A stretch of DNA of 64,000 nt, from the NCBI GenBank assembly GCA_037133755.1, contig JBAXNN010000008.1, positions 30,245 to 94,244 on the forward strand, in the 5' to 3' direction. The stretch is from Thermoleophilia bacterium. Its GTDB lineage: Bacteria > Actinomycetota > Thermoleophilia > Gaiellales > F1-60-MAGs149. The notes under the pieces are model-generated. The model worked only from the letters and a program-made list of their open reading frames with translations. It did no database searches and was not told where the DNA came from. Both the position numbers and the translations under genes were made by a program. This document shows, in pieces, positions 1 to 64,000 of this stretch (positions are counted from its first letter, which is position 1; each line of letters starts with the position of its first letter).

Positions 1-595
1 GCGCGGCGAGCATCGGGCAGTTCGAGTCGATCGTGTGGTGCGGCTCGAGCTGCTCGCCCGGCGAGCGCAGCTCGTCGCCCGTGGGGATCACCGCGACGCG
101 CGGGCGGCGACGCACCTCGACAGTCGTGTGACCGGACGCGGCGAGCAGGCCGACATCGAAAGGCGAGAGCGCGTGGCCCGACTGCAAGAGGATCTCCCCC
201 ACCGGCACGTCCTCGCCGGCGGGTCGCACATCGGCACCCGCCTCGACGGTAACCGCAACCTCCGCGCTAGCGCCGTCGATCGAGACCTGCTCGCGCCGCA
301 CGACCGCATCGAAGCCCTCGGGGATAGGCGCGCCCGTGTCGACCGGTGCGAAGTCACTTCCGGCAATCAGCACCGGCGCACTGGCGGTGTCGGCGGCACG
401 GACGGCGATGCCGTCCATGGCGGCAACACGCACCGCTGGAACTGCGCGGACAGCCTCAACGGGGGCAGCGAGTACGCGACCCGCAGCATCGGCGATCGCG
501 ACCGGTTCAGCTGCGAGCGGCGTGAGCCACCCGGCCTCGGCCAGTGCAGCGAGCCAGCGGGCACGCGCCTCACGCGGTGTCGGCTCGGCGCTCAC
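1..595 (-). CDS. moeA: Molybdopterin molybdenumtransferase MoeA, 5' part (gene runs off the left edge)
   Basis: Not in the ORF track because it is open at the window edge. Manual minus-strand translation from GTG 595..593 gives VSAEPTPREARARWLAALAEAGWLTPLAAEPVAIADAAGRVLAAPVEAVRAVPAVRVAAMDGIAVRAAD..VDTGAPIPEGFDAVVRREQV..VRPAGEDVPVGEILLQSGHALSPFDVGLLAASGHTTVEVRRRPRVAVIPTGDELRSPGE. The blocks MDGxAV, TGAPxPxGxDAVV, GED and TGDEL are MoeA hallmarks. The GTG overlaps the fdhD TGA (GTGA). Confidence 0.8.
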   Translation of the reverse strand, partial: MSAEPTPREARARWLAALAEAGWLTPLAAEPVAIADAAGRVLAAPVEAVRAVPAVRVAAMDGIAVRAADTASAPVLIAGSDFAPVDTGAPIPEGFDAVVRREQVSIDGASAEVAVTVEAGADVRPAGEDVPVGEILLQSGHALSPFDVGLLAASGHTTVEVRRRPRVAVIPTGDELRSPGEQLEPHHTIDSNCPMLAA

Positions 596-1452
596 GCCTG
601 GCCGACGTCAATCCGCTCGGTGTGCGCGTAGACGTTGCAGCGATCGTCGCGGAGAAAGCCCACGAGCGTGACGCCGAGGCGCTTGGCGGCATCGACGGCA
701 ATACTCGACGGCGCGCCGACTGCCGCCAAGATCGGAATGCCAGCGACGGCAGCCTTCTGCACGAGCTCGAACCCGGCGCGGCCCGACACGAGCGCGACGT
801 AGCCGTTGAGAGGTGTCTCGCCCTGCATCAGCCGTGCGCCGATCGCCTTATCCATCGCGTTGTGCCGACCGATGTCCTCGCGCAACTCGACGAGCTTGCC
901 ATCGGGCGTGAAGAGCCCCGTGGCGTGGATGCCGCCCGTACGGTCGAACTGGCGCTGCTTGGCACGCAGGGTCTCCGGCAACTCGAGCAGCGTCTCGAAC
1001 GCGACAACCGGGCCGTCGGGGATCACGCGGCACGCCACCTCGATCATGTCGATCGATGCCTTGCCGCACACGCCGCAGCTCGACGACGCGAACATATTGC
1101 GCTGCAGCCCAGCCGCATCAAACGGCTTGCGCAGCCGCACGCTGAGCACGTTGTACTGCTGCGACGCGTCCTCGACGTCCTCGCAGTAGCGGATCTCGGC
1201 GATCTCGTGGTTGTCGGCAACGAGGCCCTCGGTCAGCAGGAAGCCCGCCGCGAGCTCGAAGTCGGCGCCCGGCGTGCGCATCGTCACTGCGACCTGCGTG
1301 AAGGCCTCCCCCGGTCCGCCCACGCGGATCTCGAGCGGCTCTTCACCCGCCACGCGATCGCGCTTCTCGACCGGCTTCTCCCCACGGGCTAGCCGGAGCA
1401 CGCCCACCTCGGCGGTGGGCCCGGCGAGCGGTGGTCGCTCGGCGGTGCCCAT
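592..1452 (-). CDS. fdhD: Formate dehydrogenase accessory sulfurtransferase FdhD
   Basis: ORF 592..1611 trimmed to ATG 1452 (MGTAERPP..), 4 nt after the upstream stop. FdhD blocks present: SSSCGVCGKASID cysteine pair, GGIHATGLF, GRHNAMDKAIG, VSGRAGFELVQKAAVAGIP. Confidence 0.88.
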   Translation of the reverse strand: MGTAERPPLAGPTAEVGVLRLARGEKPVEKRDRVAGEEPLEIRVGGPGEAFTQVAVTMRTPGADFELAAGFLLTEGLVADNHEIAEIRYCEDVEDASQQYNVLSVRLRKPFDAAGLQRNMFASSSCGVCGKASIDMIEVACRVIPDGPVVAFETLLELPETLRAKQRQFDRTGGIHATGLFTPDGKLVELREDIGRHNAMDKAIGARLMQGETPLNGYVALVSGRAGFELVQKAAVAGIPILAAVGAPSSIAVDAAKRLGVTLVGFLRDDRCNVYAHTERIDVGQA

Positions 1453-1456
1453 CGCG

Positions 1457-2391
1457 CTACTTCTTGGCTCCGTCGCGCGCCTGAGCGTGCTGGAAGCCGA
1501 AGCGGCCCTTGATGCAGAGGTTGCCGTGCGTGATCGAGTGCTCCGGCGGGCTCGTGACCTTGACGATCGAGTTGTCCTGCACGTGCAGCTCGAGGTTGCA
1601 GCCGACGCCACAGTAGGTGCAGATCGTCGTGGTGACCGTCTGCTCCTCCTCGCGCCACTCGCCCTCCTCGCGGAGGTCGTGCTCGCTCTTGAACATCAGG
1701 GCGCCCGTCGGGCAGACCTGGATGCAGTTGCCGCAGTAGACGCAGGCCGACTCGGGCAGCGGGACGACGAACTCGGTCGAGATGCGCGCATCGAAGCCAC
1801 GGCCCGCGACGCTGATCGCGAACGTGTTCTGCCACTGCTCGCCGCACGCGTCGACGCACTTGTAACAGAGGATGCACTTCGAGTAATCGCGCATGTAGAG
1901 CTCGTTGTCGATCTTCTTGCCCTGGTAGACCGTCGCGGCCAACTGGCCATCGGTCTCGGCGCTGTGGCCGGCGCGATGGTGGTCACGATGGGTGTCCGGC
2001 GGGGCCTGCGGACCGAACTTCTCGGGCCGGGCGTCGTACGCCGCGAGGTACTCGGGCGCGACCGACGTCGTCGAAAGGTCCACGCTCGAGGCAAGCAGCT
2101 CGAGCACCATGCGGCGGCTCGCGCGGACGCGCTCGGAGTTCGTGTGGACCTTCATGCCGGGCTCGGCCTTGCGCGAGCACGAGGGCTGCAGGACGCGGGC
2201 GCCCTCGACCTCGACCACGCAGACGCGGCAGGCGTTCTTGGGCGCAAGCGTCTCGCCGAAGCACAGGGTCGGCGTCTCGGTGCCGACCTTGGTGATCGCG
2301 TCGAGCAGCGTCTGGCCCTCGAAGACCTTGACGGCCTGGCCGTCGATCTCGAGCTCGACCATCCGCTTGGGGGTCATCATCACGGGATCGC

Positions 2392-2395
<4 letters not shown>
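1457..2395 (-). CDS. NuoG-like Fe-S subunit of formate dehydrogenase; ends with the molybdopterin-oxidoreductase FS0 4Fe-4S domain (N-terminal fragment of a split FdhA/FdsA)
   Basis: Part of ORF 1457..2620. The likely start is GTG 2395, which has GGAGG 6 nt upstream and overlaps the upstream TGA; ATG 2380 is the alternative. Motifs: 2Fe-2S region TLCFGETLAPKNACRVCVVEVEG..QPSC; ferredoxin motifs CILCYKCVDAC and CVYCGNCIQVCP; then TICTYCGVGCNLELHV..GNLCIKGRFGFQH, followed by a stop. Confidence 0.82.
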
Positions 2396-4250
<1,855 letters not shown>

Positions 4251-4251
<1 letters not shown>

Positions 4252-6209
4252 TAGTCGCCCGCCACCAGTTCGCGGTCGGCGTAGGCGGTCATGGTCTGCT
4301 CGCCCTTGGCGAGCTTCTCGACCTTGATCGCGCAGGCCTTGAACTCGGCGGTGCCACTCTTCTCGTCGACGGCGTCGATCGTCAGCTGGTTCACGTCGAC
4401 CTGGTCGGGGAAGTGGAACGTCATGAAGCCAAGACCAGGACGCAGCCGGACGTCGGTGCGGACCGGCGACTCGACGGTGCCACGGCGCGAGGAGACGCGC
4501 ACGATCTCGCCGTCTTCGAGGTTCATGCGCTCCATGTCCTCGGGGCACAGCTCGAGGAACTCGCCGGCGTGCAGCGGGCTCGTGAACTTCTCGGTCTGGA
4601 CGCCCGTGTTGTACGACTCGAGGCGACGACCCGTGGTGAGACGGATCGGGAACTCGGCGTCGGTCGCCTCGAACGGCGGGCGATCGTGCACCGGCACGAA
4701 CGGCGCGAGCATGCCCTGCACCGGGTCGGCCCAGAGACGCTCGTGCAGACGCGGCGAGCCAGCGTGGCCCTCCTCGGGGCACGGCCATTGGATGCCACCG
4801 AGCTCCTCGAGCCGCGCGTACGACATGCCGGTGTGCATCGGCGAGAGCGAGCGCAGCTCGTTCCAGATGTCCTCGCTGGTCGGGTAGTTCCAATCGAAGC
4901 CCAGGCGCTTGGCCAGCTCGGTGAGGATCCACTGGTCGTCCATGGCCTCGCCCGGCGGGTCGAGCGCCTTGCGCACGCGCTGGACGCGACGCTCGGAGTT
5001 CGTGACGGTGCCGTCGGACTCGCACCACGAGGCAGAGCCCGGCAGGATCACGTCGGCGAGCTCGGCCGTCTTCGTCGCGAAGATGTCCTGCACGACAAGG
5101 AAGTTGAGGCCGCCCAGCAGGGTGCGGATGCGGTTCGAATCGGCGTCGGACTGGGCCGGGTTCTCGCCGATGATGTAGCAGTACTTCAGCTCCCCGGTCT
5201 CCATGCCGTGGAACATCTGCGTGAGGTGCCAGCCGTAGCGATCACGGATCGGCACGCCGTAGGCCTGCGAGAACTTCTCGCGTGCCTCGTGGTTGTTCTC
5301 GATGTCCTGGAAGCCCGGCAGGCGATTCGGGATCGCGCCCATGTCGCCGCCGCCCTGCACGTTGTTCTGGCCGCGCAGCGGGTTGAGGCCCGAGCCGTAG
5401 CGCCCGACGTGGCCGCAGAGCAGGGCCAGGGAGATCAGGCTGAGGACGTTGTCGACGCCCGTGTGGTGCTCGGTGATACCGAGCGTCCACGAGATCATCG
5501 CGCGGTCGGCCTTGGCGTAGGCGTGGGCGACCTCGCGGATCGCCTCGGCCGGTACGCCGGTCAGCTCCTCGGCACGCTCGAGCGTGTACTCGGCGACGTG
5601 CTTTCGATAGTTCTCGAAGTTCTCCGTGGAGTGCTCGATGAAGGCCCTGTTGGCGAGACCCGCTTGGATGATCTCGTTGGCCATGGCGTTGGCGAGGGCG
5701 ATGTCCGAGCCGACGTTATTGCCGAGCCAGATGTCGGCCCACTGGGCGGTCTCAGAACGGCGGGGATCGACGACGAAGAGCCGCGCACCGTTGTGAATGC
5801 CCTTGAGGACGTGATGGAAGAAAATCGGATGTGCGTTGCGGGCGTTCGAGCCCCACAGCAGGATGACGTCGGTGTCGTGATACTCCTCATACGAAGAGGT
5901 TCCGCCACCCGCTCCAAAGACAGTCGCCAGACCGACGACGCTAGGAGCGTGTCAAGTTCTGTTACATGAGTCGACGTTGTTCGACCCCATCACCTGACGG
6001 GTGAACTTGCCGGCGAGGTAGTTGACCTCGTTGGAGGCCTTCGAGCACGAGAACATGCCGTAGCTCTTCGATGTGTCGAGGTCGCGCGCAGGCGCGAGGC
6101 CGGCGGCGGCGTAATCGAGCGCCTCCTCCCAGCTGGCGGGTCGGAACTCGCCGTTCTCCTTGATCCATGGGTGCGTCAGGCGCCCCTTGGGCAGTTTCGT
6201 CGTCGTCAT
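4251..6209 (-). CDS. fdhA: Formate dehydrogenase catalytic (molybdopterin) subunit, selenocysteine-containing; lacks its own FS0 domain
   Basis: ORFs 5952..6527 and 4251..5684 join in frame across TGA 5954..5952: ..NNVDSCNRT-U-HAPSVVGLATVFGAGGGTSSYEEY... ATG 6209 (MTTTKLPKGRLTHPWIKENGEFRPASWEEALDY) has GGAGG 9 nt upstream. Typical MopB and C-terminal barrel blocks are present: NPLRGQNNVQGGGDMG, IGENPAQSDAD, LTTGRRLESYNTG. Confidence 0.88.
5911..5954 (-). ncRNA. Sec UGA codon plus bacterial SECIS-like stem-loop inside the fdhA mRNA
   Basis: The mRNA reads UGA CAC GCU CCU AGC GUCGUC GGUCU GGCGAC UGUCUUU GGAGC. The upper 6-bp stem (5939..5923) closes a GGUCU loop that starts 12 nt after UGA. 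The lower stem pairs GCUCC with GGAGC. Register and loop resemble the E. coli fdhF SECIS core. Confidence 0.7.
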
Positions 6210-6294
6210 CGCAGCAGTCCTCCAGCGGATATGCGTGAACACCCCAATGATGACGGGGCACGAGCGCCGGCGAAACATGGCATTTCCACTCGTG

Positions 6295-6313
6295 TGATAG
6301 GCAACGGCTATCA
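6295..6313. promoter_or_regulatory. LysR-type T-N11-A palindromic box in the fdhA/lysR divergent region
   Basis: TGATAG-gcaacgg-CTATCA is a perfect 6-bp inverted repeat containing T-N11-A. It lies 8 nt upstream of the LysR ATG and about 86 nt upstream of the fdhA ATG. Confidence 0.5.
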
Positions 6314-6320
6314 TGGCGTC

Positions 6321-7202
6321 ATGCAGTTGCGGCAGTTGGAATACGTCATAGCGCTCGCTCGCGAACGGCACTTCGGCCGCGCTGCTGCTGCATGTCATGT
6401 CTCGCAGCCGTCCCTGAGCGGCGGCATTCGGGCCCTCGAGGCGGAATTGGGTGTGCCTATCGTGGTGCGCGGCCGCACCTACGGCGGCCTGACACCCGAG
6501 GGCGAGCGTGTGGTTGCCTGGGCGCACCGCCTGCTGGCCGACGCCGACGGCCTGCGCGAAGACCTCGCCGCCATGCGCGGCGCGCTTACCGGTCGCCTGC
6601 GCCTCGGCGCGATCCCGACCGCGCTGCCGATCGCCAGCGCGCTATCGGCGACCGTCGCCGCGCTCCACCCCGGCCTGTCGATCACCGTGCTCTCGCTCGC
6701 CAGCCGCGAGATCGAACGCCAACTGCTCGAGTTCGAGATCGATGCCGGCATCACGTACCTCGACAACGAGCCGCTGCACGGTGTGCGCGGTGTCCCGGTC
6801 GCGCAGGAGCGCTACGTCCTCTACGCCCACCAGGGCAGTCCCGAGGCGAGCCGGCCATCGCTGACCTGGCGCGAGGCCGCAGAGCTGCCGCTCGTGCTGC
6901 TCACGCAGACGATGCAGAACCGCCGCATCATCGACGCGGCCTTCACGACCGCTGGCTCCTCCCCCGCCCCACGCATCGAGTCGGACGACATCGTGCCGCT
7001 CTGGGAGCACGTGGCCGATGGCCGCTGGTACACGATCGGGCCGAGCTCGTGGCTCGACGGCGGCGCGCTGCCCGACGAGATCGTCGCCGTGCCACTGACC
7101 GACCCAACGGTGGAGCAACGCATCGGCGTCGTCGTCCCCGACCGCGACCCATTGCCGACGATCACGCGCGCGCTGCTCGACGCAGCCCGCGGCGACGACT
7201 AG
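6321..7202 (+). CDS. LysR-family transcriptional regulator
   Basis: ORF 6171..7202 trimmed to ATG 6321: MQLRQLEYVIALARERHFGRAAAACHVSQPSLSGGIRALEAELG (LysR wHTH) followed by a substrate-binding domain. Divergent from the fdh operon. Confidence 0.9.
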   Translation: MQLRQLEYVIALARERHFGRAAAACHVSQPSLSGGIRALEAELGVPIVVRGRTYGGLTPEGERVVAWAHRLLADADGLREDLAAMRGALTGRLRLGAIPTALPIASALSATVAALHPGLSITVLSLASREIERQLLEFEIDAGITYLDNEPLHGVRGVPVAQERYVLYAHQGSPEASRPSLTWREAAELPLVLLTQTMQNRRIIDAAFTTAGSSPAPRIESDDIVPLWEHVADGRWYTIGPSSWLDGGALPDEIVAVPLTDPTVEQRIGVVVPDRDPLPTITRALLDAARGDD

Positions 7203-7224
7203 CTCTCCACGCGCCCACCCTTCG

Positions 7225-9114
7225 TCAGGGCGTGAGTTCGATGCGGCGGCCGATCGCCGTCAAGAGCTCGGGTGGCACGCCGAAGAACTCGGGACGCCCC
7301 TGGGAGAAGCGATGCATGGCGGCGAACAGATACAGCGGGACCGAGCGCAGTCCCCTGCCCTTGACGGCCACGGAGTCGCGCCCGATGAGGTAATCGGCCA
7401 CCTGTGGATCGAATGGCTCGCCCAGCGCGAGTCGCCCCAGTGCCGCAGGCACGTCAGGTTGCTCGGTGAACCCGAAGCGAAGCGCAATGCGCTGCACGCC
7501 GTGCTGCAGCACAACAACCTCGGCGCGCTCCGCCTCCGGAACCACGGGAACCTCGGTTGTGCTGATCGAGACGATCAGCGTGCGCTCGTAGATGCCTCCG
7601 GTGCGATCGGCCAGTTTCATCAGCGTCCCAGGCGCCACCTCCGGCTCACGCACGAGGAAGACACCCGTACCACGCAACCGGCCGCGGGCCGATGGCGGCA
7701 ACGTGGCCAGGAATCCGTCCAGCGGCACGGCGTGAGCCGCCGCCTCGGCCAGCAAGCGATCACGCCCCGTCGACCACGAGCGGACGACGAAGAAGATCAC
7801 CACGGCGATGGAGACGGTGAACCACGCGCCGTGCACGATCTTGATCACGTTCGACGAGAAGAACAGGATGTCGACGACACCGAGCGGTACGTAGACGAGC
7901 GCCACGACCAGCGGCGACCAACGCCAGACCGTGCGAGCCACGATCGCCGCGAGGATCGTCGTGCAGATCAGGGTGCCAGTGACCGTCAGGCCGTACGCCA
8001 CGACGAGACGGGATGAGGACTGGAAGATCAGCACCGTCGCCGCCACGCCGATGAACATGATCAGCGTGATCACGGGGATGTTGATCTGCCCGCGGATCGT
8101 CTTCGAGGTGTGGACGATCGGCAGGCGCGGCAGAAATCCCATCTGCATCGCCTGCTGCGTCAGCGAGTACATGCCCGTGATGACCGCCTGCGACGCGATC
8201 ACCGTCGCCAGCGTGGCGAGCACGACCATCGGCAGCATCAGTCCGTCGGGAACCAGCGCGTAGAAGGGGTTGTTGATCTTACGCGGATCGTCCAGAACCA
8301 ATGCGCCCTGTCCGAGATAACACAGCACCAGTGCTGGGAAGACGATCACCGACCACGAGATCGTGATGGGTGGACGCCCGAAGTGCCCCATGTCGGCGTA
8401 CAACGCCTCGACACCGGTGATCGCGAGGGTGACCGCACCAAGCGCGAGGAACGTCATTGTCGGCTCGCGCAGCGCGAGGTCGATCGCATAGGTGGGACTG
8501 ATCGCCCGCAGCACCGAGGGGTTCTGCACGATCTGCACGATGCCGAGTGCCGAGATCACGGTGAACCAGAGAAGCATGATCGGCCCGAACACGCGCCCGA
8601 TGCTCCCTGTGCCCCAGCGCTGCATCATGAAGAGGAGCGTCAGGATGACCAACGCGATCTCGGTCTCGTACTCCTGCAATCCGCTATTGATGAGCGATGC
8701 TCCCTCGATCGCCGACAGCACCGACACGCTCGGCGTGAGTACCGCGTCGGCGGCGAAGAGCGCGATCGCGAGCATGCTGAGGAAGATGACCAGCGCCCGG
8801 CGTCGCCCCCGGACGAGAGGCTCAACGAGGGCGCCCAGCGCCAAGGTGCCGCCCTCGCCGTTGTTCGATGCCCGCATCACAACGATCACGTACTTGATGG
8901 TGACCACGATGATGAGCGCCCAGACGAACAGTGAGAGCGCACCAAGCACGGATGGCTCGTCGACGGTGAGGCCGATATCGGGGCCGAACGCGGCCTGGAA
9001 GGCGTAGAGCGGGCTGGTGCCGATGTCGCCGTAAATGACACCGAGCGCGGCGAGGACAAGCAGCGCGACCGCGCCGCGTCGCGGCGTGCCCTGGTGACGA
9101 TTCGCATGCGGCAT
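7225..9114 (-). CDS. kup: KUP/HAK/KT-family potassium uptake transporter
   Basis: 629 aa and polytopic. N-terminal signature GVIYGDIGTSPLYAF; GEGGTLAL; a C-terminal cytosolic domain. Confidence 0.9.
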   Translation of the reverse strand: MPHANRHQGTPRRGAVALLVLAALGVIYGDIGTSPLYAFQAAFGPDIGLTVDEPSVLGALSLFVWALIIVVTIKYVIVVMRASNNGEGGTLALGALVEPLVRGRRRALVIFLSMLAIALFAADAVLTPSVSVLSAIEGASLINSGLQEYETEIALVILTLLFMMQRWGTGSIGRVFGPIMLLWFTVISALGIVQIVQNPSVLRAISPTYAIDLALREPTMTFLALGAVTLAITGVEALYADMGHFGRPPITISWSVIVFPALVLCYLGQGALVLDDPRKINNPFYALVPDGLMLPMVVLATLATVIASQAVITGMYSLTQQAMQMGFLPRLPIVHTSKTIRGQINIPVITLIMFIGVAATVLIFQSSSRLVVAYGLTVTGTLICTTILAAIVARTVWRWSPLVVALVYVPLGVVDILFFSSNVIKIVHGAWFTVSIAVVIFFVVRSWSTGRDRLLAEAAAHAVPLDGFLATLPPSARGRLRGTGVFLVREPEVAPGTLMKLADRTGGIYERTLIVSISTTEVPVVPEAERAEVVVLQHGVQRIALRFGFTEQPDVPAALGRLALGEPFDPQVADYLIGRDSVAVKGRGLRSVPLYLFAAMHRFSQGRPEFFGVPPELLTAIGRRIELTP

Positions 9115-9160
9115 CGCAGCCGTATCCTAGAACAAAGATTTCGTATTCAGCGGCACATCG

Positions 9161-11071
9161 TCAGATCTCGACGCGCGCGCCCATCGTGACCGTGTGATCC
9201 GGGGGCACGTGGAAGAAGTCCGTCGAGACCTGTGCGTGGCGATGGAGCAGCGCGAAGACGCGGCGCGGGAAGCCGATGAAGCCGCGGGACGTGACAGCAA
9301 CGGTGTCGCGGCCAACGAAGTACGACGTCGTCTCCGGGTCGATGTGGGGTCCGATCGCGCTCGCCTCGAGCGCGACGGGGACGTTCGGCGACTCGGCAAA
9401 GCCGAAGCGCAGGAACACGCGCCACAGGCCCGGGCTGATCTCCGTCGCCTCAGAGCGATTGGCATCGGTCGCGTACGGCGTGTCAAGCGTCTGCACGGTC
9501 AGCAGCACAGTCAGCTCGTGGATGCGGCCGAAGTTGCGGATCGTGGCGATCAGCGGGCGTGGCACATGGGTGGACGAGGCGACGAGGAACACGCCGGTGC
9601 CCTCCGTGCGCTTGTACTTGCCGGCCGCGACCTTCTCGGTGAAGTCATCGGCCGGCACGGCCTCGCGCGAGAGCGCGCGCATCATCGCCGTGCGTCCCGT
9701 CGACCACGACGAGATGATGATGAACAGGATTGTCGCGACGACCAGCGAGAACCACGCGCCGTGCGGGATCTTCGACATGTTGGCAGTGAAGAACGCGACG
9801 TCGACGATGCCGAGCGGTCCGAAGATCAGCACGATGCGCCACTTCGGCCAGTGCCAGAGGTGGAAGGCGACGATCACGGCGAGGACCGTGGTGCACACCA
9901 ACGTACCGGTGACGGCGAGACCATAGGCCGCCGCGAGGTGCTCGGAAGACTTGAAGATCAGGATCGTCGCAACCACCGCGAGGTACTGGAACAGCGTGAT
10001 GACGGGCATGAAGATCTGGCCGCGCACCGTCGCCGACGTCTGCAGCACCTTCATGCGCGGCAGCAGGCCGAGCTGCATCGCCTGGCGCGTCACGGAATAG
10101 GCGCCCGAGATGACGGCTTGGGACGCGATCACCGTGGCGAGCGTGGCGAGGATCACGACCGGAATCTCGATCCCACCCGGCACGAGGTGGTAGAAGGGAT
10201 TGTCGATCAGCTGCGGATTCTCGAGCAGCAGCGCGCCCTGACCGAGGTAGCAGAGCGTGAGACTCGGGAAGACGATCAGCAGCCACGACAGCGTGATCGG
10301 CGGGCGGCCGAAATGCCCCATGTCCGCGTACAGCGCCTCGGCACCGGTGATCGCGAGCGTGACCGCACTGAGCGCGCCGAACGACAGCAGCGGATGGGCG
10401 ACGATGAACTCGAAGGCGTAGATCGGCAGGATCGCGCGCACCACGGTCGGGTTCTCGCGGATGCCGTTGATGCCAATACCCGCGATGACGAGAAACCAGA
10501 CGAGCATGATCGGGCCGAACAGGCGGCCGACCTTCTCCGTGCCGAAGCGCTGGCCGAGGAAGAGCGTCGTCAGAATCACGAGCGCGATCACGATCGCATA
10601 CCGCTCGATCTCGGGAAACTTGAGGCCTGCGCCTTCGACAGCTGACAGCACCGAGATGCTCGGTGTCAGCACCGCGTCGCTCATGAAGAGCGAGACCGCG
10701 AGGATGCCGACGATGATCACCATCGTGCGCGTCTTGTTCTGCACGAAGCGCAGCGCGAGCGACTGAAGCGCCAGATCGCCGCCCTCCCCCTTGTTGTTGG
10801 CGCGCGTCACGATGATCACGTACTTGATCGTCACGACGATGATCAGTGCCCAGATGAACATCGAGAGGAGGCCGAGGATGTCCTGCTCGTTCGGCTTCAT
10901 GCCGAACGTCGAGCTGAAGGCCACCTGCATCGCGTAGAGCGGGCTCGTGCCGATGTCGCCGTAGATCACCCCGAGCGCGCCGAGCGCGAGGAGTGGCAGT
11001 GGCCCGTGCGGGACATGGCTGCCTCCGGAGGTGGCGTGGTTCGAATCGGACAATGCAGTGCGGCGTCGCAT
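9161..11071 (-). CDS. kup: KUP/HAK/KT-family potassium uptake transporter (tandem paralogue)
   Basis: ORF 9161..11110. The start is uncertain (ATG 11071 MRRRTALSD.. or 11110). Motifs GVIYGDIGTSPLYAM and GEGGDLAL. Colinear with the downstream kup. Confidence 0.88.
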   Translation of the reverse strand: MRRRTALSDSNHATSGGSHVPHGPLPLLALGALGVIYGDIGTSPLYAMQVAFSSTFGMKPNEQDILGLLSMFIWALIIVVTIKYVIIVTRANNKGEGGDLALQSLALRFVQNKTRTMVIIVGILAVSLFMSDAVLTPSISVLSAVEGAGLKFPEIERYAIVIALVILTTLFLGQRFGTEKVGRLFGPIMLVWFLVIAGIGINGIRENPTVVRAILPIYAFEFIVAHPLLSFGALSAVTLAITGAEALYADMGHFGRPPITLSWLLIVFPSLTLCYLGQGALLLENPQLIDNPFYHLVPGGIEIPVVILATLATVIASQAVISGAYSVTRQAMQLGLLPRMKVLQTSATVRGQIFMPVITLFQYLAVVATILIFKSSEHLAAAYGLAVTGTLVCTTVLAVIVAFHLWHWPKWRIVLIFGPLGIVDVAFFTANMSKIPHGAWFSLVVATILFIIISSWSTGRTAMMRALSREAVPADDFTEKVAAGKYKRTEGTGVFLVASSTHVPRPLIATIRNFGRIHELTVLLTVQTLDTPYATDANRSEATEISPGLWRVFLRFGFAESPNVPVALEASAIGPHIDPETTSYFVGRDTVAVTSRGFIGFPRRVFALLHRHAQVSTDFFHVPPDHTVTMGARVEI

Positions 11072-11153
11072 ACGGCCGGCGCCGGCTGAGTATACCGCCG
11101 CTGCGAACAAACCCCTGCCATAGTTCAGCGATGGCGTTGAAAGGATTCACCCA

Positions 11154-12605
11154 GTGTTCGTGAACAAGACCCCGCGTTTCGAGCCCCTCTCCGAGGACGC
11201 ACTCGACACCATCGACCGAGGCTGGAAGCGCCTCGTCTCCGAGGTCGGGATCAAGTTCGTGCACGAGCCGTCGCTCGAGCTCTTTCGCCGCGAGGGCCAG
11301 CGCGTCGAGGACGAGGTGGTCTTCTTCGACCCCGAGTGGATTCTTGAGAAGATCAAGACGACGCCGACCGAGTTCCGCCTGATCTCGCGCAACCCGGACA
11401 AGAACGTGCAGTTCGGCCGCGACAACATGGTCTTCTGCACCGGCCAGTCGATGCCGTTCTGCGACGACGGCGTCACGGGCCGCCGCGACGGCACGCTCGC
11501 CGATGCCGTCCAGCTGCTGCGCGCCGCACAGATGACGCCCGAGATCGACACGCCCGGCTATCCGATCATCGAGGTCAACGACAAGCCGATCGATTCGCGC
11601 CATCTCGACCTGCAGCTCGCGATGTACGAGAACACCGACCTCCCCGTCGGCGCTGCGCAGATCCACCTCAACGGCGTGATCGACTCGATCGCGATGGCCG
11701 AGATGGTGCTCGGCGGCCCCGAGGTGCTCGAGAAGGACGCCGCGGTCTTCGGCACGATCAACGCGAACTCGCCGCTGATGTTCGATACGCGCATGCTCGA
11801 GTCGCTGTGGATGCTCGCCGAGCGCAATCAGATCGTCAACATCACGCCGTTCATCATGATGGGCGCGATGGGTCCGGTCGCCGTGCCGGCCGCACTCGCA
11901 CAGCAGACCGCCGAGTCGCTGGCGGGCATTGCGCTCGTCCAGGCGATCCGCCCGGGCTGCCCCGCGATCATGGGCTCGTTCGTCTCGAACACCGACATGA
12001 AGTCCGGCTCGCCCGGCTTCGGCGGCCCCGAGGCAGCACTTGGCATCCTCGCCACCGGCCAGATCGCGCGTCGCCACAACGTCCTGTGGCGCGCCGGCGG
12101 TGGTGGCCTCAACGCCAGCCCGGCCGTGGATGGACAGTCGGCCTTCGAGTCGCTCAACACGATGGCCCAGTCGTTTCTCGCCGGCGCCAACCTCCAGCTG
12201 CACACCACCGGCTGGCTCGAGGGCGGCCTCGTGCACTCGTTCGCCAAGGTCGCGATGGACACCGAGATGCTGCGCAACCTGATCGCGGAGTTCACGCCGA
12301 TCGAATGGACCGACGAGAACCTCGCCTTCGAGGCGCATGCCGAGGTTGGCCACGCCGGCCACTTCTTCGGTGCCGCGCACACGCTGGAGAACTTCCGCGA
12401 CTGCTTCTATCGCCCGACGGTCTGGACGACAGACAACTACTCGGCGTGGACGAAGAAGGGCGGCAAGAACGCCACCGAGCGCGCACTCGACGAGTTCAAT
12501 CGTTTGCAGGAGGCATGGGCAGAGAACCCGCCCACGCTCGACCCCGATCTTCACGCCGAGCTGAAGGCGTACACGGATCGGCGTCGCACCGAGCTCGGCG
12601 ACTAA
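11154..12605 (+). CDS. MttB-superfamily (COG5598) methyltransferase, non-pyrrolysine type (quaternary/tertiary amine methyltransferase candidate)
   Basis: 483 aa from a GTG start with no in-frame TAG. The length and blocks (NANSPLMFD, ITPFIMMGAMGPVAVPAALAQ, GSPGFGGPEAA, GANLQLHTTGWLEGGL, GHFFGAAHTLENF) fit my recollection of trimethylamine methyltransferase-family proteins. Confidence 0.75.
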   Translation: MFVNKTPRFEPLSEDALDTIDRGWKRLVSEVGIKFVHEPSLELFRREGQRVEDEVVFFDPEWILEKIKTTPTEFRLISRNPDKNVQFGRDNMVFCTGQSMPFCDDGVTGRRDGTLADAVQLLRAAQMTPEIDTPGYPIIEVNDKPIDSRHLDLQLAMYENTDLPVGAAQIHLNGVIDSIAMAEMVLGGPEVLEKDAAVFGTINANSPLMFDTRMLESLWMLAERNQIVNITPFIMMGAMGPVAVPAALAQQTAESLAGIALVQAIRPGCPAIMGSFVSNTDMKSGSPGFGGPEAALGILATGQIARRHNVLWRAGGGGLNASPAVDGQSAFESLNTMAQSFLAGANLQLHTTGWLEGGLVHSFAKVAMDTEMLRNLIAEFTPIEWTDENLAFEAHAEVGHAGHFFGAAHTLENFRDCFYRPTVWTTDNYSAWTKKGGKNATERALDEFNRLQEAWAENPPTLDPDLHAELKAYTDRRRTELGD

Positions 12606-12611
12606 CGCCTC

Positions 12612-13436
12612 ATGGTCGTCCTGTTCGGCTTGGTCACGGCCTTCTCGTGGGCGTTCGCCAACGTGTTCACGCAACAGGCGAGCCGGACCAAGACCAAGCC
12701 GGCGGTGATCATGTTCTGGGTCTTGATCGTGACGGCAGCAGTGGTGCTGCCCGTCGCACTGGTCGTCGATCGCCTCGAGGGCCCGTGGACCCCAGCCGGG
12801 TTGGGCTGGCCCATTCTCGCCGGCCTGCTCGCCACCGTCGGCTTCTTCCTGCTGCTGCGCGCGCTGACGAAGGGCAGCCTGAGCGTCGTCGCGCCGATCA
12901 TCGCCCTCGAGGGCGGTGTCGCGACGCTGCTGTCGATCGCGCTTGGTGAGCGCCCATCGGCCGTCCAGTACGTGTTGCTTGGCGTGGCGGTCGTCGGCGC
13001 CTTCCTCGTGGCGGTCGAGCCGGGCCGCCGCACGGCGGCTGGGGCTCCCGAAGCGGTACTCGCAGCGTTCGCCTACGCCGGCGTGCTGATCGCGCTCGGC
13101 CAGTCGAACCTGCCCGACCTGACCACCGTCGGCGTCACGCGAACCGTCAGCGTGCTCGCGATCCTGCCGGCGTTCCTCCTGGTACGCGAGCTGCCGAAGC
13201 GCACGAACGTCTACCCGATTCTCTGGTGCGGCCTGCTCGACGCGGTCGGCTTCGCCTTCTTCGCCTTTGCCGCGTCGATCGGTCCGCTCTCGGTCGCCTC
13301 GGTGACGGCCACGCAGTGGGGCACGGCCGCGGCGCTGATCGGCATCATCGGCATGCGCGAGCGGCTGTACACGAACCAGTACATCGGCATCGCGGTCACG
13401 CTCTTCGCAGTGACCGGGCTCGGGCTCTTGTCCTAG
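12612..13436 (+). CDS. EamA/DMT-family transporter
   Basis: 274 aa with about 10 hydrophobic helices in two EamA-like halves. Starts 6 nt after the mttB-like stop. Confidence 0.75.
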   Translation: MVVLFGLVTAFSWAFANVFTQQASRTKTKPAVIMFWVLIVTAAVVLPVALVVDRLEGPWTPAGLGWPILAGLLATVGFFLLLRALTKGSLSVVAPIIALEGGVATLLSIALGERPSAVQYVLLGVAVVGAFLVAVEPGRRTAAGAPEAVLAAFAYAGVLIALGQSNLPDLTTVGVTRTVSVLAILPAFLLVRELPKRTNVYPILWCGLLDAVGFAFFAFAASIGPLSVASVTATQWGTAAALIGIIGMRERLYTNQYIGIAVTLFAVTGLGLLS

Positions 13437-14185
13437 ACGCGACGCTGGAGCGCGGCGACCGAGGCGGTCGATAGCGGCTCGCGCGTGATGCCCGTCGTTC
13501 CGCCACGCGTGGCGAAGGCGGTGATGCGGCCGGCGCGCTCGCCGTGATGCGCGAGCAGGCGGTGACGGCGGATGTCGTGCACGAGGAAGTCGACGGTCGC
13601 GGCGAGGCCATCGACCACGGTGACGTCACCGGCCAGCTCGCGTACCTCATCGGCGTCGACGTACGCGCTCGGCGTGAGCAATAGGAGCACCGCTACCTCG
13701 GGCGCGTGCTTGCGGACGCGCATGAGCAGATCGCGGGCGGGATCGGTACCGCGCTCGATCAGCGTGACGCTACCGCCGCCGCGCAGCGTGCGGATCGCCT
13801 TGGCCAGCACCATCGTCTTGACCTCGTCGGACGAGAACACCGCGGCGATCGGGCGCCCCTTCGCCTCGGCCAGGGCCGCGCGCAGGCCGCACTCCAGTCC
13901 CCGTACGGAGATGCCCTCGAACTCGGGTCGCGCCTCGAAGGATGCGAAGCCGCCGGCGAGCAGCAGCGCCTTGGCGCCCTCATCGAGGAGCCCCGTCGCG
14001 AGATCGTGCACGCGCCGCGTCACCTGATCGGGCCGCCGGCCCGCGTACGGCGCGAACGCCTGGTCGGCGACGACGAGGATGTCCTCCTTCGGCAGTTGGG
14101 CGCGCAGGAGCTCGGCTCCGCGCACGCCCTCCCAGCCCTCGGCGACGACCCCGATCGAACCTGCCGGGTCGGCGCTCCAGGTCAC
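13433..14185 (-). CDS. Glutamate-racemase-like (Asp/Glu racemase fold) protein lacking both catalytic cysteines
   Basis: ORF 13433..14311 trimmed to GTG 14185, which overlaps the upstream TGA. SIGVVAEGWEGVRGAELLRAQLPKEDILVVADQAFAPYAGRRPDQV..AKALLLAGGFASFEA aligns by eye with MurI IGVxDSGVGGL..LP.E.IIYxGDTARxPYG..[12 protein letters not shown]. The CNTA motif is replaced by GGFA and GCTHYP by LTPSAY. Confidence 0.5.
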   Translation of the reverse strand: MTWSADPAGSIGVVAEGWEGVRGAELLRAQLPKEDILVVADQAFAPYAGRRPDQVTRRVHDLATGLLDEGAKALLLAGGFASFEARPEFEGISVRGLECGLRAALAEAKGRPIAAVFSSDEVKTMVLAKAIRTLRGGGSVTLIERGTDPARDLLMRVRKHAPEVAVLLLLTPSAYVDADEVRELAGDVTVVDGLAATVDFLVHDIRRHRLLAHHGERAGRITAFATRGGTTGITREPLSTASVAALQRRV

Positions 14186-15348
14186 GACCGCGGTCGCTTC
14201 TTCTCCGAGTCGTAGATTGGGAATGCAGCGGCCGTCGCCTCGGCGAGAGTCCCGTCGGGAAGCGCAACCTGTACACGCGTACCGGATGCGACGAGGTCTG
14301 CCTCGATGCACGCCATGCCGATCTGCAAATCGACGCTCGGCGAACGACCCGCCGACGGCGACAGCAACGTTCCGACATTCCGACCATCGACAAAGACCTC
14401 TGCCCCGTAATCCGGTGCCTCATCTCCGTCGACGACCAGCGTCGTGAGGCGGTGCGTGATGCCCGCGGCCAGCTCATCGACCAGCGCCTGCTTGCCAACG
14501 AAGTCACCCGTATCGAGACTGATGGTCCGATCCAGATTCATGTGGAACGGCGAAGTCTCGCCCACGAAATAGTCGTAGCCGATAAAGATCAGGCCCGACT
14601 CGATCCGCAGCGACTCAACCGCAGCCAGACCGTACGGACGGATTCCGTACGCTGCACCAGCCGCGAGCAGAGCCTCCCACAACATCTCGGCGCTGTCCTT
14701 CGGCACGTAGATCTCGTAGCCGAGCTCGCCCGAGTACCCCGTGCGAGCCAAGTAGCAGCCGGCAATACCCGCGACCGTGATCGGCTCCGTCGTGAAGCGG
14801 AAGTACTTGAGCGACGCGACCTCGAAGTCCGTGAGGCCATCGATCAGGTCACGCGACTTGGGACCCTGTACCTGGACGTGCGGCCACTCCTCGGTGCGAT
14901 CGAGGATTTCGACGTCGAAACCCTGCTGCGTCGAGACACGGCGAAAGTGATCGACGTCACTCGGCAGCGCGGTCACCACGAGGATGCCGGCACCCGTCTC
15001 ATCACCGGTGTTGAAGACCACACCGTCGCCGAGCATGCAGCCGTTCTCGTCGAGAAAGCACGAGTACCGGGCCTGTCCGACGGCAAGGTCAGACATGTCG
15101 TTGGCGAAGCAGAAGTCGACGGCCTTGATCGCGTCGTTGCCGCGGAAGATCCACTTCTGCAACGGCGACTCGTCCCAAACACCAACGGTCTCGCGAACCG
15201 CATGGTGCTCGGCAAGTGGATTGCCGAAGTCGGAGATCCAATCCCAGCCCTCCCACTCGGCAAAGGTGCCACCCTGACGACGCTGAATCGCGTCAAAGGC
15301 CGTCAACCGCAGGCCTTCAGCGCCGGCTGCGTTTTCCTGATCGCTCAT
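14182..15348 (-). CDS. GcvT-like aminomethyltransferase-family (folate-binding) protein
   Basis: Part of ORF 14182..16050. ATG 15348 overlaps the upstream TGA (ATGA). MSDQENAAGAEGLRLTAFDAIQRRQGGTFAEWEGWDW..ARTGYSGELGYEIYVP..YGLAAVESLRIESGL is typical of the GcvT/DmdA fold. Confidence 0.85.
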   Translation of the reverse strand: MSDQENAAGAEGLRLTAFDAIQRRQGGTFAEWEGWDWISDFGNPLAEHHAVRETVGVWDESPLQKWIFRGNDAIKAVDFCFANDMSDLAVGQARYSCFLDENGCMLGDGVVFNTGDETGAGILVVTALPSDVDHFRRVSTQQGFDVEILDRTEEWPHVQVQGPKSRDLIDGLTDFEVASLKYFRFTTEPITVAGIAGCYLARTGYSGELGYEIYVPKDSAEMLWEALLAAGAAYGIRPYGLAAVESLRIESGLIFIGYDYFVGETSPFHMNLDRTISLDTGDFVGKQALVDELAAGITHRLTTLVVDGDEAPDYGAEVFVDGRNVGTLLSPSAGRSPSVDLQIGMACIEADLVASGTRVQVALPDGTLAEATAAAFPIYDSEKKRPRS

Positions 15349-17342
15349 GACCGCGGTCTCCTCTTCTCGGGGTCGTAGATCGGGTACGTGTCGGTGTACG
15401 CCGGGACGAGACGGCCGTCGGGCAGCGCCACCTCGACGCGATTGCCCGGCTCGGCCAGCTCGGCCTCGATGCACGCCATGCCGATCAGGCGATCGACGCT
15501 CGGCGAGCGTCCCGCCGACGGCGACAGCAGCTTGCCGACACCGCGACCGTTGACGAAGACATCGGCGCCGTAGTCCGGCGCCTCGTTGCCCGCGACGACG
15601 AGCGTCGTGAGGCGATGCGTGATGCCCGCGGCCAGCTCGTCGACGAGCGCCTGCTTGCCGTTGAAGTCGCCCGTCTCCAGGTTGATCGTCCGGTCCAGGT
15701 TCATATGGAACGGCGAGGTCAGGCCCTGGAAGTAGTCGTAGCCGATGAAGATCAGGCCCGACTCGATGCGGAGCGACTCGACGGCGGCGAGGCCGTACTG
15801 ACGGATGCCGCGCGACGCGCCCTCGTTGAGGAGCTCCTGCCAGAGCGCTTCGGCGCCGGCCTTCGGCACGTAGATCTCGTAGCCGAGCTCGCCCGAGTAG
15901 CCAGTGCGGGCCAGGTAGCAGCCCGCGATGCCGCCGATCGTGATCGGCTCCGTCGTGAAGCGGAAGTACTTGAGCGAGTCGACGTCGAAGTCGGTCATCG
16001 CGCTGATCAGCTCGCGCGACTTCGGACCCTGCACCTGGATGTGCGGCCACTCCTCGGTGCGGTCGAGGATCTCGACGTCAAAGCCCTGCTGCTTCGAGAC
16101 GCGGCGGAACTGGTCCACGTCGCTCGGCAGTGCGGTCACCACGAGGATGCCGGCACCGGTCTCGTCGCCCGTGTTGAAGGCGACGCCGTCGCCGAGCATG
16201 CGACCGTACTCGTCGACGAAGCACGAGTAGCGGGCCTGGCCGACCTGCATCGAGGCCATGTCGTTGGCGAAGCAGTAGTCGACGGCCTTGAGCGCGTCGG
16301 GTCCGCGGAAGATCCACTTCTGCAGCGGTGACTCGTCCCAGATGCCGACGGTCTCGCGGACCGCGTGGTGCTCGTCGATCGGATCGCCGAAGTCAGAGAT
16401 CCAGTCCCAGCCCTCCCACTCGGCGAAGGTGCCGCCGTTGCGGCGCAGAATCGCGTCGAAGGCTGTCTTGCGCAGACCCTCGGTCGAGACCTGCGGGGCG
16501 GGCGCCTCGACGATCGCGATGCCGGCGGCCTCAGCGGGAGGTGAACCCTCCTGATCGGCGGCAGCGACCGGGGTGTCGACGGGGATGATCACGATCGGCG
16601 CCTGGCGCAGGTCCGGCGGCTGATGGCCCGGCGGCAGCACCTCGGACACGCCCAACAGAGCGCGCGCGGCGGCCGGATTCGGCAGCGTGCGGTACTCCTC
16701 GAGGCAGCGCATAGGCTCCTGGTCGAGGTTGCGGCGGATGCGGCGATAGCGGGCCTGCGCACCGGCACCGAGGCCCGGCGTCGAGAAGATCGCCTGCTCG
16801 ACGTACGACTCAATCACCTTGTTGCCGAGCAGCTTGACGTCGGCCTCGCGGGCCTTGCCCGTGAGCGGGTTGTACAGCACGACGCACTTGATGGTGTCGA
16901 GGAACGAGTTCCACGTCGACAGCACGACGGGACCACGGACGCGAATGCCTGTCTCGGGGATCGCGAGGTGCGTGATGCGGCGGTCATTGATCGTGTGGAT
17001 CAGCGACTCAGCGGTCGGCGACATGATGCTGACGAACTTGTGCATCGGCCACACGTCGAGCTGGTTCCAGTCGCCGGGCTCGCAATCGACGCCGATCATG
17101 TACGTGTCGGCGTAGCGGAAGAAGTTCGCATTGCCCCGCGTCTCGCGCAAGTGGTCGTAGAACAGCGTGTTCGTGCCGCCGATCAGGTTCGAGCAGCCAA
17201 CGGCGTCCATCGGCGTGCCCATCACCACGCAGAAGCGGTCGCCGTTCTTGTAGCCACCGGGCCAGAGGGTGTTCAGCGGAGCGGAAACGCCGTCGCGCTC
17301 GACGGAGAAGTCCTCGGAATTGAGTGCGTAGGACGAATGCAT
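15345..17342 (-). CDS. Fusion protein: unrecognised ~255-aa N-terminal domain, Pro/Ala linker, GcvT-like aminomethyltransferase domain
   Basis: 665 aa. Residues ~288-665 are colinear and highly similar to the downstream stand-alone GcvT-like protein. Residues 1-255 (MHSSYALNSEDFSVERDGVSAPLNTLWPGGYKNGDRFCVVMGTPMDAVGCSNLIGGTNTLFYDHLRETRGNANFFRYADTYMIGVDCEPGDW..) have no nucleotide-binding motif I recognise. Confidence 0.8.
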   Translation of the reverse strand: MHSSYALNSEDFSVERDGVSAPLNTLWPGGYKNGDRFCVVMGTPMDAVGCSNLIGGTNTLFYDHLRETRGNANFFRYADTYMIGVDCEPGDWNQLDVWPMHKFVSIMSPTAESLIHTINDRRITHLAIPETGIRVRGPVVLSTWNSFLDTIKCVVLYNPLTGKAREADVKLLGNKVIESYVEQAIFSTPGLGAGAQARYRRIRRNLDQEPMRCLEEYRTLPNPAAARALLGVSEVLPPGHQPPDLRQAPIVIIPVDTPVAAADQEGSPPAEAAGIAIVEAPAPQVSTEGLRKTAFDAILRRNGGTFAEWEGWDWISDFGDPIDEHHAVRETVGIWDESPLQKWIFRGPDALKAVDYCFANDMASMQVGQARYSCFVDEYGRMLGDGVAFNTGDETGAGILVVTALPSDVDQFRRVSKQQGFDVEILDRTEEWPHIQVQGPKSRELISAMTDFDVDSLKYFRFTTEPITIGGIAGCYLARTGYSGELGYEIYVPKAGAEALWQELLNEGASRGIRQYGLAAVESLRIESGLIFIGYDYFQGLTSPFHMNLDRTINLETGDFNGKQALVDELAAGITHRLTTLVVAGNEAPDYGADVFVNGRGVGKLLSPSAGRSPSVDRLIGMACIEAELAEPGNRVEVALPDGRLVPAYTDTYPIYDPEKRRPRS

Positions 17343-17384
17343 GAAGGGATCCTAGACCGAATCCGTCATCTCGTGCATGTGCGA

Positions 17385-18035
17385 CTAGTTCATACGCGCG
17401 CCGAGACGACGGTGCTCGAACTCCATCACCTTCATGTCGCGATCGCCGAGCGGCAACTCGAGCCGCAGCTGCGCGGCCTTGAGCGACCGCCCCACGTCGC
17501 CACGACGCTCATACGACGCAACGAGGTTCGACAGGATGCGCAGCGCCGTCAGGTGCACCGGCGTCTGCACGATGCGGCCCGGGGGCGGCGGATCGGCGAG
17601 CAGTACACCGCCCTTGAACGGGTCGAGCAGAATCGGATCGCCATCGCCGAACCAGCCCACGACGTAGTGCCCGGGCAGGCCGACGCCGCGGATCGGGATG
17701 CCGACGCGGCGTCCCACCTCGATCCAGACGACGCTGAGCAGGATGGGCAGGCCGCGCTTGCGTTCGAGCACCAGATCCAGCATCGAATTGTCGGGATGGT
17801 CGTAGTCCTCGACGTCGCCGAGGAAGCCCTCGCGGCGTCCCAGCACCGTGCGGAGCGCCTCGATCTGCTCGAGGCCGGTCTCCCCCACGCCGTTCAGCAC
17901 GACCTCGCCGGCCAGCCGGTCGAGCTCGGCCAGCGCCAGTTCCTGATCCACCTCGCGCAGCGCACCCGCGATCGCCAGCGCGAGCAGGTCGAGCGTGGGC
18001 GCGTCGGTGCGCGCGAGTTGTGCAAATCGGTTCAT
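17385..18035 (-). CDS. Transglutaminase-like/TPR (SirB1, UPF0162-type) protein
   Basis: ORF 17385..18086 trimmed to ATG 18035 (MNRFAQLARTD..). The block YDHPDNSMLDLVLERKRGLPILLSVVWIEVGRRVGIPIRGVGLPGHYVV matches my recollection of this family. Confidence 0.55.
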   Translation of the reverse strand: MNRFAQLARTDAPTLDLLALAIAGALREVDQELALAELDRLAGEVVLNGVGETGLEQIEALRTVLGRREGFLGDVEDYDHPDNSMLDLVLERKRGLPILLSVVWIEVGRRVGIPIRGVGLPGHYVVGWFGDGDPILLDPFKGGVLLADPPPPGRIVQTPVHLTALRILSNLVASYERRGDVGRSLKAAQLRLELPLGDRDMKVMEFEHRRLGARMN

Positions 18036-18125
18036 CTCTCGTATCTTCGCGCGTCTACCCGGCGCGAGACTGGCGCAACCCCACATCAGGGGATCCAGAC
18101 CAGCTCGGCGATCAGCGTCGATTTG

Positions 18126-18153
18126 GACACCATGGGCCCGGGCCCATCGTGTC
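18126..18153. repeat. GC-rich palindromic repeat, family 1 (core ATGGGCCCGGGCCCAT)
   Basis: GACACcATGGGCCCGGGCCCATcGTGTC is a 28-nt palindrome with one mismatch. It is intergenic. Confidence 0.85.
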
Positions 18154-18315
18154 AGGAGTGCTGCGTGATCGTTCTGCGCGCTGCACGCGCGTTCCGATGC
18201 GTCCCGCGCCTGCCGCTCCGTCGCTGAACGCGCAACGCCTGTATTGACCGGTGAGGAATCGGCCTGAGTGTCCGAGTCTTCGGTCGCAATTGCGTGCGCG
18301 TTTCACCACAGATCA

Positions 18316-18349
18316 CCTGACACAGTGGGCCCGGGCCCATCGTGTCAGG
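18316..18349. repeat. GC-rich palindromic repeat, family 1, second copy
   Basis: CCTGACACagTGGGCCCGGGCCCAtcGTGTCAGG. The 26 nt TGGGCCCGGGCCCATCGTGTCAGGAG are identical to 18133..18158, 193 nt away. Confidence 0.85.
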
Positions 18350-18392
18350 AGAGCCAATGCAGCGGGCTGAAGCGGTGCCTGATGGCAGCGCG

Positions 18393-19541
18393 TCAGAGGC
18401 CGATGCGCGCGCCCATCGGCGTCTCGACGAGCGCGAAGGGCGTGTCGGGTGCCATGCGGTCGATGCCGAAAATGTCGGCCTCGGGCCAGGCGGGCTTGCC
18501 TTCGGCGATATCGCCGATCAGCTCGCCCATGATCGGCATGAACTTAAAGGCGTGGCCGCTACAACCGGTCGCAACGGTGATGGCGCCGCGTCGCTCGATG
18601 AAGTACTCACCATCGGGCGTCATCGTCCACGGACACGATTCGGTCAGGTGCGGCCCGTCCGAGGCGAGGCCCGGTGCGTGGCTGATGACCCAGTCGCGAT
18701 TGCACTCCTCTTCGAAGCCGCGATGGGGCCACGCCGCAGCGTCAGGATCCCACGTGTCCTCGCAGCCGTAATCGAGGCCGATCTTGTAGCCCTTGCCCGG
18801 GGTCGGCAGGCCGTAAACGCCGATCTTGTCGGGCGCGTAGAAGTCGACGAGCGAAGGGCGGCGCTGCCACGCGCCGCCACCACGCCAGTACGAGACCTGG
18901 CCGATGGCGGGAGCAAGCGGCAGGCGGATGCCCAGCGGCTCGAGCAGCGTCGTAGCCCACGGACCAACCGCCAGCACGGCGATGTCCGCGTCGATCACAC
19001 GTCGATTCGTCGTCACGCGCACACCGGCTGGGGTCTCATCGACCTCGAGCATGCGCTCCGGGGTCGACAGCTCGGCGCCGGCGCTGCGCGCGGCATCGGC
19101 CATCGCGGCGAGGCCCTTGGCGGCGAACAGCACGCCATCGTCGGGCACAAACGCAGCAGCCTCCTGCGGCCGGTACGACAGTTCTGGAAAGGCGCGCTGC
19201 ACGCCATCGGCATCGAGTTCCTCGACGGGCACGCCAGCGTCGCGCATGGCGGCAACCCACGCGGGGACCGGATCGCCCCGCAACACCAGGCCCACGTGGT
19301 CGAGCAGCTGCTCACCCGACAGCGCCTCGAGCTCGCGCCATTTATCGAGCGCCTTGCGAGCCAACACGATGTCTCCGGGGCGCTCGTGCGCCAGGCGGAA
19401 GATGCGGGTAGCACCCGCCGACGAGCCCGCGGGGGCCGAGATGCCGTGGCGATCGATACCGATCACCTCGTGGCCGCGCTCGGCGAGCGCACGCGCCGTC
19501 GGCAGCCCCATCACGCCCAGCCCGACCACGACGGCCTTCAT
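18393..19541 (-). CDS. FAD-dependent oxidoreductase, monomeric sarcosine oxidase / N-methyl amino acid oxidase-like (DAO family)
   Basis: ORF 18393..19769 trimmed to ATG 19541. MKAVVVGLGVMGLPTARALAERGHEVIGIDR contains the GxGxxG motif. TGCSGHAFKFMPIMGELI resembles the MSOX/MTOX covalent-flavin cysteine region. Confidence 0.75.
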   Translation of the reverse strand: MKAVVVGLGVMGLPTARALAERGHEVIGIDRHGISAPAGSSAGATRIFRLAHERPGDIVLARKALDKWRELEALSGEQLLDHVGLVLRGDPVPAWVAAMRDAGVPVEELDADGVQRAFPELSYRPQEAAAFVPDDGVLFAAKGLAAMADAARSAGAELSTPERMLEVDETPAGVRVTTNRRVIDADIAVLAVGPWATTLLEPLGIRLPLAPAIGQVSYWRGGGAWQRRPSLVDFYAPDKIGVYGLPTPGKGYKIGLDYGCEDTWDPDAAAWPHRGFEEECNRDWVISHAPGLASDGPHLTESCPWTMTPDGEYFIERRGAITVATGCSGHAFKFMPIMGELIGDIAEGKPAWPEADIFGIDRMAPDTPFALVETPMGARIGL

Positions 19542-19545
19542 CGAT

Positions 19546-20781
19546 TCAGACCTTCGCCGCGACAGTGGCGGCGATGACGAGATCAGCGGCGCGGCGGCCA
19601 GAGCGCAGCGCGCCGTCGATCGAGGCGTTCTCGGTGCCGTCGCCCGAGAGGATGACCTTGTCGCGCAGCCAGCGCACGCCACTCGACAGCGACCCCGGCG
19701 GCTGCGCGTGCTGCGCCCACTCGATGCGATCCACGCGCAGGAGGCGCCACGTGTGCACGCGGCTGCCAAACCAGGGAGTTAGCTGCGCACGCGCCGCGGC
19801 GTCAAGCGCCGCATCGTCCCCGGCGGGCAGACCCACGCACGAGGCGGCAATCAGCGCCTGACCGGCCGGCGCGTACGACGGCGCGACGGCGCTCATCACG
19901 GCGACGTTGTTGACCGGTCCGGTGCCATCACCATCGAGCACGATGCGCTTGCCCGCGGGGGCTTCGACGGCGGCGTACCAGAGGCACGTCGAGCCGCGCG
20001 GCTCGGGCGCCGGAATGCCGGCAAGCGCGCAGGCATCGACGGTGCCAGCGGCGATCACCACAGCGTGCTTGGCCTTCAGCGTCTTGCCGGAGGCGAGCGT
20101 GACGCTGGCCTTGCCGACCTTGGTGACGCGCTCGTGTAGGTGAATGCTGCCCCCTGGCAGGCGTGCGGCAAGCTGGTCGGCGATCGCGCCCATGCCGCGT
20201 GCTGGCACGACCGTGCGGCCGGAGGCCATCTGGCTGAAGACCTGGTCGATCAGATGGCTCGAGACGTTGAGCTCGGGATCGAGGAACACGCCGCGGTAGA
20301 GCGGGCGCAGCAGACGCTCGCGGACCGACTCGGAGAAGCCGAGATCGCGCAGGCGCTGGTCTGCTGTGGTCTCCGGTGCCGTTGCGGTGGCGAGTGGCTT
20401 GGCCTGCAGCAGCCACGTGGCTGCCGCCTTGATGTCTGCTGGGCCGCCGATACCGGCCTTGACGGCCTGCGGCACAGAACGCGGATCGCGCAGCGGATGG
20501 CCGATCGTCCGCATGCGGCCGTCCCACCAGATGTCGGCGCCAGGCTGGAAGGCCTTCAGGTCGAGGGCGTCGAGATCGAGCGCGCGCTTGGCCTCGGGGT
20601 ACCCGTCAAACAGCACCTGGAAGCCGCGGTCGAGCAGAAAGCCGTCGACGTGGTCGGTACGGACGCGGCCACCGACGCCATCGGACGCCTCCACGACTTC
20701 GACGTCGATGCCGTGCTCGCGCAGCAGCGCCGCGCAGTTGAGCCCGGCGAGTCCTGCTCCGATGACGACGACGTCGGCCAT
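19546..20781 (-). CDS. NAD(P)/FAD-dependent oxidoreductase, flavin amine oxidase family
   Basis: MADVVVIGAGLAGLNCAALLREHGIDVEVVEASDGVGGRVRT is the classic amine-oxidase dinucleotide fold. There is a 4-nt gap to the downstream oxidase. Confidence 0.8.
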   Translation of the reverse strand: MADVVVIGAGLAGLNCAALLREHGIDVEVVEASDGVGGRVRTDHVDGFLLDRGFQVLFDGYPEAKRALDLDALDLKAFQPGADIWWDGRMRTIGHPLRDPRSVPQAVKAGIGGPADIKAAATWLLQAKPLATATAPETTADQRLRDLGFSESVRERLLRPLYRGVFLDPELNVSSHLIDQVFSQMASGRTVVPARGMGAIADQLAARLPGGSIHLHERVTKVGKASVTLASGKTLKAKHAVVIAAGTVDACALAGIPAPEPRGSTCLWYAAVEAPAGKRIVLDGDGTGPVNNVAVMSAVAPSYAPAGQALIAASCVGLPAGDDAALDAAARAQLTPWFGSRVHTWRLLRVDRIEWAQHAQPPGSLSSGVRWLRDKVILSGDGTENASIDGALRSGRRAADLVIAATVAAKV

Positions 20782-20837
20782 GCCGGAAAGGGTGCCATGA
20801 CTCGCGCCGCCGCGGGGCGCAGCGCGAAAGACCGGAC

Positions 20838-21602
20838 ATGCCGGAACTCCCCGAAGCCGAGAAGGCGCGCCGCACGCTCGAGCGGCTCTGCGTTGGGCTG
20901 CGTATCGCTGCCGTCGAGGACAGCGATACGTGGGTCTGCCGCCCGCACGCTCCCGGCGAGCTCAACGAGGCGCTGCGCGGCTCGATCGTCACCGCCGCCT
21001 GCCGCCACGGCAAGTTCCTCTGGCTCGAGACCGACACCGGCCACGAGCTCGGACTGCACCTGGGGATGGGCGGCTCGATCCGCGCCGCGCAGGAGGTCGC
21101 GCCACGCGGCTGGGACCGTGTCGCACTGGTCTTCGAGGACGAGTCGCGCGTGGCGCTCCGTGACAAGCGGCGCCTCTCGCGCGCACACCTTGGTGCTGGC
21201 ATCGACCACCTCGGTCCCGACGCGCTGACGATCACACCGAAGGCCTTTCGCGAACGCGTCGGCACGGGGCGTGCGCCGATCAAGGCGCGCATCCTCGATC
21301 AGGCCGTCCTCGCCGGCGTGGGCAACCTGCTCGCCGACGAGGCGCTCTTTGATGCGCAGATCGATCCGCGCCGTCCGGCCGGATCGCTCTCCGCCGACGA
21401 GCTCGACCAGCTACGGTCGTCGCTCCGGTTCGCGATGCGCGAGGCGCTCAAGTCGACCGGTGGCTCGGGCCGAGGACGCTTTGCACGGGCGCGACGCGGT
21501 GCGCAGTGTCCGCGCTGCGGCTGCGCGCTCGAGCGCGCGACGGTTGGTGGGCGCACCACGTGGTGGTGCCCCGACGAGCAGGTCGCCGAGCCCACCGCAT
21601 GA
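20838..21602 (+). CDS. Fpg/Nei-family DNA glycosylase/AP lyase
   Basis: MPELPEAE N-terminus with the catalytic Pro2/Glu3; H2TH block LDQAVLAGVGNLLADEALF; C-terminal zinc finger CPRCG..WWCP. Confidence 0.88.
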   Translation: MPELPEAEKARRTLERLCVGLRIAAVEDSDTWVCRPHAPGELNEALRGSIVTAACRHGKFLWLETDTGHELGLHLGMGGSIRAAQEVAPRGWDRVALVFEDESRVALRDKRRLSRAHLGAGIDHLGPDALTITPKAFRERVGTGRAPIKARILDQAVLAGVGNLLADEALFDAQIDPRRPAGSLSADELDQLRSSLRFAMREALKSTGGSGRGRFARARRGAQCPRCGCALERATVGGRTTWWCPDEQVAEPTA

Positions 21603-23149
21603 CACGAGTCGTCTGGATTCAGGGCACGCAGCTGACGTTGGCAAACAGCGCGCTCGCCGTGGCCGACCGCGCGACCGATCGAGTCCTGCTCGTGGAGTCG
21701 CTGCCGCACATCGCCCGCGGACGGCTGCACCGCCACAAGGTCGCGCTGGTCCTCACCGCCCTGCGGCGCTTCGCCGAAGAGCTGCGCGCCGACGGGTGGC
21801 AGGTCGACGAGTGCCGCCTCGAGCGGGGACTCGCCTTCGACGCGGCGATCGCCGAGCAGGTGCGCGCGCACGATGCGACCGAGGTCGTGACGATGGCGCC
21901 GTGTGGGTGGCAGGCGCAGGCTGCGCTGCCACGACTCGAGGCCACCGTCGGTGTGCCCGTGCGCGTCACCGACGACACGCAGTTTCTCTGCAGTCGCGAG
22001 GCCTTCGCGGACTGGGCGGGCACACGGCGCCGGCTGCGCATGCAGGAGTTCTACGCGTGGATGCGCCGCACCCACGCCGTCTTGATGGACGGCGACCAAC
22101 CCGCCGGTGGCCAATGGTCATACGACCCCGATAACCGCGAGACGTTCGCCGCGTGGAAGCGGAGCGGCGAGCGCGAGCACCCCACGCCGCCACCCGCGAT
22201 CGATCGCGACGACCCGGTTCTGATGACCGTCCAGGCCGACATCGACCGCCTGCTGCCTGGCCTGCCCGGGCGGGCGGAGGACTTCTGGCTGCCCACGACG
22301 CGAGCCGAGAGCGAGCAGTGGCTCGCCGACTTCATCGAGCACCGACTCGCGGGCTTCGGACCCTACGAGGACGTCAGCGATCCAGCCGACCCGTGGCTGC
22401 GGCACGCCACGATCGCGCCGCTGCTCAACATCGGGCTGCTTGAGCCACTCGCGTGCATTCGCGCTGCCGAAGCGGCCTGGCGGGACGGTCGCGTGCCTCT
22501 GGCCTCGGCCGAGGGCTTCATCCGCCAGGTGCTCGGCTGGCGCGAGTACGTCAACGGCATCTACTGGCGCGAGATGCCCGACTACGCCGCACGCAACGAG
22601 CTGGCGGCATACGGGCCGGTACCGCCGGCGCTGACGGGCGAGGCCCGCACCGAGCTGGCCTGCGTGCAGCACGTCGCCGACGTCGTCGACCGCTACGCGT
22701 GGACGCACCACATCGATCGCCTGATGGTGCTCGGCAACCTCATGCTTCTGCTCGGCACCGAGCCACAGGCTGCCAACGCATGGTTCCGCGAGCGCTTCGC
22801 CGATGGCTACGACTGGGTGATGCAGGCGAACGTGACGGGTATGGCGCTGCACGCCGATGGCGGTCTGATGGCGACAAAGCCCTACGCCGCCGGTGGCGCG
22901 TACCTCAAGCGCATGACCGGTCATTGCAACGGGTGCCGGTTCGATCCGCGCAAGCGCACCGGCGATGACGCCTGCCCGTTCACCACGCTCTACTGGGACT
23001 TCACCGCCCGGCACCACGCGCGCCTCGTCGCCAACCCCCGCACGGCACAGGCGGCACGTGGTTGGGAGCGGTTTGCCGACGACGAGCAGGCTGCCATCCG
23101 TGCCCGTGCCGCGACCGTTGCGCAGGGGATCGTCGCCGGCACGTTGTGA
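21599..23149 (+). CDS. Cryptochrome/photolyase-family protein of the Fe-S bacterial type (FeS-BCP, (6-4) photolyase-like)
   Basis: ORF 21506..23149 trimmed to ATG 21599, which overlaps the nei TGA (ATGA). Cys pattern C-x87-C-x2-C-x12-C (ELACVQHV..GHCNGCRFDPRKRTGDDACPFTTLYW). Confidence 0.8.
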   Translation: MTRVVWIQGTQLTLANSALAVADRATDRVLLVESLPHIARGRLHRHKVALVLTALRRFAEELRADGWQVDECRLERGLAFDAAIAEQVRAHDATEVVTMAPCGWQAQAALPRLEATVGVPVRVTDDTQFLCSREAFADWAGTRRRLRMQEFYAWMRRTHAVLMDGDQPAGGQWSYDPDNRETFAAWKRSGEREHPTPPPAIDRDDPVLMTVQADIDRLLPGLPGRAEDFWLPTTRAESEQWLADFIEHRLAGFGPYEDVSDPADPWLRHATIAPLLNIGLLEPLACIRAAEAAWRDGRVPLASAEGFIRQVLGWREYVNGIYWREMPDYAARNELAAYGPVPPALTGEARTELACVQHVADVVDRYAWTHHIDRLMVLGNLMLLLGTEPQAANAWFRERFADGYDWVMQANVTGMALHADGGLMATKPYAAGGAYLKRMTGHCNGCRFDPRKRTGDDACPFTTLYWDFTARHHARLVANPRTAQAARGWERFADDEQAAIRARAATVAQGIVAGTL

Positions 23150-23159
23150 GAAGCGGCGT

Positions 23160-23720
23160 ATGCTCTCCCGCATGGAGGGCTCGCTGCAAGGTCGGCTGTT
23201 GATTGCCACGCCGACGCTCGGCGATCCGAACTTCGCCGGTTCCGTCGTGCTGATCGCCGAGCACGACGAGCAGGGCGCGATGGGTCTGGTGCTCAATCGC
23301 CCGCTCGACGTCACGGTTGCCGAGGCTGTCCCGATGCTGAGTGGCTTCGTCAGTGCGGCTGAGCCCGTGCACCAAGGTGGCCCCGTGCAGCCCGAGGCCG
23401 TGATGGCGCTCGGCGACTTCGTCGATGGCAACCGCTCCGCCGCGATCGCGTTCGGCACCGTTGGGTTCCTGCCCGCCGATGCCGACGAGACGCTCGACCC
23501 CGCGACCGTCATTCGAGCCCGCGTCTTCGCCGGCTACGCCGGGTGGGGCGCCGGGCAGTTGGAAAGCGAGCTCGACGAAGAGGCGTGGGTCGTCATCCCC
23601 GCCCACATCGATGACTGCTTCACCGAGCGCCCGGAGGAGCTGTGGAAGCAGGCGCTGCGCCGCCACGGCGGACACCTTGCGATGTTCTCGCTGCAGCCGG
23701 AAGATCCGTCGCTGAATTGA
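23160..23720 (+). CDS. YqgE/AlgH-family protein (UPF0301)
   Basis: ORF 22965..23720 trimmed to ATG 23160 (or 23172). GRLLIATPTLGDPNFAGSVVLIAEHDEQGAMGLVLNRP is the family N-terminal block. Confidence 0.8.
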   Translation: MLSRMEGSLQGRLLIATPTLGDPNFAGSVVLIAEHDEQGAMGLVLNRPLDVTVAEAVPMLSGFVSAAEPVHQGGPVQPEAVMALGDFVDGNRSAAIAFGTVGFLPADADETLDPATVIRARVFAGYAGWGAGQLESELDEEAWVVIPAHIDDCFTERPEELWKQALRRHGGHLAMFSLQPEDPSLN

Positions 23721-24979
23721 GTATCGAGACCAGCAGCAAGCCGCACATCCCACGGCGCATCTCGCAGTGGACGCTACGCCTCGCCTGTGGACAGGCTGCG
23801 ACGAGCGCCGCGATCCCCCTCAACGCGAGCGTCGGTGCGGTCGCCACGGCCGAGCTTTCGCACCACGCGAGCATGGCCGGGACAAGCGTCGGCGTGGCGA
23901 TGCTGTCGAGCGTTACCGCGTTGTTCGTCGCGGGTCGCGTGAGCGATCGTCACGGCCGACGCCCGGTCCTGATGGGCGGACTCACTCTGCTCACCGTCGG
24001 TGCGATTCTCTGTGCGTTCGCGATCTTCACCTCGTCGTACTGGCTGCTCGTCGCCGGTACCATCCTGTTCGGCTGCGGCCAGGGGCCGGCGATGATGCAC
24101 CGCGCCGCGGCTGCCGACCTCTACCCCATCGAGCAGCGCGCACACGGGGTTGGTCTCGTCGCCTCGGCGGGCGCAATCGGCAGCATCATCGGCCCGCTCC
24201 TTGGCTCTGGCCTCGTCCTCATCGCGGTCGCGTTTGGCATCAAGGAGGCCGCTGCACCTTGGTTTCTCGTGCCGCTCACGGCGATTCCGGCAATCCTCCT
24301 CGTGCGGAGCATCACCGTCGATCCGCGCGACGTCGCTCAACATCTCGACGAGTACTTTCCCGGCGCACCACCCGAGCCCGAGCACGGCGAGCCGCGGTCG
24401 CGTCGCGAGCTGCTGGCCCTGAGACCCGCGCGCGCCGCCGTCACCTCGGCCGCACTGATTCAGGCGGCGATGGTCGGCGTCATGGGCGTCACCGCCGTCG
24501 TGCTGCACCGCGGCGGCATGAGCACCGCCGTCGTCGGGCTCTTCATCTCGGCCCACTTCCTCGGCATGTTCGGCCTCGCTGCCCCGCTGGGCAAACTCAC
24601 GGACCGCATGGGGCGACGGCGGATGGTGCTCACCGGCGTCATCGTCACCGGTGTCGGCGCGGTCGGCACGTCGTTGCTCGGCAGCAGCGTCTTCATCCTG
24701 CCGTTCTTCTTCCTGCTCGGCCTGGGCTGGTGCGCCTCGTGGGTAGCTGGCACGACGATCCTCGCCGACGTCACCACGCCGCAGGAGCGCGGCCGGCTGA
24801 CGGCATCGAACGACCAGATCGTGGCCCTGTGCGGCGCCACGGCGGTGATCAGCGCCGGGTTCGTGCTCGACCGCTTCGGGTTCCCCGCCGTGGGCCTCAG
24901 CCTGACTGCGCTCCTCGCGCTCGGCCTGATACCGATGCTGCGGCTGAAGGAGCCGCAGATCGGCGTCTACGCAGATTGA
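23717..24979 (+). CDS. MFS transporter
   Basis: ORF 23642..24979. The start is uncertain; TTG 23717, overlapping the upstream TGA, is proposed. MFS motif A GRVSDRHGRRPV; about 12 helices. Confidence 0.8.
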   Translation: MSIETSSKPHIPRRISQWTLRLACGQAATSAAIPLNASVGAVATAELSHHASMAGTSVGVAMLSSVTALFVAGRVSDRHGRRPVLMGGLTLLTVGAILCAFAIFTSSYWLLVAGTILFGCGQGPAMMHRAAAADLYPIEQRAHGVGLVASAGAIGSIIGPLLGSGLVLIAVAFGIKEAAAPWFLVPLTAIPAILLVRSITVDPRDVAQHLDEYFPGAPPEPEHGEPRSRRELLALRPARAAVTSAALIQAAMVGVMGVTAVVLHRGGMSTAVVGLFISAHFLGMFGLAAPLGKLTDRMGRRRMVLTGVIVTGVGAVGTSLLGSSVFILPFFFLLGLGWCASWVAGTTILADVTTPQERGRLTASNDQIVALCGATAVISAGFVLDRFGFPAVGLSLTALLALGLIPMLRLKEPQIGVYAD

Positions 24980-25013
24980 CCAGGCCGTCGAACCCCGGCA
25001 CACTCTGCGCATC

Positions 25014-26045
25014 GTGAGCACGGAGAATGCAGTCACCCTTGAGGACCTGACGAAGCGCTTCGGCGCCGTCACCGCAGTCGACGACATCAGCTTGTCGATC
25101 GCTGCCGGCGAGTTCTTCACGCTCCTCGGCCCTTCGGGCTCGGGCAAGACGACGACGCTGCGCATGATCGCTGGCTTCGACCAGCCGACGGCCGGCCGTG
25201 TCCTGCTCCACGGCGAGGACGTGACGGAGCTGCCGCCGTTCGACCGCGACACCAACACCGTCTTCCAGGACTACGCGCTCTTCCCGCACATGAGCGTGCG
25301 CGACAACGTTGCCTATGGCCTCAAGGTGCGTGGTACATCGAAGAACGAACGACGCACTGCCGCCGAGGAGGCGCTTGAGCACGTGCGCCTCGGCGGCTAC
25401 GGCGACCGCAAGCCGTCGCAGCTCTCCGGTGGCCAGCGGCAACGCGTCGCGCTCGCTCGCGCACTCGTGCTGCGCCCCAGCGTGCTGCTCCTCGACGAAC
25501 CGCTCGGCGCGTTGGATCAGCAGCTGCGCGAGGAGATGCAACTCGAACTGAAGTCGCTTCAGCGCGACGTCGGGATCACGTTCATCCTCGTCACGCACGA
25601 TCAGGGCGAGGCGCTGGCGATGAGCGACCGCATCGCGATCTTCGATCAGGGCCGCATCGTTCAGACCGGCACGCCGCGCGAGGTCTATGACCAGCCGATG
25701 ACGCGCTTCGTCGCGGACTTCGTCGGCGCAGCGAACATCCTGTCGGGCGCTTTGGCTGAGCAACTGCTCGGTCATGCCGGCACCTGCACGATCCGCGCGG
25801 AGCACATCACGCTTGGCGCCGGTGACGGCATCCAACTCGAGGGCACGGTTCGCGAGGTGGCCTTCATGGGCGCCTCCACCCGCATTCTCGTCGACGTGGC
25901 CGGCGGCGAGACCGTGATGATCGACCGGCCCAGCACGGAGACCGCCGAACCGCTTCGGCTTGGCGATCGCACCACGCTCGTGATCGATCGTTCGCGCATC
26001 CGCGAACTGGACAACGCACACGCACCACAAGGGGAGGACCAATGA
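25014..26045 (+). CDS. ABC transporter ATP-binding protein (PotA/spermidine-putrescine type)
   Basis: Walker A GPSGSGKTT; signature LSGGQRQRVALARAL; Walker B LLLDEPLGALD; C-terminal TOBE-like tail. Confidence 0.9.
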   Translation: MSTENAVTLEDLTKRFGAVTAVDDISLSIAAGEFFTLLGPSGSGKTTTLRMIAGFDQPTAGRVLLHGEDVTELPPFDRDTNTVFQDYALFPHMSVRDNVAYGLKVRGTSKNERRTAAEEALEHVRLGGYGDRKPSQLSGGQRQRVALARALVLRPSVLLLDEPLGALDQQLREEMQLELKSLQRDVGITFILVTHDQGEALAMSDRIAIFDQGRIVQTGTPREVYDQPMTRFVADFVGAANILSGALAEQLLGHAGTCTIRAEHITLGAGDGIQLEGTVREVAFMGASTRILVDVAGGETVMIDRPSTETAEPLRLGDRTTLVIDRSRIRELDNAHAPQGEDQ

Positions 26046-27247
26046 GGAAACTGATCGCACTGATCACGATCGCCCTGGTCGCCGCAGTCGCGGCAGCCTG
26101 CGGCGGCTCGTCGAGCTCGTCGTCGAGCGGTGGCGGAGACGCCAACGCCGGGCAGTTCACGGCACCAGACGTGCCGATGCAGGACAAGCTCGGTGCCGGC
26201 GAGGGCGCGCTCAACCTGATCGCCTGGGCCGGCTATGTCGAGGACGGCTCGACCGACCCGGCAGTCGACTGGGTCACGCCGTTCGAGAAGAAGACGGGGT
26301 GCCAGGTCAGCACGAAGACGGCCAACACCTCGGACGAGATGGTCACGCTGATGAAGACGGGCGAGTACGACGGCGTGTCCGCCTCGGGCGACGCGACGCT
26401 GCGCCTGATCGCCGCCGGCGATGTGGCTCCTGTCAACACCGACCTGGTGCCGAGCTACGCGGACATCTTCCCGGACCTGAAGATGCAGTCGTTCAACTCC
26501 GTCAACGGTGTTGCGTACGGCATCCCGCACGGCCGCGGCGCCAACATCCTGATGTCGTTGCCGGGCGTTGTGAAGCCCGCACCGACCAGCTGGAGCGTCG
26601 TCTTCGACGAGAACAGCCCGTACAAGGGCAAGGTCACGGCCTACGACAGCCCGACCTACATCGCCGACGCGGCGCTGTACCTGATGAAGACCCAGCCCGA
26701 CCTCGGGATCACCAACCCGTACGAGCTGGACGACAAGCAGTTCCAGGCCGCGATCGACCTGCTCAAGAAGCAGCGCACGATCATCGGCGAGTACTGGTCC
26801 GACTACACCAAGGAGCAGGCGGCGTTCACGTCCGGCGACTCCGTGGTCGGCACCTCGTGGCAGGTGATCGCGAACCTGCTCGATGCCGACGGCGTCAAGG
26901 TCGACACCACGGTGCCCGAGGAGGGCGCGACCGGGTGGTCCGACACGTGGATGATCGCCACCAAGGCGAAGAACCCCAACTGCATGTACATGTGGATGGA
27001 CTGGATCGCCTCGCCTGAGGCGAATGCGCAGGTCGCGGAGTGGTTCGGCGAGGCGCCGTCCAACGCGAAGGCCTGTGATCTGACGAGCGACAAGGCGTTC
27101 TGCGACACGTACCACGCGGGAGACACGGCGTACTGGAAGAACGTGTACTTCTGGACGACGCCGATCGCCCAGTGCGGTGATGATCGCGGGGCGGTCTGTA
27201 AGGACTACTCCGCTTGGGTCCAAGGTTGGACCGAGGTGAAGGGCTAG
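26042..27247 (+). CDS. ABC transporter substrate-binding lipoprotein (PotD/PotF-like)
   Basis: ATGA overlap with the ATPase gene. Signal peptide plus lipobox (LVAAVAAAC) and a Ser/Gly linker. Family-1 solute-binding protein size and composition. Confidence 0.8.
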   Translation: MRKLIALITIALVAAVAAACGGSSSSSSSGGGDANAGQFTAPDVPMQDKLGAGEGALNLIAWAGYVEDGSTDPAVDWVTPFEKKTGCQVSTKTANTSDEMVTLMKTGEYDGVSASGDATLRLIAAGDVAPVNTDLVPSYADIFPDLKMQSFNSVNGVAYGIPHGRGANILMSLPGVVKPAPTSWSVVFDENSPYKGKVTAYDSPTYIADAALYLMKTQPDLGITNPYELDDKQFQAAIDLLKKQRTIIGEYWSDYTKEQAAFTSGDSVVGTSWQVIANLLDADGVKVDTTVPEEGATGWSDTWMIATKAKNPNCMYMWMDWIASPEANAQVAEWFGEAPSNAKACDLTSDKAFCDTYHAGDTAYWKNVYFWTTPIAQCGDDRGAVCKDYSAWVQGWTEVKG

Positions 27248-27257
27248 AAGCGCGCCT

Positions 27258-27286
27258 CCGCCCGCCGGGTTGATCCCGGCGGGCGG
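27258..27286 (+). other. Perfect 12-bp intercistronic hairpin between the binding-protein and permease genes
   Basis: CCGCCCGCCGGG ttgat CCCGGCGGGCGG, 11 nt after the SBP stop and 17 nt before permease ATG 27303. Confidence 0.7.
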
Positions 27287-27302
27287 AACCGCCGCCCGTC
27301 CG

Positions 27303-28184
27303 ATGGCCACGGCCGCGACACCCACCCCGCGTCGCCGCGGGAACTTCCTCTGGCGTCATCCGTACGCCCGGCTCGCACTGCTCCTTGCGCTGCCGGTGGC
27401 ATGGCTCGTGTTCGTCTACTTGGGCTCGCTCGCGGTCTTGTTCGTCAACGCCTTTTGGCGCCTCGACCCCTTCACGGCCGAGATCGTGCGCGAGTGGGGC
27501 TTCTGGAACTTCCAGACGCTGTGGGACGGCGAGGTCTACCGCACGATTGTCTTCCGGACCGTCTCCGTCGCGGCGATCGTGACCGTCGTCGATGCGATCC
27601 TCGCGCTGCCGATCGCCTTCGCGATGGCACGCCTGATCCGCCCTGCTCGACGCGCGGTCATGGTCGTACTCGTGCTGCTACCGCTGTGGTCGAGCTACCT
27701 CGTCAAGGTCTACGCCTGGCGCGTGATGCTCGGCGAGCAGGGCATCCTCAACAGCATCCTCTCGCCCTTCGGCCTGCACGGCCCGGGCTTCGGCACGACC
27801 GCTGTGACCATCGTGCTCGCCTACCTGTGGCTGCCGTTCATGATCCTCCCCGTCTACGCCGGCATGGAGCGCATTCCGAACGGCCTGCTCGAGGCCTCCG
27901 GCGACCTCGGCGCCAAGCCGCTGCGCACGTTCACCTCTGTCGTCATCCCCCTCGCCTTCCCGGCGATCGTGGCTGGCTCGATCTTCACCTTCTCGCTGAC
28001 GCTCGGCGACTACATCGCCGTGCAGCTCGTCTCGAGCACGCAGTTCATCGGCAGCGTGGTCTACGCCAACGTCGGCACGGCGAACAACCTGCCGCTCGCC
28101 GCGGCCTTCGCACTCGTGCCTGTCGCGATCATGATTGTCTACCTCTTCGTCGCCCGCCGACTTGGCGCCTTCGAGGCCCTCTGA
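27303..28184 (+). CDS. ABC transporter permease (PotB-like)
   Basis: ORF 27270..28184. The track start is a TTG inside the hairpin loop, so ATG 27303 is preferred. Six TM helices and the EAA-type loop (LLEASGDLGAKPLRTF). Confidence 0.85.
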   Translation: MATAATPTPRRRGNFLWRHPYARLALLLALPVAWLVFVYLGSLAVLFVNAFWRLDPFTAEIVREWGFWNFQTLWDGEVYRTIVFRTVSVAAIVTVVDAILALPIAFAMARLIRPARRAVMVVLVLLPLWSSYLVKVYAWRVMLGEQGILNSILSPFGLHGPGFGTTAVTIVLAYLWLPFMILPVYAGMERIPNGLLEASGDLGAKPLRTFTSVVIPLAFPAIVAGSIFTFSLTLGDYIAVQLVSSTQFIGSVVYANVGTANNLPLAAAFALVPVAIMIVYLFVARRLGAFEAL

Positions 28185-29011
28185 TGCGCCTCTCCGGACT
28201 GTCCCGCGGGCTGATCCTCGCCGCCTCCGGCCTCGTGCTGGCGATCCTCTGGGCACCGCTGTTCGTGATCGCGCTGTACGCCTTCAACGACCGCCGCGTG
28301 CAGTCGTGGCCGATCAAGGGCTTCTCGCTGCAGTGGTTCGGCAAGGCGATCGACAACCCCGGCGTGCGCCACGCGCTGCTGACGTCGCTGGAGATCGCGG
28401 TCTGCGCGGCGGCGGTCGCACTCATCCTCGGCACGCTGCTGTCGCTCGCCGTGCACCGCTTCTCGTTCTTCGGGCGCACCGCGCTGTCGTTCGTCGTCGT
28501 CCTGCCGATCGCCCTACCCGGCATCGTCACCGGCATGGCGCTCAACGCGACCTTCCGTACGGAGGTGTTCGGCGTGAGCCTCAAGCTCGGCCTGCTCACC
28601 GTGATCATCGGCCACGCCACGTTCTGCATCGTGATCCTCTTCAACAACGTGATCGCACGCATGCGCCGCGTGCAGGGGTCGCTCGAGGAGGCCGCGATGG
28701 ACCTCGGTGCCGGCGAGACGCGAGCGTTCCTCGATGTCACCCTGCCGCAGCTGCGGGGCGCACTGCTCGCTGGCGCGCTCCTGGCCTTCGCACTGTCCTG
28801 GGACGAGATCGTCGTGACGACCTTCACCGCAGGCGTCGGCATCGAGACGCTCCCGCAGTGGATCCTCAACAACCTGTCCCGCCCGAACCAGCTGCCGATC
28901 GTCAACGTCGTCGCGCTGGGCACGATTCTGCTGTCGGCAATTCCGGTCTATCTGGCGACGCGACTGTCGGCAGATGCGGGTGCACCGCTCAGCGCGATCG
29001 ATGAGCCGTAA
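28184..29011 (+). CDS. ABC transporter permease (PotC-like)
   Basis: In-frame tail of ORF 27401..29011. ATG 28184 overlaps the upstream TGA (TGATG). EAA loop LEEAAMDLGAGETRAF. Confidence 0.85.
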   Translation: MRLSGLSRGLILAASGLVLAILWAPLFVIALYAFNDRRVQSWPIKGFSLQWFGKAIDNPGVRHALLTSLEIAVCAAAVALILGTLLSLAVHRFSFFGRTALSFVVVLPIALPGIVTGMALNATFRTEVFGVSLKLGLLTVIIGHATFCIVILFNNVIARMRRVQGSLEEAAMDLGAGETRAFLDVTLPQLRGALLAGALLAFALSWDEIVVTTFTAGVGIETLPQWILNNLSRPNQLPIVNVVALGTILLSAIPVYLATRLSADAGAPLSAIDEP

Positions 29012-29020
29012 ACTCTCCGC

Positions 29021-29091
29021 GGGCCGGTAGCTCGAAGGTCGAGCAGGAGACTTTTAATCTCTCGGTCAGGGTTCGATTCCCTGTCGGCCCA
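29021..29091 (+). tRNA. tRNA-Lys (anticodon UUU)
   Basis: Hand-folded cloverleaf. Acceptor stem GGGCCGG/TCGGCCC (one G-U); U8; D stem GCTC/GAGC with a GG loop; anticodon stem GGAGA/TCTCT; loop CT-TTT-AA; T arm CAGGG-TTCGATT-CCCTG; discriminator A. No encoded CCA. Confidence 0.9.
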
Positions 29092-30162
29092 TCAGGTGCC
29101 GCGCAGCGGATCCGCGTCGATGCGCGTGTACCCGATGAAGGCCGCCGTGATGGCGATCGCCCCTGCGATCAGCGTCGCCCCCACGCGCGCCTCGGCCAAC
29201 ATGACGATCGCCTGGCCGTTGATCGCGAGGCCCGACAGAATCCCGAGCGTGATGCCGAAGACCGTCAGCGAGTAGTTGACGCTCGAGAGCGCGATCATGA
29301 CCAGCGCGCCAATCGCGTACGAGATGACGAGCGCGTACGCCCCCGGATGCAGCACCTCGACGTAGGCGACCATCACTCCGACGCCGATCAGCGTGCCGAG
29401 GACGCGTTCGGCCACGTGGTGCACCGTGCCGGTGCGGTCGGGCTGCAGGACGAAGACGAGGGTCAGCGGAATCCAGTACTCATGCGGCAACCCATCGACC
29501 CGCGATAGCAGCGAGCCGATCACGAGCGCGATGGCGAGGCGGATGGCGTGGCGCAGGAACGGATCGCGTCGATGGAAGTGCATGCGCAGGCGCTGCGGAA
29601 CCGGCACCGCGCTGTCGCCCGGAGCGGGCACGCGCGAGGGTCGCAGCAGCATGATCGGCACGAGCACGATCGCGCAGAGCGCAAAGCCGGAGCCGCCCAC
29701 GATCAAGACGACGTCGATCACGCCATGCGGCGGTTGCGGCTGCCCCGATTGGACCGCGAACTGCGCCATCGACGTCGTGCCGATCGCCACCCAGCGTGGT
29801 CCGATCGCCCCGACGTACCCGCCGACCAGCGCGACAGGCACGAGCGTGAGGCACACCCAGACGCCGAGCGGCGCAACCGCCGCGCCGGCGGCGGAGGTGA
29901 CGGTCATGAACAGCGCGGCGAGGAGCATCGTGATCCCCATGCGCTCCGATGGCACCGCGCCGCCGACGAGGCCGACGAAGGCGGCCGTCATGCCGATCGG
30001 GAAGGCGTAGCGCTCGAGGCCGACGGCGATCGCGGCAGCGACGAACGCCGCCACCGCCGCCATCTCGAGCAGCGGCAGACGCCAGTGGATCTCGCGCCAG
30101 TCCCAGGTGGAGCCGAACAGCACGAGCCGCCGACCCGCCCGCTGCACGTGGCCGGAGTTCAC
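29092..30162 (-). CDS. FUSC/ArAE-like integral membrane protein
   Basis: 356 aa and polytopic. The RHAIRLAIALVIGSLL..EYWIPLTLVFVLQP..RVLGTLIGV block fits my recollection of the FUSC family. The stop codon abuts the tRNA 3' end. Confidence 0.55.
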   Translation of the reverse strand: MNSGHVQRAGRRLVLFGSTWDWREIHWRLPLLEMAAVAAFVAAAIAVGLERYAFPIGMTAAFVGLVGGAVPSERMGITMLLAALFMTVTSAAGAAVAPLGVWVCLTLVPVALVGGYVGAIGPRWVAIGTTSMAQFAVQSGQPQPPHGVIDVVLIVGGSGFALCAIVLVPIMLLRPSRVPAPGDSAVPVPQRLRMHFHRRDPFLRHAIRLAIALVIGSLLSRVDGLPHEYWIPLTLVFVLQPDRTGTVHHVAERVLGTLIGVGVMVAYVEVLHPGAYALVISYAIGALVMIALSSVNYSLTVFGITLGILSGLAINGQAIVMLAEARVGATLIAGAIAITAAFIGYTRIDADPLRGT

Positions 30163-30217
30163 GAAGCCATCCTCACGCCGGAGACGGTAGCGTCACTCCG
30201 GTGCGAGCGAACCGCTG

Positions 30218-30700
30218 CTACGCGACGCTCGGCTGGTCGCGGCCCGACGTCGACCCGGCGGCCTGACCGCCTTCGCCCAGGAGCTCGTCGTAGCGGCGCT
30301 GACTGGCCGTGATCGCATCGTGGTTGACGATGGCCCAGTCGGCGAGTGCCATCACCGGGTCGATCAGCGTCTGCCCCAGCGGCGTGAGTTGGTATTCGAC
30401 CCTGGGCGGGACCTCCGGGAAGACCGTGCGCTGCACCACGCCGTCGCGCTCGAGCTTGCGCAGGGTCAGGGTCAGCATGCGCTGCGAGATCCCGACGACG
30501 CCGTACTTGAGGCCGGTGAACCGCTGCGGTCCGTAGCTGAGGATGACGATCACGAGCAGGCTCCATTTGTCACCGACCCGGCTGAAGGTCTCGCGCACGA
30601 CGCGGCAGTGCTCGGAGTCGGCGTACTGCGCGATCAGCCCGAATGGCGTTTCCTCCACGCTGCAGTCATCGACCGCAACGCCCTTCCTGGTAGCAGCCAT
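30218..30700 (-). CDS. HxlR-family winged-helix transcriptional regulator
   Basis: CRVVRETFSRVGDKWSLLVIVILSYGPQRFTGLKYGVVGISQRMLTLTLRKLERDGVVQRTVFPEVPPRVEYQLTPLG. Confidence 0.88.
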   Translation of the reverse strand: MAATRKGVAVDDCSVEETPFGLIAQYADSEHCRVVRETFSRVGDKWSLLVIVILSYGPQRFTGLKYGVVGISQRMLTLTLRKLERDGVVQRTVFPEVPPRVEYQLTPLGQTLIDPVMALADWAIVNHDAITASQRRYDELLGEGGQAAGSTSGRDQPSVA

Positions 30701-30814
30701 GTGGTTCCCTCCGTGTGCCTAGGGCAGTTGAACGTGCCTTCTTGTACGCCCTCCGATTGTTACGTATGGTCGGGTCAGGCACAAGAAGTAACCGATAACG
30801 CCCCAGGAGCTCTC

Positions 30815-31309
30815 ATGGCACTACTCACCCCCAGTCCCCTCGTCCGCACACCGGCCAAGATCGGCGCCGGCTTCTTCCTCCTCTGGAGCGTCCTGCACAT
30901 CTACGTCGGCATCGCGGGCCTGGTGGAGTACCTCACGGGAGATGCGAAGAGCCAGTGGACGATGCTGATTGGCGGCGCCAACGCACCCGTCAGCGGGTTC
31001 CAGTTCCCGACCGACGCACTCACCGCGAACGCCCAGTCCCACTTCATCCTCAACTTCTGCCTCGACGTCGGCGGCTACGGCGTGCTCGGCATCATCGTCG
31101 CGTGGATGATCTGGAGCCGCGCGTCGTGGACCGGCTACCTGATCGGCCTCGTGGCCATCGGCATCGCCGACCTGAGCTTTCTCTTCGCGATGGTGACGAG
31201 CGGGATCATCGTGGCCGACGTCGCCACGGTCGCCGGGCCGATCATCTGGTTCATCGCCATCATCGTCACCCCACTCGGGCTGCCGCGTCAGGCCAAGACG
31301 AGGATCTGA
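30815..31309 (+). CDS. Small integral membrane protein, unknown function
   Basis: In-frame tail of ORF 30320..31309. ATG 30815 has CAGGAG 6 nt upstream. Four hydrophobic helices. Divergent from HxlR. Confidence 0.6.
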   Translation: MALLTPSPLVRTPAKIGAGFFLLWSVLHIYVGIAGLVEYLTGDAKSQWTMLIGGANAPVSGFQFPTDALTANAQSHFILNFCLDVGGYGVLGIIVAWMIWSRASWTGYLIGLVAIGIADLSFLFAMVTSGIIVADVATVAGPIIWFIAIIVTPLGLPRQAKTRI

Positions 31310-33180
31310 TCGTTCTCGGCGAAGGCGACGAGGCGGCTCTTCGGCGGGTTGAGCACGACGCCACCACCGAGCGCACCGTCGGCATCCTCGTCGGTGCCGC
31401 GTCGGTACCCCACACAGACATGGCCTCGTCGTCGTGCGGCAGCGACGACATCGGCATACGACTGCTCCGCTCCTATGGCCAGGTAGCGCGATGCCGGTAC
31501 GAGCACGAGTTCGACACCCTCGGCATCGAAGAGGTCGGCGAAGACGCCCCGAAGTTCGGCGTTCTCCGACAGCTGCGCGAGCATGAGGCTCGTCAGGCGC
31601 TCACTCACGACAAAGTCATCGGGATTCGCGATGCGCGCAAGCTCAACGTCGCGGGCATCGAGGAGCTCGGCCACGAGACGCACGCCGTGATTGGGGCTGG
31701 CCTCGTCCTCCGTCACCTGCCGGATCTGAAGCAGTGTGAGCAGTGTCCGCGCGTCGCTCGCTGCAGCGTCATCGCCGCGGTAGCAGAGGATGATGACCTG
31801 GTCGTACCCGCGACGCCCCAGCTCGACCGCGAGCAGATTCCCATCGACCGTATCCATTTCGATGAATTCAAGATCGAGAGAACCCACTGCCGTCGCCCGC
31901 GACATTCCCCCGGCTCGCACCGGATCGAGCAGCACACGCACGGTCGATCCGGCGGAGACGTACCGATCGAGCTCATTGAGAATCCGTGGGCCCATCGCGT
32001 TCCAGCCGACGACAAGCGTGTGCTCAACCTTCAGTTCGAGCGGCGGCTCGGATGCTGTCGCAGCTGCCTGCCCTGCGATGACCTCACCGTCAAGCACCAC
32101 GGTGTCGTCATCCGCGGAGATCGCAATCACCTGATCGCCGTCGGCGAATACGCGCAACATCGACGGGCTCAGCGTGATGGTGCCGTCAGCGGCGCGGACA
32201 CCGATCACCGAGGACGATTCGTACAGCGTCAGACAGTCACCGAAGGTGTGCCCGGTCAGCCGTGGCTCTGCCTGAAAGTAGATCTCGTCGCCATCAAAAT
32301 CGAGGAGGTCCTGGAAGACGAAGCTGAGGCCAGCCTGACGGCAGACCTGTGCCGTGATGCGCGAGATCACATCGTTGGAGACAACGACGCCGAGCCGCCC
32401 GCGCGCGGCACGTTCTAGTGCAGTCGCCGAGTCGGACTCGAGAAACTCCGCCGTCACCTTGAGCTTCTCGAAATCGCGATCAAAGCCCATCAGCGCGAGG
32501 ACCGTTTTGACGGTCTGCGGGTCGCCGGCGTCCTGATCGGCCAGGACGAGCACGGACTTCGCCTCCAGCGGGCGTACCAACTCGAGGTCCGCCGGGTCGG
32601 ACGGGTCGCCAGATCGGCAGATCACGCGCGTGCGCCGCGGGCCACTGGCGCGAGCCTTCACCTCGTCTTCCATGTCCACCTTGTCGTGCGACGCGAGAAT
32701 CACCACGCTCGGGTGACGCTGATTCTCGTTGGCGATCTCGATCTCGTCGAGGATCTGATGGATCTTCGGCGACCAGCCCAGAATCAGTGTGTGCCCCTCC
32801 TCGACAACGAGTGACCGGCCCTTGCGCAACTCGTCCACGGTGCGGTCGATGCCACTCGAGATGAGACCGATCAGCGTCGACACGATGAAAATGCCGATGA
32901 TCGTGATGCCAAGAGCGATGAAGCGGAAGCGCCAGCCGGCATCACCGCCCATCGTGCCGGGGTCGAGCGTGCGGAGCAGACTGAGCCAGACTCCCTCGAT
33001 GAACGACGTCTGCGTCTCACCGTCGGCACGGATCCCGAGCAAGACGATCAGCACACCCGCGATCATCACGAAGATGAACGTGACGATCGCGAGCCACCCG
33101 ATGATGCCGATGGTCCCGCGCGACAGGGTCGCATCGAAGCGGTAGCGCAGGCGGTCACGCGTTGTGATCTGCCGCGTCAT
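31288..33180 (-). CDS. Two-TM pore plus tandem RCK-domain ion channel (CASTOR/POLLUX-related type)
   Basis: ORF 31288..33210 trimmed to ATG 33180. TM1, then pore region VWLSLLRTLDPGTMGGD, then TM2. Two RCK-like modules follow, starting HTLILGWSPK and HTLVVGWNAMG. Confidence 0.7.
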   Translation of the reverse strand: MTRQITTRDRLRYRFDATLSRGTIGIIGWLAIVTFIFVMIAGVLIVLLGIRADGETQTSFIEGVWLSLLRTLDPGTMGGDAGWRFRFIALGITIIGIFIVSTLIGLISSGIDRTVDELRKGRSLVVEEGHTLILGWSPKIHQILDEIEIANENQRHPSVVILASHDKVDMEDEVKARASGPRRTRVICRSGDPSDPADLELVRPLEAKSVLVLADQDAGDPQTVKTVLALMGFDRDFEKLKVTAEFLESDSATALERAARGRLGVVVSNDVISRITAQVCRQAGLSFVFQDLLDFDGDEIYFQAEPRLTGHTFGDCLTLYESSSVIGVRAADGTITLSPSMLRVFADGDQVIAISADDDTVVLDGEVIAGQAAATASEPPLELKVEHTLVVGWNAMGPRILNELDRYVSAGSTVRVLLDPVRAGGMSRATAVGSLDLEFIEMDTVDGNLLAVELGRRGYDQVIILCYRGDDAAASDARTLLTLLQIRQVTEDEASPNHGVRLVAELLDARDVELARIANPDDFVVSERLTSLMLAQLSENAELRGVFADLFDAEGVELVLVPASRYLAIGAEQSYADVVAAARRRGHVCVGYRRGTDEDADGALGGGVVLNPPKSRLVAFAENDQILVLA

Positions 33181-33184
33181 GGCG

Positions 33185-33862
33185 TTACCACAGGACCCCG
33201 AGCCCAACACCGGCCGGATTGCCCAGGTTAATCAGACGGATGATCGAGAAGATCAGGAGAATGCTGCCGACGATGCCGAGCCCGATCTTGATCGGCACTT
33301 GGCGCACCAAGCTCGCGACGCCGAACAGGAAGAGGCCAATCGCGATGATGATGGAAAGAATGTCGAAGGCGGCCGCGAGCGCGTCGAAGTGGTCCGCCTC
33401 CACGAACAACGCCTCCGCCTTGGCGTCACGCGCCTTCGCGGCGTCGTAGAGCGGCGAGGACCAGTGCGGATTGTCATCCGTGAACGGGGTCTTGGCCCCG
33501 CCCGTGTGCGGCTGCTCTTCCCACCAATCGACCGAGGCCGCGAGCTCCGGCGACATCAGCGACTCATGCACGTAGGTCGCCAGTGGCTTCTGCCCGGTGT
33601 GCAGCGCCTTGGTGTATTCGAGGAAGATCGCTTCGTCCGCCACGGCGACGGCCGTCGCGTCGTTGTAGTCCTGCGACGCCGCGTCGGCCGCGCGAATGCC
33701 CTGGCTGTACAGACCCGCCACCGATCCACTCAATTCCGAACTCTGGAACGTCGCCCAGGCCGTCAGGATGGCCGCAATGCCAAGCAGTATCGCAATGACG
33801 ATCTCGATGCGATCCAGCCTCCGCTGGTTCCGCTCCTCATCCCTCTGCTCCACACTCGCCAC
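33185..33862 (-). CDS. Hypothetical membrane protein (terminal TM helices, DUF4337-like topology)
   Basis: 225 aa. N-terminal TM IVIAILLGIAAILTAWATF and two C-terminal TMs. There is a 4-nt gap to the channel gene start. Confidence 0.5.
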   Translation of the reverse strand: MASVEQRDEERNQRRLDRIEIVIAILLGIAAILTAWATFQSSELSGSVAGLYSQGIRAADAASQDYNDATAVAVADEAIFLEYTKALHTGQKPLATYVHESLMSPELAASVDWWEEQPHTGGAKTPFTDDNPHWSSPLYDAAKARDAKAEALFVEADHFDALAAAFDILSIIIAIGLFLFGVASLVRQVPIKIGLGIVGSILLIFSIIRLINLGNPAGVGLGVLW

Positions 33863-33979
33863 TGCTACCTCATGAGCTCCCGCAAACGCGAAGACGTTCG
33901 CGTTGCACTACCGATCCATACGGGCGGGAACCATACAGCCGTGCACCGGTTACAGCAATGCCGTGCAGGTGGCGGAGCG

Positions 33980-35191
33980 TCAGTCGCCGGAGGGAGCGGC
34001 AGCGCCGCTCTCGGCCTGCTGCGCGCGGCGGCCGAGGATCAGGATCATCAGGCGGTTCGCGGCGAGTGCCAGCAGGAGCACGGCCACGACGAGGATGAAG
34101 AGATCCACGATCAGGTTCCACTTGAAAAGGATCAGCAGCGCGACGACGATCAGGGCCACGAACTGCAGGACCTTGCCCGACGTCGAGTCGGCTGGCGTGA
34201 TGGCCTTGCTCCCCCACGCCTTGGCGACGGCCCAGACGTCCATGACCTCGAGCTTGCGGCCACCGGCAGCGGCTGCAGCGTCGGAGTCGAGCGCCTTATC
34301 CGCTGCGCTGGCGGCCAGCGGCGCGGTCCAGCGGAGCGACCACACGATCACGGCGGCGATGACGCCGACGATGGCGATCACGTGCGAGATGTGAATCAGG
34401 TCGCTGAACAGGCCGTCGAAGATGCCCTGCGCGGCCTGATTGAGCACGAAATCGTTGGCGGTGGCCGAGTCGAGGCCCCAGTTAACGAGGTTCAGCACGA
34501 TCGCGAGCGTGATGCCCGTGATGCCGAAGGTCAGGCAGCCCGCGATCACGCCCTTGCGCCGCACGGGTGCGATCAGCGCCGCGACGGCGAGCAGGATGAG
34601 GCCAAGGATCACGACGATGTACGAGACCGGACCGAGATCGGCTCCCAGCTGGATCACCCGGAAGGCCGGACCGAGGTTCGGGATCTCCGCCAGCTTGGCA
34701 TCAGCCGCAGCGCCCACCTTCGCGGCAATCTCCGCGTCGTAGGGCTCAATCGTCTGCTGCAGCAGCTGCGGCAGACCCTCGACCTTGAAGACCAGGTTGG
34801 CGGTCTCGGGATTGAGCAGCGCCTGGTGGAGTTTGCCGAGCGCCGCGACGATGATCGTGGTGAACGCGGGCTCTGCGACGACCGTCTCGGCCGCCGACTG
34901 GATGATCGGGCGTGCGATGACGGCCTTCGGTACTTGCTTGATGACGACGTTGGTCACCTCGGTGGCGATCGCAGTCTGCGTGGCCGGCTGCTCGATCACC
35001 GACGTCATGCGCTGGGTGAAGACCTCTTGGTTGTAGAGCGTGCGGTGCAGGTAGATGCCGAGCACACCGAGCAGCAGGAAGAGCCACGCGACAATCAGGA
35101 TGACGACGACGCCAGCCCACGCGCCCTTCGTCCCCTTCTTGGTCTCCTCACCAGCGGCCATGCGCGGGACGGTACCAGAATCGCCCTGCAC
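33980..35191 (-). CDS. Hypothetical polytopic membrane protein
   Basis: 403 aa (the start may be ATG 35161). N-terminal TM, a long extracytoplasmic segment, then several TM helices. No motif recognised. Confidence 0.5.
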   Translation of the reverse strand: MQGDSGTVPRMAAGEETKKGTKGAWAGVVVILIVAWLFLLLGVLGIYLHRTLYNQEVFTQRMTSVIEQPATQTAIATEVTNVVIKQVPKAVIARPIIQSAAETVVAEPAFTTIIVAALGKLHQALLNPETANLVFKVEGLPQLLQQTIEPYDAEIAAKVGAAADAKLAEIPNLGPAFRVIQLGADLGPVSYIVVILGLILLAVAALIAPVRRKGVIAGCLTFGITGITLAIVLNLVNWGLDSATANDFVLNQAAQGIFDGLFSDLIHISHVIAIVGVIAAVIVWSLRWTAPLAASAADKALDSDAAAAAGGRKLEVMDVWAVAKAWGSKAITPADSTSGKVLQFVALIVVALLILFKWNLIVDLFILVVAVLLLALAANRLMILILGRRAQQAESGAAAPSGD

Positions 35192-35225
35192 ACTCGTTGC
35201 ACATTGCGCCGAGGGCGCTACCCGT

Positions 35226-36362
35226 CTAGCTGGTCTTGAACGCGCCGAACTTGCCGCCCGTCACCTGCTGCACCAGCACCGGCGAGACGCCATTGCGGTT
35301 GGCGTCGAACGAGAAGTTCCCGAGCAGCGTCTTGGCGTTCTTGACGGTGGCCAGGTTCGCAGCCATCGCGTCCTGCGTGGCGGCCTTGCCGTTCTTGGCG
35401 GCGGTCGCCAGCACGTACGTGTACGCGTAGGCCGTGGCGGCGAACTGGTCTGGCGTGCTCTTGTACGCCTTCTTGAAGGCCTTGATGAAGGTCTTGTTGG
35501 CGGGCGTCTGGTTCCACGAGGCCCACGCGGTGCCGACGATCAGGCCGTTGGCTGCAGCACCGGCGCCCTTAATGACGGCACCGGAGTTGAGGCCGTTGGA
35601 GCCGATGATGGCCTTCTTGTAGCCCGCGTTGCGGAGCGCCTGCAGGAGCGGCACGCCCTCGGGAGCGAGCGCGCTGATCGCGACGATGTCGGGATCGTTG
35701 GCCTTGACGTCCGCCGCGATGGCCGAGAAGTCGGTGGTGCCGGCCGGCACGATCTCGGTCTTCTTGACGCTGATAGCGTTGGCCGTCAGCGCGGTGGCAA
35801 GCAACGGACCAGAGGTGGCAGCGAACGTGTCGCTGCCCTGAATCACGACAGCGGTCTTCGGCAGGAGCTTCGAGGTTGCGACCGTCTTGACGACCTGCGG
35901 GAGCACGTACTCCTCGGTGAGCGCCGGGCGGAAGATGAAGTTGCCGATCTCGGTGATGCCGGGCTGCGTGTTCGAGATGCCCAGCACCGGGATGCGCGCG
36001 GCCTGCGCAAACGGATCAACGTCGAGTGCCACGGACGACAGCGTCGGCCCCACGATCGTGGAGACGCCGTCACGGAAGAACACGCCGTAGGCGGCAGCGG
36101 CCCCCGCCGTCGTGCTGAGGTCGTCGATCGTCTTGACGTTCACCTTCACGCCGGAGATCGCGCCGCCGTTGATCTCCTTGGCAGCCATGTCGATGCCCTT
36201 GCGCGAACTGAGGCCGTAGGCCGCCGCATCGCCGGTGAGCGACAGAGCAGCGCCGACGTTGACGGTGATCGGCGCAGCCGAAGCGGTCGGGATCGCGATC
36301 GCCAAGGCGGCGATGGCGATCAGAACGGCGAAGATGCGGGAAAGCTGACGGGGCGCGTGCAT
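35226..36362 (-). CDS. Periplasmic binding protein, branched-chain amino acid (LivK/type I) family, orphan
   Basis: ORF 35226..36380 starts at a TTG; ATG 36362 is preferred. Signal peptide ..AIPTASAAP. GAALSLTGDAAAYG..GISNTQPG is typical of LivK-like SBPs. No adjacent permease or ATPase. Confidence 0.75.
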   Translation of the reverse strand: MHAPRQLSRIFAVLIAIAALAIAIPTASAAPITVNVGAALSLTGDAAAYGLSSRKGIDMAAKEINGGAISGVKVNVKTIDDLSTTAGAAAAYGVFFRDGVSTIVGPTLSSVALDVDPFAQAARIPVLGISNTQPGITEIGNFIFRPALTEEYVLPQVVKTVATSKLLPKTAVVIQGSDTFAATSGPLLATALTANAISVKKTEIVPAGTTDFSAIAADVKANDPDIVAISALAPEGVPLLQALRNAGYKKAIIGSNGLNSGAVIKGAGAAANGLIVGTAWASWNQTPANKTFIKAFKKAYKSTPDQFAATAYAYTYVLATAAKNGKAATQDAMAANLATVKNAKTLLGNFSFDANRNGVSPVLVQQVTGGKFGAFKTS

Positions 36363-36386
36363 TGGCTCAGAGTAGGGCAAATCCGC

Positions 36387-36398
36387 GCGAAATGGCGA
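36387..36398. promoter_or_regulatory. Shared 12-nt motif GCGAAATGGCGA, copy 1 (upstream of the SBP gene)
   Basis: An identical 12-mer recurs at 37398..37409. On the coding (minus) strand it reads TCGCCATTTCGC, 25 nt before ATG 36362. Confidence 0.4.
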
Positions 36399-36410
36399 AG
36401 CGGCGATCGT

Positions 36411-37376
36411 CTAGCGCTTGGTGCCGACGAGCAGCGTCGCGCCGATCGCGCCACCCTTGTCGCCGAGCGCGGCGGTGACCACCGGCGGGGGCTTGTCCGG
36501 CTGGAAGAGAAATGGCGTCATTGCCGCGCCAATGCGGTCCGCCATCGGCTGTCCGAAGCGCGTGCCGAGTCCGCCGCCGAGGATGATCGCCTCGACGTCC
36601 AGGATGTTGATCACGTTCGCTGCGGCCGCGGCGATCGCGTCGACGCCCTCGCCAATCAACTGCGTCGCGAGAGGGTCGCCCTGCTCGAGCGCCTTGCTCC
36701 AAATGCTCGACGACAGTCGATCCTTGCCGGCCTGCTCCATCAGCTCGAACAACACGGACTGCTGACCGGCGGCGACCGCTTCGCGCGCCCGTGTCTCCAT
36801 GTTGCGGCGTCCGGCGTAGGCCTCCATCGTGCCGACCATGCCGTTCGGCTCGGCGAGGCCACCACGCTGGATGACGGTGTGGCCGAGCTCGCCAGCCGCG
36901 CCGCGCCCGTGCCACATCTTGCGGTTGAGCACGATGCCACTGCCGACGCCGGTGCCCCACCAGATGCCGACGAAGTTCTGGAGCTTGCGACCTGCACCGA
37001 GCTCGAGCTCGCCGAGCACTGCCACGCCGACGTCGTTGCCGAGCTTGACCTTCGCGCCACAGGCCTTGCCGACGACGTCGGCCAAGGGAAATGCGTCGGC
37101 AAATCCAGACAGGTTCGGCGCGTGCGAGAGCAGGCCACGGTCGGCGTTGACCGCACCGGGCGCCCCGATGCCAATGCCCTTGAGGGCCTTCGTCGAGCAG
37201 CCAGCGTCCTTACAGGCCGCCTCAATCGCTCCGACGATCGCATCGACGACGCTCTGCGGCCCACCGTCCTGCGGCGTGGGCACACGACACTGGCCGCGCA
37301 GCTTCCGCTCGGCGTTGACGACGACGACCTCGATCTTGGTGCCACCGAGGTCTACTCCACAGATGCGCTCGCTCAT
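36411..37376 (-). CDS. ROK-family sugar kinase (glucokinase-like, no HTH domain)
   Basis: In-frame tail of ORF 36411..37715 from ATG 37376. MSERICGVDLGGTKIEV; GIGAPGAV; GNDVGVAVLGE; GAAGELGH. Confidence 0.85.
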   Translation of the reverse strand: MSERICGVDLGGTKIEVVVVNAERKLRGQCRVPTPQDGGPQSVVDAIVGAIEAACKDAGCSTKALKGIGIGAPGAVNADRGLLSHAPNLSGFADAFPLADVVGKACGAKVKLGNDVGVAVLGELELGAGRKLQNFVGIWWGTGVGSGIVLNRKMWHGRGAAGELGHTVIQRGGLAEPNGMVGTMEAYAGRRNMETRAREAVAAGQQSVLFELMEQAGKDRLSSSIWSKALEQGDPLATQLIGEGVDAIAAAAANVINILDVEAIILGGGLGTRFGQPMADRIGAAMTPFLFQPDKPPPVVTAALGDKGGAIGATLLVGTKR

Positions 37377-37394
37377 GGTGGACGAGCCTACCAC

Positions 37395-37423
37395 GTTGCG
37401 AAATGGCGACGAATCCTCGCAAC
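37395..37423. promoter_or_regulatory. Inverted repeat GTTGCGA-N15-TCGCAAC containing copy 2 of GCGAAATGGCGA, in the ROK/SIS divergent region
   Basis: 7-bp perfect arms. The 12-mer occupies 37398..37409, 22 nt before the ROK ATG on the minus strand. Confidence 0.4.
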
Positions 37424-37451
37424 GACAGGCGTCTGACGTAGACTCGCCTGC

Positions 37452-38606
37452 ATGAGCACTCCGCAATGGCATGAGGACTGGTTTCCCGAACTGCGCGATG
37501 AGCGCCCGTGGGTGATGGAGGAGATGATCGACTCCGAGCCGCCGCTTGCCGCACGGATCGCGTCGAACAAGAAGCTCGGGCAGACGGCTGCGCGGATTGC
37601 GAAGAAGGTTGTCGAGGCACACGCCGCGGGCACGTCGATCAGCGTGGTGGGTTGCGGCACGAGTGAGCACGGCGCACGAGCAGTTGCCATCCAGCTCGAC
37701 GAGGCGCTCGGCCATCGTGGCGTGCGCGTCGCCGGCCGTCAGGCGCTTGAGGCCGCGATCGACACGGCTCCGGCCGGCATCACGATCGGGATCTCACACG
37801 ACAACGGCACGCGCGCGACGATGCTGGCGTTGAAGGCCGCACGCGAGGCTGGACAGACCACCGCGCTGATTACGGCCAACAACGAGGGTGGGTGCTCCGA
37901 GTTCGCCGACATCGTGTTGGTCACACCAGAGAAGGACAAGAGCTGGTGCCACACCGTCGGCTACATCTCGCCGATGGTCGCCGGCGCGGTGATCGCCGCT
38001 CATGTGTCGGGCAAGGATTTGGACGCGGCCGCGCTCGAACTGCACCTCGACGAATGCCGCGGGCTCAAGCCGCAGGCCACCGAGATCGCCAAGAACTTCC
38101 GCGACATCGAGCGGCTGATCGTGGTGGGTGGCGGCTACGACCGCATCACCGCCGACGAGCTCGTGCTGAAGGTCGAGGAGGGACTGCACCTCCCCTCCGC
38201 CGCCCGCGATCTGGAGACGTTCACGCATGGCCACCTGCCGGCGTGCGACGAGAAGACCGGACTCGTCGTCGTCGCGACGGAGCACCATGGTCGCGCCCGT
38301 CGCACCGACCGCGGTCGCCTGCTGCTGCGCGCCGCGCGCCACGTCGGCATGCCGTGTGCCGCCATCCTCGTCCCCGCCGTCGAGGGCAGCTGGGGCCGCG
38401 AGCTCACCAACGCTGGCCGCATGATTCTGCCCCACGCCGCCAAGCTGACGCCGACCACGAGCGCGCTGACGGCCTCGGCGATGGCGCTCCAGGTGCTCAC
38501 GCTCGAACTGGTGCACGACCGCGGCACCTATCCTGATCTGATCCGCCGCGAGCAGGCGCCGTGGCGTGAGGCCGCAGCCATCCTCGAAGGCACCGAGGAG
38601 TGGTGA
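37452..38606 (+). CDS. SIS-domain sugar-phosphate isomerase/aminotransferase-like protein (GlmS C-terminal / FrlB / AgaS type)
   Basis: 384 aa with two SIS-like halves; VVGCGTSEHGA in the first. Confidence 0.7.
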   Translation: MSTPQWHEDWFPELRDERPWVMEEMIDSEPPLAARIASNKKLGQTAARIAKKVVEAHAAGTSISVVGCGTSEHGARAVAIQLDEALGHRGVRVAGRQALEAAIDTAPAGITIGISHDNGTRATMLALKAAREAGQTTALITANNEGGCSEFADIVLVTPEKDKSWCHTVGYISPMVAGAVIAAHVSGKDLDAAALELHLDECRGLKPQATEIAKNFRDIERLIVVGGGYDRITADELVLKVEEGLHLPSAARDLETFTHGHLPACDEKTGLVVVATEHHGRARRTDRGRLLLRAARHVGMPCAAILVPAVEGSWGRELTNAGRMILPHAAKLTPTTSALTASAMALQVLTLELVHDRGTYPDLIRREQAPWREAAAILEGTEEW

Positions 38607-38607
38607 C

Positions 38608-38790
38608 ATGAGTAGCGAGATGACCCCAGCCGCCCAGGAGCTCGTGACCGCCATGCAGCACCTGCGCGGGGCCGACCACGCCCTCAAGCAGTGCGTCACG
38701 CTGCTCCGCCAGACCGAGCAGCCGGTACCCGACACGGTCGAGGACGCACTCTCGCTGGTCGAAGACGCGATCAGCTCGCTCGAGTCGTGA
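38608..38790 (+). CDS. 60-aa acidic helical protein, unknown function
   Basis: In-frame tail of ORF 38566..38790. ATG 38608 has GAGGAG 7 nt upstream and lies 1 nt after the SIS stop. Its TGA overlaps the next GTG. Confidence 0.45.
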   Translation: MSSEMTPAAQELVTAMQHLRGADHALKQCVTLLRQTEQPVPDTVEDALSLVEDAISSLES

Positions 38791-39635
38791 CGCCCGAGCA
38801 GGCGGTCGCCATCGCCTGCACCGCGCTCGGTGCGGATCCCGCCGACGCACAGGTTCTGCGCGCCGCCGACGCCATCACCGTGCAGCTTGACGCCGAGCGG
38901 GTCGCGCGCGTGATTCCCGACGCCGATGCCGACACGCTGCGCGTGCTCGCGGCGATTGCCGCGCTCGACGGCCACGTGCTCGAGCCGCTGGGAGAGCCGA
39001 TCGCGCTCGACGGCGCCCTCGTCGTGCCCTACCCGCGCGTTACGCCGAACGGCGATGCGCATCGCGACCTCGGCATCGCCGGTGCGTGCCTGGCCGGCCT
39101 GCACGCCCGCGGCCGGGCCGCGCTCGAGCGCGGCGACATCGATCTGCCTGAGTTCTCGCCGTCTGCCATTGCGACGCGGTGGCTTGATCGGGCTGACGCC
39201 GTGTTCACCCGCGACGAGCGCGCGCGGTTGCTCGACGCGATCGACACTGCGTGGCCCGAGGTGGCGGGCTCGCCAACCGTGATCCACGGCGATGCGCACC
39301 TCGGCAACTGGTGGCCGGCGACCAACGACTGGTGGGTGCTGATCGACCCTGAGTTCCTCTCGATCGGACCAGCTGTCTACGACCTAGCCCCGCTTGAGGT
39401 CGTCGAGCGCCGGCTCGGCACGCCCCCATCGCGCTTCCCGTCGTTCCTGGCCGGCTACGAGTCGGCCGACGGCGCGGTCGATCGGCGCTCGCTGGCGTCT
39501 GCCATCCACGTGCGCGAGTTGCTCTCCGTCGCGTGGCTTGCCTCGCGTTCGGGCGACGACTCCGAGCTGGCGTTGCGCACGCGCCGACGTCTCGTCGATG
39601 CCCTCGAGCGCCGCGAGGGCTCGTGGCTCGCATAG
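38787..39635 (+). CDS. Aminoglycoside-phosphotransferase/choline-kinase-fold kinase (APH family)
   Basis: In ORF 38691..39635. GTG 38787 overlaps the upstream TGA. Catalytic loop VIHGDAHLGNWW followed by LIDPEF (Brenner/APH motif). Confidence 0.7.
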   Translation: MTPEQAVAIACTALGADPADAQVLRAADAITVQLDAERVARVIPDADADTLRVLAAIAALDGHVLEPLGEPIALDGALVVPYPRVTPNGDAHRDLGIAGACLAGLHARGRAALERGDIDLPEFSPSAIATRWLDRADAVFTRDERARLLDAIDTAWPEVAGSPTVIHGDAHLGNWWPATNDWWVLIDPEFLSIGPAVYDLAPLEVVERRLGTPPSRFPSFLAGYESADGAVDRRSLASAIHVRELLSVAWLASRSGDDSELALRTRRRLVDALERREGSWLA

Positions 39636-40471
39636 CCGCGGTCGAGCGCGGCCGCTCGCCGATCGACATCCCTGGCACGCTCGCGTGGCTCGGCCAGCGG
39701 ACCGTCGTCGGCATCGACGACTGGGACGGCACCACCTACACACGCACAGCGGCGCTTGGCCGGGGCACAGGACGAATCACGCTGCGCGCCACCGGCAAGG
39801 CGGGCGTCGAGGTGACGGCGTGGAACGAGCGCGCGCTCGCCGCCATCCGCCCGCGCGTCCGGCACTTGCTCGGCCTCGATGACGATCCGCGACCCTGGCT
39901 GGCGGCGTTCGCCGACGACCCGGTACTCGGGCCGCGCGTTGCGGCACACCCGGGGCTGCGTATGCCCGGCTCGTGGGATGCGTGGGAGATGTGCGCCCGA
40001 GCGGTGCTCGGGCAGCTCGTGTCCGTCGCCGCGGCGCGCACGCTCACCATGCGCCTCGCCGAGCGCCATGGCCGTCGGTTGGCCGATGGCGGCATCGTCT
40101 TTCCCGACGCGGCCACGGTCGCAGCGGGCGACCTCGATGGTCTCGGTCTACCGGCTGCACGCCGCGATGCGTTGCGGGCGATCGCCGAACTCGTTGCGTC
40201 CGGCGGTGTCGACCTATCGCCTGCCGCCGACCCGGAGGCAGCACAGGCCGCGCTCGTCGCACTCAAGGGCATCGGGCCATGGACCGCGATGTACGTGCGC
40301 ATGCGCGCCATCCGCGATCTCGATGCATTTCCCGCTGCAGACCTCGGCGTGTTGATCGCGCTGGCCGATGCGCACGGCAAGCGACCGACCGAGGCCGAGG
40401 CCCGTCGCCGCGGCGAGGTCTGGCGTCCGTACCGCGGTGTCGCCACGATGCACCTCTGGGGCCTCGCCTAG
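39623..40471 (+). CDS. HhH-GPD DNA glycosylase, AlkA-like (3-methyladenine glycosylase II family)
   Basis: In ORF 39533..40471. The start is uncertain (GTG 39623 proposed). AVLGQLVSVAAARTLTMRL.., LKGIGPWTAMYVRMRA (HhH) and ..FPAADLGV. Confidence 0.7.
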   Translation: MARIAAVERGRSPIDIPGTLAWLGQRTVVGIDDWDGTTYTRTAALGRGTGRITLRATGKAGVEVTAWNERALAAIRPRVRHLLGLDDDPRPWLAAFADDPVLGPRVAAHPGLRMPGSWDAWEMCARAVLGQLVSVAAARTLTMRLAERHGRRLADGGIVFPDAATVAAGDLDGLGLPAARRDALRAIAELVASGGVDLSPAADPEAAQAALVALKGIGPWTAMYVRMRAIRDLDAFPAADLGVLIALADAHGKRPTEAEARRRGEVWRPYRGVATMHLWGLA

Positions 40472-40563
40472 CTGTTCTGCCTATGGGCCTGTGAGACGCT
40501 TAACGTCGTGCGGTGGTGCGAGGACTTCGCCGTGACGAGCGGACGTCGAGGTGGTAATGCGCG

Positions 40564-40602
40564 GTGGATGTCCCAAAGGGGTCAGACCTTTTTGGGACAT
40601 GG
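40564..40602 (+). repeat. Palindromic repeat family 2, copy A1
   Basis: GTGGATGTCCCAAAGGGGTCAGACCTTTTTGGGACATgg. It is a near-palindrome; the outer right arm is degenerate. Confidence 0.85.
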
Positions 40603-40631
40603 CTGCGTTCCGCTGCAGATCGACTCCGCCC

Positions 40632-40670
40632 TGATGTCCCAAAAGGGTCTGACCCCTTTGGGACATCCAC
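40632..40670 (-). repeat. Palindromic repeat family 2, copy A2 (inverted relative to A1)
   Basis: tgATGTCCCAAAAGGGTCTGACCCCTTTGGGACATCCAC. Its reverse complement matches A1 except for one base in the core. The 25 outer nt of A1 and A2 are perfect reverse complements. Confidence 0.85.
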
Positions 40671-40758
40671 CCTCCACGGCCACGCCGATCGCGCCCAACG
40701 CCACGGCTTCATCCCGCACCGTCGCACAGACCCATCGGCAGAACACGTGGGTGCAACG

Positions 40759-40777
40759 GCGCCGAGCGCGTCGGCGC
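40759..40777 (-). terminator. GC hairpin immediately after the DUF3891-like gene stop
   Basis: GCGCCGA gcgcg TCGGCGC, a 7-bp stem directly adjoining stop codon 40778..40780. No U tract. Confidence 0.35.
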
Positions 40778-41479
40778 TCAGGCCACGGCGACGAGCGAGA
40801 GCGTGCGCACCGACGTACCCACAATGGGAAACGGCGCCGATCCCGCCACCGACACGACGGGGACCATCAGCTCGCAGCTGGCCGGCAGCAGCCCGACGGG
40901 CATACGGACGACATCACCATCGCGCTCGACGTCGGTGTCCTCACCGCTCGGGCGCTCGAGCGCCAGCTCGTCGCCGTCGGGCCAGCCGCAGAGCCAGAGC
41001 GACATGAAGTCGACCATCGCGCACAGGCGCTGGTCGTGGTGCAGGTCGGCCGACGAGACGCCCAGCTCTTCGGCACGCTGCTCGGCGAGCGTGCGCCACG
41101 AGCCGATCACGGCGTCGCGCTGCTCCGCCAGGTGCGGGTCTTGGACGACGCGCGCGCCATGCAGCCACGCCCCATGCAGCGCCACGATCGCCTCGGCGTA
41201 CGGATGCAGATCACCGGCCAACCGCACCGACTCGCCGGAGACGTCGAGGTGCTCGGCCAACGACAGCTCGAGGAAGGACTCGGGACCGTCGCCGTCGCCG
41301 CTGCGCGGCTCGTGATCACGCTCGGCCCAGCCGTCATCGTGGTGCGCGACGGCGAGCCGAAAGCCTTCGAGCGGTCCTCGCGGCGCGTCGGCGATGGCGT
41401 CGAGAAGCGTGCACGCGAGCACGCCGTGATCAGGCTGGCGCACCAGCTCCCACCCCTGGCCAGACGAACGGCAGATCAT
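40778..41479 (-). CDS. DUF3891-like protein
   Basis: In-frame tail of ORF 40778..41695 from ATG 41479. MICRSSGQGWELVRQPDHGVLACTLL.. resembles my recollection of the DUF3891 N-terminus. Confidence 0.5.
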   Translation of the reverse strand: MICRSSGQGWELVRQPDHGVLACTLLDAIADAPRGPLEGFRLAVAHHDDGWAERDHEPRSGDGDGPESFLELSLAEHLDVSGESVRLAGDLHPYAEAIVALHGAWLHGARVVQDPHLAEQRDAVIGSWRTLAEQRAEELGVSSADLHHDQRLCAMVDFMSLWLCGWPDGDELALERPSGEDTDVERDGDVVRMPVGLLPASCELMVPVVSVAGSAPFPIVGTSVRTLSLVAVA

Positions 41480-41514
41480 GCTGCGGACGATAGCCGCCGG
41501 ATAGACTGCCGCGC

Positions 41515-42939
41515 GTGATGACCAGCCTGCTGCCCGGACTCCCCCACGCCTCGCTCGAGATCGGTGGTGTGCGCCTCGACGGCGACGAGCTGGCCGGTGC
41601 GGTCGGTGCGGTCGCGGTTTCGCTCGCCGATCACACCCGCGTGGCACTGTGGTGCACCTCGGAGCTCGTAACGGGACTCGGCATTGCCGGCGCACTGATC
41701 GCTGGCGTGACGGTCGTGCCGATCAACCCCGCCTCGGGCGATCGCGAGCTCGCGCACGAGACCGGCGACAGTCGGCCAGAGGCCGTTCTGGCTTCGGCCA
41801 CCGCAGAGTTGCCGCCGACACTCGCCGCGCTGCCCCGCATCGTGATCGACCCCGCGGCCCGCGCACCGCTCCCGTCGATCGACACCCCGCCCGATGTGGC
41901 CGCGCTGATCGTCTACACGTCGGGCACCACCGGCGCCCCCAAGGGCGTCGTGATGTCGCGCCGCGCCGTCGCCGCGAACCTCGACGCCCTCGCCGACGCC
42001 TGGGCGTGGACGAGCGCTGATGTCGTGGCGCAGGCGCTGCCGCTCTTTCACGTGCACGGTCTCGTGCTCGGCACCGTCGGCCCGCTCCGGCTCGGCGGCG
42101 GCGTACGGCACGTCGGCCGCTTCTCGCCGGAGGCGATCGCCGCAGCGTTCGCAGACGACGCCACGATGCTCTTCGCCGTGCCAACCATGCACGGGCGTCT
42201 GCTCGCCGCCGCTGAGGCGGACCCGGCTGTCGCCAACGCCCTGCGCAGCGCACGCCTGATTGTCTCTGGCTCCGCCGCGCTGCCGGCCCGCGTCCACGAG
42301 GCGTACACCGCGGCCACGGGCCAGCAGATCGTCGAGCGCTACGGCATGAGCGAGGCGCTGATGATCGCGAGCGCCCGCCACGACGGCCCACGCATCCCCG
42401 GCGCGGTCGGCACGGCCCTGCCCGGCGTCGAGATCCGCATTACCGATGACGCCGGTGTCGTGATGCCCGTCGGCGACACCGACACGATCGGCAACGTCGA
42501 GATCAAGAGCGCGTCGCTGTTCGATGAGTACCTCGGGCGCCCTGACGCGACGGCCGAGGCCTTCAACGACGGCTGGTTCCGTACGGGCGACGTCGGCTCG
42601 CTCGACAACGATGGCGTGCTCCGTCTGGTCGGGCGCAGCTCGACCGACCTGATCAAGACCGGCGGGTATCGCGTCGGCGCTGGCGAGATCGAGGCCGCGA
42701 TGCTCGAGCACCCCGACGTCGTCGAGGTGGCCGTGCTCGGCATCCCCGACGACGACCTCGGCGAGCGCATCGCCGCCTGGGTGGTGATCACCCCCGGCAG
42801 CGACCTCACCGACGATGTGCTCGTGCAGCACGTCGCCGACCTCCTCGCACCGCACAAGCGCCCGCGCGTGATCACCCGCGTCGACGAGCTACCGCGCAAC
42901 GCGCTCGGCAAGGTGCAGAAGAAGCGGCTGCTCGGATGA
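41515..42939 (+). CDS. AMP-dependent acyl-CoA synthetase/ligase (MatB-like size)
   Basis: IVYTSGTTGAPKGVVMS (AMP-binding motif I), FRTGDVG, GRSSTDLIKTGGYRV, and a terminal LPRNALGKVQKK. Confidence 0.88.
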   Translation: MMTSLLPGLPHASLEIGGVRLDGDELAGAVGAVAVSLADHTRVALWCTSELVTGLGIAGALIAGVTVVPINPASGDRELAHETGDSRPEAVLASATAELPPTLAALPRIVIDPAARAPLPSIDTPPDVAALIVYTSGTTGAPKGVVMSRRAVAANLDALADAWAWTSADVVAQALPLFHVHGLVLGTVGPLRLGGGVRHVGRFSPEAIAAAFADDATMLFAVPTMHGRLLAAAEADPAVANALRSARLIVSGSAALPARVHEAYTAATGQQIVERYGMSEALMIASARHDGPRIPGAVGTALPGVEIRITDDAGVVMPVGDTDTIGNVEIKSASLFDEYLGRPDATAEAFNDGWFRTGDVGSLDNDGVLRLVGRSSTDLIKTGGYRVGAGEIEAAMLEHPDVVEVAVLGIPDDDLGERIAAWVVITPGSDLTDDVLVQHVADLLAPHKRPRVITRVDELPRNALGKVQKKRLLG

Positions 42940-43691
42940 GCACCGGCGCACACGCCGGTCGCGACCACATCACGTGGGTCGGGCACGGCACGGTCGTCAT
43001 CGCCATGGGCGGCACGCGGGTGATCGTCGACCCTGTGCTGCGCCCCCGTGTGCTGCATCTCAAGCGCTTCCACCCGGTGCCCAAGCATGCGCTGCGCTCG
43101 CTCGACGCGGCACTGATCACCCACCAGCACCACGACCATCTCGACCCGCCGTCGCTCGAGAGTCTCGGCAAGGAGCTGCCGATCATCGTCCCGGCGGGCG
43201 CCGCCGGGACGTTGCGCCGCAAGAAGTTCACCCACGTCGTCGAGATCGACGAGGGCGAGCGCATCCAGATCGGCGCGCTGCGTGCCACCGCAACGCCGGC
43301 CGACCACGACGACAAGCGCGACCACCCGCTCGGTCCGACCGCCACGCCGATCGGGTACCTGTTCGAGGGTTCCAAGCGCATCTACGTGGCCGGCGACACC
43401 GACCTGTTCGACGAGATGGAGCTGATTGGTCCAGTCGACTACGCGCTGCTGCCGATCTTCGGCTGGGGTCCGGGCCTCGGCCCCGGCCACATGGATCCGG
43501 AGCGCGCCGCCGAAGCGGCGCGACGTCTGCAGGCGAAGGTCGCGATCCCGATCCACTGGGGCACGCTCTGGCCGATCGGCCGCGGCGAGCCGCCGCACGC
43601 GCCGGCCGACGAGTTCATCGAGCACTGCGCGCGCCTTGCACCCGACAGCCAAGCGAGATTGCTCGAGCCTGGCTCGACCGTCGAGTTCTAA
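42936..43691 (+). CDS. MBL-fold metallo-hydrolase
   Basis: ATGA overlap with the upstream gene. ITHQHHDHLD zinc motif. Confidence 0.8.
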   Translation: MSTGAHAGRDHITWVGHGTVVIAMGGTRVIVDPVLRPRVLHLKRFHPVPKHALRSLDAALITHQHHDHLDPPSLESLGKELPIIVPAGAAGTLRRKKFTHVVEIDEGERIQIGALRATATPADHDDKRDHPLGPTATPIGYLFEGSKRIYVAGDTDLFDEMELIGPVDYALLPIFGWGPGLGPGHMDPERAAEAARRLQAKVAIPIHWGTLWPIGRGEPPHAPADEFIEHCARLAPDSQARLLEPGSTVEF

Positions 43692-43704
43692 GCCCCGACC
43701 GTCG

Positions 43705-46116
43705 TTAGACGAGTCGTTGTAACTCGATTTCGGTCAGACCCGGATTGGCATCCCGTAGCGCCTGCACCTGTTCGGGATGGCAGGTGAAGTACAAGACCTG
43801 ATGCCGCGTGGCGAGGTCGGCGATGACCGCCGCTGCGCCCGCACGGCGCTCGGGGTCGAGGTGCGTGAGGACGTCGTCCATCAGCACCGGTAGCTCGGGG
43901 CCGCCGTCATCGTGCATCTCGTCGACGAGGCCTGCGCGCAGACAGAGGTAGACGAGACCGACGGTGCCCTCCGACAGCTCGGCGAACGGCGTGCGCGCAC
44001 CGTCGCGGCCGACGATCTCGGAGCGCGCGCCGGCCTTCTCGCCGTCGGGCATACGGACGGTCACCCAGGAGCCGTTCGTCGCGGTCGCGATCTGCGTGGC
44101 AGCGCGCTCGAACACGCCCGGCTGATGCTCCTCGACGAACCGATCACGAGCCTGCTCGACGATCGTGTGAGCCAGTTGCAACGTGAGCCACTCGTCGGCG
44201 ACCGCGCGGAGATCGGCCTCTGCGTCGGCGGCGCTCTGGGCGAGCATGGCAAGGTCGGTGGAGTCCTCCGCGTTCTCGATCAGCGCGCGCGTGCCGCCGA
44301 GCGCCGCGATGGCCTCGGTGTGCTCCCCCCGCGCCGCGTCGACCTGACCGTCGAGCACATCGCGCTGTGCCTCCGCCTGCTCCAGATCGAGCGCCTCCGC
44401 GGCAGCGACGAGTGCTGCGTCACCACGCGAGAGATCGTCTACGTGAGCTTGGGCGAGCTCGCGACGGTGCTGCCAGGCCTGCACGTCGGTGCGGTGCGTG
44501 GCGGCAATCTCGCGCTGTGCGTCGAAGTCGTGCAGCGCCCGATCGACGGCAGTGCGCAGCTGCTCCAGTTCGGTCGGCGCACCCTCGCCAAGCGCCGCGA
44601 TAGCGCGCGCAACGATGGCGTCGGCAGTGGCTGTGTCCGCCTGGGCCAGTGCAGCCGAGCGAGCGGCGGCATCGTCGGCCGTGCGGATCACGCCGAACGT
44701 CGCCAACACGTCGTCGAGTTGATCCACGCGCAGCTCGGCGGCGAGCCCGCTGGCCACAAGAGACGCACGCCATGCGGCTCGCGCCTGCTCCGCCACGGCT
44801 TCGGCCTGTGCGGCGGCGGCCTGGTGTTGGTCCGCGGCGGTGGCGTGAAGCTGCGGGCCTGCGGGGCGGGAGCCGGCGCCCAATCCGCCGAGGATCGCGG
44901 CGCCGACGGCAACGCCGAGAATCCCGCCGATGATCGTGGCGGTGATACCCACGAACCACCCGATGCCAATCGCGATGAGGCTGACGGCGATCAGTGCCGC
45001 GCCAAGGCCGCGGCGTGGCGTCGGGGCCGCGACCTCGACCGGGGCCGGCAGCTGCGTCGCCGCGCTGCGGGCGACATCGCCCAGGCGCGTCGCCTCGCGT
45101 TCGGCTTCGCGCACGGCCTCAGCGGCGGCACGCAATCCGGACTCGTCGGCGATCGACGGCACGGGTGCGGTCCCCGCAAGCCCCACGCGCTCGCGGGCGC
45201 GCACTGCGCGCTCACGTTCGCCCGCCGCATCGGCCTCGTGCTGCGTGGCGCGACGCCGGGCGTCGATCGCCACGGGCAGGTCGGTCAGGATCGCGCGGTA
45301 CTCGCTGACGACCTCGACGGACGGCTCCTCCACACCAGTCGCCTCGGGCCGCTGGGCGTCGACGGCAGTGGCCTCGACCAGCGCCGCGCGCAGCTGCACC
45401 AGGCGGTCGAGGCGCTGGAGGTCTTGCGTGGCGGCAACCAACTGCTCGTTGGCACGAGCCACCCGCGCCTCGGCCTCGGCGAGTGCGTCGGCAGAGCGAT
45501 CGGCCGCACCGGCGTCCTTCTCGGCTTCGCGCAGTGCACGCCGCGCCGCAGTCACGGCCTTGAGCGCATGCGCGTACGGCTGGTTCTCGCCCTGCTTCTT
45601 GTACAGCGCGTCGGCGCGCTTCTGCAGCGCGCTCAAGACCGGCTCGGCGCCAGCGCCCCCACCCAGCACCGCGGAGGCGAGCACGCCGGCGCGCACCGAG
45701 GGGTCGTCGAGCAGTCCCATCGAGGCGAGGTCCCGCGAATCGAAGGTCTGGACACGGTCGAAGAGGTCAACGCTCGTGATGCCCAGCGCGCGCATGAGTG
45801 CGGCATCGCCGACCGGCTCGCCGTGCTCGTCGGTGATCACGACGCTCGAGCCGTGCGTCCGTTCGACGCGGAAGCGGCGCCCATCGTCGGCCACGATGTC
45901 CACGCGCCCAGAGCGCTGGCCGCCACCCTTGGGCTCGCGCCGCGGGCCCTCGCCGCGCAGCGCCGGAAACCCGAACAGCACGCCGCGGATCAGCTGCATG
46001 GTCGAGCTCTTGCCCGACTCGTTGGGGCCATGGATGACAGTCAGGCCCGGCTCTGGCTCGACGACACGGCCGCCGATTGCGCCATAGGCGATCGCCTCGA
46101 TGCGCGCGATTCTCAT
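43705..46116 (-). CDS. Rad50/SbcC-like AAA ATPase (YhaN type) with a central hydrophobic hairpin
   Basis: Walker A GPNESGKSS; long Ala/Glu/Arg-rich coiled-coil segments; C-terminal Walker B LPVLMDDVLTHLD. Residues 371-415 are LGAALIAVSLIAIGIGWFVGITATIIGGILGVAVGAAILGGLGAG. No CxxC hook. Confidence 0.8.
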   Translation of the reverse strand: MRIARIEAIAYGAIGGRVVEPEPGLTVIHGPNESGKSSTMQLIRGVLFGFPALRGEGPRREPKGGGQRSGRVDIVADDGRRFRVERTHGSSVVITDEHGEPVGDAALMRALGITSVDLFDRVQTFDSRDLASMGLLDDPSVRAGVLASAVLGGGAGAEPVLSALQKRADALYKKQGENQPYAHALKAVTAARRALREAEKDAGAADRSADALAEAEARVARANEQLVAATQDLQRLDRLVQLRAALVEATAVDAQRPEATGVEEPSVEVVSEYRAILTDLPVAIDARRRATQHEADAAGERERAVRARERVGLAGTAPVPSIADESGLRAAAEAVREAEREATRLGDVARSAATQLPAPVEVAAPTPRRGLGAALIAVSLIAIGIGWFVGITATIIGGILGVAVGAAILGGLGAGSRPAGPQLHATAADQHQAAAAQAEAVAEQARAAWRASLVASGLAAELRVDQLDDVLATFGVIRTADDAAARSAALAQADTATADAIVARAIAALGEGAPTELEQLRTAVDRALHDFDAQREIAATHRTDVQAWQHRRELAQAHVDDLSRGDAALVAAAEALDLEQAEAQRDVLDGQVDAARGEHTEAIAALGGTRALIENAEDSTDLAMLAQSAADAEADLRAVADEWLTLQLAHTIVEQARDRFVEEHQPGVFERAATQIATATNGSWVTVRMPDGEKAGARSEIVGRDGARTPFAELSEGTVGLVYLCLRAGLVDEMHDDGGPELPVLMDDVLTHLDPERRAGAAAVIADLATRHQVLYFTCHPEQVQALRDANPGLTEIELQRLV

Positions 46117-47357
46117 GCCGCACCGTCCTGCTCGAGCAGCAGTCCGAGCGCGAGCTCGCGGGCGGTTGCGAGGCGACCCGCGGCATCCTCCTCTGACAGG
46201 CCGGCCAGCGCCGTGTCGGTAAACGATTTGGCGAGCCCGTCGAGCTGGCGCTGCAGCTCGGCGGGATCTGCGGCGAGCGTGTCGAAGGCGCCGAGCACCT
46301 CGGCAGCGAAGGCGTTGGATTGGCGTAGCTCGTCGAGGTCAACGGCGGGACCGGCGGTCGAGACGATGCGTTCCCAGACGAGGTCGTCGCCCTCCTGATC
46401 GTCGAGAGCGCTGCGTAGGCCAGTGAGGTACTCGTCGCGCACGAGCAGTTCGTGCACCGGGCCACGCCCGGTCAGCGTGGCCCGCAGCAGCACGACCCGG
46501 CCATCGGCCTGTACGACGACCGCGGCAGCGGCGTTGCGGAGCGCACGCTCGAGGTCGGCCTCATCGCCCAAGCCCTCGATGGGCACCTCGACGGCCTCGA
46601 AACGCACGCGGTCGAGCTCGACGCGACGATGCGCCACGACGCGGTCGCCTTCGAATTCGACGACGACGGCACCGTGCGGCCCGCGTTCGCCGGGCTTCGG
46701 CGAGCGGCCCTGCAGCGTGCCGGCGTAGATGATCGGCGGCTCGGCGTGCTCCTCGGAGTACGCGTGGATGTGCCCGAGCGCCCAGTAATCCATACGGGCG
46801 GCGACAAGGTCGCCGACGGTGCACGGCGCGTACGTCCCGTGCCCTTCGCGCTCGCCGAGTGAGCAGTGAAGGACGCCGACATGCAGGCCCGGTGCATCGC
46901 CGCGCTCGAACTTGAGCGCCAGATTCTCGGTCACCTCGCGCTTGCCGAACGAGACCCCGTGCACGGTCACCGGCCCGGCCGGCAGGTCGATCGTCTCGCT
47001 GGTCGGCACGTCCTTGCGAAACACGTGCACGCCCTCGAGCCCGGCCAGCGGCGAGCGCCCGCTGAGCGGATCGTGGTTGCCGTGCACGGCGAAGACGCGG
47101 ATACCGCGCTCCTGCAGGCGCTCGATGCCGCGGCGCACGCGCGAACGCCCACGCGGCGTGCCGTCAGCGCGATCAAAGAGGTCGCCACTGATCACCAGAA
47201 ACTCGGCCTCCTCGTCGAGGCAGCAGTCGATCAGCGCGTCCCACGCATCGAGTGACGCGTCACGCATCACGTCAGCGAAGCCCTCCCGCAACGACCCGAC
47301 GCCCGCAAACGGGCTGTCGAGGTGCAGATCGGCGGCGTGGATGAAGCGTCGTGGCAT
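46113..47357 (-). CDS. SbcD/Mre11-like metallophosphoesterase DNA-repair exonuclease (YhaO type)
   Basis: MPRRFIHAADLHLDSPF, ISGDLFD, GNHD, GHIH. ATGA overlap with the ATPase gene. Confidence 0.85.
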   Translation of the reverse strand: MPRRFIHAADLHLDSPFAGVGSLREGFADVMRDASLDAWDALIDCCLDEEAEFLVISGDLFDRADGTPRGRSRVRRGIERLQERGIRVFAVHGNHDPLSGRSPLAGLEGVHVFRKDVPTSETIDLPAGPVTVHGVSFGKREVTENLALKFERGDAPGLHVGVLHCSLGEREGHGTYAPCTVGDLVAARMDYWALGHIHAYSEEHAEPPIIYAGTLQGRSPKPGERGPHGAVVVEFEGDRVVAHRRVELDRVRFEAVEVPIEGLGDEADLERALRNAAAAVVVQADGRVVLLRATLTGRGPVHELLVRDEYLTGLRSALDDQEGDDLVWERIVSTAGPAVDLDELRQSNAFAAEVLGAFDTLAADPAELQRQLDGLAKSFTDTALAGLSEEDAAGRLATARELALGLLLEQDGAA

Positions 47358-47369
47358 GCGTGAGGCTCA

Positions 47370-47408
47370 GGCGAGAGGCGGACGACGTGCTGTCGTGCGC
47401 CCCTCGCC
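47370..47408 (-). terminator. Imperfect 15-bp GC hairpin downstream of hdeD-like gene
   Basis: GGCGAGaGGCGgACGAC gtgct GTCGTgCGCCcCTCGCC, 38 nt after the stop at 47446. No U tract. Confidence 0.35.
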
Positions 47409-47445
47409 GAACCTTACGCAGGAGTCCGGCTTGCGCCGGGAAGCG

Positions 47446-48024
47446 CTAGACCGTGCCGCCCTCGAAGAGCTTCTTGGCGGCCATACCGGCGGCGATCATC
47501 ATGATGCCGTCGAACAAGAGCTGGATGCCGACGAGCAGGCCGATCGCCCACGCGGCCGACGACGGCAGGTTGGCGATCACGAGTGCCGCGATGACTACGG
47601 CGAGGATGCCGTTGACGATCGTCCAGCCGGCGTTCGGGACCTTCCCGCGGGCCTGGATGCCGGCGAGGATGCGAAAGATGCCGATCACGAGGAAAAAGAT
47701 CGCGAGCACCCACGTCAGGGTGATCGTGCCTTCAGCCGGGTTGACGATCAGCCACACGCCAGCGATCACGTAGATGATCGCGACGATGAAGCTCCAGATG
47801 CGATGGCTGGTCGTGCCGCGCGAGATCGCCTCGGCGACGTAGGCCACGGCGCCGACCAGCAGCAGGATGCCGACAAGCAGCGTGATCGTCACCGACGCCA
47901 GCGGCGGGATGATGATCGCGATTGCGCCGAGAATGGCGCTGATGATGCCCGCGGTGAGCAGGAGCTTCCAGCTCTTCGCGAGGGCGGTCTTCAGTTCGGG
48001 GGGCATTCCGGGCACGGCAGACAT
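47446..48024 (-). CDS. HdeD-family (DUF308) membrane protein
   Basis: Only the last 192 codons of the 870-aa ORF 47446..50058. ATG 48024 has AGGAGG upstream. Six helices with the repeated GIxxIILGxxxL pattern. Confidence 0.75.
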   Translation of the reverse strand: MSAVPGMPPELKTALAKSWKLLLTAGIISAILGAIAIIIPPLASVTITLLVGILLLVGAVAYVAEAISRGTTSHRIWSFIVAIIYVIAGVWLIVNPAEGTITLTWVLAIFFLVIGIFRILAGIQARGKVPNAGWTIVNGILAVVIAALVIANLPSSAAWAIGLLVGIQLLFDGIMMIAAGMAAKKLFEGGTV

Positions 48025-48060
48025 ACAGGGTTCCTCCTGGGGTTGGTCTATCCTTGTCGT

Positions 48061-48088
48061 ACGGCGGATTCGCCGCGAATCCTGCCGT
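48061..48088. promoter_or_regulatory. Palindrome ACGGC-GGATTCG-ccg-CGAATCC-t-GCCGT in the hdeD/isochorismatase divergent region
   Basis: 7-bp perfect inner arms plus 5-bp outer arms. The core GATTCG-NCG-CGAATC recurs at 62234..62248. Confidence 0.4.
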
Positions 48089-48111
48089 TCGGTGTCGGCT
48101 ACGGTTCCCGT

Positions 48112-48690
48112 ATGCGACACGTCCCCGACCGCCTCGATCAGGACCGCGCGCTGCTGCTCGTCGTCGACGTACAGGAGGCCTTCCGGGCGCACATCGACGG
48201 CTGGGGCGCGATGGTCGCCCACTGCGACGCGCTGATCCAAGGCTGCGTCGCGCTCGACGTGCCGATCATCGTCACCGAGCAGTACCCGAAGGGCCTCGGC
48301 CACACGGTCGCGGAGCTCGCAGAGGGGCTGGCCGGCGTCACGCCGATTGAGAAGCGCTCGTTCTCGTCGCTCGGGGCGCCCGAGACGGTCGCTCAGCTCG
48401 ACCAGTTCGGTCGCGACCAGATCATCGTCTGCGGCATCGAGGCCCACGTCTGCGTGCAGCAGTCGGTCGCCGACATTCTGCGCGGCGGCCGCCAGGCGCA
48501 CGTGGCGCTCGACGCGATCGCGAGCCGCACGACCTCGAGCCGCGAGGTTGGCGTGCGCCGCATGCGCGCGGCCGGGATGGTGCCGAGCGGCGTCGAGCTG
48601 GCGCTGTTCGAGATGATGGTCGGCGCCGACCATCCGCAGTTCAAGACGATCTCGGGCCTCGTCCGCGATCTCCCCCAGTCCTTCTCCTGA
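48112..48690 (+). CDS. Isochorismatase-family cysteine hydrolase
   Basis: In-frame tail of ORF 46912..48690 from ATG 48112. ALLLVVDVQEAF, IIVCGIEAHVCVQQS (catalytic Cys block). Confidence 0.8.
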   Translation: MRHVPDRLDQDRALLLVVDVQEAFRAHIDGWGAMVAHCDALIQGCVALDVPIIVTEQYPKGLGHTVAELAEGLAGVTPIEKRSFSSLGAPETVAQLDQFGRDQIIVCGIEAHVCVQQSVADILRGGRQAHVALDAIASRTTSSREVGVRRMRAAGMVPSGVELALFEMMVGADHPQFKTISGLVRDLPQSFS

Positions 48691-48699
48691 GGAGTTCCG

Positions 48700-49350
48700 A
48701 TGAGCATCACCCTGCATACCCACCCGTTCTCGTCGAACGGGCAGAAGGCGCAGCTGATGCTCGACGTCGTGGGCCTCGACTTCACGGTGCTCGAGGTGCC
48801 GTTCGAGGTCGAGCGCGCCGAGTGGCACCTGGCCGTCAATCCGATGGGTGGGATTCCGGCACTCGTCGACGACGGCTTTCACCTCGCCGAGTCGAACACG
48901 ATCCTGCGGTACCTGGCCGATCGCGAGGGCCGCGCGGACCTGTATCCGCGTGACGCCAAGGAGCGCGCGACGATCGACTGGGTGCTCGATCTGTGGGCGC
49001 TGGTCGTGCGGCCGGCGCTGTTCTCGTACGAGGCGGCGCAGTACGGCATCGTGCTCGGCACCGGCGCGTTCTCGAAGGACGCGGCGCCGGAGGATGAGGT
49101 GCAGAAGAAGTTCGACGCCGTGGTGCCGAAGCTGAACCAGGCGATGCAGGTGCTCGACCCGGTCGGCCCGTGGGCGTGCCTCGGCCGTCGCACGATCGCC
49201 GACATCGCGGCAACGCCGGTACTCCACCGTGTTGCCAATGCGCCGGTCGATCTCGGCCAGGTGCCGCGGCTCCAGGCCTGGGCCGAGGTCTGCCTCGCGA
49301 TGCCGGAATGGCAGGCGCTGATTCCGACGAGCGGCGTACCCGCCCGGTAA
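48700..49350 (+). CDS. Glutathione S-transferase family protein
   Basis: 216 aa. N-terminal thioredoxin-like fold: HPFSSNGQKAQLML..NPMGGIPALVDDGFHLAESNTILRYL. Confidence 0.8.
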   Translation: MSITLHTHPFSSNGQKAQLMLDVVGLDFTVLEVPFEVERAEWHLAVNPMGGIPALVDDGFHLAESNTILRYLADREGRADLYPRDAKERATIDWVLDLWALVVRPALFSYEAAQYGIVLGTGAFSKDAAPEDEVQKKFDAVVPKLNQAMQVLDPVGPWACLGRRTIADIAATPVLHRVANAPVDLGQVPRLQAWAEVCLAMPEWQALIPTSGVPAR

Positions 49351-49359
49351 CGTCTCGGC

Positions 49360-50370
49360 ATGAACGGCGCGCCCCGACGACACCCCCGGTTGCGTCTCGC
49401 CGCGATCGTGATCGGCGCGGTGCTCGGCGTCGTCATCGTGCTCGCGCTTGCTCTCGCGCTGATCCCGGAGTCGCCGGGTGACGTTGCCTCGCATCCCAAT
49501 CCGGCAGCCGACTACGCAACGGCGGTCAAGCGCTTCGATGCGCTCGCAGCAGTCGAACAGCACGGCGTGTTCGCGCCGTGCAAGTCCCGCCTGCTGACAC
49601 ACGGCAGCCAGACCGAGGTGTCGGTCGTGCTCTTCCACGGCTGGTCGAACTGTCCCAAGCAGTTCCTCGAGCTCGGGCAGCAGCTGTACGACAAGGGCGC
49701 CAACGTCCTGATCCTGCGCGAGCCGCACCATGGCTTCGCCGATGCCTCCGGCACGAAGATCGGCTCGATTGACAACCTCGGCGGCATCACGGCCGAGGGC
49801 CTGCGTCAGTACACCGAGCAGGCCGTTGACATCGCCGACGGCCTCGGTCGCAAGCGGCGCGTCATGGGCCTCTCGATGGGTGGCGTCCTGGCCGCGTGGG
49901 TCGCGCAGAACCGCCCTGACGTCGAGCGTGTGGTCGCAATCGCACCGGCACTGCAACTGGCGGCCATTCCGGGTTTCGCCAATCCGCTGTTCGCCAACGC
50001 CTTCGGCCGCCTGCCCGACATCTCGATCGCCGGCAGCGACCCCGACACCCTCAACCACGCCTACTCGGGTACCTCAACGCATTCGCTGGCCTCGATGCTT
50101 CTGCTCGGGCGGTCGGTCCGCGAGCAGGCGGCGACCACTGCGCCGGCCGTGCACACGATCGCCGTCGACACGAATGCCAACGACGAGGTGATCATCAACA
50201 CCGCGGTGGATCAGCTGGCCGCCGACTGGAGCGCCCACGGCGCCGCCGTCGAGACGTACGTCTTCCCCAAGTCTGACGGCCTGCCACACGACGTGATCGA
50301 CCCGGCGCAACGGCTTGCCAATACGAAGCTCGTCTACCCGATCTTGCTCACGCAGCTCGGGTTCGGCTAG
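49360..50370 (+). CDS. Alpha/beta hydrolase with an N-terminal membrane anchor or signal
   Basis: The hydrophobic N-terminus is followed by VVLFHGW and the nucleophile elbow GLSMGG. Confidence 0.7.
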   Translation: MNGAPRRHPRLRLAAIVIGAVLGVVIVLALALALIPESPGDVASHPNPAADYATAVKRFDALAAVEQHGVFAPCKSRLLTHGSQTEVSVVLFHGWSNCPKQFLELGQQLYDKGANVLILREPHHGFADASGTKIGSIDNLGGITAEGLRQYTEQAVDIADGLGRKRRVMGLSMGGVLAAWVAQNRPDVERVVAIAPALQLAAIPGFANPLFANAFGRLPDISIAGSDPDTLNHAYSGTSTHSLASMLLLGRSVREQAATTAPAVHTIAVDTNANDEVIINTAVDQLAADWSAHGAAVETYVFPKSDGLPHDVIDPAQRLANTKLVYPILLTQLGFG

Positions 50371-52022
50371 GAAGCGCAGGTCGCGTCGGTCGCCGGCGCG
50401 TCCAGGATGCGCTCGACCAGTAGATCGGCGCGCTCCGGAGCCTTCAGCGCGAACCCACCCGGCGCCGCGGTACGGACGATGGTCTGGCCGTTGGGGCCTG
50501 GCGCAACACAATCGGCCACGCCGGCGAGCTGCCAGTACGGCATCCACCGCACCCGCAAAACGTAGCGACCCGGTTCGGTCACCGTGCCGACCAGCGTCGA
50601 GTGCCCCTGCTCCGTGATCGTCGCCTGCCCCGGCCCCGTCATCAGCGGAGTGGCATTCGGTAGCTCATAGATCGTCCAGTCACCCATCCGCGCGACAATG
50701 GCAAGGCCGGACGTGCCGGAGCGCAGGAGCTGTGCTTCAGCCTTCGCGCCATCCGTGTCGAGTGGCGTGTTCGGCAGGAGGACGTAGCGCACTGCGCGCG
50801 ACCGGAGCCACGCTTGGAACTCCCGTGGCGTGATCGTCTCCTGGTAGAGCACGGGGTTGTCGACGAGGTCGAACTGGCGGAACCAGCCGCGCACGAGGGC
50901 GAAGCCGGCCTGCGGGATCCAGTAGGCCTCCCATCGTCCCGCGGTCTGCACGACCTCCACGCGGTAATCCGGCGTCTGGTGCTGGTTGAGGAAGGCGATC
51001 GCGGGCTGCCAGAATGCGGGCGTGGTCGGGCGAGCATCGGTACGGAACATGGCGGCGCTCAGGTCCGGCACCGCCCCGTACGCGAACGAGCCGGCGAGCG
51101 CCAGTGCGACCAAGATCCGTGGCCGCCACGACGTGAGCATCACCGCGATCAGCAGCACGGGAAAGAGGAAGTAGCGCAACCGTACGAGGTTGTCGCCGAT
51201 CGGTGTGGGCACGGCAAACAGCACGATTGAGCCGATCGCCCAGACGATCAGGAGCCACATGATCAAGTGCGTTTCGGGACGCCGCCGTGCAATCGCTACG
51301 CCGACGACTGACAGACTCAGAACGGCGATCAAGTGTGAAAAGAGGAAGGGGTACACCCCCTCCGACGGAAACAGCCAGCCGATGGCAAGTTGGACGACGA
51401 CGAGCACTCCGAGCCACGCCGCCACCACGAACGTGCGCGGTTCGAAGCGTCGGTGCTCGAGCCAGACGGCCGTCAGAATCAAACCGAGGAAGGCGAAGGC
51501 GAGCGGACTCAGGCCGAGTGTCAGCGCTCCGAGCAGACCCGCAACCACGAGCCGGTGGTACTGCAACGCAACGAGGCACGTGAGCAGAGCCGCAGCGCCG
51601 ATCGCGTAGGCATACCCGCCGGTGAACAACGGGCCAAGCACGAGCAACGCCGCGATTCGGGAGCCCCACGCGGCGCGATACCCCCAGCGCTTGACGACCA
51701 GCCACGCGAACAGCCCAGCGGTCGCGATCACGGACAGCGCTGCCAGCATCGCCGGTCCAATCACGCGCTGTGGCAGATACGCGAGCAGAGAATACGACGC
51801 CAGCGGATAGTCCCCGCCGTACCAATAGTTATCCCACAGCGTCGCGTTACGCGCGACGAGGAGCGCCCGGTAGAGATGCGCCGAGGCATCGTCTGGCTTG
51901 GGGAGGGCATGGGTGACGATCACAACGCCGATAGCGGCGATGATCAGAGCGAACGCGACCTCTCGCACGAGCGTCGGCACGCGCAGATACCACCCGCGCG
52001 AGGTCTCGAGGTAGGCGCTCAT
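50367..52022 (-). CDS. Large polytopic membrane protein with a C-terminal soluble domain (GT-C-like topology, function unknown)
   Basis: 551 aa. About 9-11 TM helices in the first ~330 aa, then a ~200-aa hydrophilic domain. Converges on and overlaps the hydrolase gene by 4 nt. Confidence 0.45.
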   Translation of the reverse strand: MSAYLETSRGWYLRVPTLVREVAFALIIAAIGVVIVTHALPKPDDASAHLYRALLVARNATLWDNYWYGGDYPLASYSLLAYLPQRVIGPAMLAALSVIATAGLFAWLVVKRWGYRAAWGSRIAALLVLGPLFTGGYAYAIGAAALLTCLVALQYHRLVVAGLLGALTLGLSPLAFAFLGLILTAVWLEHRRFEPRTFVVAAWLGVLVVVQLAIGWLFPSEGVYPFLFSHLIAVLSLSVVGVAIARRRPETHLIMWLLIVWAIGSIVLFAVPTPIGDNLVRLRYFLFPVLLIAVMLTSWRPRILVALALAGSFAYGAVPDLSAAMFRTDARPTTPAFWQPAIAFLNQHQTPDYRVEVVQTAGRWEAYWIPQAGFALVRGWFRQFDLVDNPVLYQETITPREFQAWLRSRAVRYVLLPNTPLDTDGAKAEAQLLRSGTSGLAIVARMGDWTIYELPNATPLMTGPGQATITEQGHSTLVGTVTEPGRYVLRVRWMPYWQLAGVADCVAPGPNGQTIVRTAAPGGFALKAPERADLLVERILDAPATDATCAS

Positions 52023-52076
52023 CCGTGCAAAGGGTACGCGCCAAGGCTGGCGGCCCCGCTGGTCTTCACCGATTGG

Positions 52077-52724
52077 TCACGGAGCGCTGAGCGGGCCGCC
52101 CTCGTCCTCGACGGCCTTGCGGCACCCCGGGCGAGCCAGCACGGCGTCGTAGTGCGCGGCGAGCGACGGCACCTTCCACCAGTTTGCGTCGCCCTCGAGT
52201 TCGGTACCCCACGACGACAGCATCGCGAGGTAGATGTCGGCGATCGTGAACGTCTGCCCGAGCAAGAAGGGGCCGTTGCCGAGCTGCTTGGCGATCTCGT
52301 CGCGCAGCGCCGTCAACTCGACGACGGCCGCGGCAACGACGGCGTCGGCACCGTTGGCATCGGCCGTGTGTCGCGCCGGATAGAAGAAGCGTAGGTACGC
52401 CGCCTGCACGGTGTTCGTCAGGAACATCAGCCAGCGCACGGCCTCAGCCCGCTCGGGCGTGCCGACCTTCGGGATCAGGTCGTGATCGGGAAACGCGTCC
52501 GCGAGGTGCAGGCAGATCGCCGCCGACTCGGTCAGCACGAGCTCGTTGTGCTTAAGCACCGGCACCTTGCCGAACGGACTCATCTCCAGGTAGCCGGCGG
52601 GCGATGTCGGCACGCCGTCCTCGGTGCGCTCGACCAACACGAAGTCGTAGAGCGTGCCGATCTCCTCCAAGACCATGTGGGGAGCGGAGGTGGCGGTACC
52701 GGGGATGCCGTAGAGGGTGATCAT
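52077..52724 (-). CDS. Glutathione S-transferase family protein
   Basis: MITLYGIPGTATSAPHMVLEEIG..SPFGKVPVLKHNELVLTESAAICLHL. Confidence 0.8.
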   Translation of the reverse strand: MITLYGIPGTATSAPHMVLEEIGTLYDFVLVERTEDGVPTSPAGYLEMSPFGKVPVLKHNELVLTESAAICLHLADAFPDHDLIPKVGTPERAEAVRWLMFLTNTVQAAYLRFFYPARHTADANGADAVVAAAVVELTALRDEIAKQLGNGPFLLGQTFTIADIYLAMLSSWGTELEGDANWWKVPSLAAHYDAVLARPGCRKAVEDEGGPLSAP

Positions 52725-52761
52725 GGGCGAAGCGTAGCGCCGCCCATGATCACCCTCTACG
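52709..52761. promoter_or_regulatory. Perfect 21-bp inverted repeat (11-nt spacer) enclosing the GST start codon
   Basis: Left arm CGTAGAGGGTGATCATGGGCG (52709..52729) covers 5 nt of leader, the ATG and codons 2-5 plus part of codon 6. Right arm CGCCCATGATCACCCTCTACG (52741..52761) is its exact reverse complement in the 5' leader. Confidence 0.8.
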
Positions 52762-52799
52762 TGGATGTTCCAAAGGGGTCAGACCCTTTTGGAACATCG
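52761..52799 (+). repeat. Palindromic repeat family 2, copy B1
   Basis: GTGGATGTTCCAAAGGGGTCAGACCCTTTTGGAACATcg. Confidence 0.85.
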
Positions 52800-52829
52800 A
52801 TCCCGCCCGCCGAACCTCCCGCTTCGCGC

Positions 52830-52870
52830 GTGGATGTTCCAAAAGGGTCTGACCCCTTTGGAACATCCAC
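52830..52870 (-). repeat. Palindromic repeat family 2, copy B2 (inverted relative to B1; full 41-nt near-palindrome)
   Basis: GTGGATGTTCCAAAaGGGTCtGACCCcTTTGGAACATCCAC. 14-bp perfect outer arms and an inner GGGTC/GACCC stem. Confidence 0.85.
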
Positions 52871-52872
52871 GC

Positions 52873-52910
52873 CCAGTCGGGTGGAGGCCTAAAGGCCTCC
52901 ACCCGACTGG
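52873..52910 (-). terminator. Perfect 17-bp hairpin with the glxD-like stop codon in its loop
   Basis: CCAGTCGGGTGGAGGCC taaa GGCCTCCACCCGACTGG. TAG (52891..52889) spans the loop/stem junction. The last six codons form one arm. Confidence 0.55.
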
Positions 52911-54247
52911 CCAGGAATCCAGTCGGTGCCGGCCAGCGGCACCTGCGCCATCGCGGCCGACTCGATCGTCAGCGCCACGAGGTCCTCGGGCTCGAGGTTA
53001 TGGATGTTGCTCTTGCCTGCAGCACGCGCGAGCGTCTGGATCTCGAGCGTCATCGTCTTCAGGTAGTTGTTGAGCCGGCGTCCACCCTGCTCCGGGTCGA
53101 AGCGCGCGGCGAGCTCCGGATCCTGCGTCGAGATGCCCGTGGGGTCCTTGCCCTCGTGCCAGTCGTCGTAGAAGCCGGCGGCCGAGCCGATCTTGGCGTA
53201 CTCGTCCGCGTAGGCCGGGTCGTTGTCGCCGAGGGCGATCATCGCCGCGACGCCAACCGACACCGCGTCCGCACCGAGTGCGAGCGCCTTGGCGGCGTCG
53301 GCACCGTTGCGAATACCGCCAGAGACGATCAGCTGCACCTCGCGGTGCATGCCCATCTCCTGCAGCGCCGTCACGGCCTGGCGGATGCACGCGAGCGTCG
53401 GCAGGCCGACGTGCTCGATGAACACATCCTGCGTGGCGGCCGTGCCGCCCTGCATGCCGTCGAGGACGATCACGTCGGCACCGGCCTTTACGGCCAGCTG
53501 CGTGTCGTAGTACGGGCGGCTCGCACCGATCTTGATGTAGATCGGCTTCTCCCAGTCGGTAATCTCGCGGATCTCCTGGATCTTGATCTCGAGATCGTCC
53601 GGGCCGGTCCAGTCGGGGTGACGGCACGCGGAGCGCTGGTCGATGCCCTTCGGCAGGTTGCGCATCTCGGCGACGCGATCCGAGATCTTCTGGCCGAGCA
53701 GCATGCCGCCGCCGCCGGGCTTCGCGCCCTGGCCGACGACGACCTCGATCGCGTCAGCGCGACGCAGATCGTCGGGGTTCATGCCGTAGCGCGACGGGAG
53801 CAGCTGGTAGACGAGGAGCTCGGAGTGGCCGCGCTCCTCCTCCGTCATGCCGCCGTCGCCGGTGGTCGTCGACGTGCCCGCCATCGTCGCGCCACGACCG
53901 AGGGCCTCCTTGGCCGGACCCGACAGGGCGCCGAAGCTCATGCCGGCGATCGTGACGGGGATCTTCAGATGGATCGGCTTCTTCGCGAAGCGCGTGCCGA
54001 GCACGACGTCGGTCGAGCACCGCTCGCGATAGCCCTCGAGGGGATAGCGCGACATCGAGGCGCCGAGAAACAGCAGGTCGTCGAAGTGCGGCAGCTTGCG
54101 CTTGGCGCCGAAGCCGCGGATGTCGTAGATGCCCTGGCTCGCCGCGCGACGGATCTCATGGATCGTGTTGCGATCGAAGATGTAGGACTCGCGGAGCCCC
54201 GGATGCCAGTTGGTGCCGTTCGGGCCCGTGGGATCGAAATCAGTCAT
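52889..54247 (-). CDS. FMN-binding glutamate-synthase-family protein (GltB domain 2; GlxD/MgsC-like)
   Basis: ORF 52889..54346 trimmed to ATG 54247 (GGGAG upstream). IAGMSFGALS, VVVGQGAKPGGGG, LDGMQGGTAA, VSGGIRNGADAAKALALGADAV. Confidence 0.85.
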   Translation of the reverse strand: MTDFDPTGPNGTNWHPGLRESYIFDRNTIHEIRRAASQGIYDIRGFGAKRKLPHFDDLLFLGASMSRYPLEGYRERCSTDVVLGTRFAKKPIHLKIPVTIAGMSFGALSGPAKEALGRGATMAGTSTTTGDGGMTEEERGHSELLVYQLLPSRYGMNPDDLRRADAIEVVVGQGAKPGGGGMLLGQKISDRVAEMRNLPKGIDQRSACRHPDWTGPDDLEIKIQEIREITDWEKPIYIKIGASRPYYDTQLAVKAGADVIVLDGMQGGTAATQDVFIEHVGLPTLACIRQAVTALQEMGMHREVQLIVSGGIRNGADAAKALALGADAVSVGVAAMIALGDNDPAYADEYAKIGSAAGFYDDWHEGKDPTGISTQDPELAARFDPEQGGRRLNNYLKTMTLEIQTLARAAGKSNIHNLEPEDLVALTIESAAMAQVPLAGTDWIPGQSGGGL

Positions 54248-54257
54248 CGTCAGCTCC

Positions 54258-54956
54258 CTAGTACGCGCCGGCGTTGTCGATGTTGAAGTTATAAAGCTGG
54301 CGGGCCGAGCCGTAGCGCTTGAACTCGTCGACCTTCGCGTCGGCACCCGACACCTCGAGCAGTCGGCCGAGCTCTTCGCGATGGAAGTCCTTCAGCTCCT
54401 TCTCGATGCAGTCTGCGCCCAGGCCCTTGACGGAGCCGCGCACGTAGATGTGCGTCTCGTAGATCGAATCACCGAGCGCGTCGCCGGCGTCGCCGCACAC
54501 GACCAGCGTGCCCGACTGCGCCATGAATGCGCTCATGTGGCCGATGTCGCCCTTGACGACGATCTCGACGCCCTTCATGGAGATGCCGCAGCGCGCGGCC
54601 GCGTCACCGTCGACGACCACCAGGCCACCGCGACCCGTCGCCGCGCACGCCTGCGAGGCGTTCCCGGAGATGCGGATCGTGCCGCTCATGATGTTCTCGC
54701 CCACACCGACGCCGGCGTTGCCGTCGATCGTCACGTTGGCGTGCTTGTTCATGCCGGCGGTGTAGTAGCCCGTGTGGCCCTCGATCAGCACGTCGAGCTC
54801 GGCGTCGATGCCGACGGCGAGTGCGTGCGCGCCGTTCGGGTTGACGATCTTCCAGCTCTTGGGGCCGCCGTTCTTCGCGTCGTGCAGCCGCTGATTCAGT
54901 TCGCGCAGCGGCGTGACGGCGAGGTCGACGACCTCGATGTCGGTCGCAGTCGTCAT
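54258..54956 (-). CDS. GXGXG-motif protein (GltB C-terminal domain; GlxC/MgsB-like)
   Basis: ORF 54258..55106 trimmed to ATG 54956, which overlaps the upstream TGA. Repeated beta-helix G-x-G pattern: IDGNAGVGVGENIMSGTIRISGNA, VVKGDIGHMSAFMAQSGTLVVCGDAG. Confidence 0.85.
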   Translation of the reverse strand: MTTATDIEVVDLAVTPLRELNQRLHDAKNGGPKSWKIVNPNGAHALAVGIDAELDVLIEGHTGYYTAGMNKHANVTIDGNAGVGVGENIMSGTIRISGNASQACAATGRGGLVVVDGDAAARCGISMKGVEIVVKGDIGHMSAFMAQSGTLVVCGDAGDALGDSIYETHIYVRGSVKGLGADCIEKELKDFHREELGRLLEVSGADAKVDEFKRYGSARQLYNFNIDNAGAY

Positions 54957-55861
54957 CAGACCTTCTCCTTCTCCCACGCGTAGATCGTCGCGGGAGCGGG
55001 CTCCCACGTCTGCGCCTTCTCGGCGCCCGGCAACGTCGCGATCGAGCGGTACTCGGACGACATGGCGACCCACTCGTCTGTCTCGGCGATCACGGCCGGC
55101 TTGCACGCGATCGGGTCGCGCACCACGGCGAAGCCGTCGCGCGTGCCGATCAGGAACGTGTAGAAGCCGTCCAGATCCTCGAAGGCGTTGTCCATCATCT
55201 GCTGCATGGAGTCACCCTCGCGCTGGCGCCACATCATGTAGCCGGCGGCGACTTCGGTGTCGTTCTCGGTCTGGAAGCGGATCCCCTCGCGGCGCAGCAT
55301 GCGGCGCAGGCCGTTGTGGTTCGACAGCGAGCCGTTATGGACGAGACAGAGGTCGAGGCCCGTCGAGAACGGATGCGAGCCGGCGGTCGTCACCTTCGAC
55401 TCGGTCGCCATGCGCGTATGGCCGAGCGCATGCGTGCCGTTGAGAGACTTGATGTCGAACGTCTCGATGAACTGCTCGGGGCGGCCGGTCTCCTTGTAGA
55501 TCTCAATCGCCTCACCGGCGCTCATGATCTTGACGTCGGGGTACTGCTCCTCGATCCAGGCCTCGACCGGGGCCGCGTCATCGTGCGCCACGAGGACGGC
55601 ATGGTTGGCGCGGCGGACGACGTCGTTGTCGGCACCGAAGCGGTCGGCCAGCGCGTCGCGCATCAGCTCCCAATCGTGATGCGGGTCGTCGCACTGCAGC
55701 GTCAGCTTCGTGTTGCCAGACGCGACGGGATTGCGGTAGAAGGCAACGCCGGCACTGTCTGGCCCACGGTCGCTCATCTCGTACAGCATTGGCGCCAGGA
55801 GCGCCCCCAGGTTCGCCTCGACCTCAGGGGTCTTGGCGAACAGTCCCACGATTCCGCACAT
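54956..55861 (-). CDS. Class II (Ntn) glutamine amidotransferase (GlxB/MgsA-like)
   Basis: Only the last 301 codons of ORF 54956..56875. ATG 55861 has GGAGG upstream. MCGIVG N-terminal nucleophile; GHTRMATES; HNGSLSN. Confidence 0.85.
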   Translation of the reverse strand: MCGIVGLFAKTPEVEANLGALLAPMLYEMSDRGPDSAGVAFYRNPVASGNTKLTLQCDDPHHDWELMRDALADRFGADNDVVRRANHAVLVAHDDAAPVEAWIEEQYPDVKIMSAGEAIEIYKETGRPEQFIETFDIKSLNGTHALGHTRMATESKVTTAGSHPFSTGLDLCLVHNGSLSNHNGLRRMLRREGIRFQTENDTEVAAGYMMWRQREGDSMQQMMDNAFEDLDGFYTFLIGTRDGFAVVRDPIACKPAVIAETDEWVAMSSEYRSIATLPGAEKAQTWEPAPATIYAWEKEKV

Positions 55862-56041
55862 CTGTCGGCCTCCAAAACGTGTAGTCAGAGCGCACGGCAG
55901 GCGTCCCTGCCGGCATAGGCGGTAATGGTACAGACATTGGGCCTTTAGGGAAGGGAGAAGGGTGGTTCTCGTTGGACCGTCTTCGCGCGCCCCGTGTGTC
56001 AGGTGCACACATACGGCCCGCGAGCAGATACCGTGCAGCCT

Positions 56042-57592
56042 ATGTCGTACGACGTCGTCATCGTCGGCGGAGGCCACAACGGCCTGACCGCCGCTGCCTA
56101 TCTCGGCCTCGCCGGCCGCCGCGTGCTCGTCCTCGAACGGCTCGACGAGACCGGGGGCGCTGCGGTCTCCGAGCGCCCCTTCAAGGGCGTTGACGTGCGC
56201 GTCTCGCGCTACGCGTACCTCGTTTCCATGATGCCGCGCGAGCTGATCAGCGAGCTCGACCTCGATCTCGACCTGCGCTCGCGTGAGATCTCGTCGTACA
56301 CGCCGACCCACCGCGATGGCCGCGACACCGGCCTGCTCGCCGCCCGCCACGACGCGACGACCGCGCTGTCGATGCGGTCCCTCACGGGGACCGATAAGGC
56401 GTGGGCGCAATGGCAGGCGTTCTACGGCGACGCGCAGGAAATCGCCACGCGCCTCGCCCCCACCCTGCTCGGCACGCTGCCGTCGAAGGACGAGGCACGC
56501 GCGCTGTTCAGCGACATCCCTCATGTCTGGGAGGCGTTTGCCGAGCGCCCGCTGGGCGACTGGATCGAGCGTTCGATCGACGACGACCTGCTGCGCGGTG
56601 TGGTCCTGACCGATGGTCTGATCGGCACCTTCGCCTCGGCCAATGACCCGTCGCTGCAGCAGAACCGGTGTTTCCTCTACCACGTGGTCGGCGACGGCAC
56701 GGGTGACTGGAAGGTCCCCGCCGGCGGCATGGGCGCGGTCTCCGGTGCGCTCGACCGCGCAGCACGCAAGGCCGGCGCCGAGATCCTGACCGGCGCCGAT
56801 GTCGTTGCGATCCGCGAGACGCCCGATGGCGCCGAGGTGACGTGGCGCGACGCCACGGGCGAGCACACCACACACACGCCAACCGTCCTCGCGAACGTCG
56901 CTCCGACTGTCCTCGCGCGCCTGATGGGCGACGAGCCGCCGCAGCCAAAGCCCGTCGGCCCCCAGCTGAAGGTCAACATGGTGCTCAGGCGCCTACCGAA
57001 GTTGAAGAGCGGCCGTGATCCGCGAGAGGCCTTCGCTGGCACGTTCCACGTCGACGAGGGCTACGCCGAACTCGAGACCGCGTACCGCGAGGCCAAGAGT
57101 GGCAAGCTGCCCTCGAAGCCGCCGAGCGAGCTGTACTGCCACACGCTGACCGACCCCTCGATCCTCTCGGCCGAACTCCAGGCGAAGGGCTACCAGACGC
57201 TCACGCTGTTCGGTCTCCACGCCCCCGACGCGCTCTTCGCGGACGATCCGAAGGGCACCACTGCCGAGTATCTCGCACGCACGATCAGTGGCTTTGAGGC
57301 GCATCTCGCCGAGCCGCTGATGGACGTGATCGCGCTTGATCAGGATGGCCAGCCCTGCATCGAGGCCAAGTGCCCCCTCGACCTCGAGGACGCGCTCGGC
57401 CTGCCCGGCGGCAACATCTTCCACCGCGACCTGCAATGGCCGTGGGCGGAGTCGCCCGAAGAGGTCGGCACCTGGGGCGTCGCCACGCAGTACGACCGCG
57501 TGCTGCTCTGCGGATCGGGTGCTCGCCGCGGTGGCGCGGTCTCTGGCATCGCCGGCCGCAGCGCCGCGATGCACCTGCTCGGTCGCCGCTAA
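56042..57592 (+). CDS. Phytoene-desaturase-family (CrtI-like) NAD(P)/FAD-dependent oxidoreductase
   Basis: ORF 55994..57592 trimmed to ATG 56042. MSYDVVIVGGGHNGLTAAAYLGLAGRRVLVLERLDETGGAA; C-terminal GSGARRGGAVSGIAG. Confidence 0.8.
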   Translation: MSYDVVIVGGGHNGLTAAAYLGLAGRRVLVLERLDETGGAAVSERPFKGVDVRVSRYAYLVSMMPRELISELDLDLDLRSREISSYTPTHRDGRDTGLLAARHDATTALSMRSLTGTDKAWAQWQAFYGDAQEIATRLAPTLLGTLPSKDEARALFSDIPHVWEAFAERPLGDWIERSIDDDLLRGVVLTDGLIGTFASANDPSLQQNRCFLYHVVGDGTGDWKVPAGGMGAVSGALDRAARKAGAEILTGADVVAIRETPDGAEVTWRDATGEHTTHTPTVLANVAPTVLARLMGDEPPQPKPVGPQLKVNMVLRRLPKLKSGRDPREAFAGTFHVDEGYAELETAYREAKSGKLPSKPPSELYCHTLTDPSILSAELQAKGYQTLTLFGLHAPDALFADDPKGTTAEYLARTISGFEAHLAEPLMDVIALDQDGQPCIEAKCPLDLEDALGLPGGNIFHRDLQWPWAESPEEVGTWGVATQYDRVLLCGSGARRGGAVSGIAGRSAAMHLLGRR

Positions 57593-57599
57593 TCGCAGC

Positions 57600-58838
57600 T
57601 CAGCGAAAGCGACTCGGGTCGAGCAGCGGGTCGGTGGTATCCGCATCGCCCGTGATGCAATCGGCGACGAGCTCGCCCGTCACCGGCGCGAGCGTGATGC
57701 CGAGGGTGCCGTGGCCCGACGCGATGATCACGCGCGGATCGCCCGGCAGCGGGCCGATCAGCGGCATCGAGTCGGAGCTGAGCGGGCGCTGCCCCATCCA
57801 GATGTGGGAGGCCTCGTCCGGCACGCCATCGAGGTTGCGCTGGCCGGCCTCGCGCAGTGCGTCGACGCGGCGCATGTCGATCGTGTCGGGGTCCGTGCCG
57901 ATCTCGAGCGTGCCGGCGATGCGGATGCGCCCGTCGAGCGGTGTGGCGACGCAGTGTGCCTCGCTGAAGTAGATCGGGCGCTGCGCATCGGAGACGGCGC
58001 CCTCAAATTCGACGTGGTAGCCCTTCGCCGGTGTGATCGGCAGCGACGTGCCGACGTCCTCCGCGAAGCGACGCGTCCAGACGCCGGCGGCGACGACCAC
58101 GCGCTCGCACGTGATCGCCCCTTGCGTGGTGGCGAGACGGATGCGCGGTCCGGAGCGATCGATGCGTAGCACCTCGACGCCCTCGACGATCGTGCCGCCG
58201 TTGGCACGCACGCCCTCGCCGACGCACTCGGTGAAACGCAGCGAATCGACGTGCCCATCATCGGTGGCCAGTGCCCCGTGCGTCGCACCGCGCACCGACG
58301 GCTCAAGCGCCGCGATCTGCGTGGCGTCGAGCTCCTCGATCGCGAGCCCGGCATGGCGCGCCTCGGCAACCACCGCGGCGCGCTGCGCATCCGCATCGGG
58401 GCCGGACCAGAGGTTGAGCGTGCCGTTCATCACCAGACCCGTACCGAGCTCGTCGCTCCACTCACGATGCAGCTGCGTGCTGCGAAGCGCGAGCTCGCGC
58501 AGCAGCACCGTCCCCTCCTCCGCCCGCTCCTCGCTGAGCGATGACGCAGTGAAGCGCGCGACCCAGGCGAGCTCACTCGGCTTCGGTCGCAGCTTCAACG
58601 GCGCCTTCGGATCGAGCAGGAAGCGGAGCCCGCTCTTGAGCGCCGCAGGCGAAGCCGTGCGGTCCGAATGACTCGGCGTGATCATGCACGCCGTGCCCGC
58701 CGAGGCACCGCTGCCGATGTGGTTGCGCTCGAGCACCACTGTGTCGACGCCGCGCTTAGCAAGCAGATACGCCGCGCTGAGCCCGACGGCACCACCGCCA
58801 ATCACGACAACCTCAGCTGTGGTCGGAACCTCGTTCAC
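57600..58838 (-). CDS. FAD-dependent oxidoreductase, D-amino-acid dehydrogenase (DadA)-like DAO family
   Basis: VVVIGGGAVGLSAAYLLAKRGVDTVVLER..GSGASAGTACMITPSH..PLKLRP. This is the DadA-type N-terminal layout. Confidence 0.75.
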   Translation of the reverse strand: MNEVPTTAEVVVIGGGAVGLSAAYLLAKRGVDTVVLERNHIGSGASAGTACMITPSHSDRTASPAALKSGLRFLLDPKAPLKLRPKPSELAWVARFTASSLSEERAEEGTVLLRELALRSTQLHREWSDELGTGLVMNGTLNLWSGPDADAQRAAVVAEARHAGLAIEELDATQIAALEPSVRGATHGALATDDGHVDSLRFTECVGEGVRANGGTIVEGVEVLRIDRSGPRIRLATTQGAITCERVVVAAGVWTRRFAEDVGTSLPITPAKGYHVEFEGAVSDAQRPIYFSEAHCVATPLDGRIRIAGTLEIGTDPDTIDMRRVDALREAGQRNLDGVPDEASHIWMGQRPLSSDSMPLIGPLPGDPRVIIASGHGTLGITLAPVTGELVADCITGDADTTDPLLDPSRFR

Positions 58839-58890
58839 GCCCAGCAGGGTACTGGCGTTTTACGCCCAGCCGAAATGCGGCTGACGATGA

Positions 58891-59469
58891 TTAGCCGCGC
58901 AGCTTGGAGACCAGCCGCCACGCACCCGGCAGCAGAGCACCGGCCAGGTAGAGCTTCAGCAGGTCGCCCGGCACGAACGGGTACAGGCCGTACTCGAGCG
59001 TCGTCGCGACGTCGAGGCCCTGATCGTGCTTGAGCCAGACAAGGCCACAGGCGTAGATGATCACGGTGCCGGTCAGCATCGCGGTGACGGCCGACGAGAA
59101 TCGGCGGTCCCACTTGCGCTGGGCCAGAAGACCGACGACGACAGCCGCGAGGATGAAGCCGACGAGATAGCCACCCGTCGCGCCGATCACGACGTCGAGC
59201 CCGTGGGTACGATCCGCGAAGACCGGCAGGCCGACGATGCCCATCAGCAGGTAGACCGCAGCCGTGAGGCCACCGCGCACGGCGCCGTACGACGCGCCGA
59301 TCAGCAGCACGCCGAACGTCTGGAGCGTGATCGGCACCGGCGTAAACGGCAGCTCGAACGAGATCTGCGCGCACAGGGCGAGGAAGAGCGCGCCGCCGAG
59401 AATCAGCAGGGCGTCAGTGAGGATGCCGGTGCGCGGGACAACGGCAAGGCGAAGGGTTGCGGCGTTCAT
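58891..59469 (-). CDS. bioY: BioY-family biotin transporter S component
   Basis: ORF 58891..59610 trimmed to ATG 59469. PFTPVPITLQTFGVLLIGASYG..GATGGYLVGF..PFVPGDLLK. Confidence 0.85.
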   Translation of the reverse strand: MNAATLRLAVVPRTGILTDALLILGGALFLALCAQISFELPFTPVPITLQTFGVLLIGASYGAVRGGLTAAVYLLMGIVGLPVFADRTHGLDVVIGATGGYLVGFILAAVVVGLLAQRKWDRRFSSAVTAMLTGTVIIYACGLVWLKHDQGLDVATTLEYGLYPFVPGDLLKLYLAGALLPGAWRLVSKLRG

Positions 59470-59557
59470 AGCGAGCAGGGTACCAGCGTGGCGACCTGCT
59501 CGCAGGGGTGGTTCCCTCGCGTCTGCCGACCGCACGGGCCGACTACCACTGGATCCC

Positions 59558-60013
59558 TCAGGTATCGCAGGCAAGATCGACCTCGTCGACCCAGTCCAGT
59601 TCGGGCGCAACGGCCAGCAGGACGTGCTTCACACGTTTGACGTGCGGATTGCGGTTGAAGCGCAGCTCCGCCCCATCGGCACGTATGAAGGCGATCGCAT
59701 TGCGGCGCTCGGCGACTCGCGCAATGTCGTCGATGCCGAGTTCGAACATCGCACCGTCGGCATGGACGATCACTGCCGACGTCTCCGTGATCAGCTGGTC
59801 CTCGATCCACAAGCGCTCCCGCCCCAGCCAGCCAAGCGCCACGGCGCCGACAGCAGCGAGCAAAAGCACGGCCTGCCAGAGGTGACTCGACGTCGTGAAC
59901 GCACCCGCGACCAGGAAGGCGCCGCCGATCAGTCCAAAGTGAATCGCCGGCGGGCGTCGTCGATGCCGAAATCGCACGGCGGTCTGCGGCGGGGCTGCCT
60001 TTGCAACGCTCAT
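59558..60013 (-). CDS. Hypothetical membrane protein (two TM helices plus a small soluble domain)
   Basis: 151 aa with coding-like composition. No motif recognised. Confidence 0.45.
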   Translation of the reverse strand: MSVAKAAPPQTAVRFRHRRRPPAIHFGLIGGAFLVAGAFTTSSHLWQAVLLLAAVGAVALGWLGRERLWIEDQLITETSAVIVHADGAMFELGIDDIARVAERRNAIAFIRADGAELRFNRNPHVKRVKHVLLAVAPELDWVDEVDLACDT

Positions 60014-60076
60014 GCCGCCACCCTAGTGCATGCCCGAAGTGGCTTCGGTGACCGCGCCCACGCTACGGTTCTCCGC

Positions 60077-61486
60077 ATGAGCAACGCGATCTGGCAGCTG
60101 TCCGCAGTCGAGCAGGCGGCGCGCATCGCCGGCGGCGACCTCTCCCCCGTCGAGGTCGTGCAGAGCTCGCTCGACCGCATCGCCGAGGTCAACCCGCAGC
60201 TCAACTGCTTCTGCTTCACGTTTCCCGAGCGCGCGCTCGAGCAGGCTCGTGCCGCCGAGCAGGCTGTCGCTACCGGCGCGCCCCTTGGCCCGCTGCATGG
60301 CGTGCCGATTGCGATCAAGGACCTGACCGCGACCAAGGGTGATCGCACGACGCTCGGGTCGTACTCCCACGAGCATCACGTGCCCGACTACGACAGCGTG
60401 ATCGTGGAGCGACTGCACGCGGCAGGCGCGATCGTGGTCGGCAAGACGACGACGCCGGAGTTCGCGTACTCGAGCTTCACCCGCAGCCCCCTGTGGGGTC
60501 CGACCCGCAACCCGTGGAACCCGGCGCTCAACCCGGGCGGCTCGTCCGGCGGCTCGGCCGTTGCCGTCGCGACCGGCTGCGTGCCGCTCGCCGAGGGCAC
60601 CGACATGGGTGGCTCGGTCCGCATCCCCGCGAGCTACTGCGGCCTGGTAGGCCTCAAGCCCGCGTTCGGTCGCATTCCGCTCGACGTCGTGCCGTCGAGC
60701 TGGGACACGATCCACCACTTCGGCCCACTCGCCCGCACGATCGACGATGCGCGGCTGTTCCTCCTCGCGGCGGCCGGCTACGACGATCGCGACGCGCTGT
60801 CGCAGACGGCGACACTCGATTGGACGACACCGATCCCGAGCGATGTGCGCGGGCTGCGACTGGCGCTCGACGTCGATCTCGGCGACTACGTCGTCGATCC
60901 GCAGGTCGAGCGCGAAGTGCGTGCGGCCGCGGCGGCACTGGCCGAGGCCGGAGCGATCGTCGAAGAGGTAGACCTCGGCTGGACGCGCGAGGTGGCCGAC
61001 GCCTGGGGCGAGCATTGGAGTGTCTACCTCGCCGCGTGGTTCGGCGACACGCTGCCGGAGTACGGGGACAAGATGGACCCGACCGTCAAGCGCCTGATCG
61101 AGCACGGCCTGAAGCTGGACGCCGTCACGTTCAAGCGCCTCGAGCTCGTGCGCCAAAAGGCGTGGTCGCAGCTTGCCGCCGTGCACCGCGACTACGACGC
61201 GCTGCTCTGCCCGACGATGGCGCAGCTGCCGCTGCCGATCGATACCGATGAGTACGCGCACTACCGCACGCAGGACGACGGCCGCTACTACGCGCTCGAC
61301 ATAACGAGCCAGTTCAACTTCACGAGCCCGTGCCCCGCGCTGAGCGTGCCGGCTGGCTGGTCCGACGAGGGACTGCCCGTCGGCCTGCAGATCATCACGC
61401 GCAAGGATCGCGACGACGTCGCGCTGCGCATCGGCGCGGCCGTCGAGGCCGTCCGCCCGTGGGCGGATCGCCGCCCCGCGATCTAG
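60077..61486 (+). CDS. Amidase (amidase-signature family)
   Basis: In-frame tail of ORF 59264..61486 from ATG 60077. GVPIAIKD, GGSSGGSAVAVATG, GTDMGGSVRIPASYCG. Confidence 0.88.
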   Translation: MSNAIWQLSAVEQAARIAGGDLSPVEVVQSSLDRIAEVNPQLNCFCFTFPERALEQARAAEQAVATGAPLGPLHGVPIAIKDLTATKGDRTTLGSYSHEHHVPDYDSVIVERLHAAGAIVVGKTTTPEFAYSSFTRSPLWGPTRNPWNPALNPGGSSGGSAVAVATGCVPLAEGTDMGGSVRIPASYCGLVGLKPAFGRIPLDVVPSSWDTIHHFGPLARTIDDARLFLLAAAGYDDRDALSQTATLDWTTPIPSDVRGLRLALDVDLGDYVVDPQVEREVRAAAAALAEAGAIVEEVDLGWTREVADAWGEHWSVYLAAWFGDTLPEYGDKMDPTVKRLIEHGLKLDAVTFKRLELVRQKAWSQLAAVHRDYDALLCPTMAQLPLPIDTDEYAHYRTQDDGRYYALDITSQFNFTSPCPALSVPAGWSDEGLPVGLQIITRKDRDDVALRIGAAVEAVRPWADRRPAI

Positions 61487-61489
61487 GCG

Positions 61490-62062
61490 CTACGCGCCAC
61501 CGAGCCCCGGCCCGGGGTTGGGGCCCCACGGGTCGGCTCCATCGCTGGGCAGCGGCACGTCGATCGACGCGAGGTAGCCGGCGATCATCCGATAGACGCC
61601 GGCCAGCACGCTCAGCTCGAGCAGCCCCTCCACGCCCCACGTCGCGATCACGCGCTCCTGCAGGTCGGCGGGAATCGAGTGAAGCGCGAGCGCCTCGAGC
61701 GCGACCGCCACGGCATCGCGCTCCTCGCCCGACAGCGAAGCGTCGTCGTAGCGGCCGGCGCGCAGCGCCTCGATCGCCTCCTGCGGCATGCCAGCGCTCC
61801 GTGCCGTCGGCTCGTGCTTCGACCACACGTACGCGCACTTCGTCTCGTTGGCCACGGCCAGCGTTGCCGCCTCGCGGTAGCGATCGGGCACGGTCGCGGC
61901 GGTCCGGTAAAACCGTCCGATCTCGAGCATCATCTCGGCCAACCCGCGATGGAGCGTCAGCGTGCCGTACAGGCCATCGAGGCGCCCACGCTGCTCTTTC
62001 AGCTGCGCGTAGTGCGCCTCTTGGTCTGCATTCCGAATGCCGTGTTCGCCGAGGTCAGCCAT
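61490..62062 (-). CDS. Carboxymuconolactone decarboxylase (AhpD-like) family protein
   Basis: 190 aa. Helical CMD-like blocks (REAATLAVANETKCAYVWSKHE). Assigned from memory of the family. Confidence 0.6.
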   Translation of the reverse strand: MADLGEHGIRNADQEAHYAQLKEQRGRLDGLYGTLTLHRGLAEMMLEIGRFYRTAATVPDRYREAATLAVANETKCAYVWSKHEPTARSAGMPQEAIEALRAGRYDDASLSGEERDAVAVALEALALHSIPADLQERVIATWGVEGLLELSVLAGVYRMIAGYLASIDVPLPSDGADPWGPNPGPGLGGA

Positions 62063-62118
62063 GCGGAGAGCCTACTCGGCAGCGCCGTCCAGTCCCACCG
62101 GATTTCGCAACCCACCTG

Positions 62119-62160
62119 CTGACGTGATGGACGTGATGGGCCCGGGCCCATCACGTCAGG
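62119..62160. repeat. GC-rich palindromic repeat, family 1, third copy (arm variant)
   Basis: GACGTGATGGGCCCGGGCCCATCACGTC is a perfect 28-nt palindrome (62130..62157). It is preceded by a 9-nt direct duplication of GACGTGATG. Confidence 0.85.
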
Positions 62161-62233
62161 CAATTCGCCCTGGATCCCGCATGGTTACGTGTGCCGACTT
62201 CGTCACGTCCCCAAGGCTCTCGCAAATTGCGGA

Positions 62234-62248
62234 GATTCGACGCGAATC
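62234..62248. promoter_or_regulatory. Palindrome GATTCG-acg-CGAATC (second occurrence of the 48.07-kb core)
   Basis: Perfect 6-bp arms inside the 330-bp non-coding stretch 62063..62390. Confidence 0.3.
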
Positions 62249-62390
62249 CCGGCATGCGCGGCGCGCCGTCTGGCTTGGCCGACCGCGTTCCGTCAGTGTG
62301 CCGGTGCGGGCTCGCACAGGTTCGCATGAAACGAGCCAGCAATCACGTGGGTGCGCGCGCAGGTGCGTCCAAGCGCGATGCGACGCGCAC

Positions 62391-62948
62391 TCAGCCGCGC
62401 GGGAAGCGCATCAGGCCCGCCGAGGGCGTGATGACGGCGGCGACCGGTAGGTCGTGCGGCTCGGTCGGGACGGAGTCAAGAAGCTCGTCGTCGGCGACGA
62501 TCGCGATCACCTCGCCGGAGGCGCGCGGGAGCGAGCGGTCGTAGCAGCCGCCACCTTGTCCGAGGCGCTGGCCCATCCGATCAACGGCGAGCGCCGGCGC
62601 GAGAATGGTGTCGGCGTCGGCAATTGCGTCGAGGCCGAGGCGGGGCGCCGTGGGTTCAAAGAGACCACGCGCGACGGAGACGAGCCCGTCGGCGCCGGTG
62701 TACTCCGCCCAATCAAGGTTCATGTCGTCGAGCGTGATGGGCAGCAGCACGCGGCGGCCGTCCGCAACGAGCGCGTCGAGGAGCGGCAGCGTGGGCACCT
62801 CGCCCCCCGCACCCACGAAGGCCGTCAGCGTTTGGCCGGGGATGCTCGCCACGTGCGCAGCGAGGAGCGTGCCCCAGGCCTCGAGATCGGCATCGGAGCG
62901 TGTTCGACGACGAGCGCGGAGCTCGGTGCGCAGCGCCTGCTTATCCAT
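62391..62948 (-). CDS. 5-formyltetrahydrofolate cyclo-ligase
   Basis: 185 aa. ..GEVPTLPLLDALVADGRRVLLP.., LAPALAVDRMGQRLGQGGGCYDR (MTHFS G-x-G-G-G-Y-Y/F-D-R block). The ATG overlaps the upstream TGA. Confidence 0.85.
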   Translation of the reverse strand: MDKQALRTELRARRRTRSDADLEAWGTLLAAHVASIPGQTLTAFVGAGGEVPTLPLLDALVADGRRVLLPITLDDMNLDWAEYTGADGLVSVARGLFEPTAPRLGLDAIADADTILAPALAVDRMGQRLGQGGGCYDRSLPRASGEVIAIVADDELLDSVPTEPHDLPVAAVITPSAGLMRFPRG

Positions 62949-64000
62949 CAGACGACCGTTTCGACCGACGGCACCGTGTCGAGCGGGTCGCCCTCGGGCT
63001 CCGGCGAATCAGCGTCGGGATACTTCGCCCGCAGCGCACGCACGCTTGGCGTCCCGAGCACGATCGCGGCGTTCACGAGAACGGCGACGAAGGCGAGAAT
63101 CTCGGCACCGGTGTTCGAGAACGCGCCGGTGATCGGGCCGACGAGGATCATGCCGACAGGCAGCATCGCGACGCTGCCGAGCGTGCGAAACGAGCCAACG
63201 CGCGACCGGAGGTCCGCGGGCACCTCGCGGGTGATGGTGGTCTCGAGCAACGTGCCGGAGATGGAGATCACCGAGCCGGCGATGATCGCCGCGAGCGCCA
63301 GCACGATCACCGGAGGCGCGAGCGCGAGCGCGATGAAGAAGAACGCGAAGGGGATGCAGAGGATGTACGCGAGGATCAACGGGCGCTGCGGACGCAACTT
63401 CATCGCGGTCAGGCCGCCGACCAGGAACCCGATCCCGAAGCCCGAGACGACGGCTGCCCACGAGCTCGCGCCACCGAGCTTCTCGTCGGCGATCGCGGGG
63501 CCGACGGCGTAGATCGAGGGCATCACGAAGAGCGCATAGAGCACCTCGCCGATCACGACGACGACCAGCCAATGCCGCGACGAAAACGCCGTCCAGCCCT
63601 CGCTCAGATCGTGCCGGAAGTTGCGGTTCTTCCACGGACTCGGCGAGCCCTGTGTCTGCATCAGCGCGAGACAGATGGCGCTGACGCCAAACGACGCGGC
63701 GTCCACGGCAATGGCGCCAGCCGGGCTGATCAGCGCCACCAGCGCACCGCCAATTGCGCCGCCGACCGCAATGCCGAGCGCCGGCGTCGTGGCGAGCAGC
63801 CCGTAGGCCTCCTGCAGCCGCTCCGCCGACACCGTCTGCGGGATGATCCCGGACAGCGCCGGCCGGAAGAACGCCTCGCCGATGCCGTAGATCGCCATCA
63901 GCCCGACGAGCACCCAGATCGAGCCGTGGCCGGAGACCAGCGCGGCGAAGGTGAGCAGCATGATCACGCCGCGGATCAGATCACTCGTCAGCATCACGAG
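62948..64000 (-). CDS. MFS transporter (EntS/MFS_3-like), 3' part; the N-terminus lies beyond the right edge
   Basis: ORF 62948..63997 is open to the window end and consists of multiple TM helices. The listed Met is internal, since the MFS fold needs about 90 more N-terminal residues. Confidence 0.75.
   Translation of the reverse strand, partial: LVMLTSDLIRGVIMLLTFAALVSGHGSIWVLVGLMAIYGIGEAFFRPALSGIIPQTVSAERLQEAYGLLATTPALGIAVGGAIGGALVALISPAGAIAVDAASFGVSAICLALMQTQGSPSPWKNRNFRHDLSEGWTAFSSRHWLVVVVIGEVLYALFVMPSIYAVGPAIADEKLGGASSWAAVVSGFGIGFLVGGLTAMKLRPQRPLILAYILCIPFAFFFIALALAPPVIVLALAAIIAGSVISISGTLLETTITREVPADLRSRVGSFRTLGSVAMLPVGMILVGPITGAFSNTGAEILAFVAVLVNAAIVLGTPSVRALRAKYPDADSPEPEGDPLDTVPSVETVV

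What the first reader, a model, noticed from the sequence alone, without database searches (positions are those of the whole stretch)
16578..17342. Unrecognised ~255-aa domain fused to the N-terminus of a GcvT-like protein
Known GcvT fusions that I recall carry an FAD (DAO) domain (dimethylglycine oxidase or dehydrogenase type) or a DUF1989 domain (TMAO demethylase type). The first 255 residues here have no GxGxxG dinucleotide motif and match nothing I recognise. They read MHSSYALNSEDFSVERDGVSAPLNTLWPGGYKNGDRFCVVMGTPMDAVGCSNLIGGTNTLFYDHLRETRGNANFFRYADTYMIGVDCEPGDWNQLDVWPMHKFV..IKCVVLYNPLTGKAREADVKLLGNKVIESYVEQAIFSTPG... A Pro/Ala/Glu-rich linker (16482..16577) joins them to the folate domain. 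By analogy with other GcvT fusions, this domain is a candidate for the substrate-oxidising or C-N-cleaving module that feeds a one-carbon unit to THF.
Basis: partly seen in the sequence, partly recalled or inferred. Interest (0 to 1): 0.7.

Follow-up and report, generated by a model that had tools for sequence, protein, structure and literature searches.

The report
Unnamed amine-catabolism domain fused to GcvT
The first 255 residues of this folate-binding (GcvT-type) protein are a real domain from a protein family that no database names; relatives sit next to many different amine-oxidising enzymes, so it is probably a helper that passes their reactive one-carbon product to folate, not the oxidising enzyme itself.

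Summary
ORF 15345..17342(-) encodes a 665-aa protein: a 255-aa N-domain, a Pro/Ala-rich linker, then a Tdm-like GcvT domain. The N-domain is coding (GC3 0.91). It has no hit in Pfam, NCBIfam or PDB sequences.

The same fusion is intact in about 50 species-level Gaiellales genomes. Database "stand-alone" close relatives are frameshifted MAG genes.

A distant family (22-39% identity) of true stand-alone proteins, 220-280 aa and all labelled "hypothetical", occurs in Actinomycetota, Bacillota, Pseudomonadota and on haloarchaeal plasmids. Invariant residues are His2, Arg36 and Tyr77; Asp35, Tyr62, Asp96, Pro99, Asp120 and Arg121 are at least 92% conserved and Lys102 88%.

Their genes lie beside trimethylamine dehydrogenase with ETF, copper amine oxidase (overlapping stop/start), dimethylamine monooxygenase genes, flavin oxidoreductases, GcvT and MTHFR-like genes.

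The AlphaFold2 model is confident (pLDDT 91.7). Its only fold resemblance is weak, to LmbE/PIG-L deacetylases, and the zinc ligands are missing.

Best reading (confidence about 0.4): a non-redox accessory module of amine catabolism that couples separately encoded oxidases to folate capture of the one-carbon unit. The biochemical role is inferred, not shown.

The parts
16578..17342 (-). N-terminal domain (aa 1-255) of an undescribed family. The structured core is about aa 1-236. Family-wide invariants are H2, D35-R36, Y62, Y77, D96-x-W98-P99-x-x-K102 and D120-R121.
   Evidence: GC3 is 0.91. No Pfam, NCBIfam or PDB hit. 79 close homologues and 275 cluster representatives were found. AF2 pLDDT 91.7. 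Conservation measured over 296 non-identical sequences.
16482..16577 (-). Pro/Ala/Glu-rich linker (aa 256-287).
   Evidence: Sequence composition. The preceding aa 241-255 have low AF2 confidence, pLDDT 52-56. Length and sequence vary among homologues.
15345..16481 (-). GcvT-type folate-binding domain, stop codon included. GCV_T lies at 15690..16451 and GCV_T_C at 15372..15614. It is the Tdm-like subtype.
   Evidence: Pfam E-values 8e-60 and 2e-9. Best solved relatives are TMAO demethylase 9q5a (153 bits) and B. subtilis GcvT 1yx2. It shares the C-terminal YDPxKxRPRS tail with Tdm. It falls below the NCBIfam GcvT cut-offs.
14182..15351 (-). Second GcvT gene (389 aa) without the N-domain. It is an 82%-identical tandem copy of the fusion's GcvT half, and its ATG overlaps the fusion's TGA (ATGA).
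   Evidence: Among the fetched loci the duplicate is present only in L017 and L021.
13433..14188 (-). Conserved downstream partner gene. It is a diverged glutamate-racemase-like protein whose first catalytic Cys is replaced by Gly.
   Evidence: Found directly downstream of the fusion in most fusion loci, at 30-86% identity (35 of 71 loci by neighbour clustering). MurI matches only at E 7e-8 and 37 bits; 'AGGFAS' aligns to 'ACNTAS'. No Pfam hit.
17385..18086 (-). Transglutaminase-like (Transglut_core2) gene directly upstream, 42 nt from the fusion's ATG.
   Evidence: Pfam E 6e-33. Syntenic only in the freshwater clade L010-L026.
18393..19769 (-). FAD-dependent oxidase of the N-methyltryptophan / monomeric sarcosine oxidase type. 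It is a candidate oxidising enzyme of the cluster.
   Evidence: Pfam DAO E 1e-40. NCBIfam N-methyl-L-tryptophan oxidase 202 bits against a cut-off of 257. The likely true start is the Met of MKAVVVGLG at about 19541, read from the translation.
19546..20781 (-). Flavin-containing amine oxidoreductase, the first gene of the syntenic block.
   Evidence: Pfam Amino_oxidase E 2.5e-40. Syntenic in the freshwater clade.
11154..13436 (+). Convergently transcribed pair on the opposite strand, meeting the fusion cluster tail-to-tail at 13433-13436: a non-pyrrolysine MttB-family methyltransferase (11154-12605) and an EamA transporter (12612-13436).
   Evidence: Pfam MTTB E 3e-150 and EamA E 2e-23. Linked to the fusion only in the freshwater clade, in 10 of 14 loci.

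Best explanation
The 255-residue N-domain belongs to an unnamed family of non-redox accessory proteins of amine catabolism.

Proposed mechanism:
1. Separately encoded enzymes oxidise the amine. In this window the candidates are the MSOX/MTOX-like flavoprotein and the flavin amine oxidase upstream.
2. The N-domain acts on, binds or relays their reactive carbonyl or iminium product. For N-methyl amines that product is formaldehyde.
3. The fused Tdm-like GcvT domain condenses the one-carbon unit with tetrahydrofolate to give 5,10-methylene-THF.

The fusion would then be a self-contained capture module. It resembles DmmD, or the folate half of TMAO demethylase, but carries an extra front end.

Shown here: the domain is real, conserved and unannotated; it is fused to or adjacent to GcvT; its family is genomically linked to amine oxidases and dehydrogenases.

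Inferred: that it is non-catalytic in redox terms, that its ligand is the aldehyde or iminium product, and that it hands that product to the folate site.
For: 1. Fusion. An intact N-domain-GcvT ORF of 658-680 aa occurs in about 50 Gaiellales genomes.

2. Gene adjacency (Rosetta-stone link). Stand-alone homologues sit directly upstream, on the same strand, of a 398-aa GcvT (L139, 143, 146, 148, 149, 151, 154), of an MTHFR-like gene (L132, 141, 156, 160, 164, 165), or near a DAO-GcvT dehydrogenase (L115, L123). That neighbouring GcvT is a different, DmdA-like subtype, only 29% identical to the fused one. The pairing therefore appears with two GcvT subtypes.

3. Neighbours that are complete oxidisers of unrelated families:
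- True trimethylamine dehydrogenase (917 bits to PDB 1DJN) with EtfAB and an Fe-S/CCG oxidoreductase, in 7 loci called directly (L090, 92, 94, 104, 108, 112, 113) plus L102 and L105, which carry the Etf context.
- Copper primary-amine oxidase whose TGA overlaps the ATG, in L082. The other paralogue loci with upstream sequence (L080, L081, L083, L085) show the same arrangement by ORF position and N-terminal sequence.
- The dimethylamine monooxygenase operon (HODM alpha plus DmmA-like) in Bacillus methanolicus PB1 and Bacillus sp. 1NLA3E.
- An FAD oxidoreductase 4 nt upstream in Rhodococcus opacus 1CP.
- An FAD-binding oxidoreductase in Arthrobacter and an NtaA/DmoA monooxygenase in Terrarubrum.
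- Rieske ferredoxin plus its reductase in Caballeronia.

4. Window context. The window and its freshwater clade carry amine oxidase and an MSOX/MTOX-like oxidase just upstream. Soil-clade fusions have copper amine oxidase (12 of 52) or a GMC choline-dehydrogenase-like gene (7 of 52) nearby.

5. No redox cofactor motif in the N-domain.

6. The GcvT half keeps hallmark motifs (WDES, GYSGELGYE, LRIESG) and the Tdm-type C-terminal tail.

7. Precedents from the literature. Tdm channels formaldehyde from a catalytic core to its GcvT domain (PMC13619132). DmmD, a GcvT protein, is proposed to conjugate formaldehyde from DmmABC with H4F (PMC5520151).
Against: - No biochemical data exist for any family member.
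- The common product is not always formaldehyde. The copper amine oxidase / RidA / agmatinase context suggests longer aminoaldehydes or cyclic imines.
- Fourteen stand-alone loci sit in an RNase J / histidine kinase context with no amine genes. Several plasmid contexts are uninformative.
- Only 23 of 52 soil-clade fusion loci show one of the tested amine or folate genes within 8 kb.
- No background control for neighbour enrichment was run.
- Strict invariance of His2, Arg36, Tyr77, Asp35 and Asp96 looks more like a catalytic or ligand site than a passive adaptor.
- No contact between the N-domain and the GcvT half could be modelled.
Confidence: 0.4

Rival explanations
1. The N-domain is itself the catalytic module that cleaves a C-N (or C-S/C-O) bond of an unidentified methylated substrate. 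It would play the role DUF1989 plays in TMAO demethylase and feed the one-carbon unit to its own GcvT domain.
For: - The architecture parallels Tdm, and the GcvT half is closest to Tdm's.
- Invariant polar residues (H2, D35, R36, Y62, Y77, D96, K102, D120, R121) fit an active site, and His/Asp residues could hold a metal.
- About half of the soil-clade fusion loci lack any recognisable oxidase nearby.
- A convergent MttB-family gene in the freshwater clade hints at quaternary-amine substrates.
Against: - Stand-alone homologues are encoded beside enzymes that already perform the C-N cleavage: TMADH, DmmABC and copper amine oxidase.
- There is no cofactor or known metal motif.
- There is no similarity to DUF1989 or to any demethylase.
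- His84, 89% conserved in stand-alone members, is Gly in every fused member. That is odd if the fused form were the catalytic one.
Confidence: 0.2
2. The N-domain is a remodelled LmbE/PIG-L-type hydrolase. It would hydrolyse an amide, N-formyl or imine adduct formed during amine catabolism, for example as a deformylase or imine hydrolase.
For: - The only fold match with E<0.01 is LnmX, an LmbE-like protein: E 4.6e-3, probability 1.0, TM 0.45-0.47. MshB and a teicoplanin deacetylase appear lower in the same list.
- Two local motifs are collinear with the two LmbE motifs (my reading of the sequences): VVMGTPMDAVGCSNLIGGT against FVHAHPDDESLSNGATIA, and VVLYNPLTGKAREADV against VVVTYDPNGGYGHPDH. 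The second pairing is the only segment hhalign aligned.
- A RidA imine deaminase lies next to N-domain genes in Gaiellales loci.
Against: - Profile-profile comparison with MshB gives a probability of 0.2%.
- Pfam PIG-L is not matched by any of 34 members, even at E<=10.
- In the motif alignment above, the positions matching the zinc ligands (His13, Asp16, His147 of MshB, assigned from my own knowledge of that enzyme) are not conserved as His/Asp in the family; position 46 is Gly in 85% of stand-alone members.
- A TM-score of 0.45 is below the usual same-fold threshold.
Confidence: 0.15
3. The N-domain has no direct chemical role. It is a ligand-sensing, regulatory or oligomerisation/docking domain that tunes or localises partner enzymes in nitrogen-compound catabolic clusters.
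For: - Its contexts are very heterogeneous: amine oxidases, transporters (APC, ABC, MFS), two-component systems and an acetone carboxylase regulator region.
- Translational coupling to a copper amine oxidase suggests stoichiometric complex formation.
- The ancestral LmbE-type metal site, if it ever existed, has been lost.
Against: - An invariant N-terminal His2 together with an Arg/Tyr/Asp constellation across phyla is unusual for a pure scaffold.
- There is no DNA-binding or signalling output domain.
- Repeated adjacency specifically to folate enzymes (GcvT, MTHFR-like) points to chemistry, not regulation.
Confidence: 0.2

Closest known systems
TMAO demethylase (Tdm): DUF1989 catalytic core plus a C-terminal GcvT domain
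   Same: Both are two-module proteins with a non-flavin N-terminal part and a C-terminal GcvT folate domain. The GcvT half here is most similar to Tdm's (153 bits to PDB 9q5a) and shares the C-terminal YDPxKxRPRS tail. In Tdm, formaldehyde is tunnelled to the THF site to form methylene-THF (PMC13619132).
   Different: The N-domain is not DUF1989 and matches no Pfam family. The NCBIfam Tdm model scores 228 bits against a cut-off of 1100, and only over the GcvT half. The protein is 665 aa against 793. The N-domain family also exists as free-standing proteins next to other oxidases.
DmmD, the GcvT-type fourth gene of the dimethylamine monooxygenase operon dmmDABC
   Same: DmmD is a folate-binding accessory that is not needed for amine oxidation itself. 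It is proposed to conjugate the released formaldehyde with H4F (PMC5520151). In Bacillus, the stand-alone N-domain homologue is the extra gene of a dmmABC-like operon.
   Different: DmmD is described only by its GcvT domain (PMC5520151). In the Bacillus clusters the extra gene is the N-domain and no GcvT lies within 10 kb. This window has no dmmABC genes. Orthology of the fused GcvT half to DmmD was not tested.
Dimethylglycine oxidase/dehydrogenase and heterotetrameric sarcosine oxidase (DAO flavin domain plus GcvT domain)
   Same: In these enzymes a GcvT domain captures the one-carbon unit released by amine oxidation. Here an MSOX/MTOX-like DAO flavoprotein is encoded two genes upstream. That gives the same parts list in split form.
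   Different: The flavin domain is not fused here, and the N-terminal partner is an unrelated, cofactor-less domain. PDB matches to DMGDH and DMGO cover only the GcvT half.
LmbE / PIG-L superfamily of zinc deacetylases (MshB, LnmX, TT1542)
   Same: This is the only structural neighbour found. Foldseek ranks LnmX 5bmo first (E 4.6e-3) and lists MshB and a teicoplanin deacetylase further down. By my reading, the two LmbE motif regions have collinear counterparts in the N-domain.
   Different: The AHPDD and HxxH zinc motifs are absent. hhalign gives a probability of 0.2%, and there is no Pfam PF02585 match. TM-score is 0.45. The domain has an extra N-terminal segment carrying the invariant Met-His.

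Membership tests
GcvT / aminomethyltransferase superfamily (C-terminal half) | Pfam GCV_T and GCV_T_C domains above their gathering scores. | tested here: met
   202.6 bits against a cut-off of 25.6, and 37.6 bits against 25.9.
Glycine-cleavage T protein proper (GcvT equivalog) | A score above the NCBIfam equivalog or subfamily cut-off. | tested here: not met
   PRK00389 scores 227 bits against 300. TIGR00528 scores 169 bits against 236.
TMAO demethylase (Tdm) | An N-terminal DUF1989 catalytic core and a full-length match to NF053776. | tested here: not met
   No Pfam family matches aa 1-255. NF053776 scores 228 bits against 1100 and covers only profile positions 382-762.
Dimethylglycine/sarcosine oxidase-dehydrogenase fusions | An N-terminal DAO FAD-binding domain with a GxGxxG motif. 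| tested here: not met
   No DAO hit and no GxGxxG in aa 1-255.
LmbE / PIG-L deacetylases | A Pfam PF02585 match and profile-level homology. | tested here: not met
   None of 34 members match at E<=10. hhalign against an MshB alignment gives a probability of 0.2%.
LmbE / PIG-L deacetylases | The zinc-binding His-x-x-Asp (AHPDD) motif and the second His (HxxH). | tested here: not met
   The corresponding stretches read GTPMDAV and READV by my motif alignment. No His is conserved there in the family, and position 46 is Gly in 85% of stand-alone members.
LmbE / PIG-L deacetylases | The same three-dimensional fold. | tested here: inconclusive
DmmD (accessory of dimethylamine monooxygenase) | A GcvT protein encoded with dmmABC. 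| tested here: not met
   The window has no HODM-alpha or DmmA-like genes (tblastn). Sequence orthology to DmmD was not tested.
New N-domain family (unnamed) | Start Met-His; D-R before the first core strand; [FY]YD helix; Y-P/A-D; LDVWPxHK; NDRxIT. | tested here: met
   The window protein carries all of these motifs. H2 and R36 are 100% conserved, Y77 99%, and D35/Y62/D96/P99 at least 95%, over 296 non-identical sequences.

The most novel reading that the evidence does not exclude
The family is a new, widespread component of amine and methylated-amine catabolism. It would be a metal-free one-carbon or aldehyde hand-off or activating domain, perhaps using the invariant N-terminal His2 with the Arg36/Tyr77/Asp96/Lys102 cluster. 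It would physically couple oxidases of unrelated families (TMADH, copper amine oxidase, haem DmmABC, flavin oxidases) to folate enzymes. That would be the role so far assigned either to spontaneous chemistry or to GcvT alone.
Probability: 0.25. Interest if true: 0.75.

Novelty: new variant of a known kind. Interest (0 to 1): 0.6.

Why it matters
Formaldehyde released by amine demethylation is toxic. How cells hand it to folate is understood only for enzymes with built-in tunnels (Tdm, DMGO, sarcosine oxidase).

Here an unannotated protein family recurs beside trimethylamine dehydrogenase, dimethylamine monooxygenase and copper amine oxidase, and in one lineage is fused to GcvT. That makes it a concrete, testable candidate for the missing coupling component. 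The window even supplies a natural control: a GcvT-only paralogue next to the fused gene.

The work also gives a first functional handle on several hundred "hypothetical" proteins (275 representatives of 50%-identity clusters) in soil and freshwater Actinomycetota, Bacillota (including the methylotroph Bacillus methanolicus) and Pseudomonadota.

Tried and rejected
1. Chance ORF in high-GC DNA: rejected by GC3 of 0.91 and conservation.

2. Close stand-alone versions of the domain (P0012, P0013, P0018): rejected. In their contigs the GcvT part follows in shifted frames, as expected of nanopore MAG frameshifts.

3. Known-family assignment:
- Pfam on the window domain, on 10 stand-alone representatives and on all 34 members of alignment A4 at E<=10 gave nothing.
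- NCBIfam gave nothing.
- PDB sequence profiles from alignments A2, A4 and A5 gave nothing meaningful.

4. The first AF2 run used a shallow 24-sequence alignment and gave an unusable model, pLDDT 56. A second run with 83 sequences gave pLDDT 91.7.

6. LmbE homology test. My last homologue search used MshB and returned only near-identical mycobacterial MshB proteins, so the LmbE profile was shallow. hhalign was negative. That test is weak either way.

7. MttB linkage as a general feature: rejected. It holds only in the freshwater subclade, plus one Mesorhizobium plasmid remnant.

8. dmmABC in the window: absent.

9. A first neighbour clustering on all six-frame ORFs was too noisy in high-GC DNA. 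It was redone with a GC3-based gene filter.

10. A genome scan with the most diverse alignment failed for lack of a conserved stretch. It was repeated with a narrower alignment.
Full report
**1. The observation**

ORF 15345..17342(-) is one 665-aa frame that starts MHSSYALNSEDF. An in-frame TAG lies 12 nt upstream of the ATG and an AGGA lies 8 nt upstream. Third-position GC is 0.91 over residues 1-255, 0.81 in the linker and 0.93 in the rest, so the whole frame is coding.

Pfam and NCBIfam recognise only the C-terminal half: GCV_T at aa 298-551 and GCV_T_C at aa 577-657. Residues 1-255 give nothing at E<=1. Residues 256-287 form a Pro/Ala/Glu-rich linker. There is no GxGxxG. A single GxGxxA at 190-195 lies in a predicted loop between two helices and is not among the positions at least 80% conserved in the wider family.

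**2. Who else has the domain**

A word-indexed search found 79 close relatives (46-73% identity). All come from metagenomes, several are labelled Gaiellales, and many carry PF01571. Several looked stand-alone (about 270-300 aa), but the alignment shows frame-shifted tails. In contig L006 the GcvT part follows in two further fragments.

A scan of one genome per GTDB species returned 80 loci. L010, a Lac Pavin Actinomycetota MAG, matches over residues 1-255 at 99-100% identity. The window therefore comes from a freshwater Gaiellales/Thermoleophilia lineage. Translating from the conserved MHS start gives an intact 658-680-aa fusion in about 50 loci spanning 63-99% identity. The exceptions are mostly long-read "MFD" MAGs with frameshifts. 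The fusion is an old, conserved architecture of this order.

An exhaustive HMMER search of 1.84 billion cluster representatives found 275 hits (E<=1e-3). Below the Gaiellales group lies a large set of genuine stand-alone proteins, 220-280 aa and 22-39% identical, aligned from residue 1. A profile search put named members in Bacillaceae and relatives (Bacillus methanolicus PB1, Bacillus sp. 1NLA3E, Niallia, Neobacillus, Metabacillus, Paenibacillus and others) and in Caballeronia. All are "hypothetical protein". tblastn on plasmids added Paracoccus, Mesorhizobium, Terrarubrum, Arthrobacter, Rhodococcus opacus 1CP and two haloarchaea. The same freshwater Gaiellales MAGs that carry the fusion also carry a 225-aa stand-alone paralogue at 35-38% identity (L080-L087).

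None of 34 diverse members hits any Pfam family at E<=10. None of five tested hits NCBIfam. Three family profiles find nothing meaningful among PDB sequences.

**3. Conserved residues**

Conservation was measured over 296 non-identical sequences, 207 of them distant.

| Residue | Conservation among distant members |
|---|---|
| His2, Arg36 | 100% |
| Tyr77 | 99% |
| Asp35, Gly49, Tyr62, Asp96, Pro99, Gly162 | 95-97% |
| Trp98, Asp120, Arg121, Tyr157 | 92-94% |
| Lys102, Asp168, Glu178 | 86-88% |

No Cys is conserved family-wide. Two positions switch cleanly between the forms. Position 84 is His in 89% of stand-alone members but Gly in all fused ones. Position 46 is Gly in stand-alone members but Asp in all fused ones.

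**4. Structure**

With 24 close sequences AlphaFold2 failed (pLDDT 56). With 83 sequences including distant members it gave pLDDT 91.7 and pTM 0.89. The model is an alpha/beta domain over residues 1-236, followed by a low-confidence tail that leads into the linker.

Foldseek against PDB found no match with E<=0.001. The best hit is LnmX (5bmo), an LmbE/PIG-L-like protein: E 4.6e-3, probability 1.0, TM 0.45-0.47. MshB and a teicoplanin deacetylase appear lower in an otherwise random list.

Two stretches are collinear with the two LmbE motifs by my reading. The first is the strand-loop-helix VVMGTPMDAVGCS against VHAHPDDESLS. The second is VVLYNPLTGKAREADV against VVVTYDPNGGYGHPDH. In that alignment the zinc-ligand positions (assigned from my own knowledge of MshB) are not His/Asp in the family. 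hhalign against an admittedly shallow MshB alignment gives a probability of 0.2%. I therefore treat "LmbE-like fold without the metal site" as a lead, not as membership. The other fold libraries were not available.

**5. Genomic context of the fusion**

*In the window.* The order on the minus strand is:
- flavin amine oxidase (19546-20781);
- MSOX/MTOX-like DAO flavoprotein (18393-~19541; 202 bits to N-methyltryptophan oxidase);
- transglutaminase-like protein (17385-18086);
- the fusion;
- a GcvT-only paralogue (14182-15351), 82% identical to the fusion's GcvT half, with an ATGA stop/start overlap;
- a diverged glutamate-racemase-like gene (13433-~14188).

A non-Pyl MttB-family gene and an EamA transporter lie on the opposite strand, convergent with this cluster.

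*In other loci.* This whole block is syntenic only in the freshwater clade L010-L026. The GcvT duplicate is present only in L017 and L021. Across all fusion loci the one constant neighbour is the racemase-like gene directly downstream, at 30-86% identity in most loci (35 of 71 by clustering). Its first catalytic Cys is Gly. Soil-clade loci additionally carry copper amine oxidase (12 of 52), a GMC choline-dehydrogenase-like gene (7 of 52), MFS transporters and a putative (PotD-like, by sequence only) solute-binding protein.

**6. Genomic context of stand-alone members**

A metagenome scan gave 80 more loci. I clustered their neighbours after GC3-filtered gene calling and annotated representatives. 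The recurrent arrangements are:
- (i) A genuine trimethylamine dehydrogenase (917 bits, full length, to PDB 1DJN) with EtfB, EtfA and an Fe-S/CCG oxidoreductase, transcribed divergently from the N-domain gene. A Usp protein and an APC permease follow (7 loci called directly, plus L102 and L105 with the Etf context).
- (ii) The N-domain gene immediately upstream, on the same strand, of a 398-aa DmdA-like GcvT (7 loci).
- (iii) The N-domain gene immediately upstream of an MTHFR-like gene (6 loci, one continuing into GcvT).
- (iv) A DAO-FAO_M-GcvT dehydrogenase with ETF nearby (L115, L123).
- (v) In Gaiellales, the stand-alone paralogue starts on the stop codon of a copper primary-amine oxidase (TGATG in L082; 758 bits, above the NCBIfam cut-off). 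RidA, an arginase-family gene and an MGS-like gene follow.
- (vi) In B. methanolicus PB1 and Bacillus sp. 1NLA3E it sits in or next to a dimethylamine monooxygenase-type operon (HODM alpha, DmmA-like N/C, Fer2), with AmtB transporters and, in PB1, a copper amine oxidase nearby.
- (vii) Rieske ferredoxin plus a ferredoxin reductase in Caballeronia.
- (viii) An FAD oxidoreductase 4 nt upstream in R. opacus 1CP; APC permease > N > FAD-binding oxidoreductase in Arthrobacter; solute-binding protein > N > NtaA/DmoA monooxygenase in Terrarubrum; a remnant beside a betaine ABC transporter and an MttB-family gene in Mesorhizobium.

Fourteen loci show an RNase J / histidine kinase context with no amine genes, and some other contexts are uninformative. 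In a tblastn tally, 28 of 54 stand-alone loci with at least 4 kb of flank carry one of the tested amine or folate genes within 8 kb. That tally misses the copper amine oxidase cases because of ORF merging. I ran no formal background control.

**7. The GcvT half**

Its best solved relatives are Paracoccus TMAO demethylase (9q5a, 153 bits, over Tdm residues 409-787) and B. subtilis GcvT. It keeps the WDES, GYSGELGYE and LRIESG motifs and shares Tdm's C-terminal YDPxKxRPRS tail, including the Lys equivalent to Tdm K782 that is proposed to bind the folate tail (PMC13619132). It is below the NCBIfam cut-offs for true GcvT and far below the cut-off for Tdm. It is only 29% identical to the DmdA-like GcvT that follows stand-alone N-domains. 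The N-domain therefore partners with two different GcvT subtypes.

**8. Interpretation**

The domain co-occurs with complete amine-oxidising enzymes of at least five unrelated families. It lacks any cofactor motif. That argues against it being "the" oxidising or C-N-cleaving module.

Two things unite the contexts. One is the product side of amine oxidation: an aldehyde or iminium, which is formaldehyde for N-methyl amines. The other is folate one-carbon enzymes. The fusion to GcvT in one order and the gene adjacency to GcvT or MTHFR-like genes elsewhere form a classic Rosetta-stone link.

Known precedents are Tdm, which tunnels formaldehyde to its GcvT domain (PMC13619132), and DmmD, a GcvT protein thought to conjugate formaldehyde from DmmABC with H4F (PMC5520151).

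I therefore favour, at about 0.4 confidence, an accessory module that receives or relays the reactive product and delivers the one-carbon unit to the folate domain. In this window the upstream flavin oxidases would do the oxidation.

The rivals are:
- a catalytic demethylase-type module (0.2);
- a remodelled LmbE-type hydrolase acting on N-formyl or imine adducts (0.15);
- a non-chemical sensing or docking domain (0.2).

The strict invariance of His2, Arg36, Tyr77, Asp35 and Asp96 shows there is a defined site. What it binds is not known.

**9. Novelty and score**

The GcvT-fusion principle is known from Tdm, DMGO/DMGDH and sarcosine oxidase. This N-terminal partner, and the stand-alone family behind it, are in none of the libraries searched here (Pfam, NCBIfam, PDB sequences), and every named member is labelled hypothetical. 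I rate it a new variant of a known kind, with interest 0.6. It is a well-defined family with testable hypotheses and a natural internal control, but its function is not established.

Noticed in passing
window 14182-15351 (-): A GcvT-only gene is 82% identical to the GcvT half of the fusion and sits directly downstream with an ATGA stop/start overlap. This recent tandem duplicate is also present in L017 and L021 but absent from the other freshwater-clade loci. It is a natural control lacking the N-domain.
   Followed up: partly
window 13433-~14188 (-); also at the +1 position in most fusion loci (L010-L079): The most conserved neighbour of the fusion is a diverged glutamate-racemase-like protein. 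It scores only 37 bits against the MurI model, and its first catalytic Cys is replaced by Gly (AGGFAS against ACNTAS). It may be a non-racemising amino-acid-binding partner. It has no Pfam hit.
   Followed up: partly
window 11154-13436 (+); L174 (Mesorhizobium plasmid) 12414-13934: A non-pyrrolysine MttB-family methyltransferase plus an EamA transporter lie convergent to the cluster, with no corrinoid protein seen nearby. An N-domain remnant on a Mesorhizobium plasmid also lies near a betaine ABC transporter and an MttB-family gene. The rest of the window was not scanned for B12-binding genes.
   Followed up: partly
L080-L087 (e.g. L082 8106-11149): The freshwater Gaiellales MAGs that hold the fusion also hold a 225-aa stand-alone paralogue. 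In L082 its ATG overlaps the TGA of a copper primary-amine oxidase, and RidA, an arginase-family gene and an MGS-like gene follow.
   Followed up: yes
family alignment, window residues 46 and 84: There is a clean clade switch. Position 84 is His in 89% of stand-alone members and Gly in all fused members. Position 46 is Gly in stand-alone members and Asp in all fused members. This may be a relocated functional residue.
   Followed up: no
database proteins P0012, P0013, P0018 and others; loci L006, L050, L052, L060, L066, L072-L079: Many apparent stand-alone or odd-length close homologues are frameshift artefacts of long-read (MFD/ENA) MAG assemblies, where one gene is split into two or three called genes.
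   Followed up: yes
window 7225-9114 and 9161-11110 (-): Two tandem Kup-type K+ transporter genes (629 and 649 aa) lie next to the MttB gene.
   Followed up: no
window 592-5684 (-): FdhD/NarQ lies beside pieces of a molybdopterin formate-dehydrogenase-like enzyme. ORF 1457-2620 carries the Fer2_4/Fer4/Molybdop_Fe4S4 domains and ORF 4251-5684 carries the Molybdopterin and Molydop_binding domains, with an unassigned stretch between them. This could be the end of a one-carbon oxidation route, or a split or frameshifted gene.
   Followed up: no
L166, L168: In two loci the Fe-S flavoenzyme directly upstream of the N-domain gene, on the same strand and after EtfA and Fe-S/CCG genes, is closer to 2,4-dienoyl-CoA reductase (312 bits) than to trimethylamine dehydrogenase (180 bits). 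Not every 'TMADH-like' neighbour is a TMADH.
   Followed up: partly

Follow-up and report, generated by a model that had tools for sequence, protein, structure and literature searches.

REPIN-RAYT biology is known so far almost entirely from Gammaproteobacteria and from RAYTs of Groups 2 and 3; the systems of Pseudomonas and Enterobacteria, whose RAYTs belong to these groups, were described by Bertels and Rainey in 2011 (PMC3116915, PMC3337134). In REPs of the GTAG super-family, the palindrome has at one of its ends a conserved, unpaired tetranucleotide, GT[A/G]G (Nunvar 2010; Di Nocera 2013). The TIRtrons/TIRYTs were described by Di Nocera, De Gregorio and Rocco in 2013 (PMC3733652), and the repeats flanking TIRYT genes carry the motif GGGGWSAS (PMC3733652). 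TIRYTs have been treated as one class with TnpA_Y1 subclass 2.1 of Quentin et al. (2018, PMC6006769) and with RAYT Group 1 of Bertels et al. (PMC5581495); the enzymes of subclass 2.1, the second-largest subclass of Quentin et al., have a C-terminal HTH (HTH_23, HTH_28 or Bac_DnaA_C), the motifs NH[VYF]H, W[EQ] and Y[IV]xLNP and a length of about 238 aa (PMC6006769), and Group 1, which includes most TIRYTs, is the most widely distributed RAYT class in the survey of Bertels et al. Quentin et al. reported no REP-like sequences beside subclass 2.1 genes (PMC6006769), the 16-mers flanking Group 1 genes had only about 12 genome-wide copies (Bertels et al., PMC5581495), and Bertels et al. later placed REPIN association in Groups 2 and 3 only. 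A term search of PMC3733652 and PMC6006769 found no mention of Actinobacteria in these two papers. The element considered here is of a known kind, but in uncultured Actinomycetota of fresh water and soil its doublets, which are of the REPIN type, bracket a RAYT that fits the class described in the literature as having neither REPs nor REPINs.

Inverted doublets of the window and their family

The window, a stretch of 64,000 nt (68% GC) from a genome of the Gaiellales lineage, contains exactly four units of a palindrome of about 37–41 nt, arranged as two inverted doublets:

Doublet A, 40564-40670: two inverted units.
Unit A1, 40564..40600, plus strand: head GTGG, followed by the hairpin ATGTCCCAAAGGGGTC-A-GACCTTTTTGGGACAT.
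Spacer A, 40601..40633, no strand: 33 nt.
Unit A2, 40634..40670, minus strand: inverted copy of A1 with 1 base different and the head outward; 55.8 bits with the covariance model.
Doublet B, 52761-52870: two inverted units.
Unit B1, 52761..52798 (arm from 52760), plus strand: GTGGATGTTCCAAAGGGGTCAGACCCTTTTGGAACATC, ATGTT subtype; 55.5 bits with the covariance model.
Spacer B, 52799..52832, no strand: 34 nt.
Unit B2, 52833..52871, minus strand: inverted copy of B1 with GTGG/CCAC on both sides; 56.4 bits with the covariance model.

The sequence-only reading had described A1 and A2 as reverse complements across a 33-nt spacer, with perfectly pairing outermost 25 nt, each unit being a hairpin and the whole a possible super-hairpin of 107 nt, and had seen the same architecture again at 52761..52870; this description was confirmed throughout. 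A1 differs from the reverse complement of A2 at one base and the outermost 25 nt are identical in this comparison; at locus B, the two arms (52760-52798 and 52833-52871, 39 nt each) are 100% complementary and lie 34 nt apart. On both strands, the sequences fold far better than shuffles, with z-scores of -4.5 to -6.7 for the units (-4.7 for A1) and -11 to -15 for the doublets. The 20-mer pattern finds only the four units in the window and has matches in 0/100 dinucleotide-preserving shuffles; the unfiltered covariance model places the four units at 42–56 bits, with the next match in the window at about 11 bits, and gives A1 50.6 bits. A C/T change separates locus A from locus B and is compensated in all four arms, and A1 carries a mutation (CCT for CCC) that weakens its own hairpin. 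GTGG stands on the outer side of all four units; the tip GGGGTCAG of A1, which is the tip of every unit, fits GGGGWSAS. A search of the window against Rfam returned one tRNA only at the gathering threshold, and the searches of six loci at E ≤ 1 returned chance-level matches only; the core sequence was not found in the literature searched.

A census proposed from the window alone showed that the family exceeds these four copies, with at least 100 matches of the core pattern in the genome scan, and that the suspected preference for doublets is strong: 18/19, 14/16 and 6/9 units, or 38/44 sampled units in three related Thermoleophilia/Actinomycetota MAGs, belong to doublets, counted at sampled loci rather than over whole genomes, as do 4/4 in the window. 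The units of a doublet are 64–76 nt apart from start to start. The family is intergenic and dispersed, and in Gaiellales/Thermoleophilia genomes its members usually lie no more than 50 nt from the 3' end of a gene. The outer arms of 21 related doublets pair for 4–14 nt past the core (at least 6 nt in 19/21), and in these doublets of the lineage GTGG occupies 17/42 outer positions versus 1/42 inner positions, being only a majority feature; elsewhere the head reads CGGG, ACGG, GCGG or otherwise, and GTGG is often paired with CCAC on the far side.

Spacer A has homologs among the doublet spacers of other genomes, where the loci are unrelated (L099, L064 and L053); the global alignment scores are 8–9, and the null distribution has its 99th percentile at 3.0 and its maximum at 8. 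This suggests that doublet A spreads as a unit, and the homology joins it to a subfamily of about 10 loci from four genomes. Spacer B has no detectable relative among 21 other spacers (the best score, 3, equals the null 99th percentile), and, like the spacers of roughly half the doublets, it is conserved in length and unrelated in sequence. A comparison of 81 distinct units from about 30 genomes indicated a conserved unit structure with an invariant tip and a covariation of 0.283, versus 0.125 in shuffles (0/500 reach 0.283) and at most 0.124 in slid controls.

About a dozen phylum-level lineages have chromosomal repeat families with the 23-nt core CCAAARGGGTCWGACCYYTTTGG in unaltered form, and the outer stems around this common core are lineage-specific and co-varying. 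Among the carriers of the core are Eubacterium sp. RUI101, Extibacter muris DSM 28560, Olsenella uli An820, Neolewinella lacunae KCTC 42187 and Planctomycetota CSMAG_2925. One Eubacterium MAG carries at least 72 units in 230 kb. In Firmicutes, 1/39 copies lies in a divergent (promoter) region, a G.U wobble preference for one RNA strand was not found (7 vs 12), and the centre base is biased, being A on the sense strand in 21/27. The 23-nt core had 0 matches in 2.9 million viral contigs and a 76-nt composite query consisting of two full units had no plasmid match, so there is no support for phage or plasmid transfer of the full core; shortened to 18 nt, the core does flank a RAYT on a Rhodospirillum plasmid.

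The proposed comparison of orthologous intergenic regions came out in favour of the mobile-repeat reading, with sites A and B both empty in the nearest relatives compared; synthetase homologs with still higher identity, 94–97%, also exist (P0098-P0101). At site A, relatives with a 91–93% identical neighbouring synthetase protein have the flanking stop codons 5 nt apart, and at site B a relative with a 95% identical adjacent protein has 42 nt of unrelated spacer instead; site A is empty in L112-L115 and site B in L119, and the insertions are inferred from comparisons at about 83–90% nucleotide identity. Four related genomes have no unit in 14–27 kb of syntenic DNA, and L033 and L096 show a doublet/singlet polymorphism. 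The sites 3' of efp and alkA hold different subfamilies in different relatives, which points to hot spots or to turnover in place. No target-site duplication was found in 21 doublets, where at most 4/8 flank bases match. The doublets mark recent insertions that set this genome apart from its nearest relatives, and for the window itself the result is largely one of housekeeping, the two intergenic oddities being explained as copies of a mobile repeat.

The Y1/HUH transposase of related genomes

The window contains no RAYT, as had been stated from its sequence: a RAYT-clade HMM matches none of its six-frame ORFs of at least 70 aa. The RAYT search suggested at the same time was made by scanning ORFs bracketed by units, and it revealed in related genomes a RAYT-type Y1 transposase bracketed by the units or doublets of the family (L054, L102-104, L105, L106 and L108). 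Three diverged RAYT lineages show such bracketing, as does a plasmid of Rhodospirillum rubrum, where AAAAGGGGTCAGACCCCTT and AAAACGGGGTCTGACCCCTTTT stand on either side of the gene; the plasmid case is an independent replication, as is an Iodobacter plasmid gene that has TIRs with GGGGTCAG. The RAYT gene of L054 is flanked by units of the ATGTT subtype, the subtype of window unit B1, and in both L054 and L102 the 3' unit overlaps the transposase stop codon. The gene appears to be single-copy and is syntenic across relatives: adh_short, aconitase, Asp_Glu_race and Cu_amine_oxid are found again beside homologs of 44–58% identity. These neighbours do not lie in the window, so their absence from it is uninformative on gene loss.

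HMM searches of the transposase gave Pfam Y1_Tnp (36.8 bits, cutoff 23) and HTH_23, with matches to HTH_23, HTH_17 and MerR at residues 235–268. Against NCBIfam, REP_Tyr_transpos scored 73.6 bits and IS200 21.2 bits; the RAYT equivalog NF047646 is the best family by far, and its 73.6 bits, below the curated cutoff of 80, are consistent with a divergent subclass. The best PDB match by sequence is 4ER8 (TnpA_REP), which is also the top Foldseek match of the predicted structure (E 6.9e-7, target-normalised TM 0.73; pLDDT of the model 91); the model contains a separate C-terminal helical bundle. The motifs are NHHH, WQ and YVDLNP, the length is 250–265 aa, and NHxH, Y and NPV are invariant among the homologs, which are proteins from related genomes. 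By motifs and domain architecture, the transposase fits TnpA_Y1 subclass 2.1, that is, Bertels Group 1 or TIRYT.

Distant RAYT homologs with about 25–38% identity (L109, L111, L199 and L200) had no GGGGWSAS hairpin in the flanks examined, which suggests that the link between hairpin and transposase is clade-limited. In Firmicutes, Planctomycetota and other non-actinobacterial lineages, sampled to at most about 10% of each genome, no RAYT was seen beside the hairpin. When 2,736 ORFs from 100 loci were clustered all against all, no gene proved to be linked recurrently to the hairpin across phyla, and only an ABC-transporter family recurred; a search with an IS200 probe gave no match.

Element identity and alternative explanations

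The likeness to the REPIN-RAYT systems of Pseudomonas and Enterobacteria includes two inverted REPs with a short spacer that can make one long hairpin, an extragenic and dispersed distribution, for the doublet A subfamily with its homologous spacers the doublet as apparent replicating unit, REPINs flanking a syntenic and apparently single-copy RAYT, and the co-divergence of stem and RAYT between lineages. The differences are that the RAYT belongs to another subclass and has an HTH, that each REP is an almost perfect palindrome instead of an imperfect one, that the head is GTGG-like and not invariant, that many spacers are unrelated in sequence, and that the core is common to several phyla, whereas classical REPs are lineage-specific. 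The closest solved structure, both in sequence and in fold, belongs to the E. coli REP/BIME system with TnpA_REP (Messing et al. 2012, PMC3479197; PDB code 4ER8), which shares a hairpin with a 5' tetranucleotide head and a mispair at a fixed stem position; TnpA_REP, however, is about 17% identical, has 165 aa without an HTH, strictly requires the GTAG head and cleaves at CT. With the IS200/IS605 elements, the system shares Y1/HUH chemistry, subterminal hairpins, a presumed single-strand mechanism and the lack of target duplication, but the gene here is syntenic, appears to be single-copy, does not move with its ends, and scores only 21 bits with the NCBIfam IS200 model.

The TIRYTs have in common with the present transposase a RAYT-like Y1/HUH enzyme of about 240–265 aa with a C-terminal extension of the HTH_23 type and the motifs NHxH, WQ and Y[IV]xLNP (PMC6006769, Table 1), flanking repeats with GGGGWSAS (here GGGGTCAG), a 3' repeat overlapping the gene end and a patchy spread across phyla; some published TIR families are also self-complementary, dimeric and moderately abundant. 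Unlike there, the motif here occupies the tip of a hairpin that is nearly perfect, copies in the genome are arranged as inverted doublets of the REPIN type whose spacer is constrained, and the conserved core has 23 nt instead of 8 nt.

Loci A and B are best explained as a REPIN-like non-autonomous mobile element, the cognate enzyme of which would be the RAYT-type Y1/HUH transposase of the relatives (probability about 0.8). The REPIN/RAYT interpretation already given in the sequence-only reading is supported by the doublet bias, the homologous spacers, the empty sites and the bracketed Y1 transposase. The element would comprise two inverted palindromic units with an outward GTGG-type head, an ATGTY outer stem and a near-invariant core, CCAAAGGGGTC-W-GACCCYTTTGG; since the units are about 33 nt apart, either two small hairpins or one hairpin of about 107 nt may form in single-stranded DNA. 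By analogy with E. coli TnpA_REP and the TnpA of IS200/IS605, the enzyme would act at the replication fork, where it would bind the tip of the hairpin in single-stranded DNA and cleave beside it via a 5'-phosphotyrosine intermediate (PMC3479197, PMC6006769); the strand would be rejoined elsewhere, the doublet being moved in trans without a target-site duplication. A conserved G.T/A.C mispair at one stem position could be the asymmetry mark that such enzymes need. Most likely the doublets are spread by a single-copy tyrosine transposase, and a putative host-level role, e.g., stabilisation of mRNA 3' ends, would be secondary.

Perhaps the doublets are relics, whose cognate transposase has been lost and which are immobile and slowly decaying, a state described for the REPINs of Neisseria gonorrhoeae (10.1101/2021.07.10.451892); such an explanation agrees with the preferred one on the identity of the element, differs only on its present activity, and is considered unlikely, if the most serious of the alternatives. 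The lack of a RAYT in the window, the patchy presence with four relatives unit-free over 14–27 kb of syntenic DNA, the weakened hairpin of A1 and the orphan spacer B all agree with decay; against it, the 39-nt arms of doublet B are 100% complementary and those of doublet A have one mismatch only, which argues for recent origin or maintenance, the subtype of unit B is that flanking the intact RAYT of L054, and 64 kb of a multi-Mb genome are so small a part that the absence of a single-copy gene says little. Fixed, immobile cis-regulatory RNA hairpins at two gene ends, acting as "I-shaped" factor-independent terminators or as mRNA stabilisers, are improbable. A location immediately 3' of genes that are convergent or in tandem, RNA folds of great stability on either strand and the avoidance of divergent promoter regions in Firmicutes (1/39) would suit them, and REPs can acquire terminator or mRNA-stabiliser roles (PMC3733652); but in the nearest relatives both sites lack the element and keep their flanking genes intact, there is no U-tract and a terminator scan found 0 sites at either locus, no Rfam family matches, and the same sequence stands at dozens of unrelated gene ends and also brackets a transposase gene.

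An ordinary MITE derived from an IS with a DDE transposase, moved by cut-and-paste and having TIRs of about 37 nt around a short core, would account for the overall length of 107–110 nt and the long terminal inverted repeats. It is nevertheless very improbable, given that target-site duplications are absent in 21 doublets, that each "TIR" is itself a hairpin which is also found alone, that the spacer is conserved in length and poorly in sequence, and that the sole gene recurrently bracketed by the repeat encodes a Y1/HUH enzyme. The palindromic units and their CRISPR-like dimensions (37-nt repeats, a 33–34-nt spacer) could also suggest an operator pair for a dimeric DNA-binding protein or an orphan CRISPR-like array of two repeats, the least probable explanation of all: the units are inverted (32/33 positions match in inverted orientation versus 29/33 in direct orientation), related actinobacterial genomes contain no cluster of more than two units, and homology links spacers of different loci; the co-variation seen in the outer stems is not needed by a double-stranded operator, and the copy density, as in the Eubacterium MAG (at least 72 units in 230 kb), greatly exceeds what a regulon would have.

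The identification of loci A and B as REPIN-like elements can be extended, tentatively and with somewhat less than even odds, to other phyla. The GGGGTCWGACCCC hairpin with the 23-nt core CCAAARGGGTCWGACCYYTTTGG may be the cognate REP of the Group 1/subclass 2.1 class, which would drive high-copy hairpin and REPIN-like families across a dozen or so phylum-level lineages, Actinomycetota, Bacillota, Planctomycetota, Nitrospirota, Bacteroidota, Gemmatimonadota and Pseudomonadota among them; the stems would co-evolve around a recognition tip that is frozen across phyla. The presumed recognition tip is identical in very distant phyla. If true, this would make a pan-bacterial REP superfamily and a counter-example to the statements that REPINs are confined to RAYTs of Groups 2 and 3 and that REPs are lineage-specific. 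Should the link between hairpin and enzyme hold, one short hairpin and one enzyme class would offer a tractable system for studying how Y1 transposases read hairpins, and an easy sequence tag for such systems in metagenomes.

Sequences flanking the two doublets

Further inverted repeats adjoin both doublets:

Extra segment at locus A, 40465..40773, no strand: about 305–309 nt, missing from orthologous sites in the ortholog alignment.
21-bp hairpin, 52709..52761, no strand: perfect, with an 11-nt loop, abutting doublet B.
18-bp hairpin, 52873..52910, no strand: perfect, centred on the stop codon of the Glu_synthase-domain gene and separated by 2 nt from doublet B.

The extra segment at locus A, between the stop codons of the AlkA_N gene (40469-40471) and the DUF3891 gene (40778-40780), is a nested inverted repeat with outer arms at 40473-40498 and 40720-40745 and the doublet in the centre; its DNA fold has -105.7 kcal/mol versus -63.7 kcal/mol for shuffles, and a search for the outer arms elsewhere did not find them. 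The extra 305 nt or so are three times the doublet, so the limits of the doublet need not be those of the inserted segment at this locus.

At locus B, the arm 52709-52729 of the 21-bp hairpin contains the GST start codon (ATG 52724-52722, minus strand), the arm on the side of the doublet is an inverted copy of it, and the hairpin is missing in the doublet-free ortholog L119. The 18-bp hairpin is probably the terminator-type hairpin of the Glu_synthase-domain gene itself, outside the element; a stop codon inside a hairpin loop also occurs in several unrelated orthologs. Perfect palindromes are 27x denser near units, a comparison confounded by the location of the units in intergenic 3' regions, which is also where terminators lie. 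An insertion mechanism generating inverted flank copies is not claimed, and the idea was dropped because of this confounded control and the analogues of the 18-bp hairpin in unrelated orthologs; only the inverted 21-bp copy of the GST start is left without an explanation.

Many RAYT homologs are found on contigs of about 1 kb. The repeats break short-read assemblies, as is illustrated by a 2.7-kb contig which carries the GST gene of the window and ends inside unit B1.

Anatomy and setting of the two doublets

The palindromic hairpin units of the window are arranged as two doublets, each made of two inverted units and a spacer, and re-reading bore out exactly the sequences and coordinates that the sequence-only reading had given for loci A and B. 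The features of both loci are as follows.

40564–40600: unit A1, GTGGATGTCCCAAAGGGGTCAGACCTTTTTGGGACAT, first arm of doublet A
Between A1 and A2: spacer A, 33 nt
40634–40670: unit A2, inverted copy of A1 with one mismatch
39533–40471, + strand: AlkA_N gene, convergent with the DUF3891 gene; doublet A lies between their stop codons
40778–41479, − strand: DUF3891 gene, other flank of doublet A
52761–52870: doublet B, architecture as at locus A; arms 100% complementary over 39 nt, 34 nt apart
Stop codon 52889–52891, − strand: Glu_synthase-domain gene, one flank of doublet B
Start 52724, − strand: GST gene, other flank of doublet B

In the window, with its G+C content of 68%, the four matches to the diagnostic 20-mer are these four units, and none of 100 dinucleotide-preserving shuffles contained a match; a covariance model (built from 81 units and searched unfiltered) found exactly the same four, scoring 42–56 bits, the next best match being at about 11 bits. 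Folding z-scores range from −4.5 to −6.7 for single units and from −11 to −15 for whole doublets, on either strand. The arms read ATGTCCC...GGGACAT at locus A and ATGTTCC...GGAACAT at locus B, a single change that is compensated in all four arms. Site scans found no consensus terminator or promoter at either locus, and no Rfam family matched the repeat.

A perfect 21-bp hairpin (52709–52761) abuts doublet B; one arm combines the 16 nt that open the GST coding sequence with 5 upstream nt, the doublet-side arm is its inverted copy, and the hairpin is not present in L119, the ortholog without a doublet. From its sequence, this structure is predicted to occlude the GST start codon along with the 5 nt before it, and it could repress GST translation. 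Perfect palindromes are enriched near units, a comparison confounded by the intergenic position of the units. On the other side of doublet B, an 18-bp hairpin over the stop codon (52873–52910) looks like a native terminator. Perfect hairpins also adjoin doublets in other genomes (18 bp at L064 4285–4322, 27 bp at L086 5084–5140); in the L064 hairpin, a gene stop codon apparently lies at the axis, as at 52873–52910.

Doublets and orthologous sites in related genomes

The closest named homologue of a window protein belongs to a Gaiellales MAG (91% identity). In three related MAGs the units are predominantly paired (18 of 19, 14 of 16 and 6 of 9), with a start-to-start distance of 64–76 nt and inverted orientation in all but one pair; the elements are intergenic, mostly no more than 50 nt from a gene 3′ end. 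The outer arms pair for 4–14 nt past the core (at least 6 nt in 19 of 21 doublets), frequently as GTGGATGTC/GACATCCAC, and the inner arms for about 5 nt; a GTGG head occurs at 17 of 42 outer positions and at 1 of 42 inner ones. No target-site duplication was found at the 21 related doublets. Spacer length is constrained (41–53 nt from core to core), and about ten spacers, spacer A among them, are mutually homologous (scores 8–18; the null 99th percentile is 3), which argues that in this subfamily at least the doublet was copied in its entirety. In the same comparison spacer B had no relative.

Syntenic regions of four related genomes were reached via orthologues of the neighbouring malonyl-CoA synthetase gene. 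Where the synthetase protein is 91–93% identical, 5 nt separate the stop codons of AlkA_N and DUF3891, and the window has about 305 nt extra there. This segment is a nested inverted repeat with outer arms at 40473–40498 and 40720–40745, with a folding energy of −105.7 kcal/mol (shuffles, −63.7); the outer arms do not recur in the window or the compared loci. The syntenic regions (14–21 kb) contained no units, except a diverged singlet (lone unit) in L116 seen by the covariance model only. In a relative with an 80% identical synthetase, a singlet of another subfamily directly follows the alkA stop codon. At the locus B orthologue (390-kb contig, adjacent protein 95% identical), the same two genes are separated by 42 nt of unrelated spacer. 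Both window sites lack the doublet in the nearest relatives compared, and the conservation of position against which the sequence-only reading had proposed to weigh a mobile repeat was not found.

Elsewhere, a doublet in L033 corresponds to a singlet in L096 at the orthologous site (flanks about 97% identical), the 66-nt indel being bounded inside the core; on the 3′ side of efp in three genomes, with flanks 95–97% identical, the doublets differ in subtype (ATGTC versus ATGCT) and their spacers are unrelated. The empty sites, the doublet/singlet difference and the subtype swaps indicate that the element is gained, lost, collapsed and replaced; judging from the sequences compared, it is no fixed site, though some gene ends are reused.

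A Y1 transposase gene bracketed by the repeat

The absence of a RAYT gene (REP-associated Y1 tyrosine transposase) from the window was confirmed, since a clade HMM finds no member there; the search suggested for one succeeded in related genomes, where units of the repeat bracket it. Scanning ORFs bracketed by units revealed the following gene.

L054:558–1355, − strand: RAYT gene of an Actinomycetota MAG

Its stop codon is overlapped by a singlet, and 50 nt separate its start from an upstream doublet, both elements being of the ATGTT subtype seen at locus B. The product contains Y1_Tnp (Pfam, 36.8 bits, cutoff 23) and a C-terminal HTH_23; the best NCBIfam model is ‘REP-associated tyrosine transposase’ (73.6 bits, below the cutoff of 80; IS200, 21.2 bits), and the closest sequence in the PDB is that of E. 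coli TnpA_REP (4ER8). For the homologue P0005 (58% identity; predicted structure pLDDT 91), Foldseek also placed 4ER8 on top (E 6.9e-7, target-normalised TM 0.73), followed by the ISDra2, IS608 and IS200 transposases. NHxH, NPV and the catalytic Tyr do not vary among the homologues, and by its residues the enzyme appears catalytically intact.

The P0005 gene (Thermoleophilia MAG) has a doublet on either side, its C-terminus (...KGSDPF...) running into the hairpin, and the P0006 and P0019 genes have one adjoining unit each. The P0016 gene (44% identity) has an inverted doublet upstream and a singlet downstream, with a different stem, GAGATTTCGTG..., and the same tip, GGGGTCAGACCCC. The homologue genes share a conserved neighbourhood; many lie on contigs of about 1 kb, as expected, since repeats break assemblies. 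The hairpin was not found beside homologues of about 35% identity.

REPINs are inverted REP doublets flanking single-copy RAYTs (PMC3337134, PMC5581495), and E. coli TnpA_REP, which cuts single-stranded DNA, requires a hairpin and 5′ GTAG (PMC3479197). TIRtrons, as described by Di Nocera et al. (PMC3733652), are RAYT-like genes (TIRYTs) enclosed by long inverted repeats that have GGGGWSAS in common; some of the repeats are self-complementary, form dimers and reach moderate abundance. The GGGGTCAG of the present hairpin matches the GGGGWSAS motif. Most TIRYTs belong to TnpA_Y1 subclass 2.1, mapped to Bertels’ Group 1 and marked by NH[VYF]H, W[EQ], Y[IV]xLNP, a median length of 238 aa and a C-terminal HTH_23/HTH_28/Bac_DnaA_C (Quentin et al., PMC6006769). 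With NHHH, WQ, YVDLNP, HTH_23 and a length of 250–265 aa, the bracketed enzyme fits this subclass; however, Quentin et al. reported no REP-like sequences beside subclass 2.1 genes (PMC6006769), whereas REP-type repeats adjoin the gene here. That the enzyme fits a class reported without REPs is notable, as is the conservation of the hairpin core across phyla.

The doublet bias, the homologous spacers, the empty sites and the bracketed Y1 gene support the REPIN/RAYT interpretation. The repeats are of the REPIN/TIRtron type with a RAYT-class enzyme, a kind already known, of which no description was found for the phylum Actinomycetota. By analogy with homologous enzymes, the transposase would recognise the hairpin tip in single-stranded DNA, cleave beside it via a phosphotyrosine intermediate and transfer the strand in trans. 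In 38 of 81 units the stem holds a G.T/A.C mispair at a fixed position, and of the Firmicutes singlets between tandem genes, 21 of 27 carry GGGGTCAG on the sense strand; both observations agree with a strand-specific, single-strand process and do not prove it.

The hairpin family across phyla

A search with CCAAARGGGTCWGACCYYTTTGG over 185,579 species-representative genomes yielded at least 100 matches, so the element is not confined to the four copies of the window. The matches listed include Gaiellales, other Actinomycetota MAGs, Acidimicrobiales and Solirubrobacteraceae; Eubacterium, Clostridium, Coprococcus, Mediterraneibacter, Extibacter muris, Olsenella uli and Parolsenella; Planctomycetota, Brocadiaceae, Nitrospira, Gemmatimonadaceae, Bacteroidales and Neolewinella; and Lentisphaerae, Omnitrophota, a deltaproteobacterium and Chromatiales. 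Throughout them the 23-nt core is identical and the outer stem is lineage-specific yet still complementary. For 81 distinct units drawn from about 30 genomes, each of the five pairs that lie beyond the core takes between four and six pair types, and covariation scores 0.283; shuffles score 0.125, none of 500 reaching the observed value, and slid controls do not exceed 0.124. A negative control of 399 kb of unrelated metagenomic loci contained no unit, no viral contig matched the full core, and no plasmid matched a 76-nt composite of two units.

On a Rhodospirillum rubrum ATCC 11170 plasmid, a homologous ‘transposase’ gene lies between AAAAGGGGTCAGACCCCTT and AAAACGGGGTCTGACCCCTTTTAAA, and an Iodobacter plasmid carries a gene with ordinary TIRs containing GGGGTCAG; these genes replicate the repeat–enzyme link outside Actinomycetota. 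In the small part of each genome sampled, no such gene was found beside the hairpin in Firmicutes, Planctomycetota and other non-actinobacterial lineages. The wide distribution of this enzyme class would best explain the core shared across phyla.

In the 230 kb sampled from the gut Firmicute Eubacterium sp. RUI101 (L042, L044, L057, L092, L098), the units number 72 or more; a hairpin occupies almost every intergenic gap, and many units form doublets at 51-nt spacing, whose conserved spacer is itself palindromic (...TCAATTGTACGCAATCTA...). The tip GGGGTCWGACCCC occurs with other stems too (L125 48–125, L134 886, L141 2453, L038, L043, L072, L089), in some cases as tandem runs spaced about 32 nt apart or back-to-back with a full unit, which suggests further subfamilies.

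A second palindromic repeat of the window, GACACCATGGGCCCGGGCCCATCGTGTC, has three copies (18126–18161, 18319–18354, 62130–62165) and is not in any of the 202 compared loci; AGGAG immediately follows two of the three, in one case with ATG a few bases on, and the repeat has the look of an operator ahead of ribosome-binding sites rather than of a REP. In all four relatives the malonyl-CoA synthetase and Lactamase_B genes have between them a gene of about 2.1 kb (Phage_holin_4_2 + Phosphodiest, 695 aa; in L112, 11425–13512) that is missing from the window at 42933–42937. Rfam matches a single feature of the window, a tRNA gene (29021–29091); the related contig L112 begins with sequence 100% identical to the 3′ part of that gene. 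Coding segments are duplicated in tandem, as pairs, in two places (7763–10993 and 14182–16481; periods 1930 and 1163 nt; 67–85% identity), presumably as adjacent paralogous genes.

Follow-up and report, generated by a model that had tools for sequence, protein, structure and literature searches.

A predicted two-helix membrane hairpin at the zinc-hook position of a YhaN/SbcE-family Rad50-like ATPase

SbcE, SbcF and the gene pair studied here

The closest described relatives of the gene pair analysed here are SbcE and SbcF of Bacillus subtilis, and the feature reported below is already partly known from them. In 2009, the founding member of the family, SbcE/YhaN, was described as having a central domain that is 'unique', hydrophobic, insoluble and conserved, and that carries no CxxC motif (PMC2811018). 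A transmembrane interpretation of this domain is absent from that paper, the sole functional study found. Both SbcE and SbcF were insoluble, an SbcE-SbcF complex was reported from yeast two-hybrid data, and sbcE mutants were sensitive to double-strand breaks and defective in transformation (PMC2811018); these phenotypes are strong in recN or sbcC backgrounds. SbcE-YFP was seen to collect at the poles of competent cells and to form foci 'on the nucleoids' of growing cells, with no membrane pattern reported (PMC2811018). The function of the YhaN family has since been described as 'poorly characterized' (PMC6452273), and COG4717, to which SbcE belongs, is named 'uncharacterized protein YhaN'. No paper calling YhaN/SbcE transmembrane was found in the literature searched. 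Automatic database annotation may already mark transmembrane helices in YhaN proteins.

The window, a stretch of 64,000 nucleotides (68% GC) from a Thermoleophilia bacterium (GCA_037133755.1, contig JBAXNN010000008.1), contains two overlapping genes with the following features, given in window coordinates.

46113..47357, minus strand: YhaO/SbcF-like Mre11/SbcD-type metallophosphoesterase nuclease (414 aa), upstream of the ATPase gene
43705..46116, minus strand: YhaN/SbcE-family Rad50-like ABC ATPase (803 aa plus stop; Pfam AAA_27)
45580..46116, minus strand: N-terminal half of the ATPase head, residues 1-179 (AF2, motifs, Pfam)
46006-46029, minus strand: Walker A GPNESGKS, residues 30-37
45055..45579, minus strand: ascending helical arm, residues 180-354 (AF2 helices 180-253, 267-311 and 322-354)
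45013..45054, minus strand: Pro-rich flexible linker 1, residues 355-368, ending in the basic pair R368 R369
44950..45012, minus strand: predicted transmembrane helix 1, residues 369-389 (hydropathy, AF2), with conserved small residues 372, 379 and 386
44944..44949, minus strand: tight turn G390-I391, then T392/T394 (AF2 helix break), predicted to lie on the extracytoplasmic side
44890..44943, minus strand: predicted transmembrane helix 2, residues 392-409 (hydropathy, AF2), with conserved G398 and G405
44848..44889, minus strand: flexible linker 2, residues 410-423, containing R417 (AF2)
44080..44847, minus strand: descending helical arm, residues 424-679 (AF2)
43708..44079, minus strand: C-terminal half of the ATPase head, residues 680-803 (AF2, motifs)
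43966-43977, minus strand: signature LSEG, residues 714-717
43873-43893, minus strand: Walker B LPVLMDD, residues 742-748
43777-43785, minus strand: H-loop TCH, residues 778-780

The ATPase, paired with a YhaO/SbcF partner, adds one more ordinary homologue to the YhaN/SbcE family, so there is nothing unusual about the locus as such. Residues 1-199 match Pfam PF13514 (AAA_27) at 8.9e-24 and 84.7 bits, as compared to a gathering cut-off of 22 bits, and each half of the head aligns to a Fervidibacillus YhaN, encoded in a yhaO-yhaN-yhaM locus, at 2e-22 and 1e-15. The open reading frame is continuous and conserved from end to end. The Walker A and Walker B motifs noted in a sequence-only reading of this DNA were both recovered, and they stand in the split arrangement of an ABC head on long helical arms, with Walker A in the N-terminal part and the signature, Walker B and H-loop in the C-terminal part. 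That reading had also placed the only cysteine of the protein near its C-terminus; there are two, C725 (LVYLCLR) and C779 (FTCH), both invariant head residues. Its statement that no CxxC hook exists holds for the ATPase and for the apex of every homologue. The ATPase has no SMC_hinge Pfam match, its apex being the 45-residue hydrophobic hairpin, and its SMC_N match falls under the cut-off. No SbcC/Rad50 NCBIfam model matched it, the only NCBIfam matches being ASRP and RecF, far under their cut-offs. The database record of the identical protein reads 'AAA family ATPase [Thermoleophilia bacterium]'.

A PDB sequence search with the ATPase returned marginal matches to Rad50 heads (best E = 0.0016), and a fold search was therefore used. 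The best Foldseek PDB match of its monomer AF2 model (mean pLDDT 83, overall pTM 0.44) is Rad50 of the C. thermophilum MRN complex (7zr1, 2.6e-15). The partner, earlier suggested to be an Mre11/SbcD-like nuclease, indeed has that fold and retains the catalytic motifs DLH (residue 10), GD (58), GNHD (93) and GHIH (195). It matches Pfam Metallophos at 2.6e-12, its best PDB sequence match is Mre11 (1ii7, 1.5e-9), and its matches to Mre11/SbcD NCBIfam models are far below the curated cut-offs. The top 50 Foldseek PDB matches of its AF2 model (pLDDT 90.6) are all Mre11/SbcD, with most of each chain aligned and TM scores, normalised to the target, of up to 0.76 (0.74 for M. jannaschii Mre11). Foldseek thus finds a Rad50-type head fold in one protein and an Mre11 fold in the other. 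The C-terminal helices of the nuclease model, residues 341-413, are read as the putative equivalent of the Rad50-binding region.

The reported ATGA overlap was found again at 46113-46116, where the stop of the nuclease gene overlaps the start of the ATPase gene. In 78 of 80 loci the gene immediately upstream of the ATPase gene is YhaO-like, and the two overlapping genes probably encode a YhaO/YhaN complex of the SbcF/SbcE type. The pair is flanked by DUF308, MBL-fold hydrolase, AMP-binding and isochorismatase genes. None of these neighbours recurs in 80 distant loci, which have no conserved third gene; the DUF308 membrane-protein gene is a conserved neighbour in the lineage only. The context is housekeeping and syntenic, not a defence island. 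Between 43400 and 48200, a promoter scan found 0 promoter-like sites and a terminator scan found two terminator-like sites, which is the level expected by chance.

With B. subtilis SbcE/SbcF the pair shares an N-terminal AAA_27 match, a split ABC head, long arms, the missing CxxC, a hydrophobic block with a turn at mid-length and an SbcD-like nuclease gene immediately upstream. A Bacillaceae yhaO-yhaN-yhaM locus has the same hairpin at residues 458-514. The ATPase differs from B. subtilis SbcE in that head identity is only ∼25% and the arms have no recognisable identity, it is shorter (803 as compared to ∼960-990 aa), its hairpin is rich in Gly and Ala rather than Phe, Ile and Met, and its locus has a DUF308 gene upstream instead of yhaM downstream. 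Rad50-Mre11 and SbcC-SbcD likewise combine an ABC head, an antiparallel helical arm and an operon-encoded Mre11-fold partner, and the best structural matches of both proteins fall in these families. Unlike Rad50/SbcC, however, the ATPase has no CxxC zinc hook, a shorter arm and a hydrophobic hairpin as its apex, and neither protein has an above-threshold match to the SbcC/Rad50 or SbcD/Mre11 equivalog models.

Two further groups are related more loosely. A second AAA_27 clade of ∼1140-1290 aa proteins from Proteobacteria, Planctomycetota and others has the same heads and the same upstream YhaO-like nuclease, but its mid-point is not hydrophobic and has no CxxC, the apex being soluble and modestly conserved. 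In a quick, unbootstrapped NJ tree built from the head domains this clade branches deeply and apart from the rest (largest pure clade, 59 sequences); most of the eight apparent trait changes on this tree are threshold artefacts of the hydropathy cut-off. Lamassu LmuB, Wadjet JetC, PARIS AriA and MADS mad3 also combine an SMC/Rad50-type head with a coiled coil, and these SMC-like defence ATPases give weak, head-only PADLOC and Foldseek matches to the ATPase. The partner here is an Mre11-type nuclease, not an LmuA, JetD or AriB effector, and assignment to a defence system was rejected, the PADLOC matches (mad3, LmuB, AriA) being weak (E 5.8e-10 or weaker) and confined to the Walker A region.

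The hydrophobic apex and its conservation

Residues 371-415 (44872-45006, minus strand) read LGAALIAVSLIAIGIGWFVGITATIIGGILGVAVGAAILGGLGAG, exactly as quoted earlier, and the Arg and Pro residues said to flank them are present (PTPRRG before, SRPAGP after). The Kyte-Doolittle 19-residue mean peaks at 2.40 in this block and exceeds 1.6 at window centres 378-407, the sole stretch of the ATPase to do so; the next best value elsewhere is 1.32. A run of 47 residues (370-416) contains no D, E, K, R, H, Q or N. In 20,000 shuffles of the ATPase the longest such run averaged 14.8 and never exceeded 37, so that 0 of 20,000 reached 47, and the analytic expectation is ∼5e-6. The AF2 model folds the block into two helices (369-389 and 392-409) with moderate confidence (pLDDT ∼65-73), between linkers whose pLDDT falls below 50 at residues 356-366 and 411-424. 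Hydropathy also scores the segment as membrane-like, and two hydrophobic helices of ∼20 residues, a short loop and positive flanks, the elements of a two-helix transmembrane hairpin, are all present. Helix 2 is very rich in Gly and, taken alone, may be a marginal membrane-insertion segment.

Homologues both close and very distant retain the location and nature of the apex. A hydrophobic mid-point block is present in all 38 close homologues and in most distant ones. Archaea and many bacterial phyla are represented among the ∼90 divergent homologues that have it, and it lies throughout at ∼0.48 of protein length. It was found in ∼55 of 78 genome loci, from Actinomycetota, Chloroflexota, Acidobacteriota, Bacillota, Myxococcota, Planctomycetota and archaea, and in 127 of 142 further representatives of 50%-identity clusters, at 0.476 ± 0.014 of protein length. 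Ranging from Bacillota to archaea, the family numbers at least 17,000 clusters (50% identity, E <= 1e-30). The hydrophobic apex to which the sequence-only reading drew attention is real and scores as membrane-type by hydropathy, but it is a family-wide hallmark and not special to this gene. None of the three findings that this reading named as refuting it was obtained, and its membrane interpretation is supported. The block has a median length of ∼51-53 residues, and its composition tracks genome GC, being rich in A, G, V and L at 68-74% GC and in F, I, L, M and Y at 36-42% GC. Selection acts on its hydrophobicity, not on its sequence.

The charges around the block are asymmetric. Among 84 homologues, with related sequences counted as independent, the flanks carry net charges of +0.57 and +0.98 as compared to a background of -0.41, while the loop is near zero; the first charge is basic (R/K) upstream of the block in 59 and downstream in 62. 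Homologue loops are near neutral and often include G, P, T or S, with D, E, Q or R in some. Basic flanks and a neutral turn are what would be expected of a hairpin that enters and leaves the membrane from the cytoplasmic side. In an alignment-free test on 83 homologues, again counting related sequences as independent, Gly-Gly pairs were enriched at spacing 7 (z = 8.4) and not at spacing 4 (z = 0.4). The positions conserved as Gly or small, 372/379/386 before the turn and 398/405 after it, are arranged as mirror images, and this spacing of seven together with the mirroring argues for packing within the hairpin rather than a GxxxG dimer interface. GxxxG was accordingly rejected as the conserved feature, and the glycine zipper proposed earlier is not what the family keeps.

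Membrane insertion and alternative explanations

The block very probably anchors the tip of the Rad50-like ATPase in the membrane by its two helices, a view that draws on Kyte-Doolittle hydropathy, charge statistics and the monomer AF2 model. The explanation that best fits the data, and which we consider probable, is a YhaO/YhaN complex whose hairpin is inserted in the cytoplasmic membrane in an in-out-in topology. We infer membrane insertion and topology of the hairpin, dimerisation through the membrane and a DNA substrate. The apex of the antiparallel arm would be a hairpin of two hydrophobic ∼20-residue helices instead of a CxxC zinc hook, most likely inserted with both of its ends inside the cell and joined to the arm by the two flexible Pro-rich linkers. 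The ATPase head and bound nuclease could then hang up to ∼25-30 nm below the membrane, assuming that ∼175 coiled-coil residues contribute 0.15 nm apiece and that the linkers add to this. Head engagement, driven by ATP, would serve to clamp and cleave DNA ends or hairpins as Rad50-Mre11/SbcCD does, but unlike those enzymes the complex would be confined to a membrane-proximal shell of the cell. This two-dimensional confinement, possibly with hairpin-hairpin contacts, may replace the hook in uniting protomers or complexes. By analogy with the genetics of B. subtilis SbcE (PMC2811018), the pair may act in double-strand-break repair and transformation.

An unlikely but still credible alternative is that the hairpin is re-entrant (monotopic), a wedge in the inner leaflet that tethers the protein peripherally and does not cross the membrane. 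The turn (G-I-T/P-A-T) is uncharged in the ATPase and its close relatives, the conserved Gly 386 and 398 near it could permit a tight bend within the membrane, and AF2 gives the Gly-rich helix 2 just 18 residues. Helices of 21 and 18 residues are, however, both sufficient to span the bilayer core, and the median block length suits two full spans. In addition, the turns of many homologues carry D, E, R, Q or N (e.g., GLDQQLVW, VADRWFAW, FAITDDDWGS and LSDGEMAL); such charged or polar residues would be costly to bury mid-bilayer, which suggests that the turn reaches the far side.

Somewhat less probable again is a cytoplasmic core for dimerisation or oligomerisation, such as a four-helix bundle built from two hairpins, that replaces the zinc hook and makes no contact with lipid. 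Zinc hooks and SMC hinges, which occupy this position in other proteins, serve dimerisation; the conserved small residues imply tight helix packing, and the nucleoid foci of SbcE would fit a protein in the cytoplasm. All 45-47 residues of the apex are nevertheless apolar or Gly and therefore leave no face for water contact, so a four-helix bundle of such helices would remain hydrophobic over its whole surface. The basic flanks and neutral loop obey the positive-inside rule, and the mirrored Gly pattern is explained by packing within one hairpin.

The pair might instead be a membrane-anchored ATPase and phosphoesterase with another kind of substrate, such as lipid, nucleotide or envelope precursors, and not a DNA-end nuclease, which we regard as very unlikely. 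The low Mre11/SbcD NCBIfam scores, weak matches to LpxH-type phosphatases and the DUF308 gene kept beside the pair in its lineage point that way. They are set against a nuclease model whose 50 top PDB matches are exclusively Mre11/SbcD and whose C-terminal helices may correspond to the Rad50-binding region, an ATPase whose best structural match is Rad50, and B. subtilis genetics that ties SbcE to double-strand-break repair and transformation. Lastly, although high-GC frames, as in this 68% GC window, readily yield Ala/Gly/Val-rich peptides, a frame error or chance GC-rich translation was ruled out to near certainty by the continuous and conserved reading frame, the shuffles, and the block of different composition at the same relative position in low-GC Bacillota and in archaea.

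With the in-out-in hairpin as the preferred explanation, a Rad50-like nuclease family would carry a conserved, predicted two-helix membrane hairpin exactly at the position of the Rad50 zinc hook, and this family-level point is worth recording. More tentatively, and as a possibility that we would not yet call likely, YhaN/YhaO may be a pan-prokaryotic, membrane-anchored machine of the Rad50/Mre11 type in which hairpin pairing and confinement replace the hook and the nuclease is limited to DNA in contact with the membrane; the literature searched does not state this. If so, the nuclease would be restricted to DNA that touches or crosses the membrane, with incoming transforming, conjugative or phage DNA and membrane-attached chromosome regions as candidate substrates, and DNA ends would be surveyed and processed in a spatially gated manner distinct from that of cytosolic SbcCD. 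A real anchor would also suggest that the coiled-coil apices of Rad50/SMC proteins can serve as tether and dimeriser rather than as a topological gate, and it would explain in concrete terms why SbcE collects at the poles of competent cells.

The Rad50/Mre11-type gene pair

The ATPase gene, its nuclease partner and the nearest neighbours in the window are as follows.

41515-42939, + strand: AMP-binding (acyl-CoA synthetase-like) gene
42936-43691, + strand: MBL-fold hydrolase gene (Lactamase_B_2, 9.6e-38)
43705-46116, - strand: ATPase gene, encoding 803 residues; Walker A GPNESGKS at residues 30-37, signature LSEG at 714, Walker B LPVLMDD at 742, H-loop TCH at 778
44872-45006, - strand: hydrophobic segment of the ATPase, residues 371-415, translation identical to that quoted in the sequence-only reading
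46113-47357, - strand: nuclease gene, encoding 414 residues
47446-48024, - strand: DUF308/HdeD-like membrane-protein gene, 192 aa (Pfam DUF308, 4.5e-24)

The ATPase matches Pfam AAA_27, the YhaN-type domain, with 84.7 bits against a cut-off of 22, and its matches to SMC_N, ASRP and RecF are all sub-threshold. Its homologues are annotated 'uncharacterized protein YhaN', and an identical protein is recorded from a Thermoleophilia MAG. An AlphaFold2 model calculated with 41 homologues as input (mean pLDDT 83, pTM 0.44) shows a split head and long helices at residues 180-354 and 424-679; its top PDB match is Rad50 of the C. thermophilum MRN complex (2.6e-15), followed by Smc5/6, MukB, Lamassu LmuB and JetC. 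The partner encoded upstream, whose reading frame shares an ATGA overlap with that of the ATPase, as had been claimed, contains a Metallophos domain with the motifs DLH, GD, GNHD and GHIH. A PDB sequence search gives Mre11 as the top match, Mre11/SbcD proteins account for all top 50 PDB matches of its AlphaFold2 model (pLDDT 90.6), and the model matches M. jannaschii Mre11 with a TM of 0.74 (normalised to target). The structural matches of both genes, together with the partner's motifs, therefore show that the label given from sequence, a Rad50/SbcC-like ATPase with an Mre11/SbcD-like nuclease, is right at the level of fold.

A locus scan with one genome per species yielded 80 loci from Actinomycetota, Chloroflexota, Acidobacteriota, Bacillota, Myxococcota, Planctomycetota, other bacterial phyla and archaea. 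In 78 of them, and in both clades of AAA_27 proteins (those with and those without the hydrophobic mid-point), a co-oriented YhaO-like gene directly precedes the ATPase gene; no other window neighbour was conserved across the 80 loci.

The hydrophobic mid-point and its conservation

Residues 371-415 are as the sequence-only reading gave them, and their hydropathy peak is unique in the protein: the 19-residue Kyte-Doolittle mean reaches 2.40 and exceeds 1.6 at all window centres from 378 to 407, as compared to at most 1.32 elsewhere. Residues 370-416 form a 47-residue run free of D, E, K, R, H, Q and N, which make up 33% of the ATPase, while the longest such run in 20,000 shuffles of the sequence averaged 14.8 and never exceeded 37. 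That reading had also counted a single cysteine near the C-terminus and no CxxC; there are in fact two cysteines, C725 and C779, both invariant head residues, and a CxxC search of the ATPase sequence confirmed that none is present.

The hydrophobic apex is kept in close and distant homologues, with the block found at the same place in 38 of 38 close homologues (43-92% identity) and in most distant ones as well (~800-1070 aa, 20-35% identity). About 55 of the 78 usable proteins from the locus scan carry it, and none of the 78 has an apex CxxC. When 1.84 billion cluster representatives were searched with a profile, 17,005 proteins matched at E <= 1e-30; among the 142 best new representatives, 127 contain a hydrophobic block 38 or more residues long (median extent 51), whose centre falls at 0.476 +/- 0.014 of protein length, and a hydrophobic peak is still seen in the other 15. 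Block composition follows genome GC, being A/G/V/L-rich at 68-74% and F/I/L/M/Y-rich at 36-42%, with hydrophobicity kept throughout, as would be expected under selection for a membrane segment as opposed to a specific sequence.

The same nuclease-ATPase pair was observed at the archaeal loci L040, L059 and L013 (Methanomicrobiales, Methanomethylophilus, Thermoplasmata). The complete proteins, those of L040 and L059, contain the mid-point hairpin, so that the architecture extends beyond bacteria.

Predicted topology and proposed action of the hairpin

AlphaFold2 places short helices at residues 369-389 and 392-409 with moderate pLDDT (~65-73), bracketed by low-confidence linkers at 356-366 and 411-424. 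In 84 non-redundant homologues, treated statistically as independent despite their relatedness, the charge nearest to the block is R or K in 59 on the upstream side and in 62 on the downstream side, and the 12-residue flanks have net charges of +0.57 and +0.98 versus -0.41 in windows drawn at random from these proteins. The turn at the centre is approximately neutral and shows enrichment of G, A, T, S and P. Under the positive-inside rule, and because both arm strands must come back to one head, both hairpin ends should be cytoplasmic. A re-entrant wedge is the strongest rival to a full span, although an improbable one: the turn is uncharged in the window protein (G-I-T-A-T), but D, E, R, Q or N occurs there in some homologues, which favours the full span. 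Less probable still is a hydrophobic core serving purely protein-protein contacts. Hydropathy, flank charge and conservation support the predicted membrane-tethered complex. The glycine-zipper alternative offered with that prediction did not hold as stated. Conserved small residues at 372, 379, 386 (Gly 90%), 398 (Gly 90%) and 405 in a 41-sequence alignment are spaced by seven and mirror-symmetric around a turn at ~392, and alignment-free counts in 83 hairpins, again treated as independent, gave z = 8.4 for a Gly-Gly spacing of 7. A GxxxG 'zipper', visible in the window protein, was rejected as a family feature (spacing 4, z = 0.4). The glycines may instead allow tight packing of one hairpin's two antiparallel helices.

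In 2009, Krishnamurthy et al. (PMC2811018) introduced the names SbcE for B. subtilis YhaN and SbcF for YhaO. SbcE lacks CxxC and has a 'unique central domain' kept in all homologues; this domain, hydrophobic in its first half and containing a conserved proline, was completely insoluble in E. coli, and no transmembrane reading is given there. The sbcE mutants showed sensitivity to double-strand breaks and a mild transformation defect, with synergy with recN or sbcC; in competent cells SbcE-YFP accumulated at the poles, and it also formed foci on nucleoids. Later literature gives SbcEF no more than a brief mention, as 'poorly characterized' (PMC6452273), and no description of a membrane anchor for YhaN/SbcE was found in the literature searched, which was of limited coverage. 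The Fervidibacillus halotolerans locus L031 (6001-9955) has the B. subtilis-type yhaO-yhaN-yhaM order (YhaM equivalog, 3.6e-170), and a prsA-like gene lies farther out. The YhaN of this locus aligns to the window ATPase in both halves of the head (2e-22 and 1e-15) and carries a Phe/Ile/Met-rich hairpin at residues 458-514, which shows the central domain of SbcE to be the feature seen in the window ATPase. The window ATPase is therefore an ordinary new member of a known, very large, under-studied family, and the apex is its already-noted hallmark. Added here are the explicit two-helix in-out-in reading and its phyletic breadth, as well as the heptad glycine pattern and a hairpin-less sister clade.

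We propose that YhaN/YhaO is a membrane-anchored Rad50/Mre11-type nuclease, the predicted hairpin of which would be embedded in the cytoplasmic membrane and joined by two flexible linkers to a ~175-residue arm. Head and nuclease would therefore operate no farther than about 25-30 nm from the membrane (an estimate that takes 0.15 nm of coiled coil per residue). By homology to Rad50-Mre11/SbcCD, head engagement would be ATP-dependent, with cleavage of DNA ends or hairpins, and membrane confinement, possibly with hairpin pairing, would replace the zinc hook. DNA ends close to the membrane are the likely substrates; the polar localization of SbcE in competent cells would agree with action on incoming DNA, and a non-DNA substrate appears very unlikely. 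That the segment is an artefact can be practically dismissed.

Divergent relatives and neighbouring genes

The remaining AAA_27 proteins (~1140-1290 aa) have neither a hydrophobic mid-point nor an apex CxxC and branch off deeply as a group of their own in a quick neighbour-joining tree of the heads, drawn without support values. These proteins (P0052-P0111; loci such as L021, L030, L047, L061 and L073) come from Proteobacteria, Planctomycetota and some Actinomycetota; their apex is a soluble segment of modest conservation, and a YhaO-like nuclease gene still precedes the ATPase gene. Other members are far longer (L017, 1613 aa; L020, 1393 aa; L010, 1302 aa; P0233, P0235 and P0251, ~1500 aa; P0057, 1320 aa) and may carry arm expansions or additional domains. 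Several of ~1300-1500 aa, including P0233, P0235 and P0251, matched the profile in at least three separate stretches, and P0057 apparently has one hydrophobic helix instead of a hairpin.

In the window, the DUF308 gene precedes the nuclease gene by 88 bp and is co-oriented with it. It is absent from the more distant actinobacterial locus L084 and from the 80 distant loci, while the DUF308-Metallophos-AAA_27 order is retained, with different downstream genes, in relatives at 55% and 43% identity (L081, L082/L083); the association could reflect lineage synteny or a membrane partner. The MBL-fold hydrolase and ATPase genes are convergent, with stop codons 13 bp apart. In the window, the start of the hydrolase gene overlaps the end of the AMP-binding gene by 4 bp; in L081 and L082, an additional holin-like/phosphodiesterase gene, not found in the window, lies between the two.
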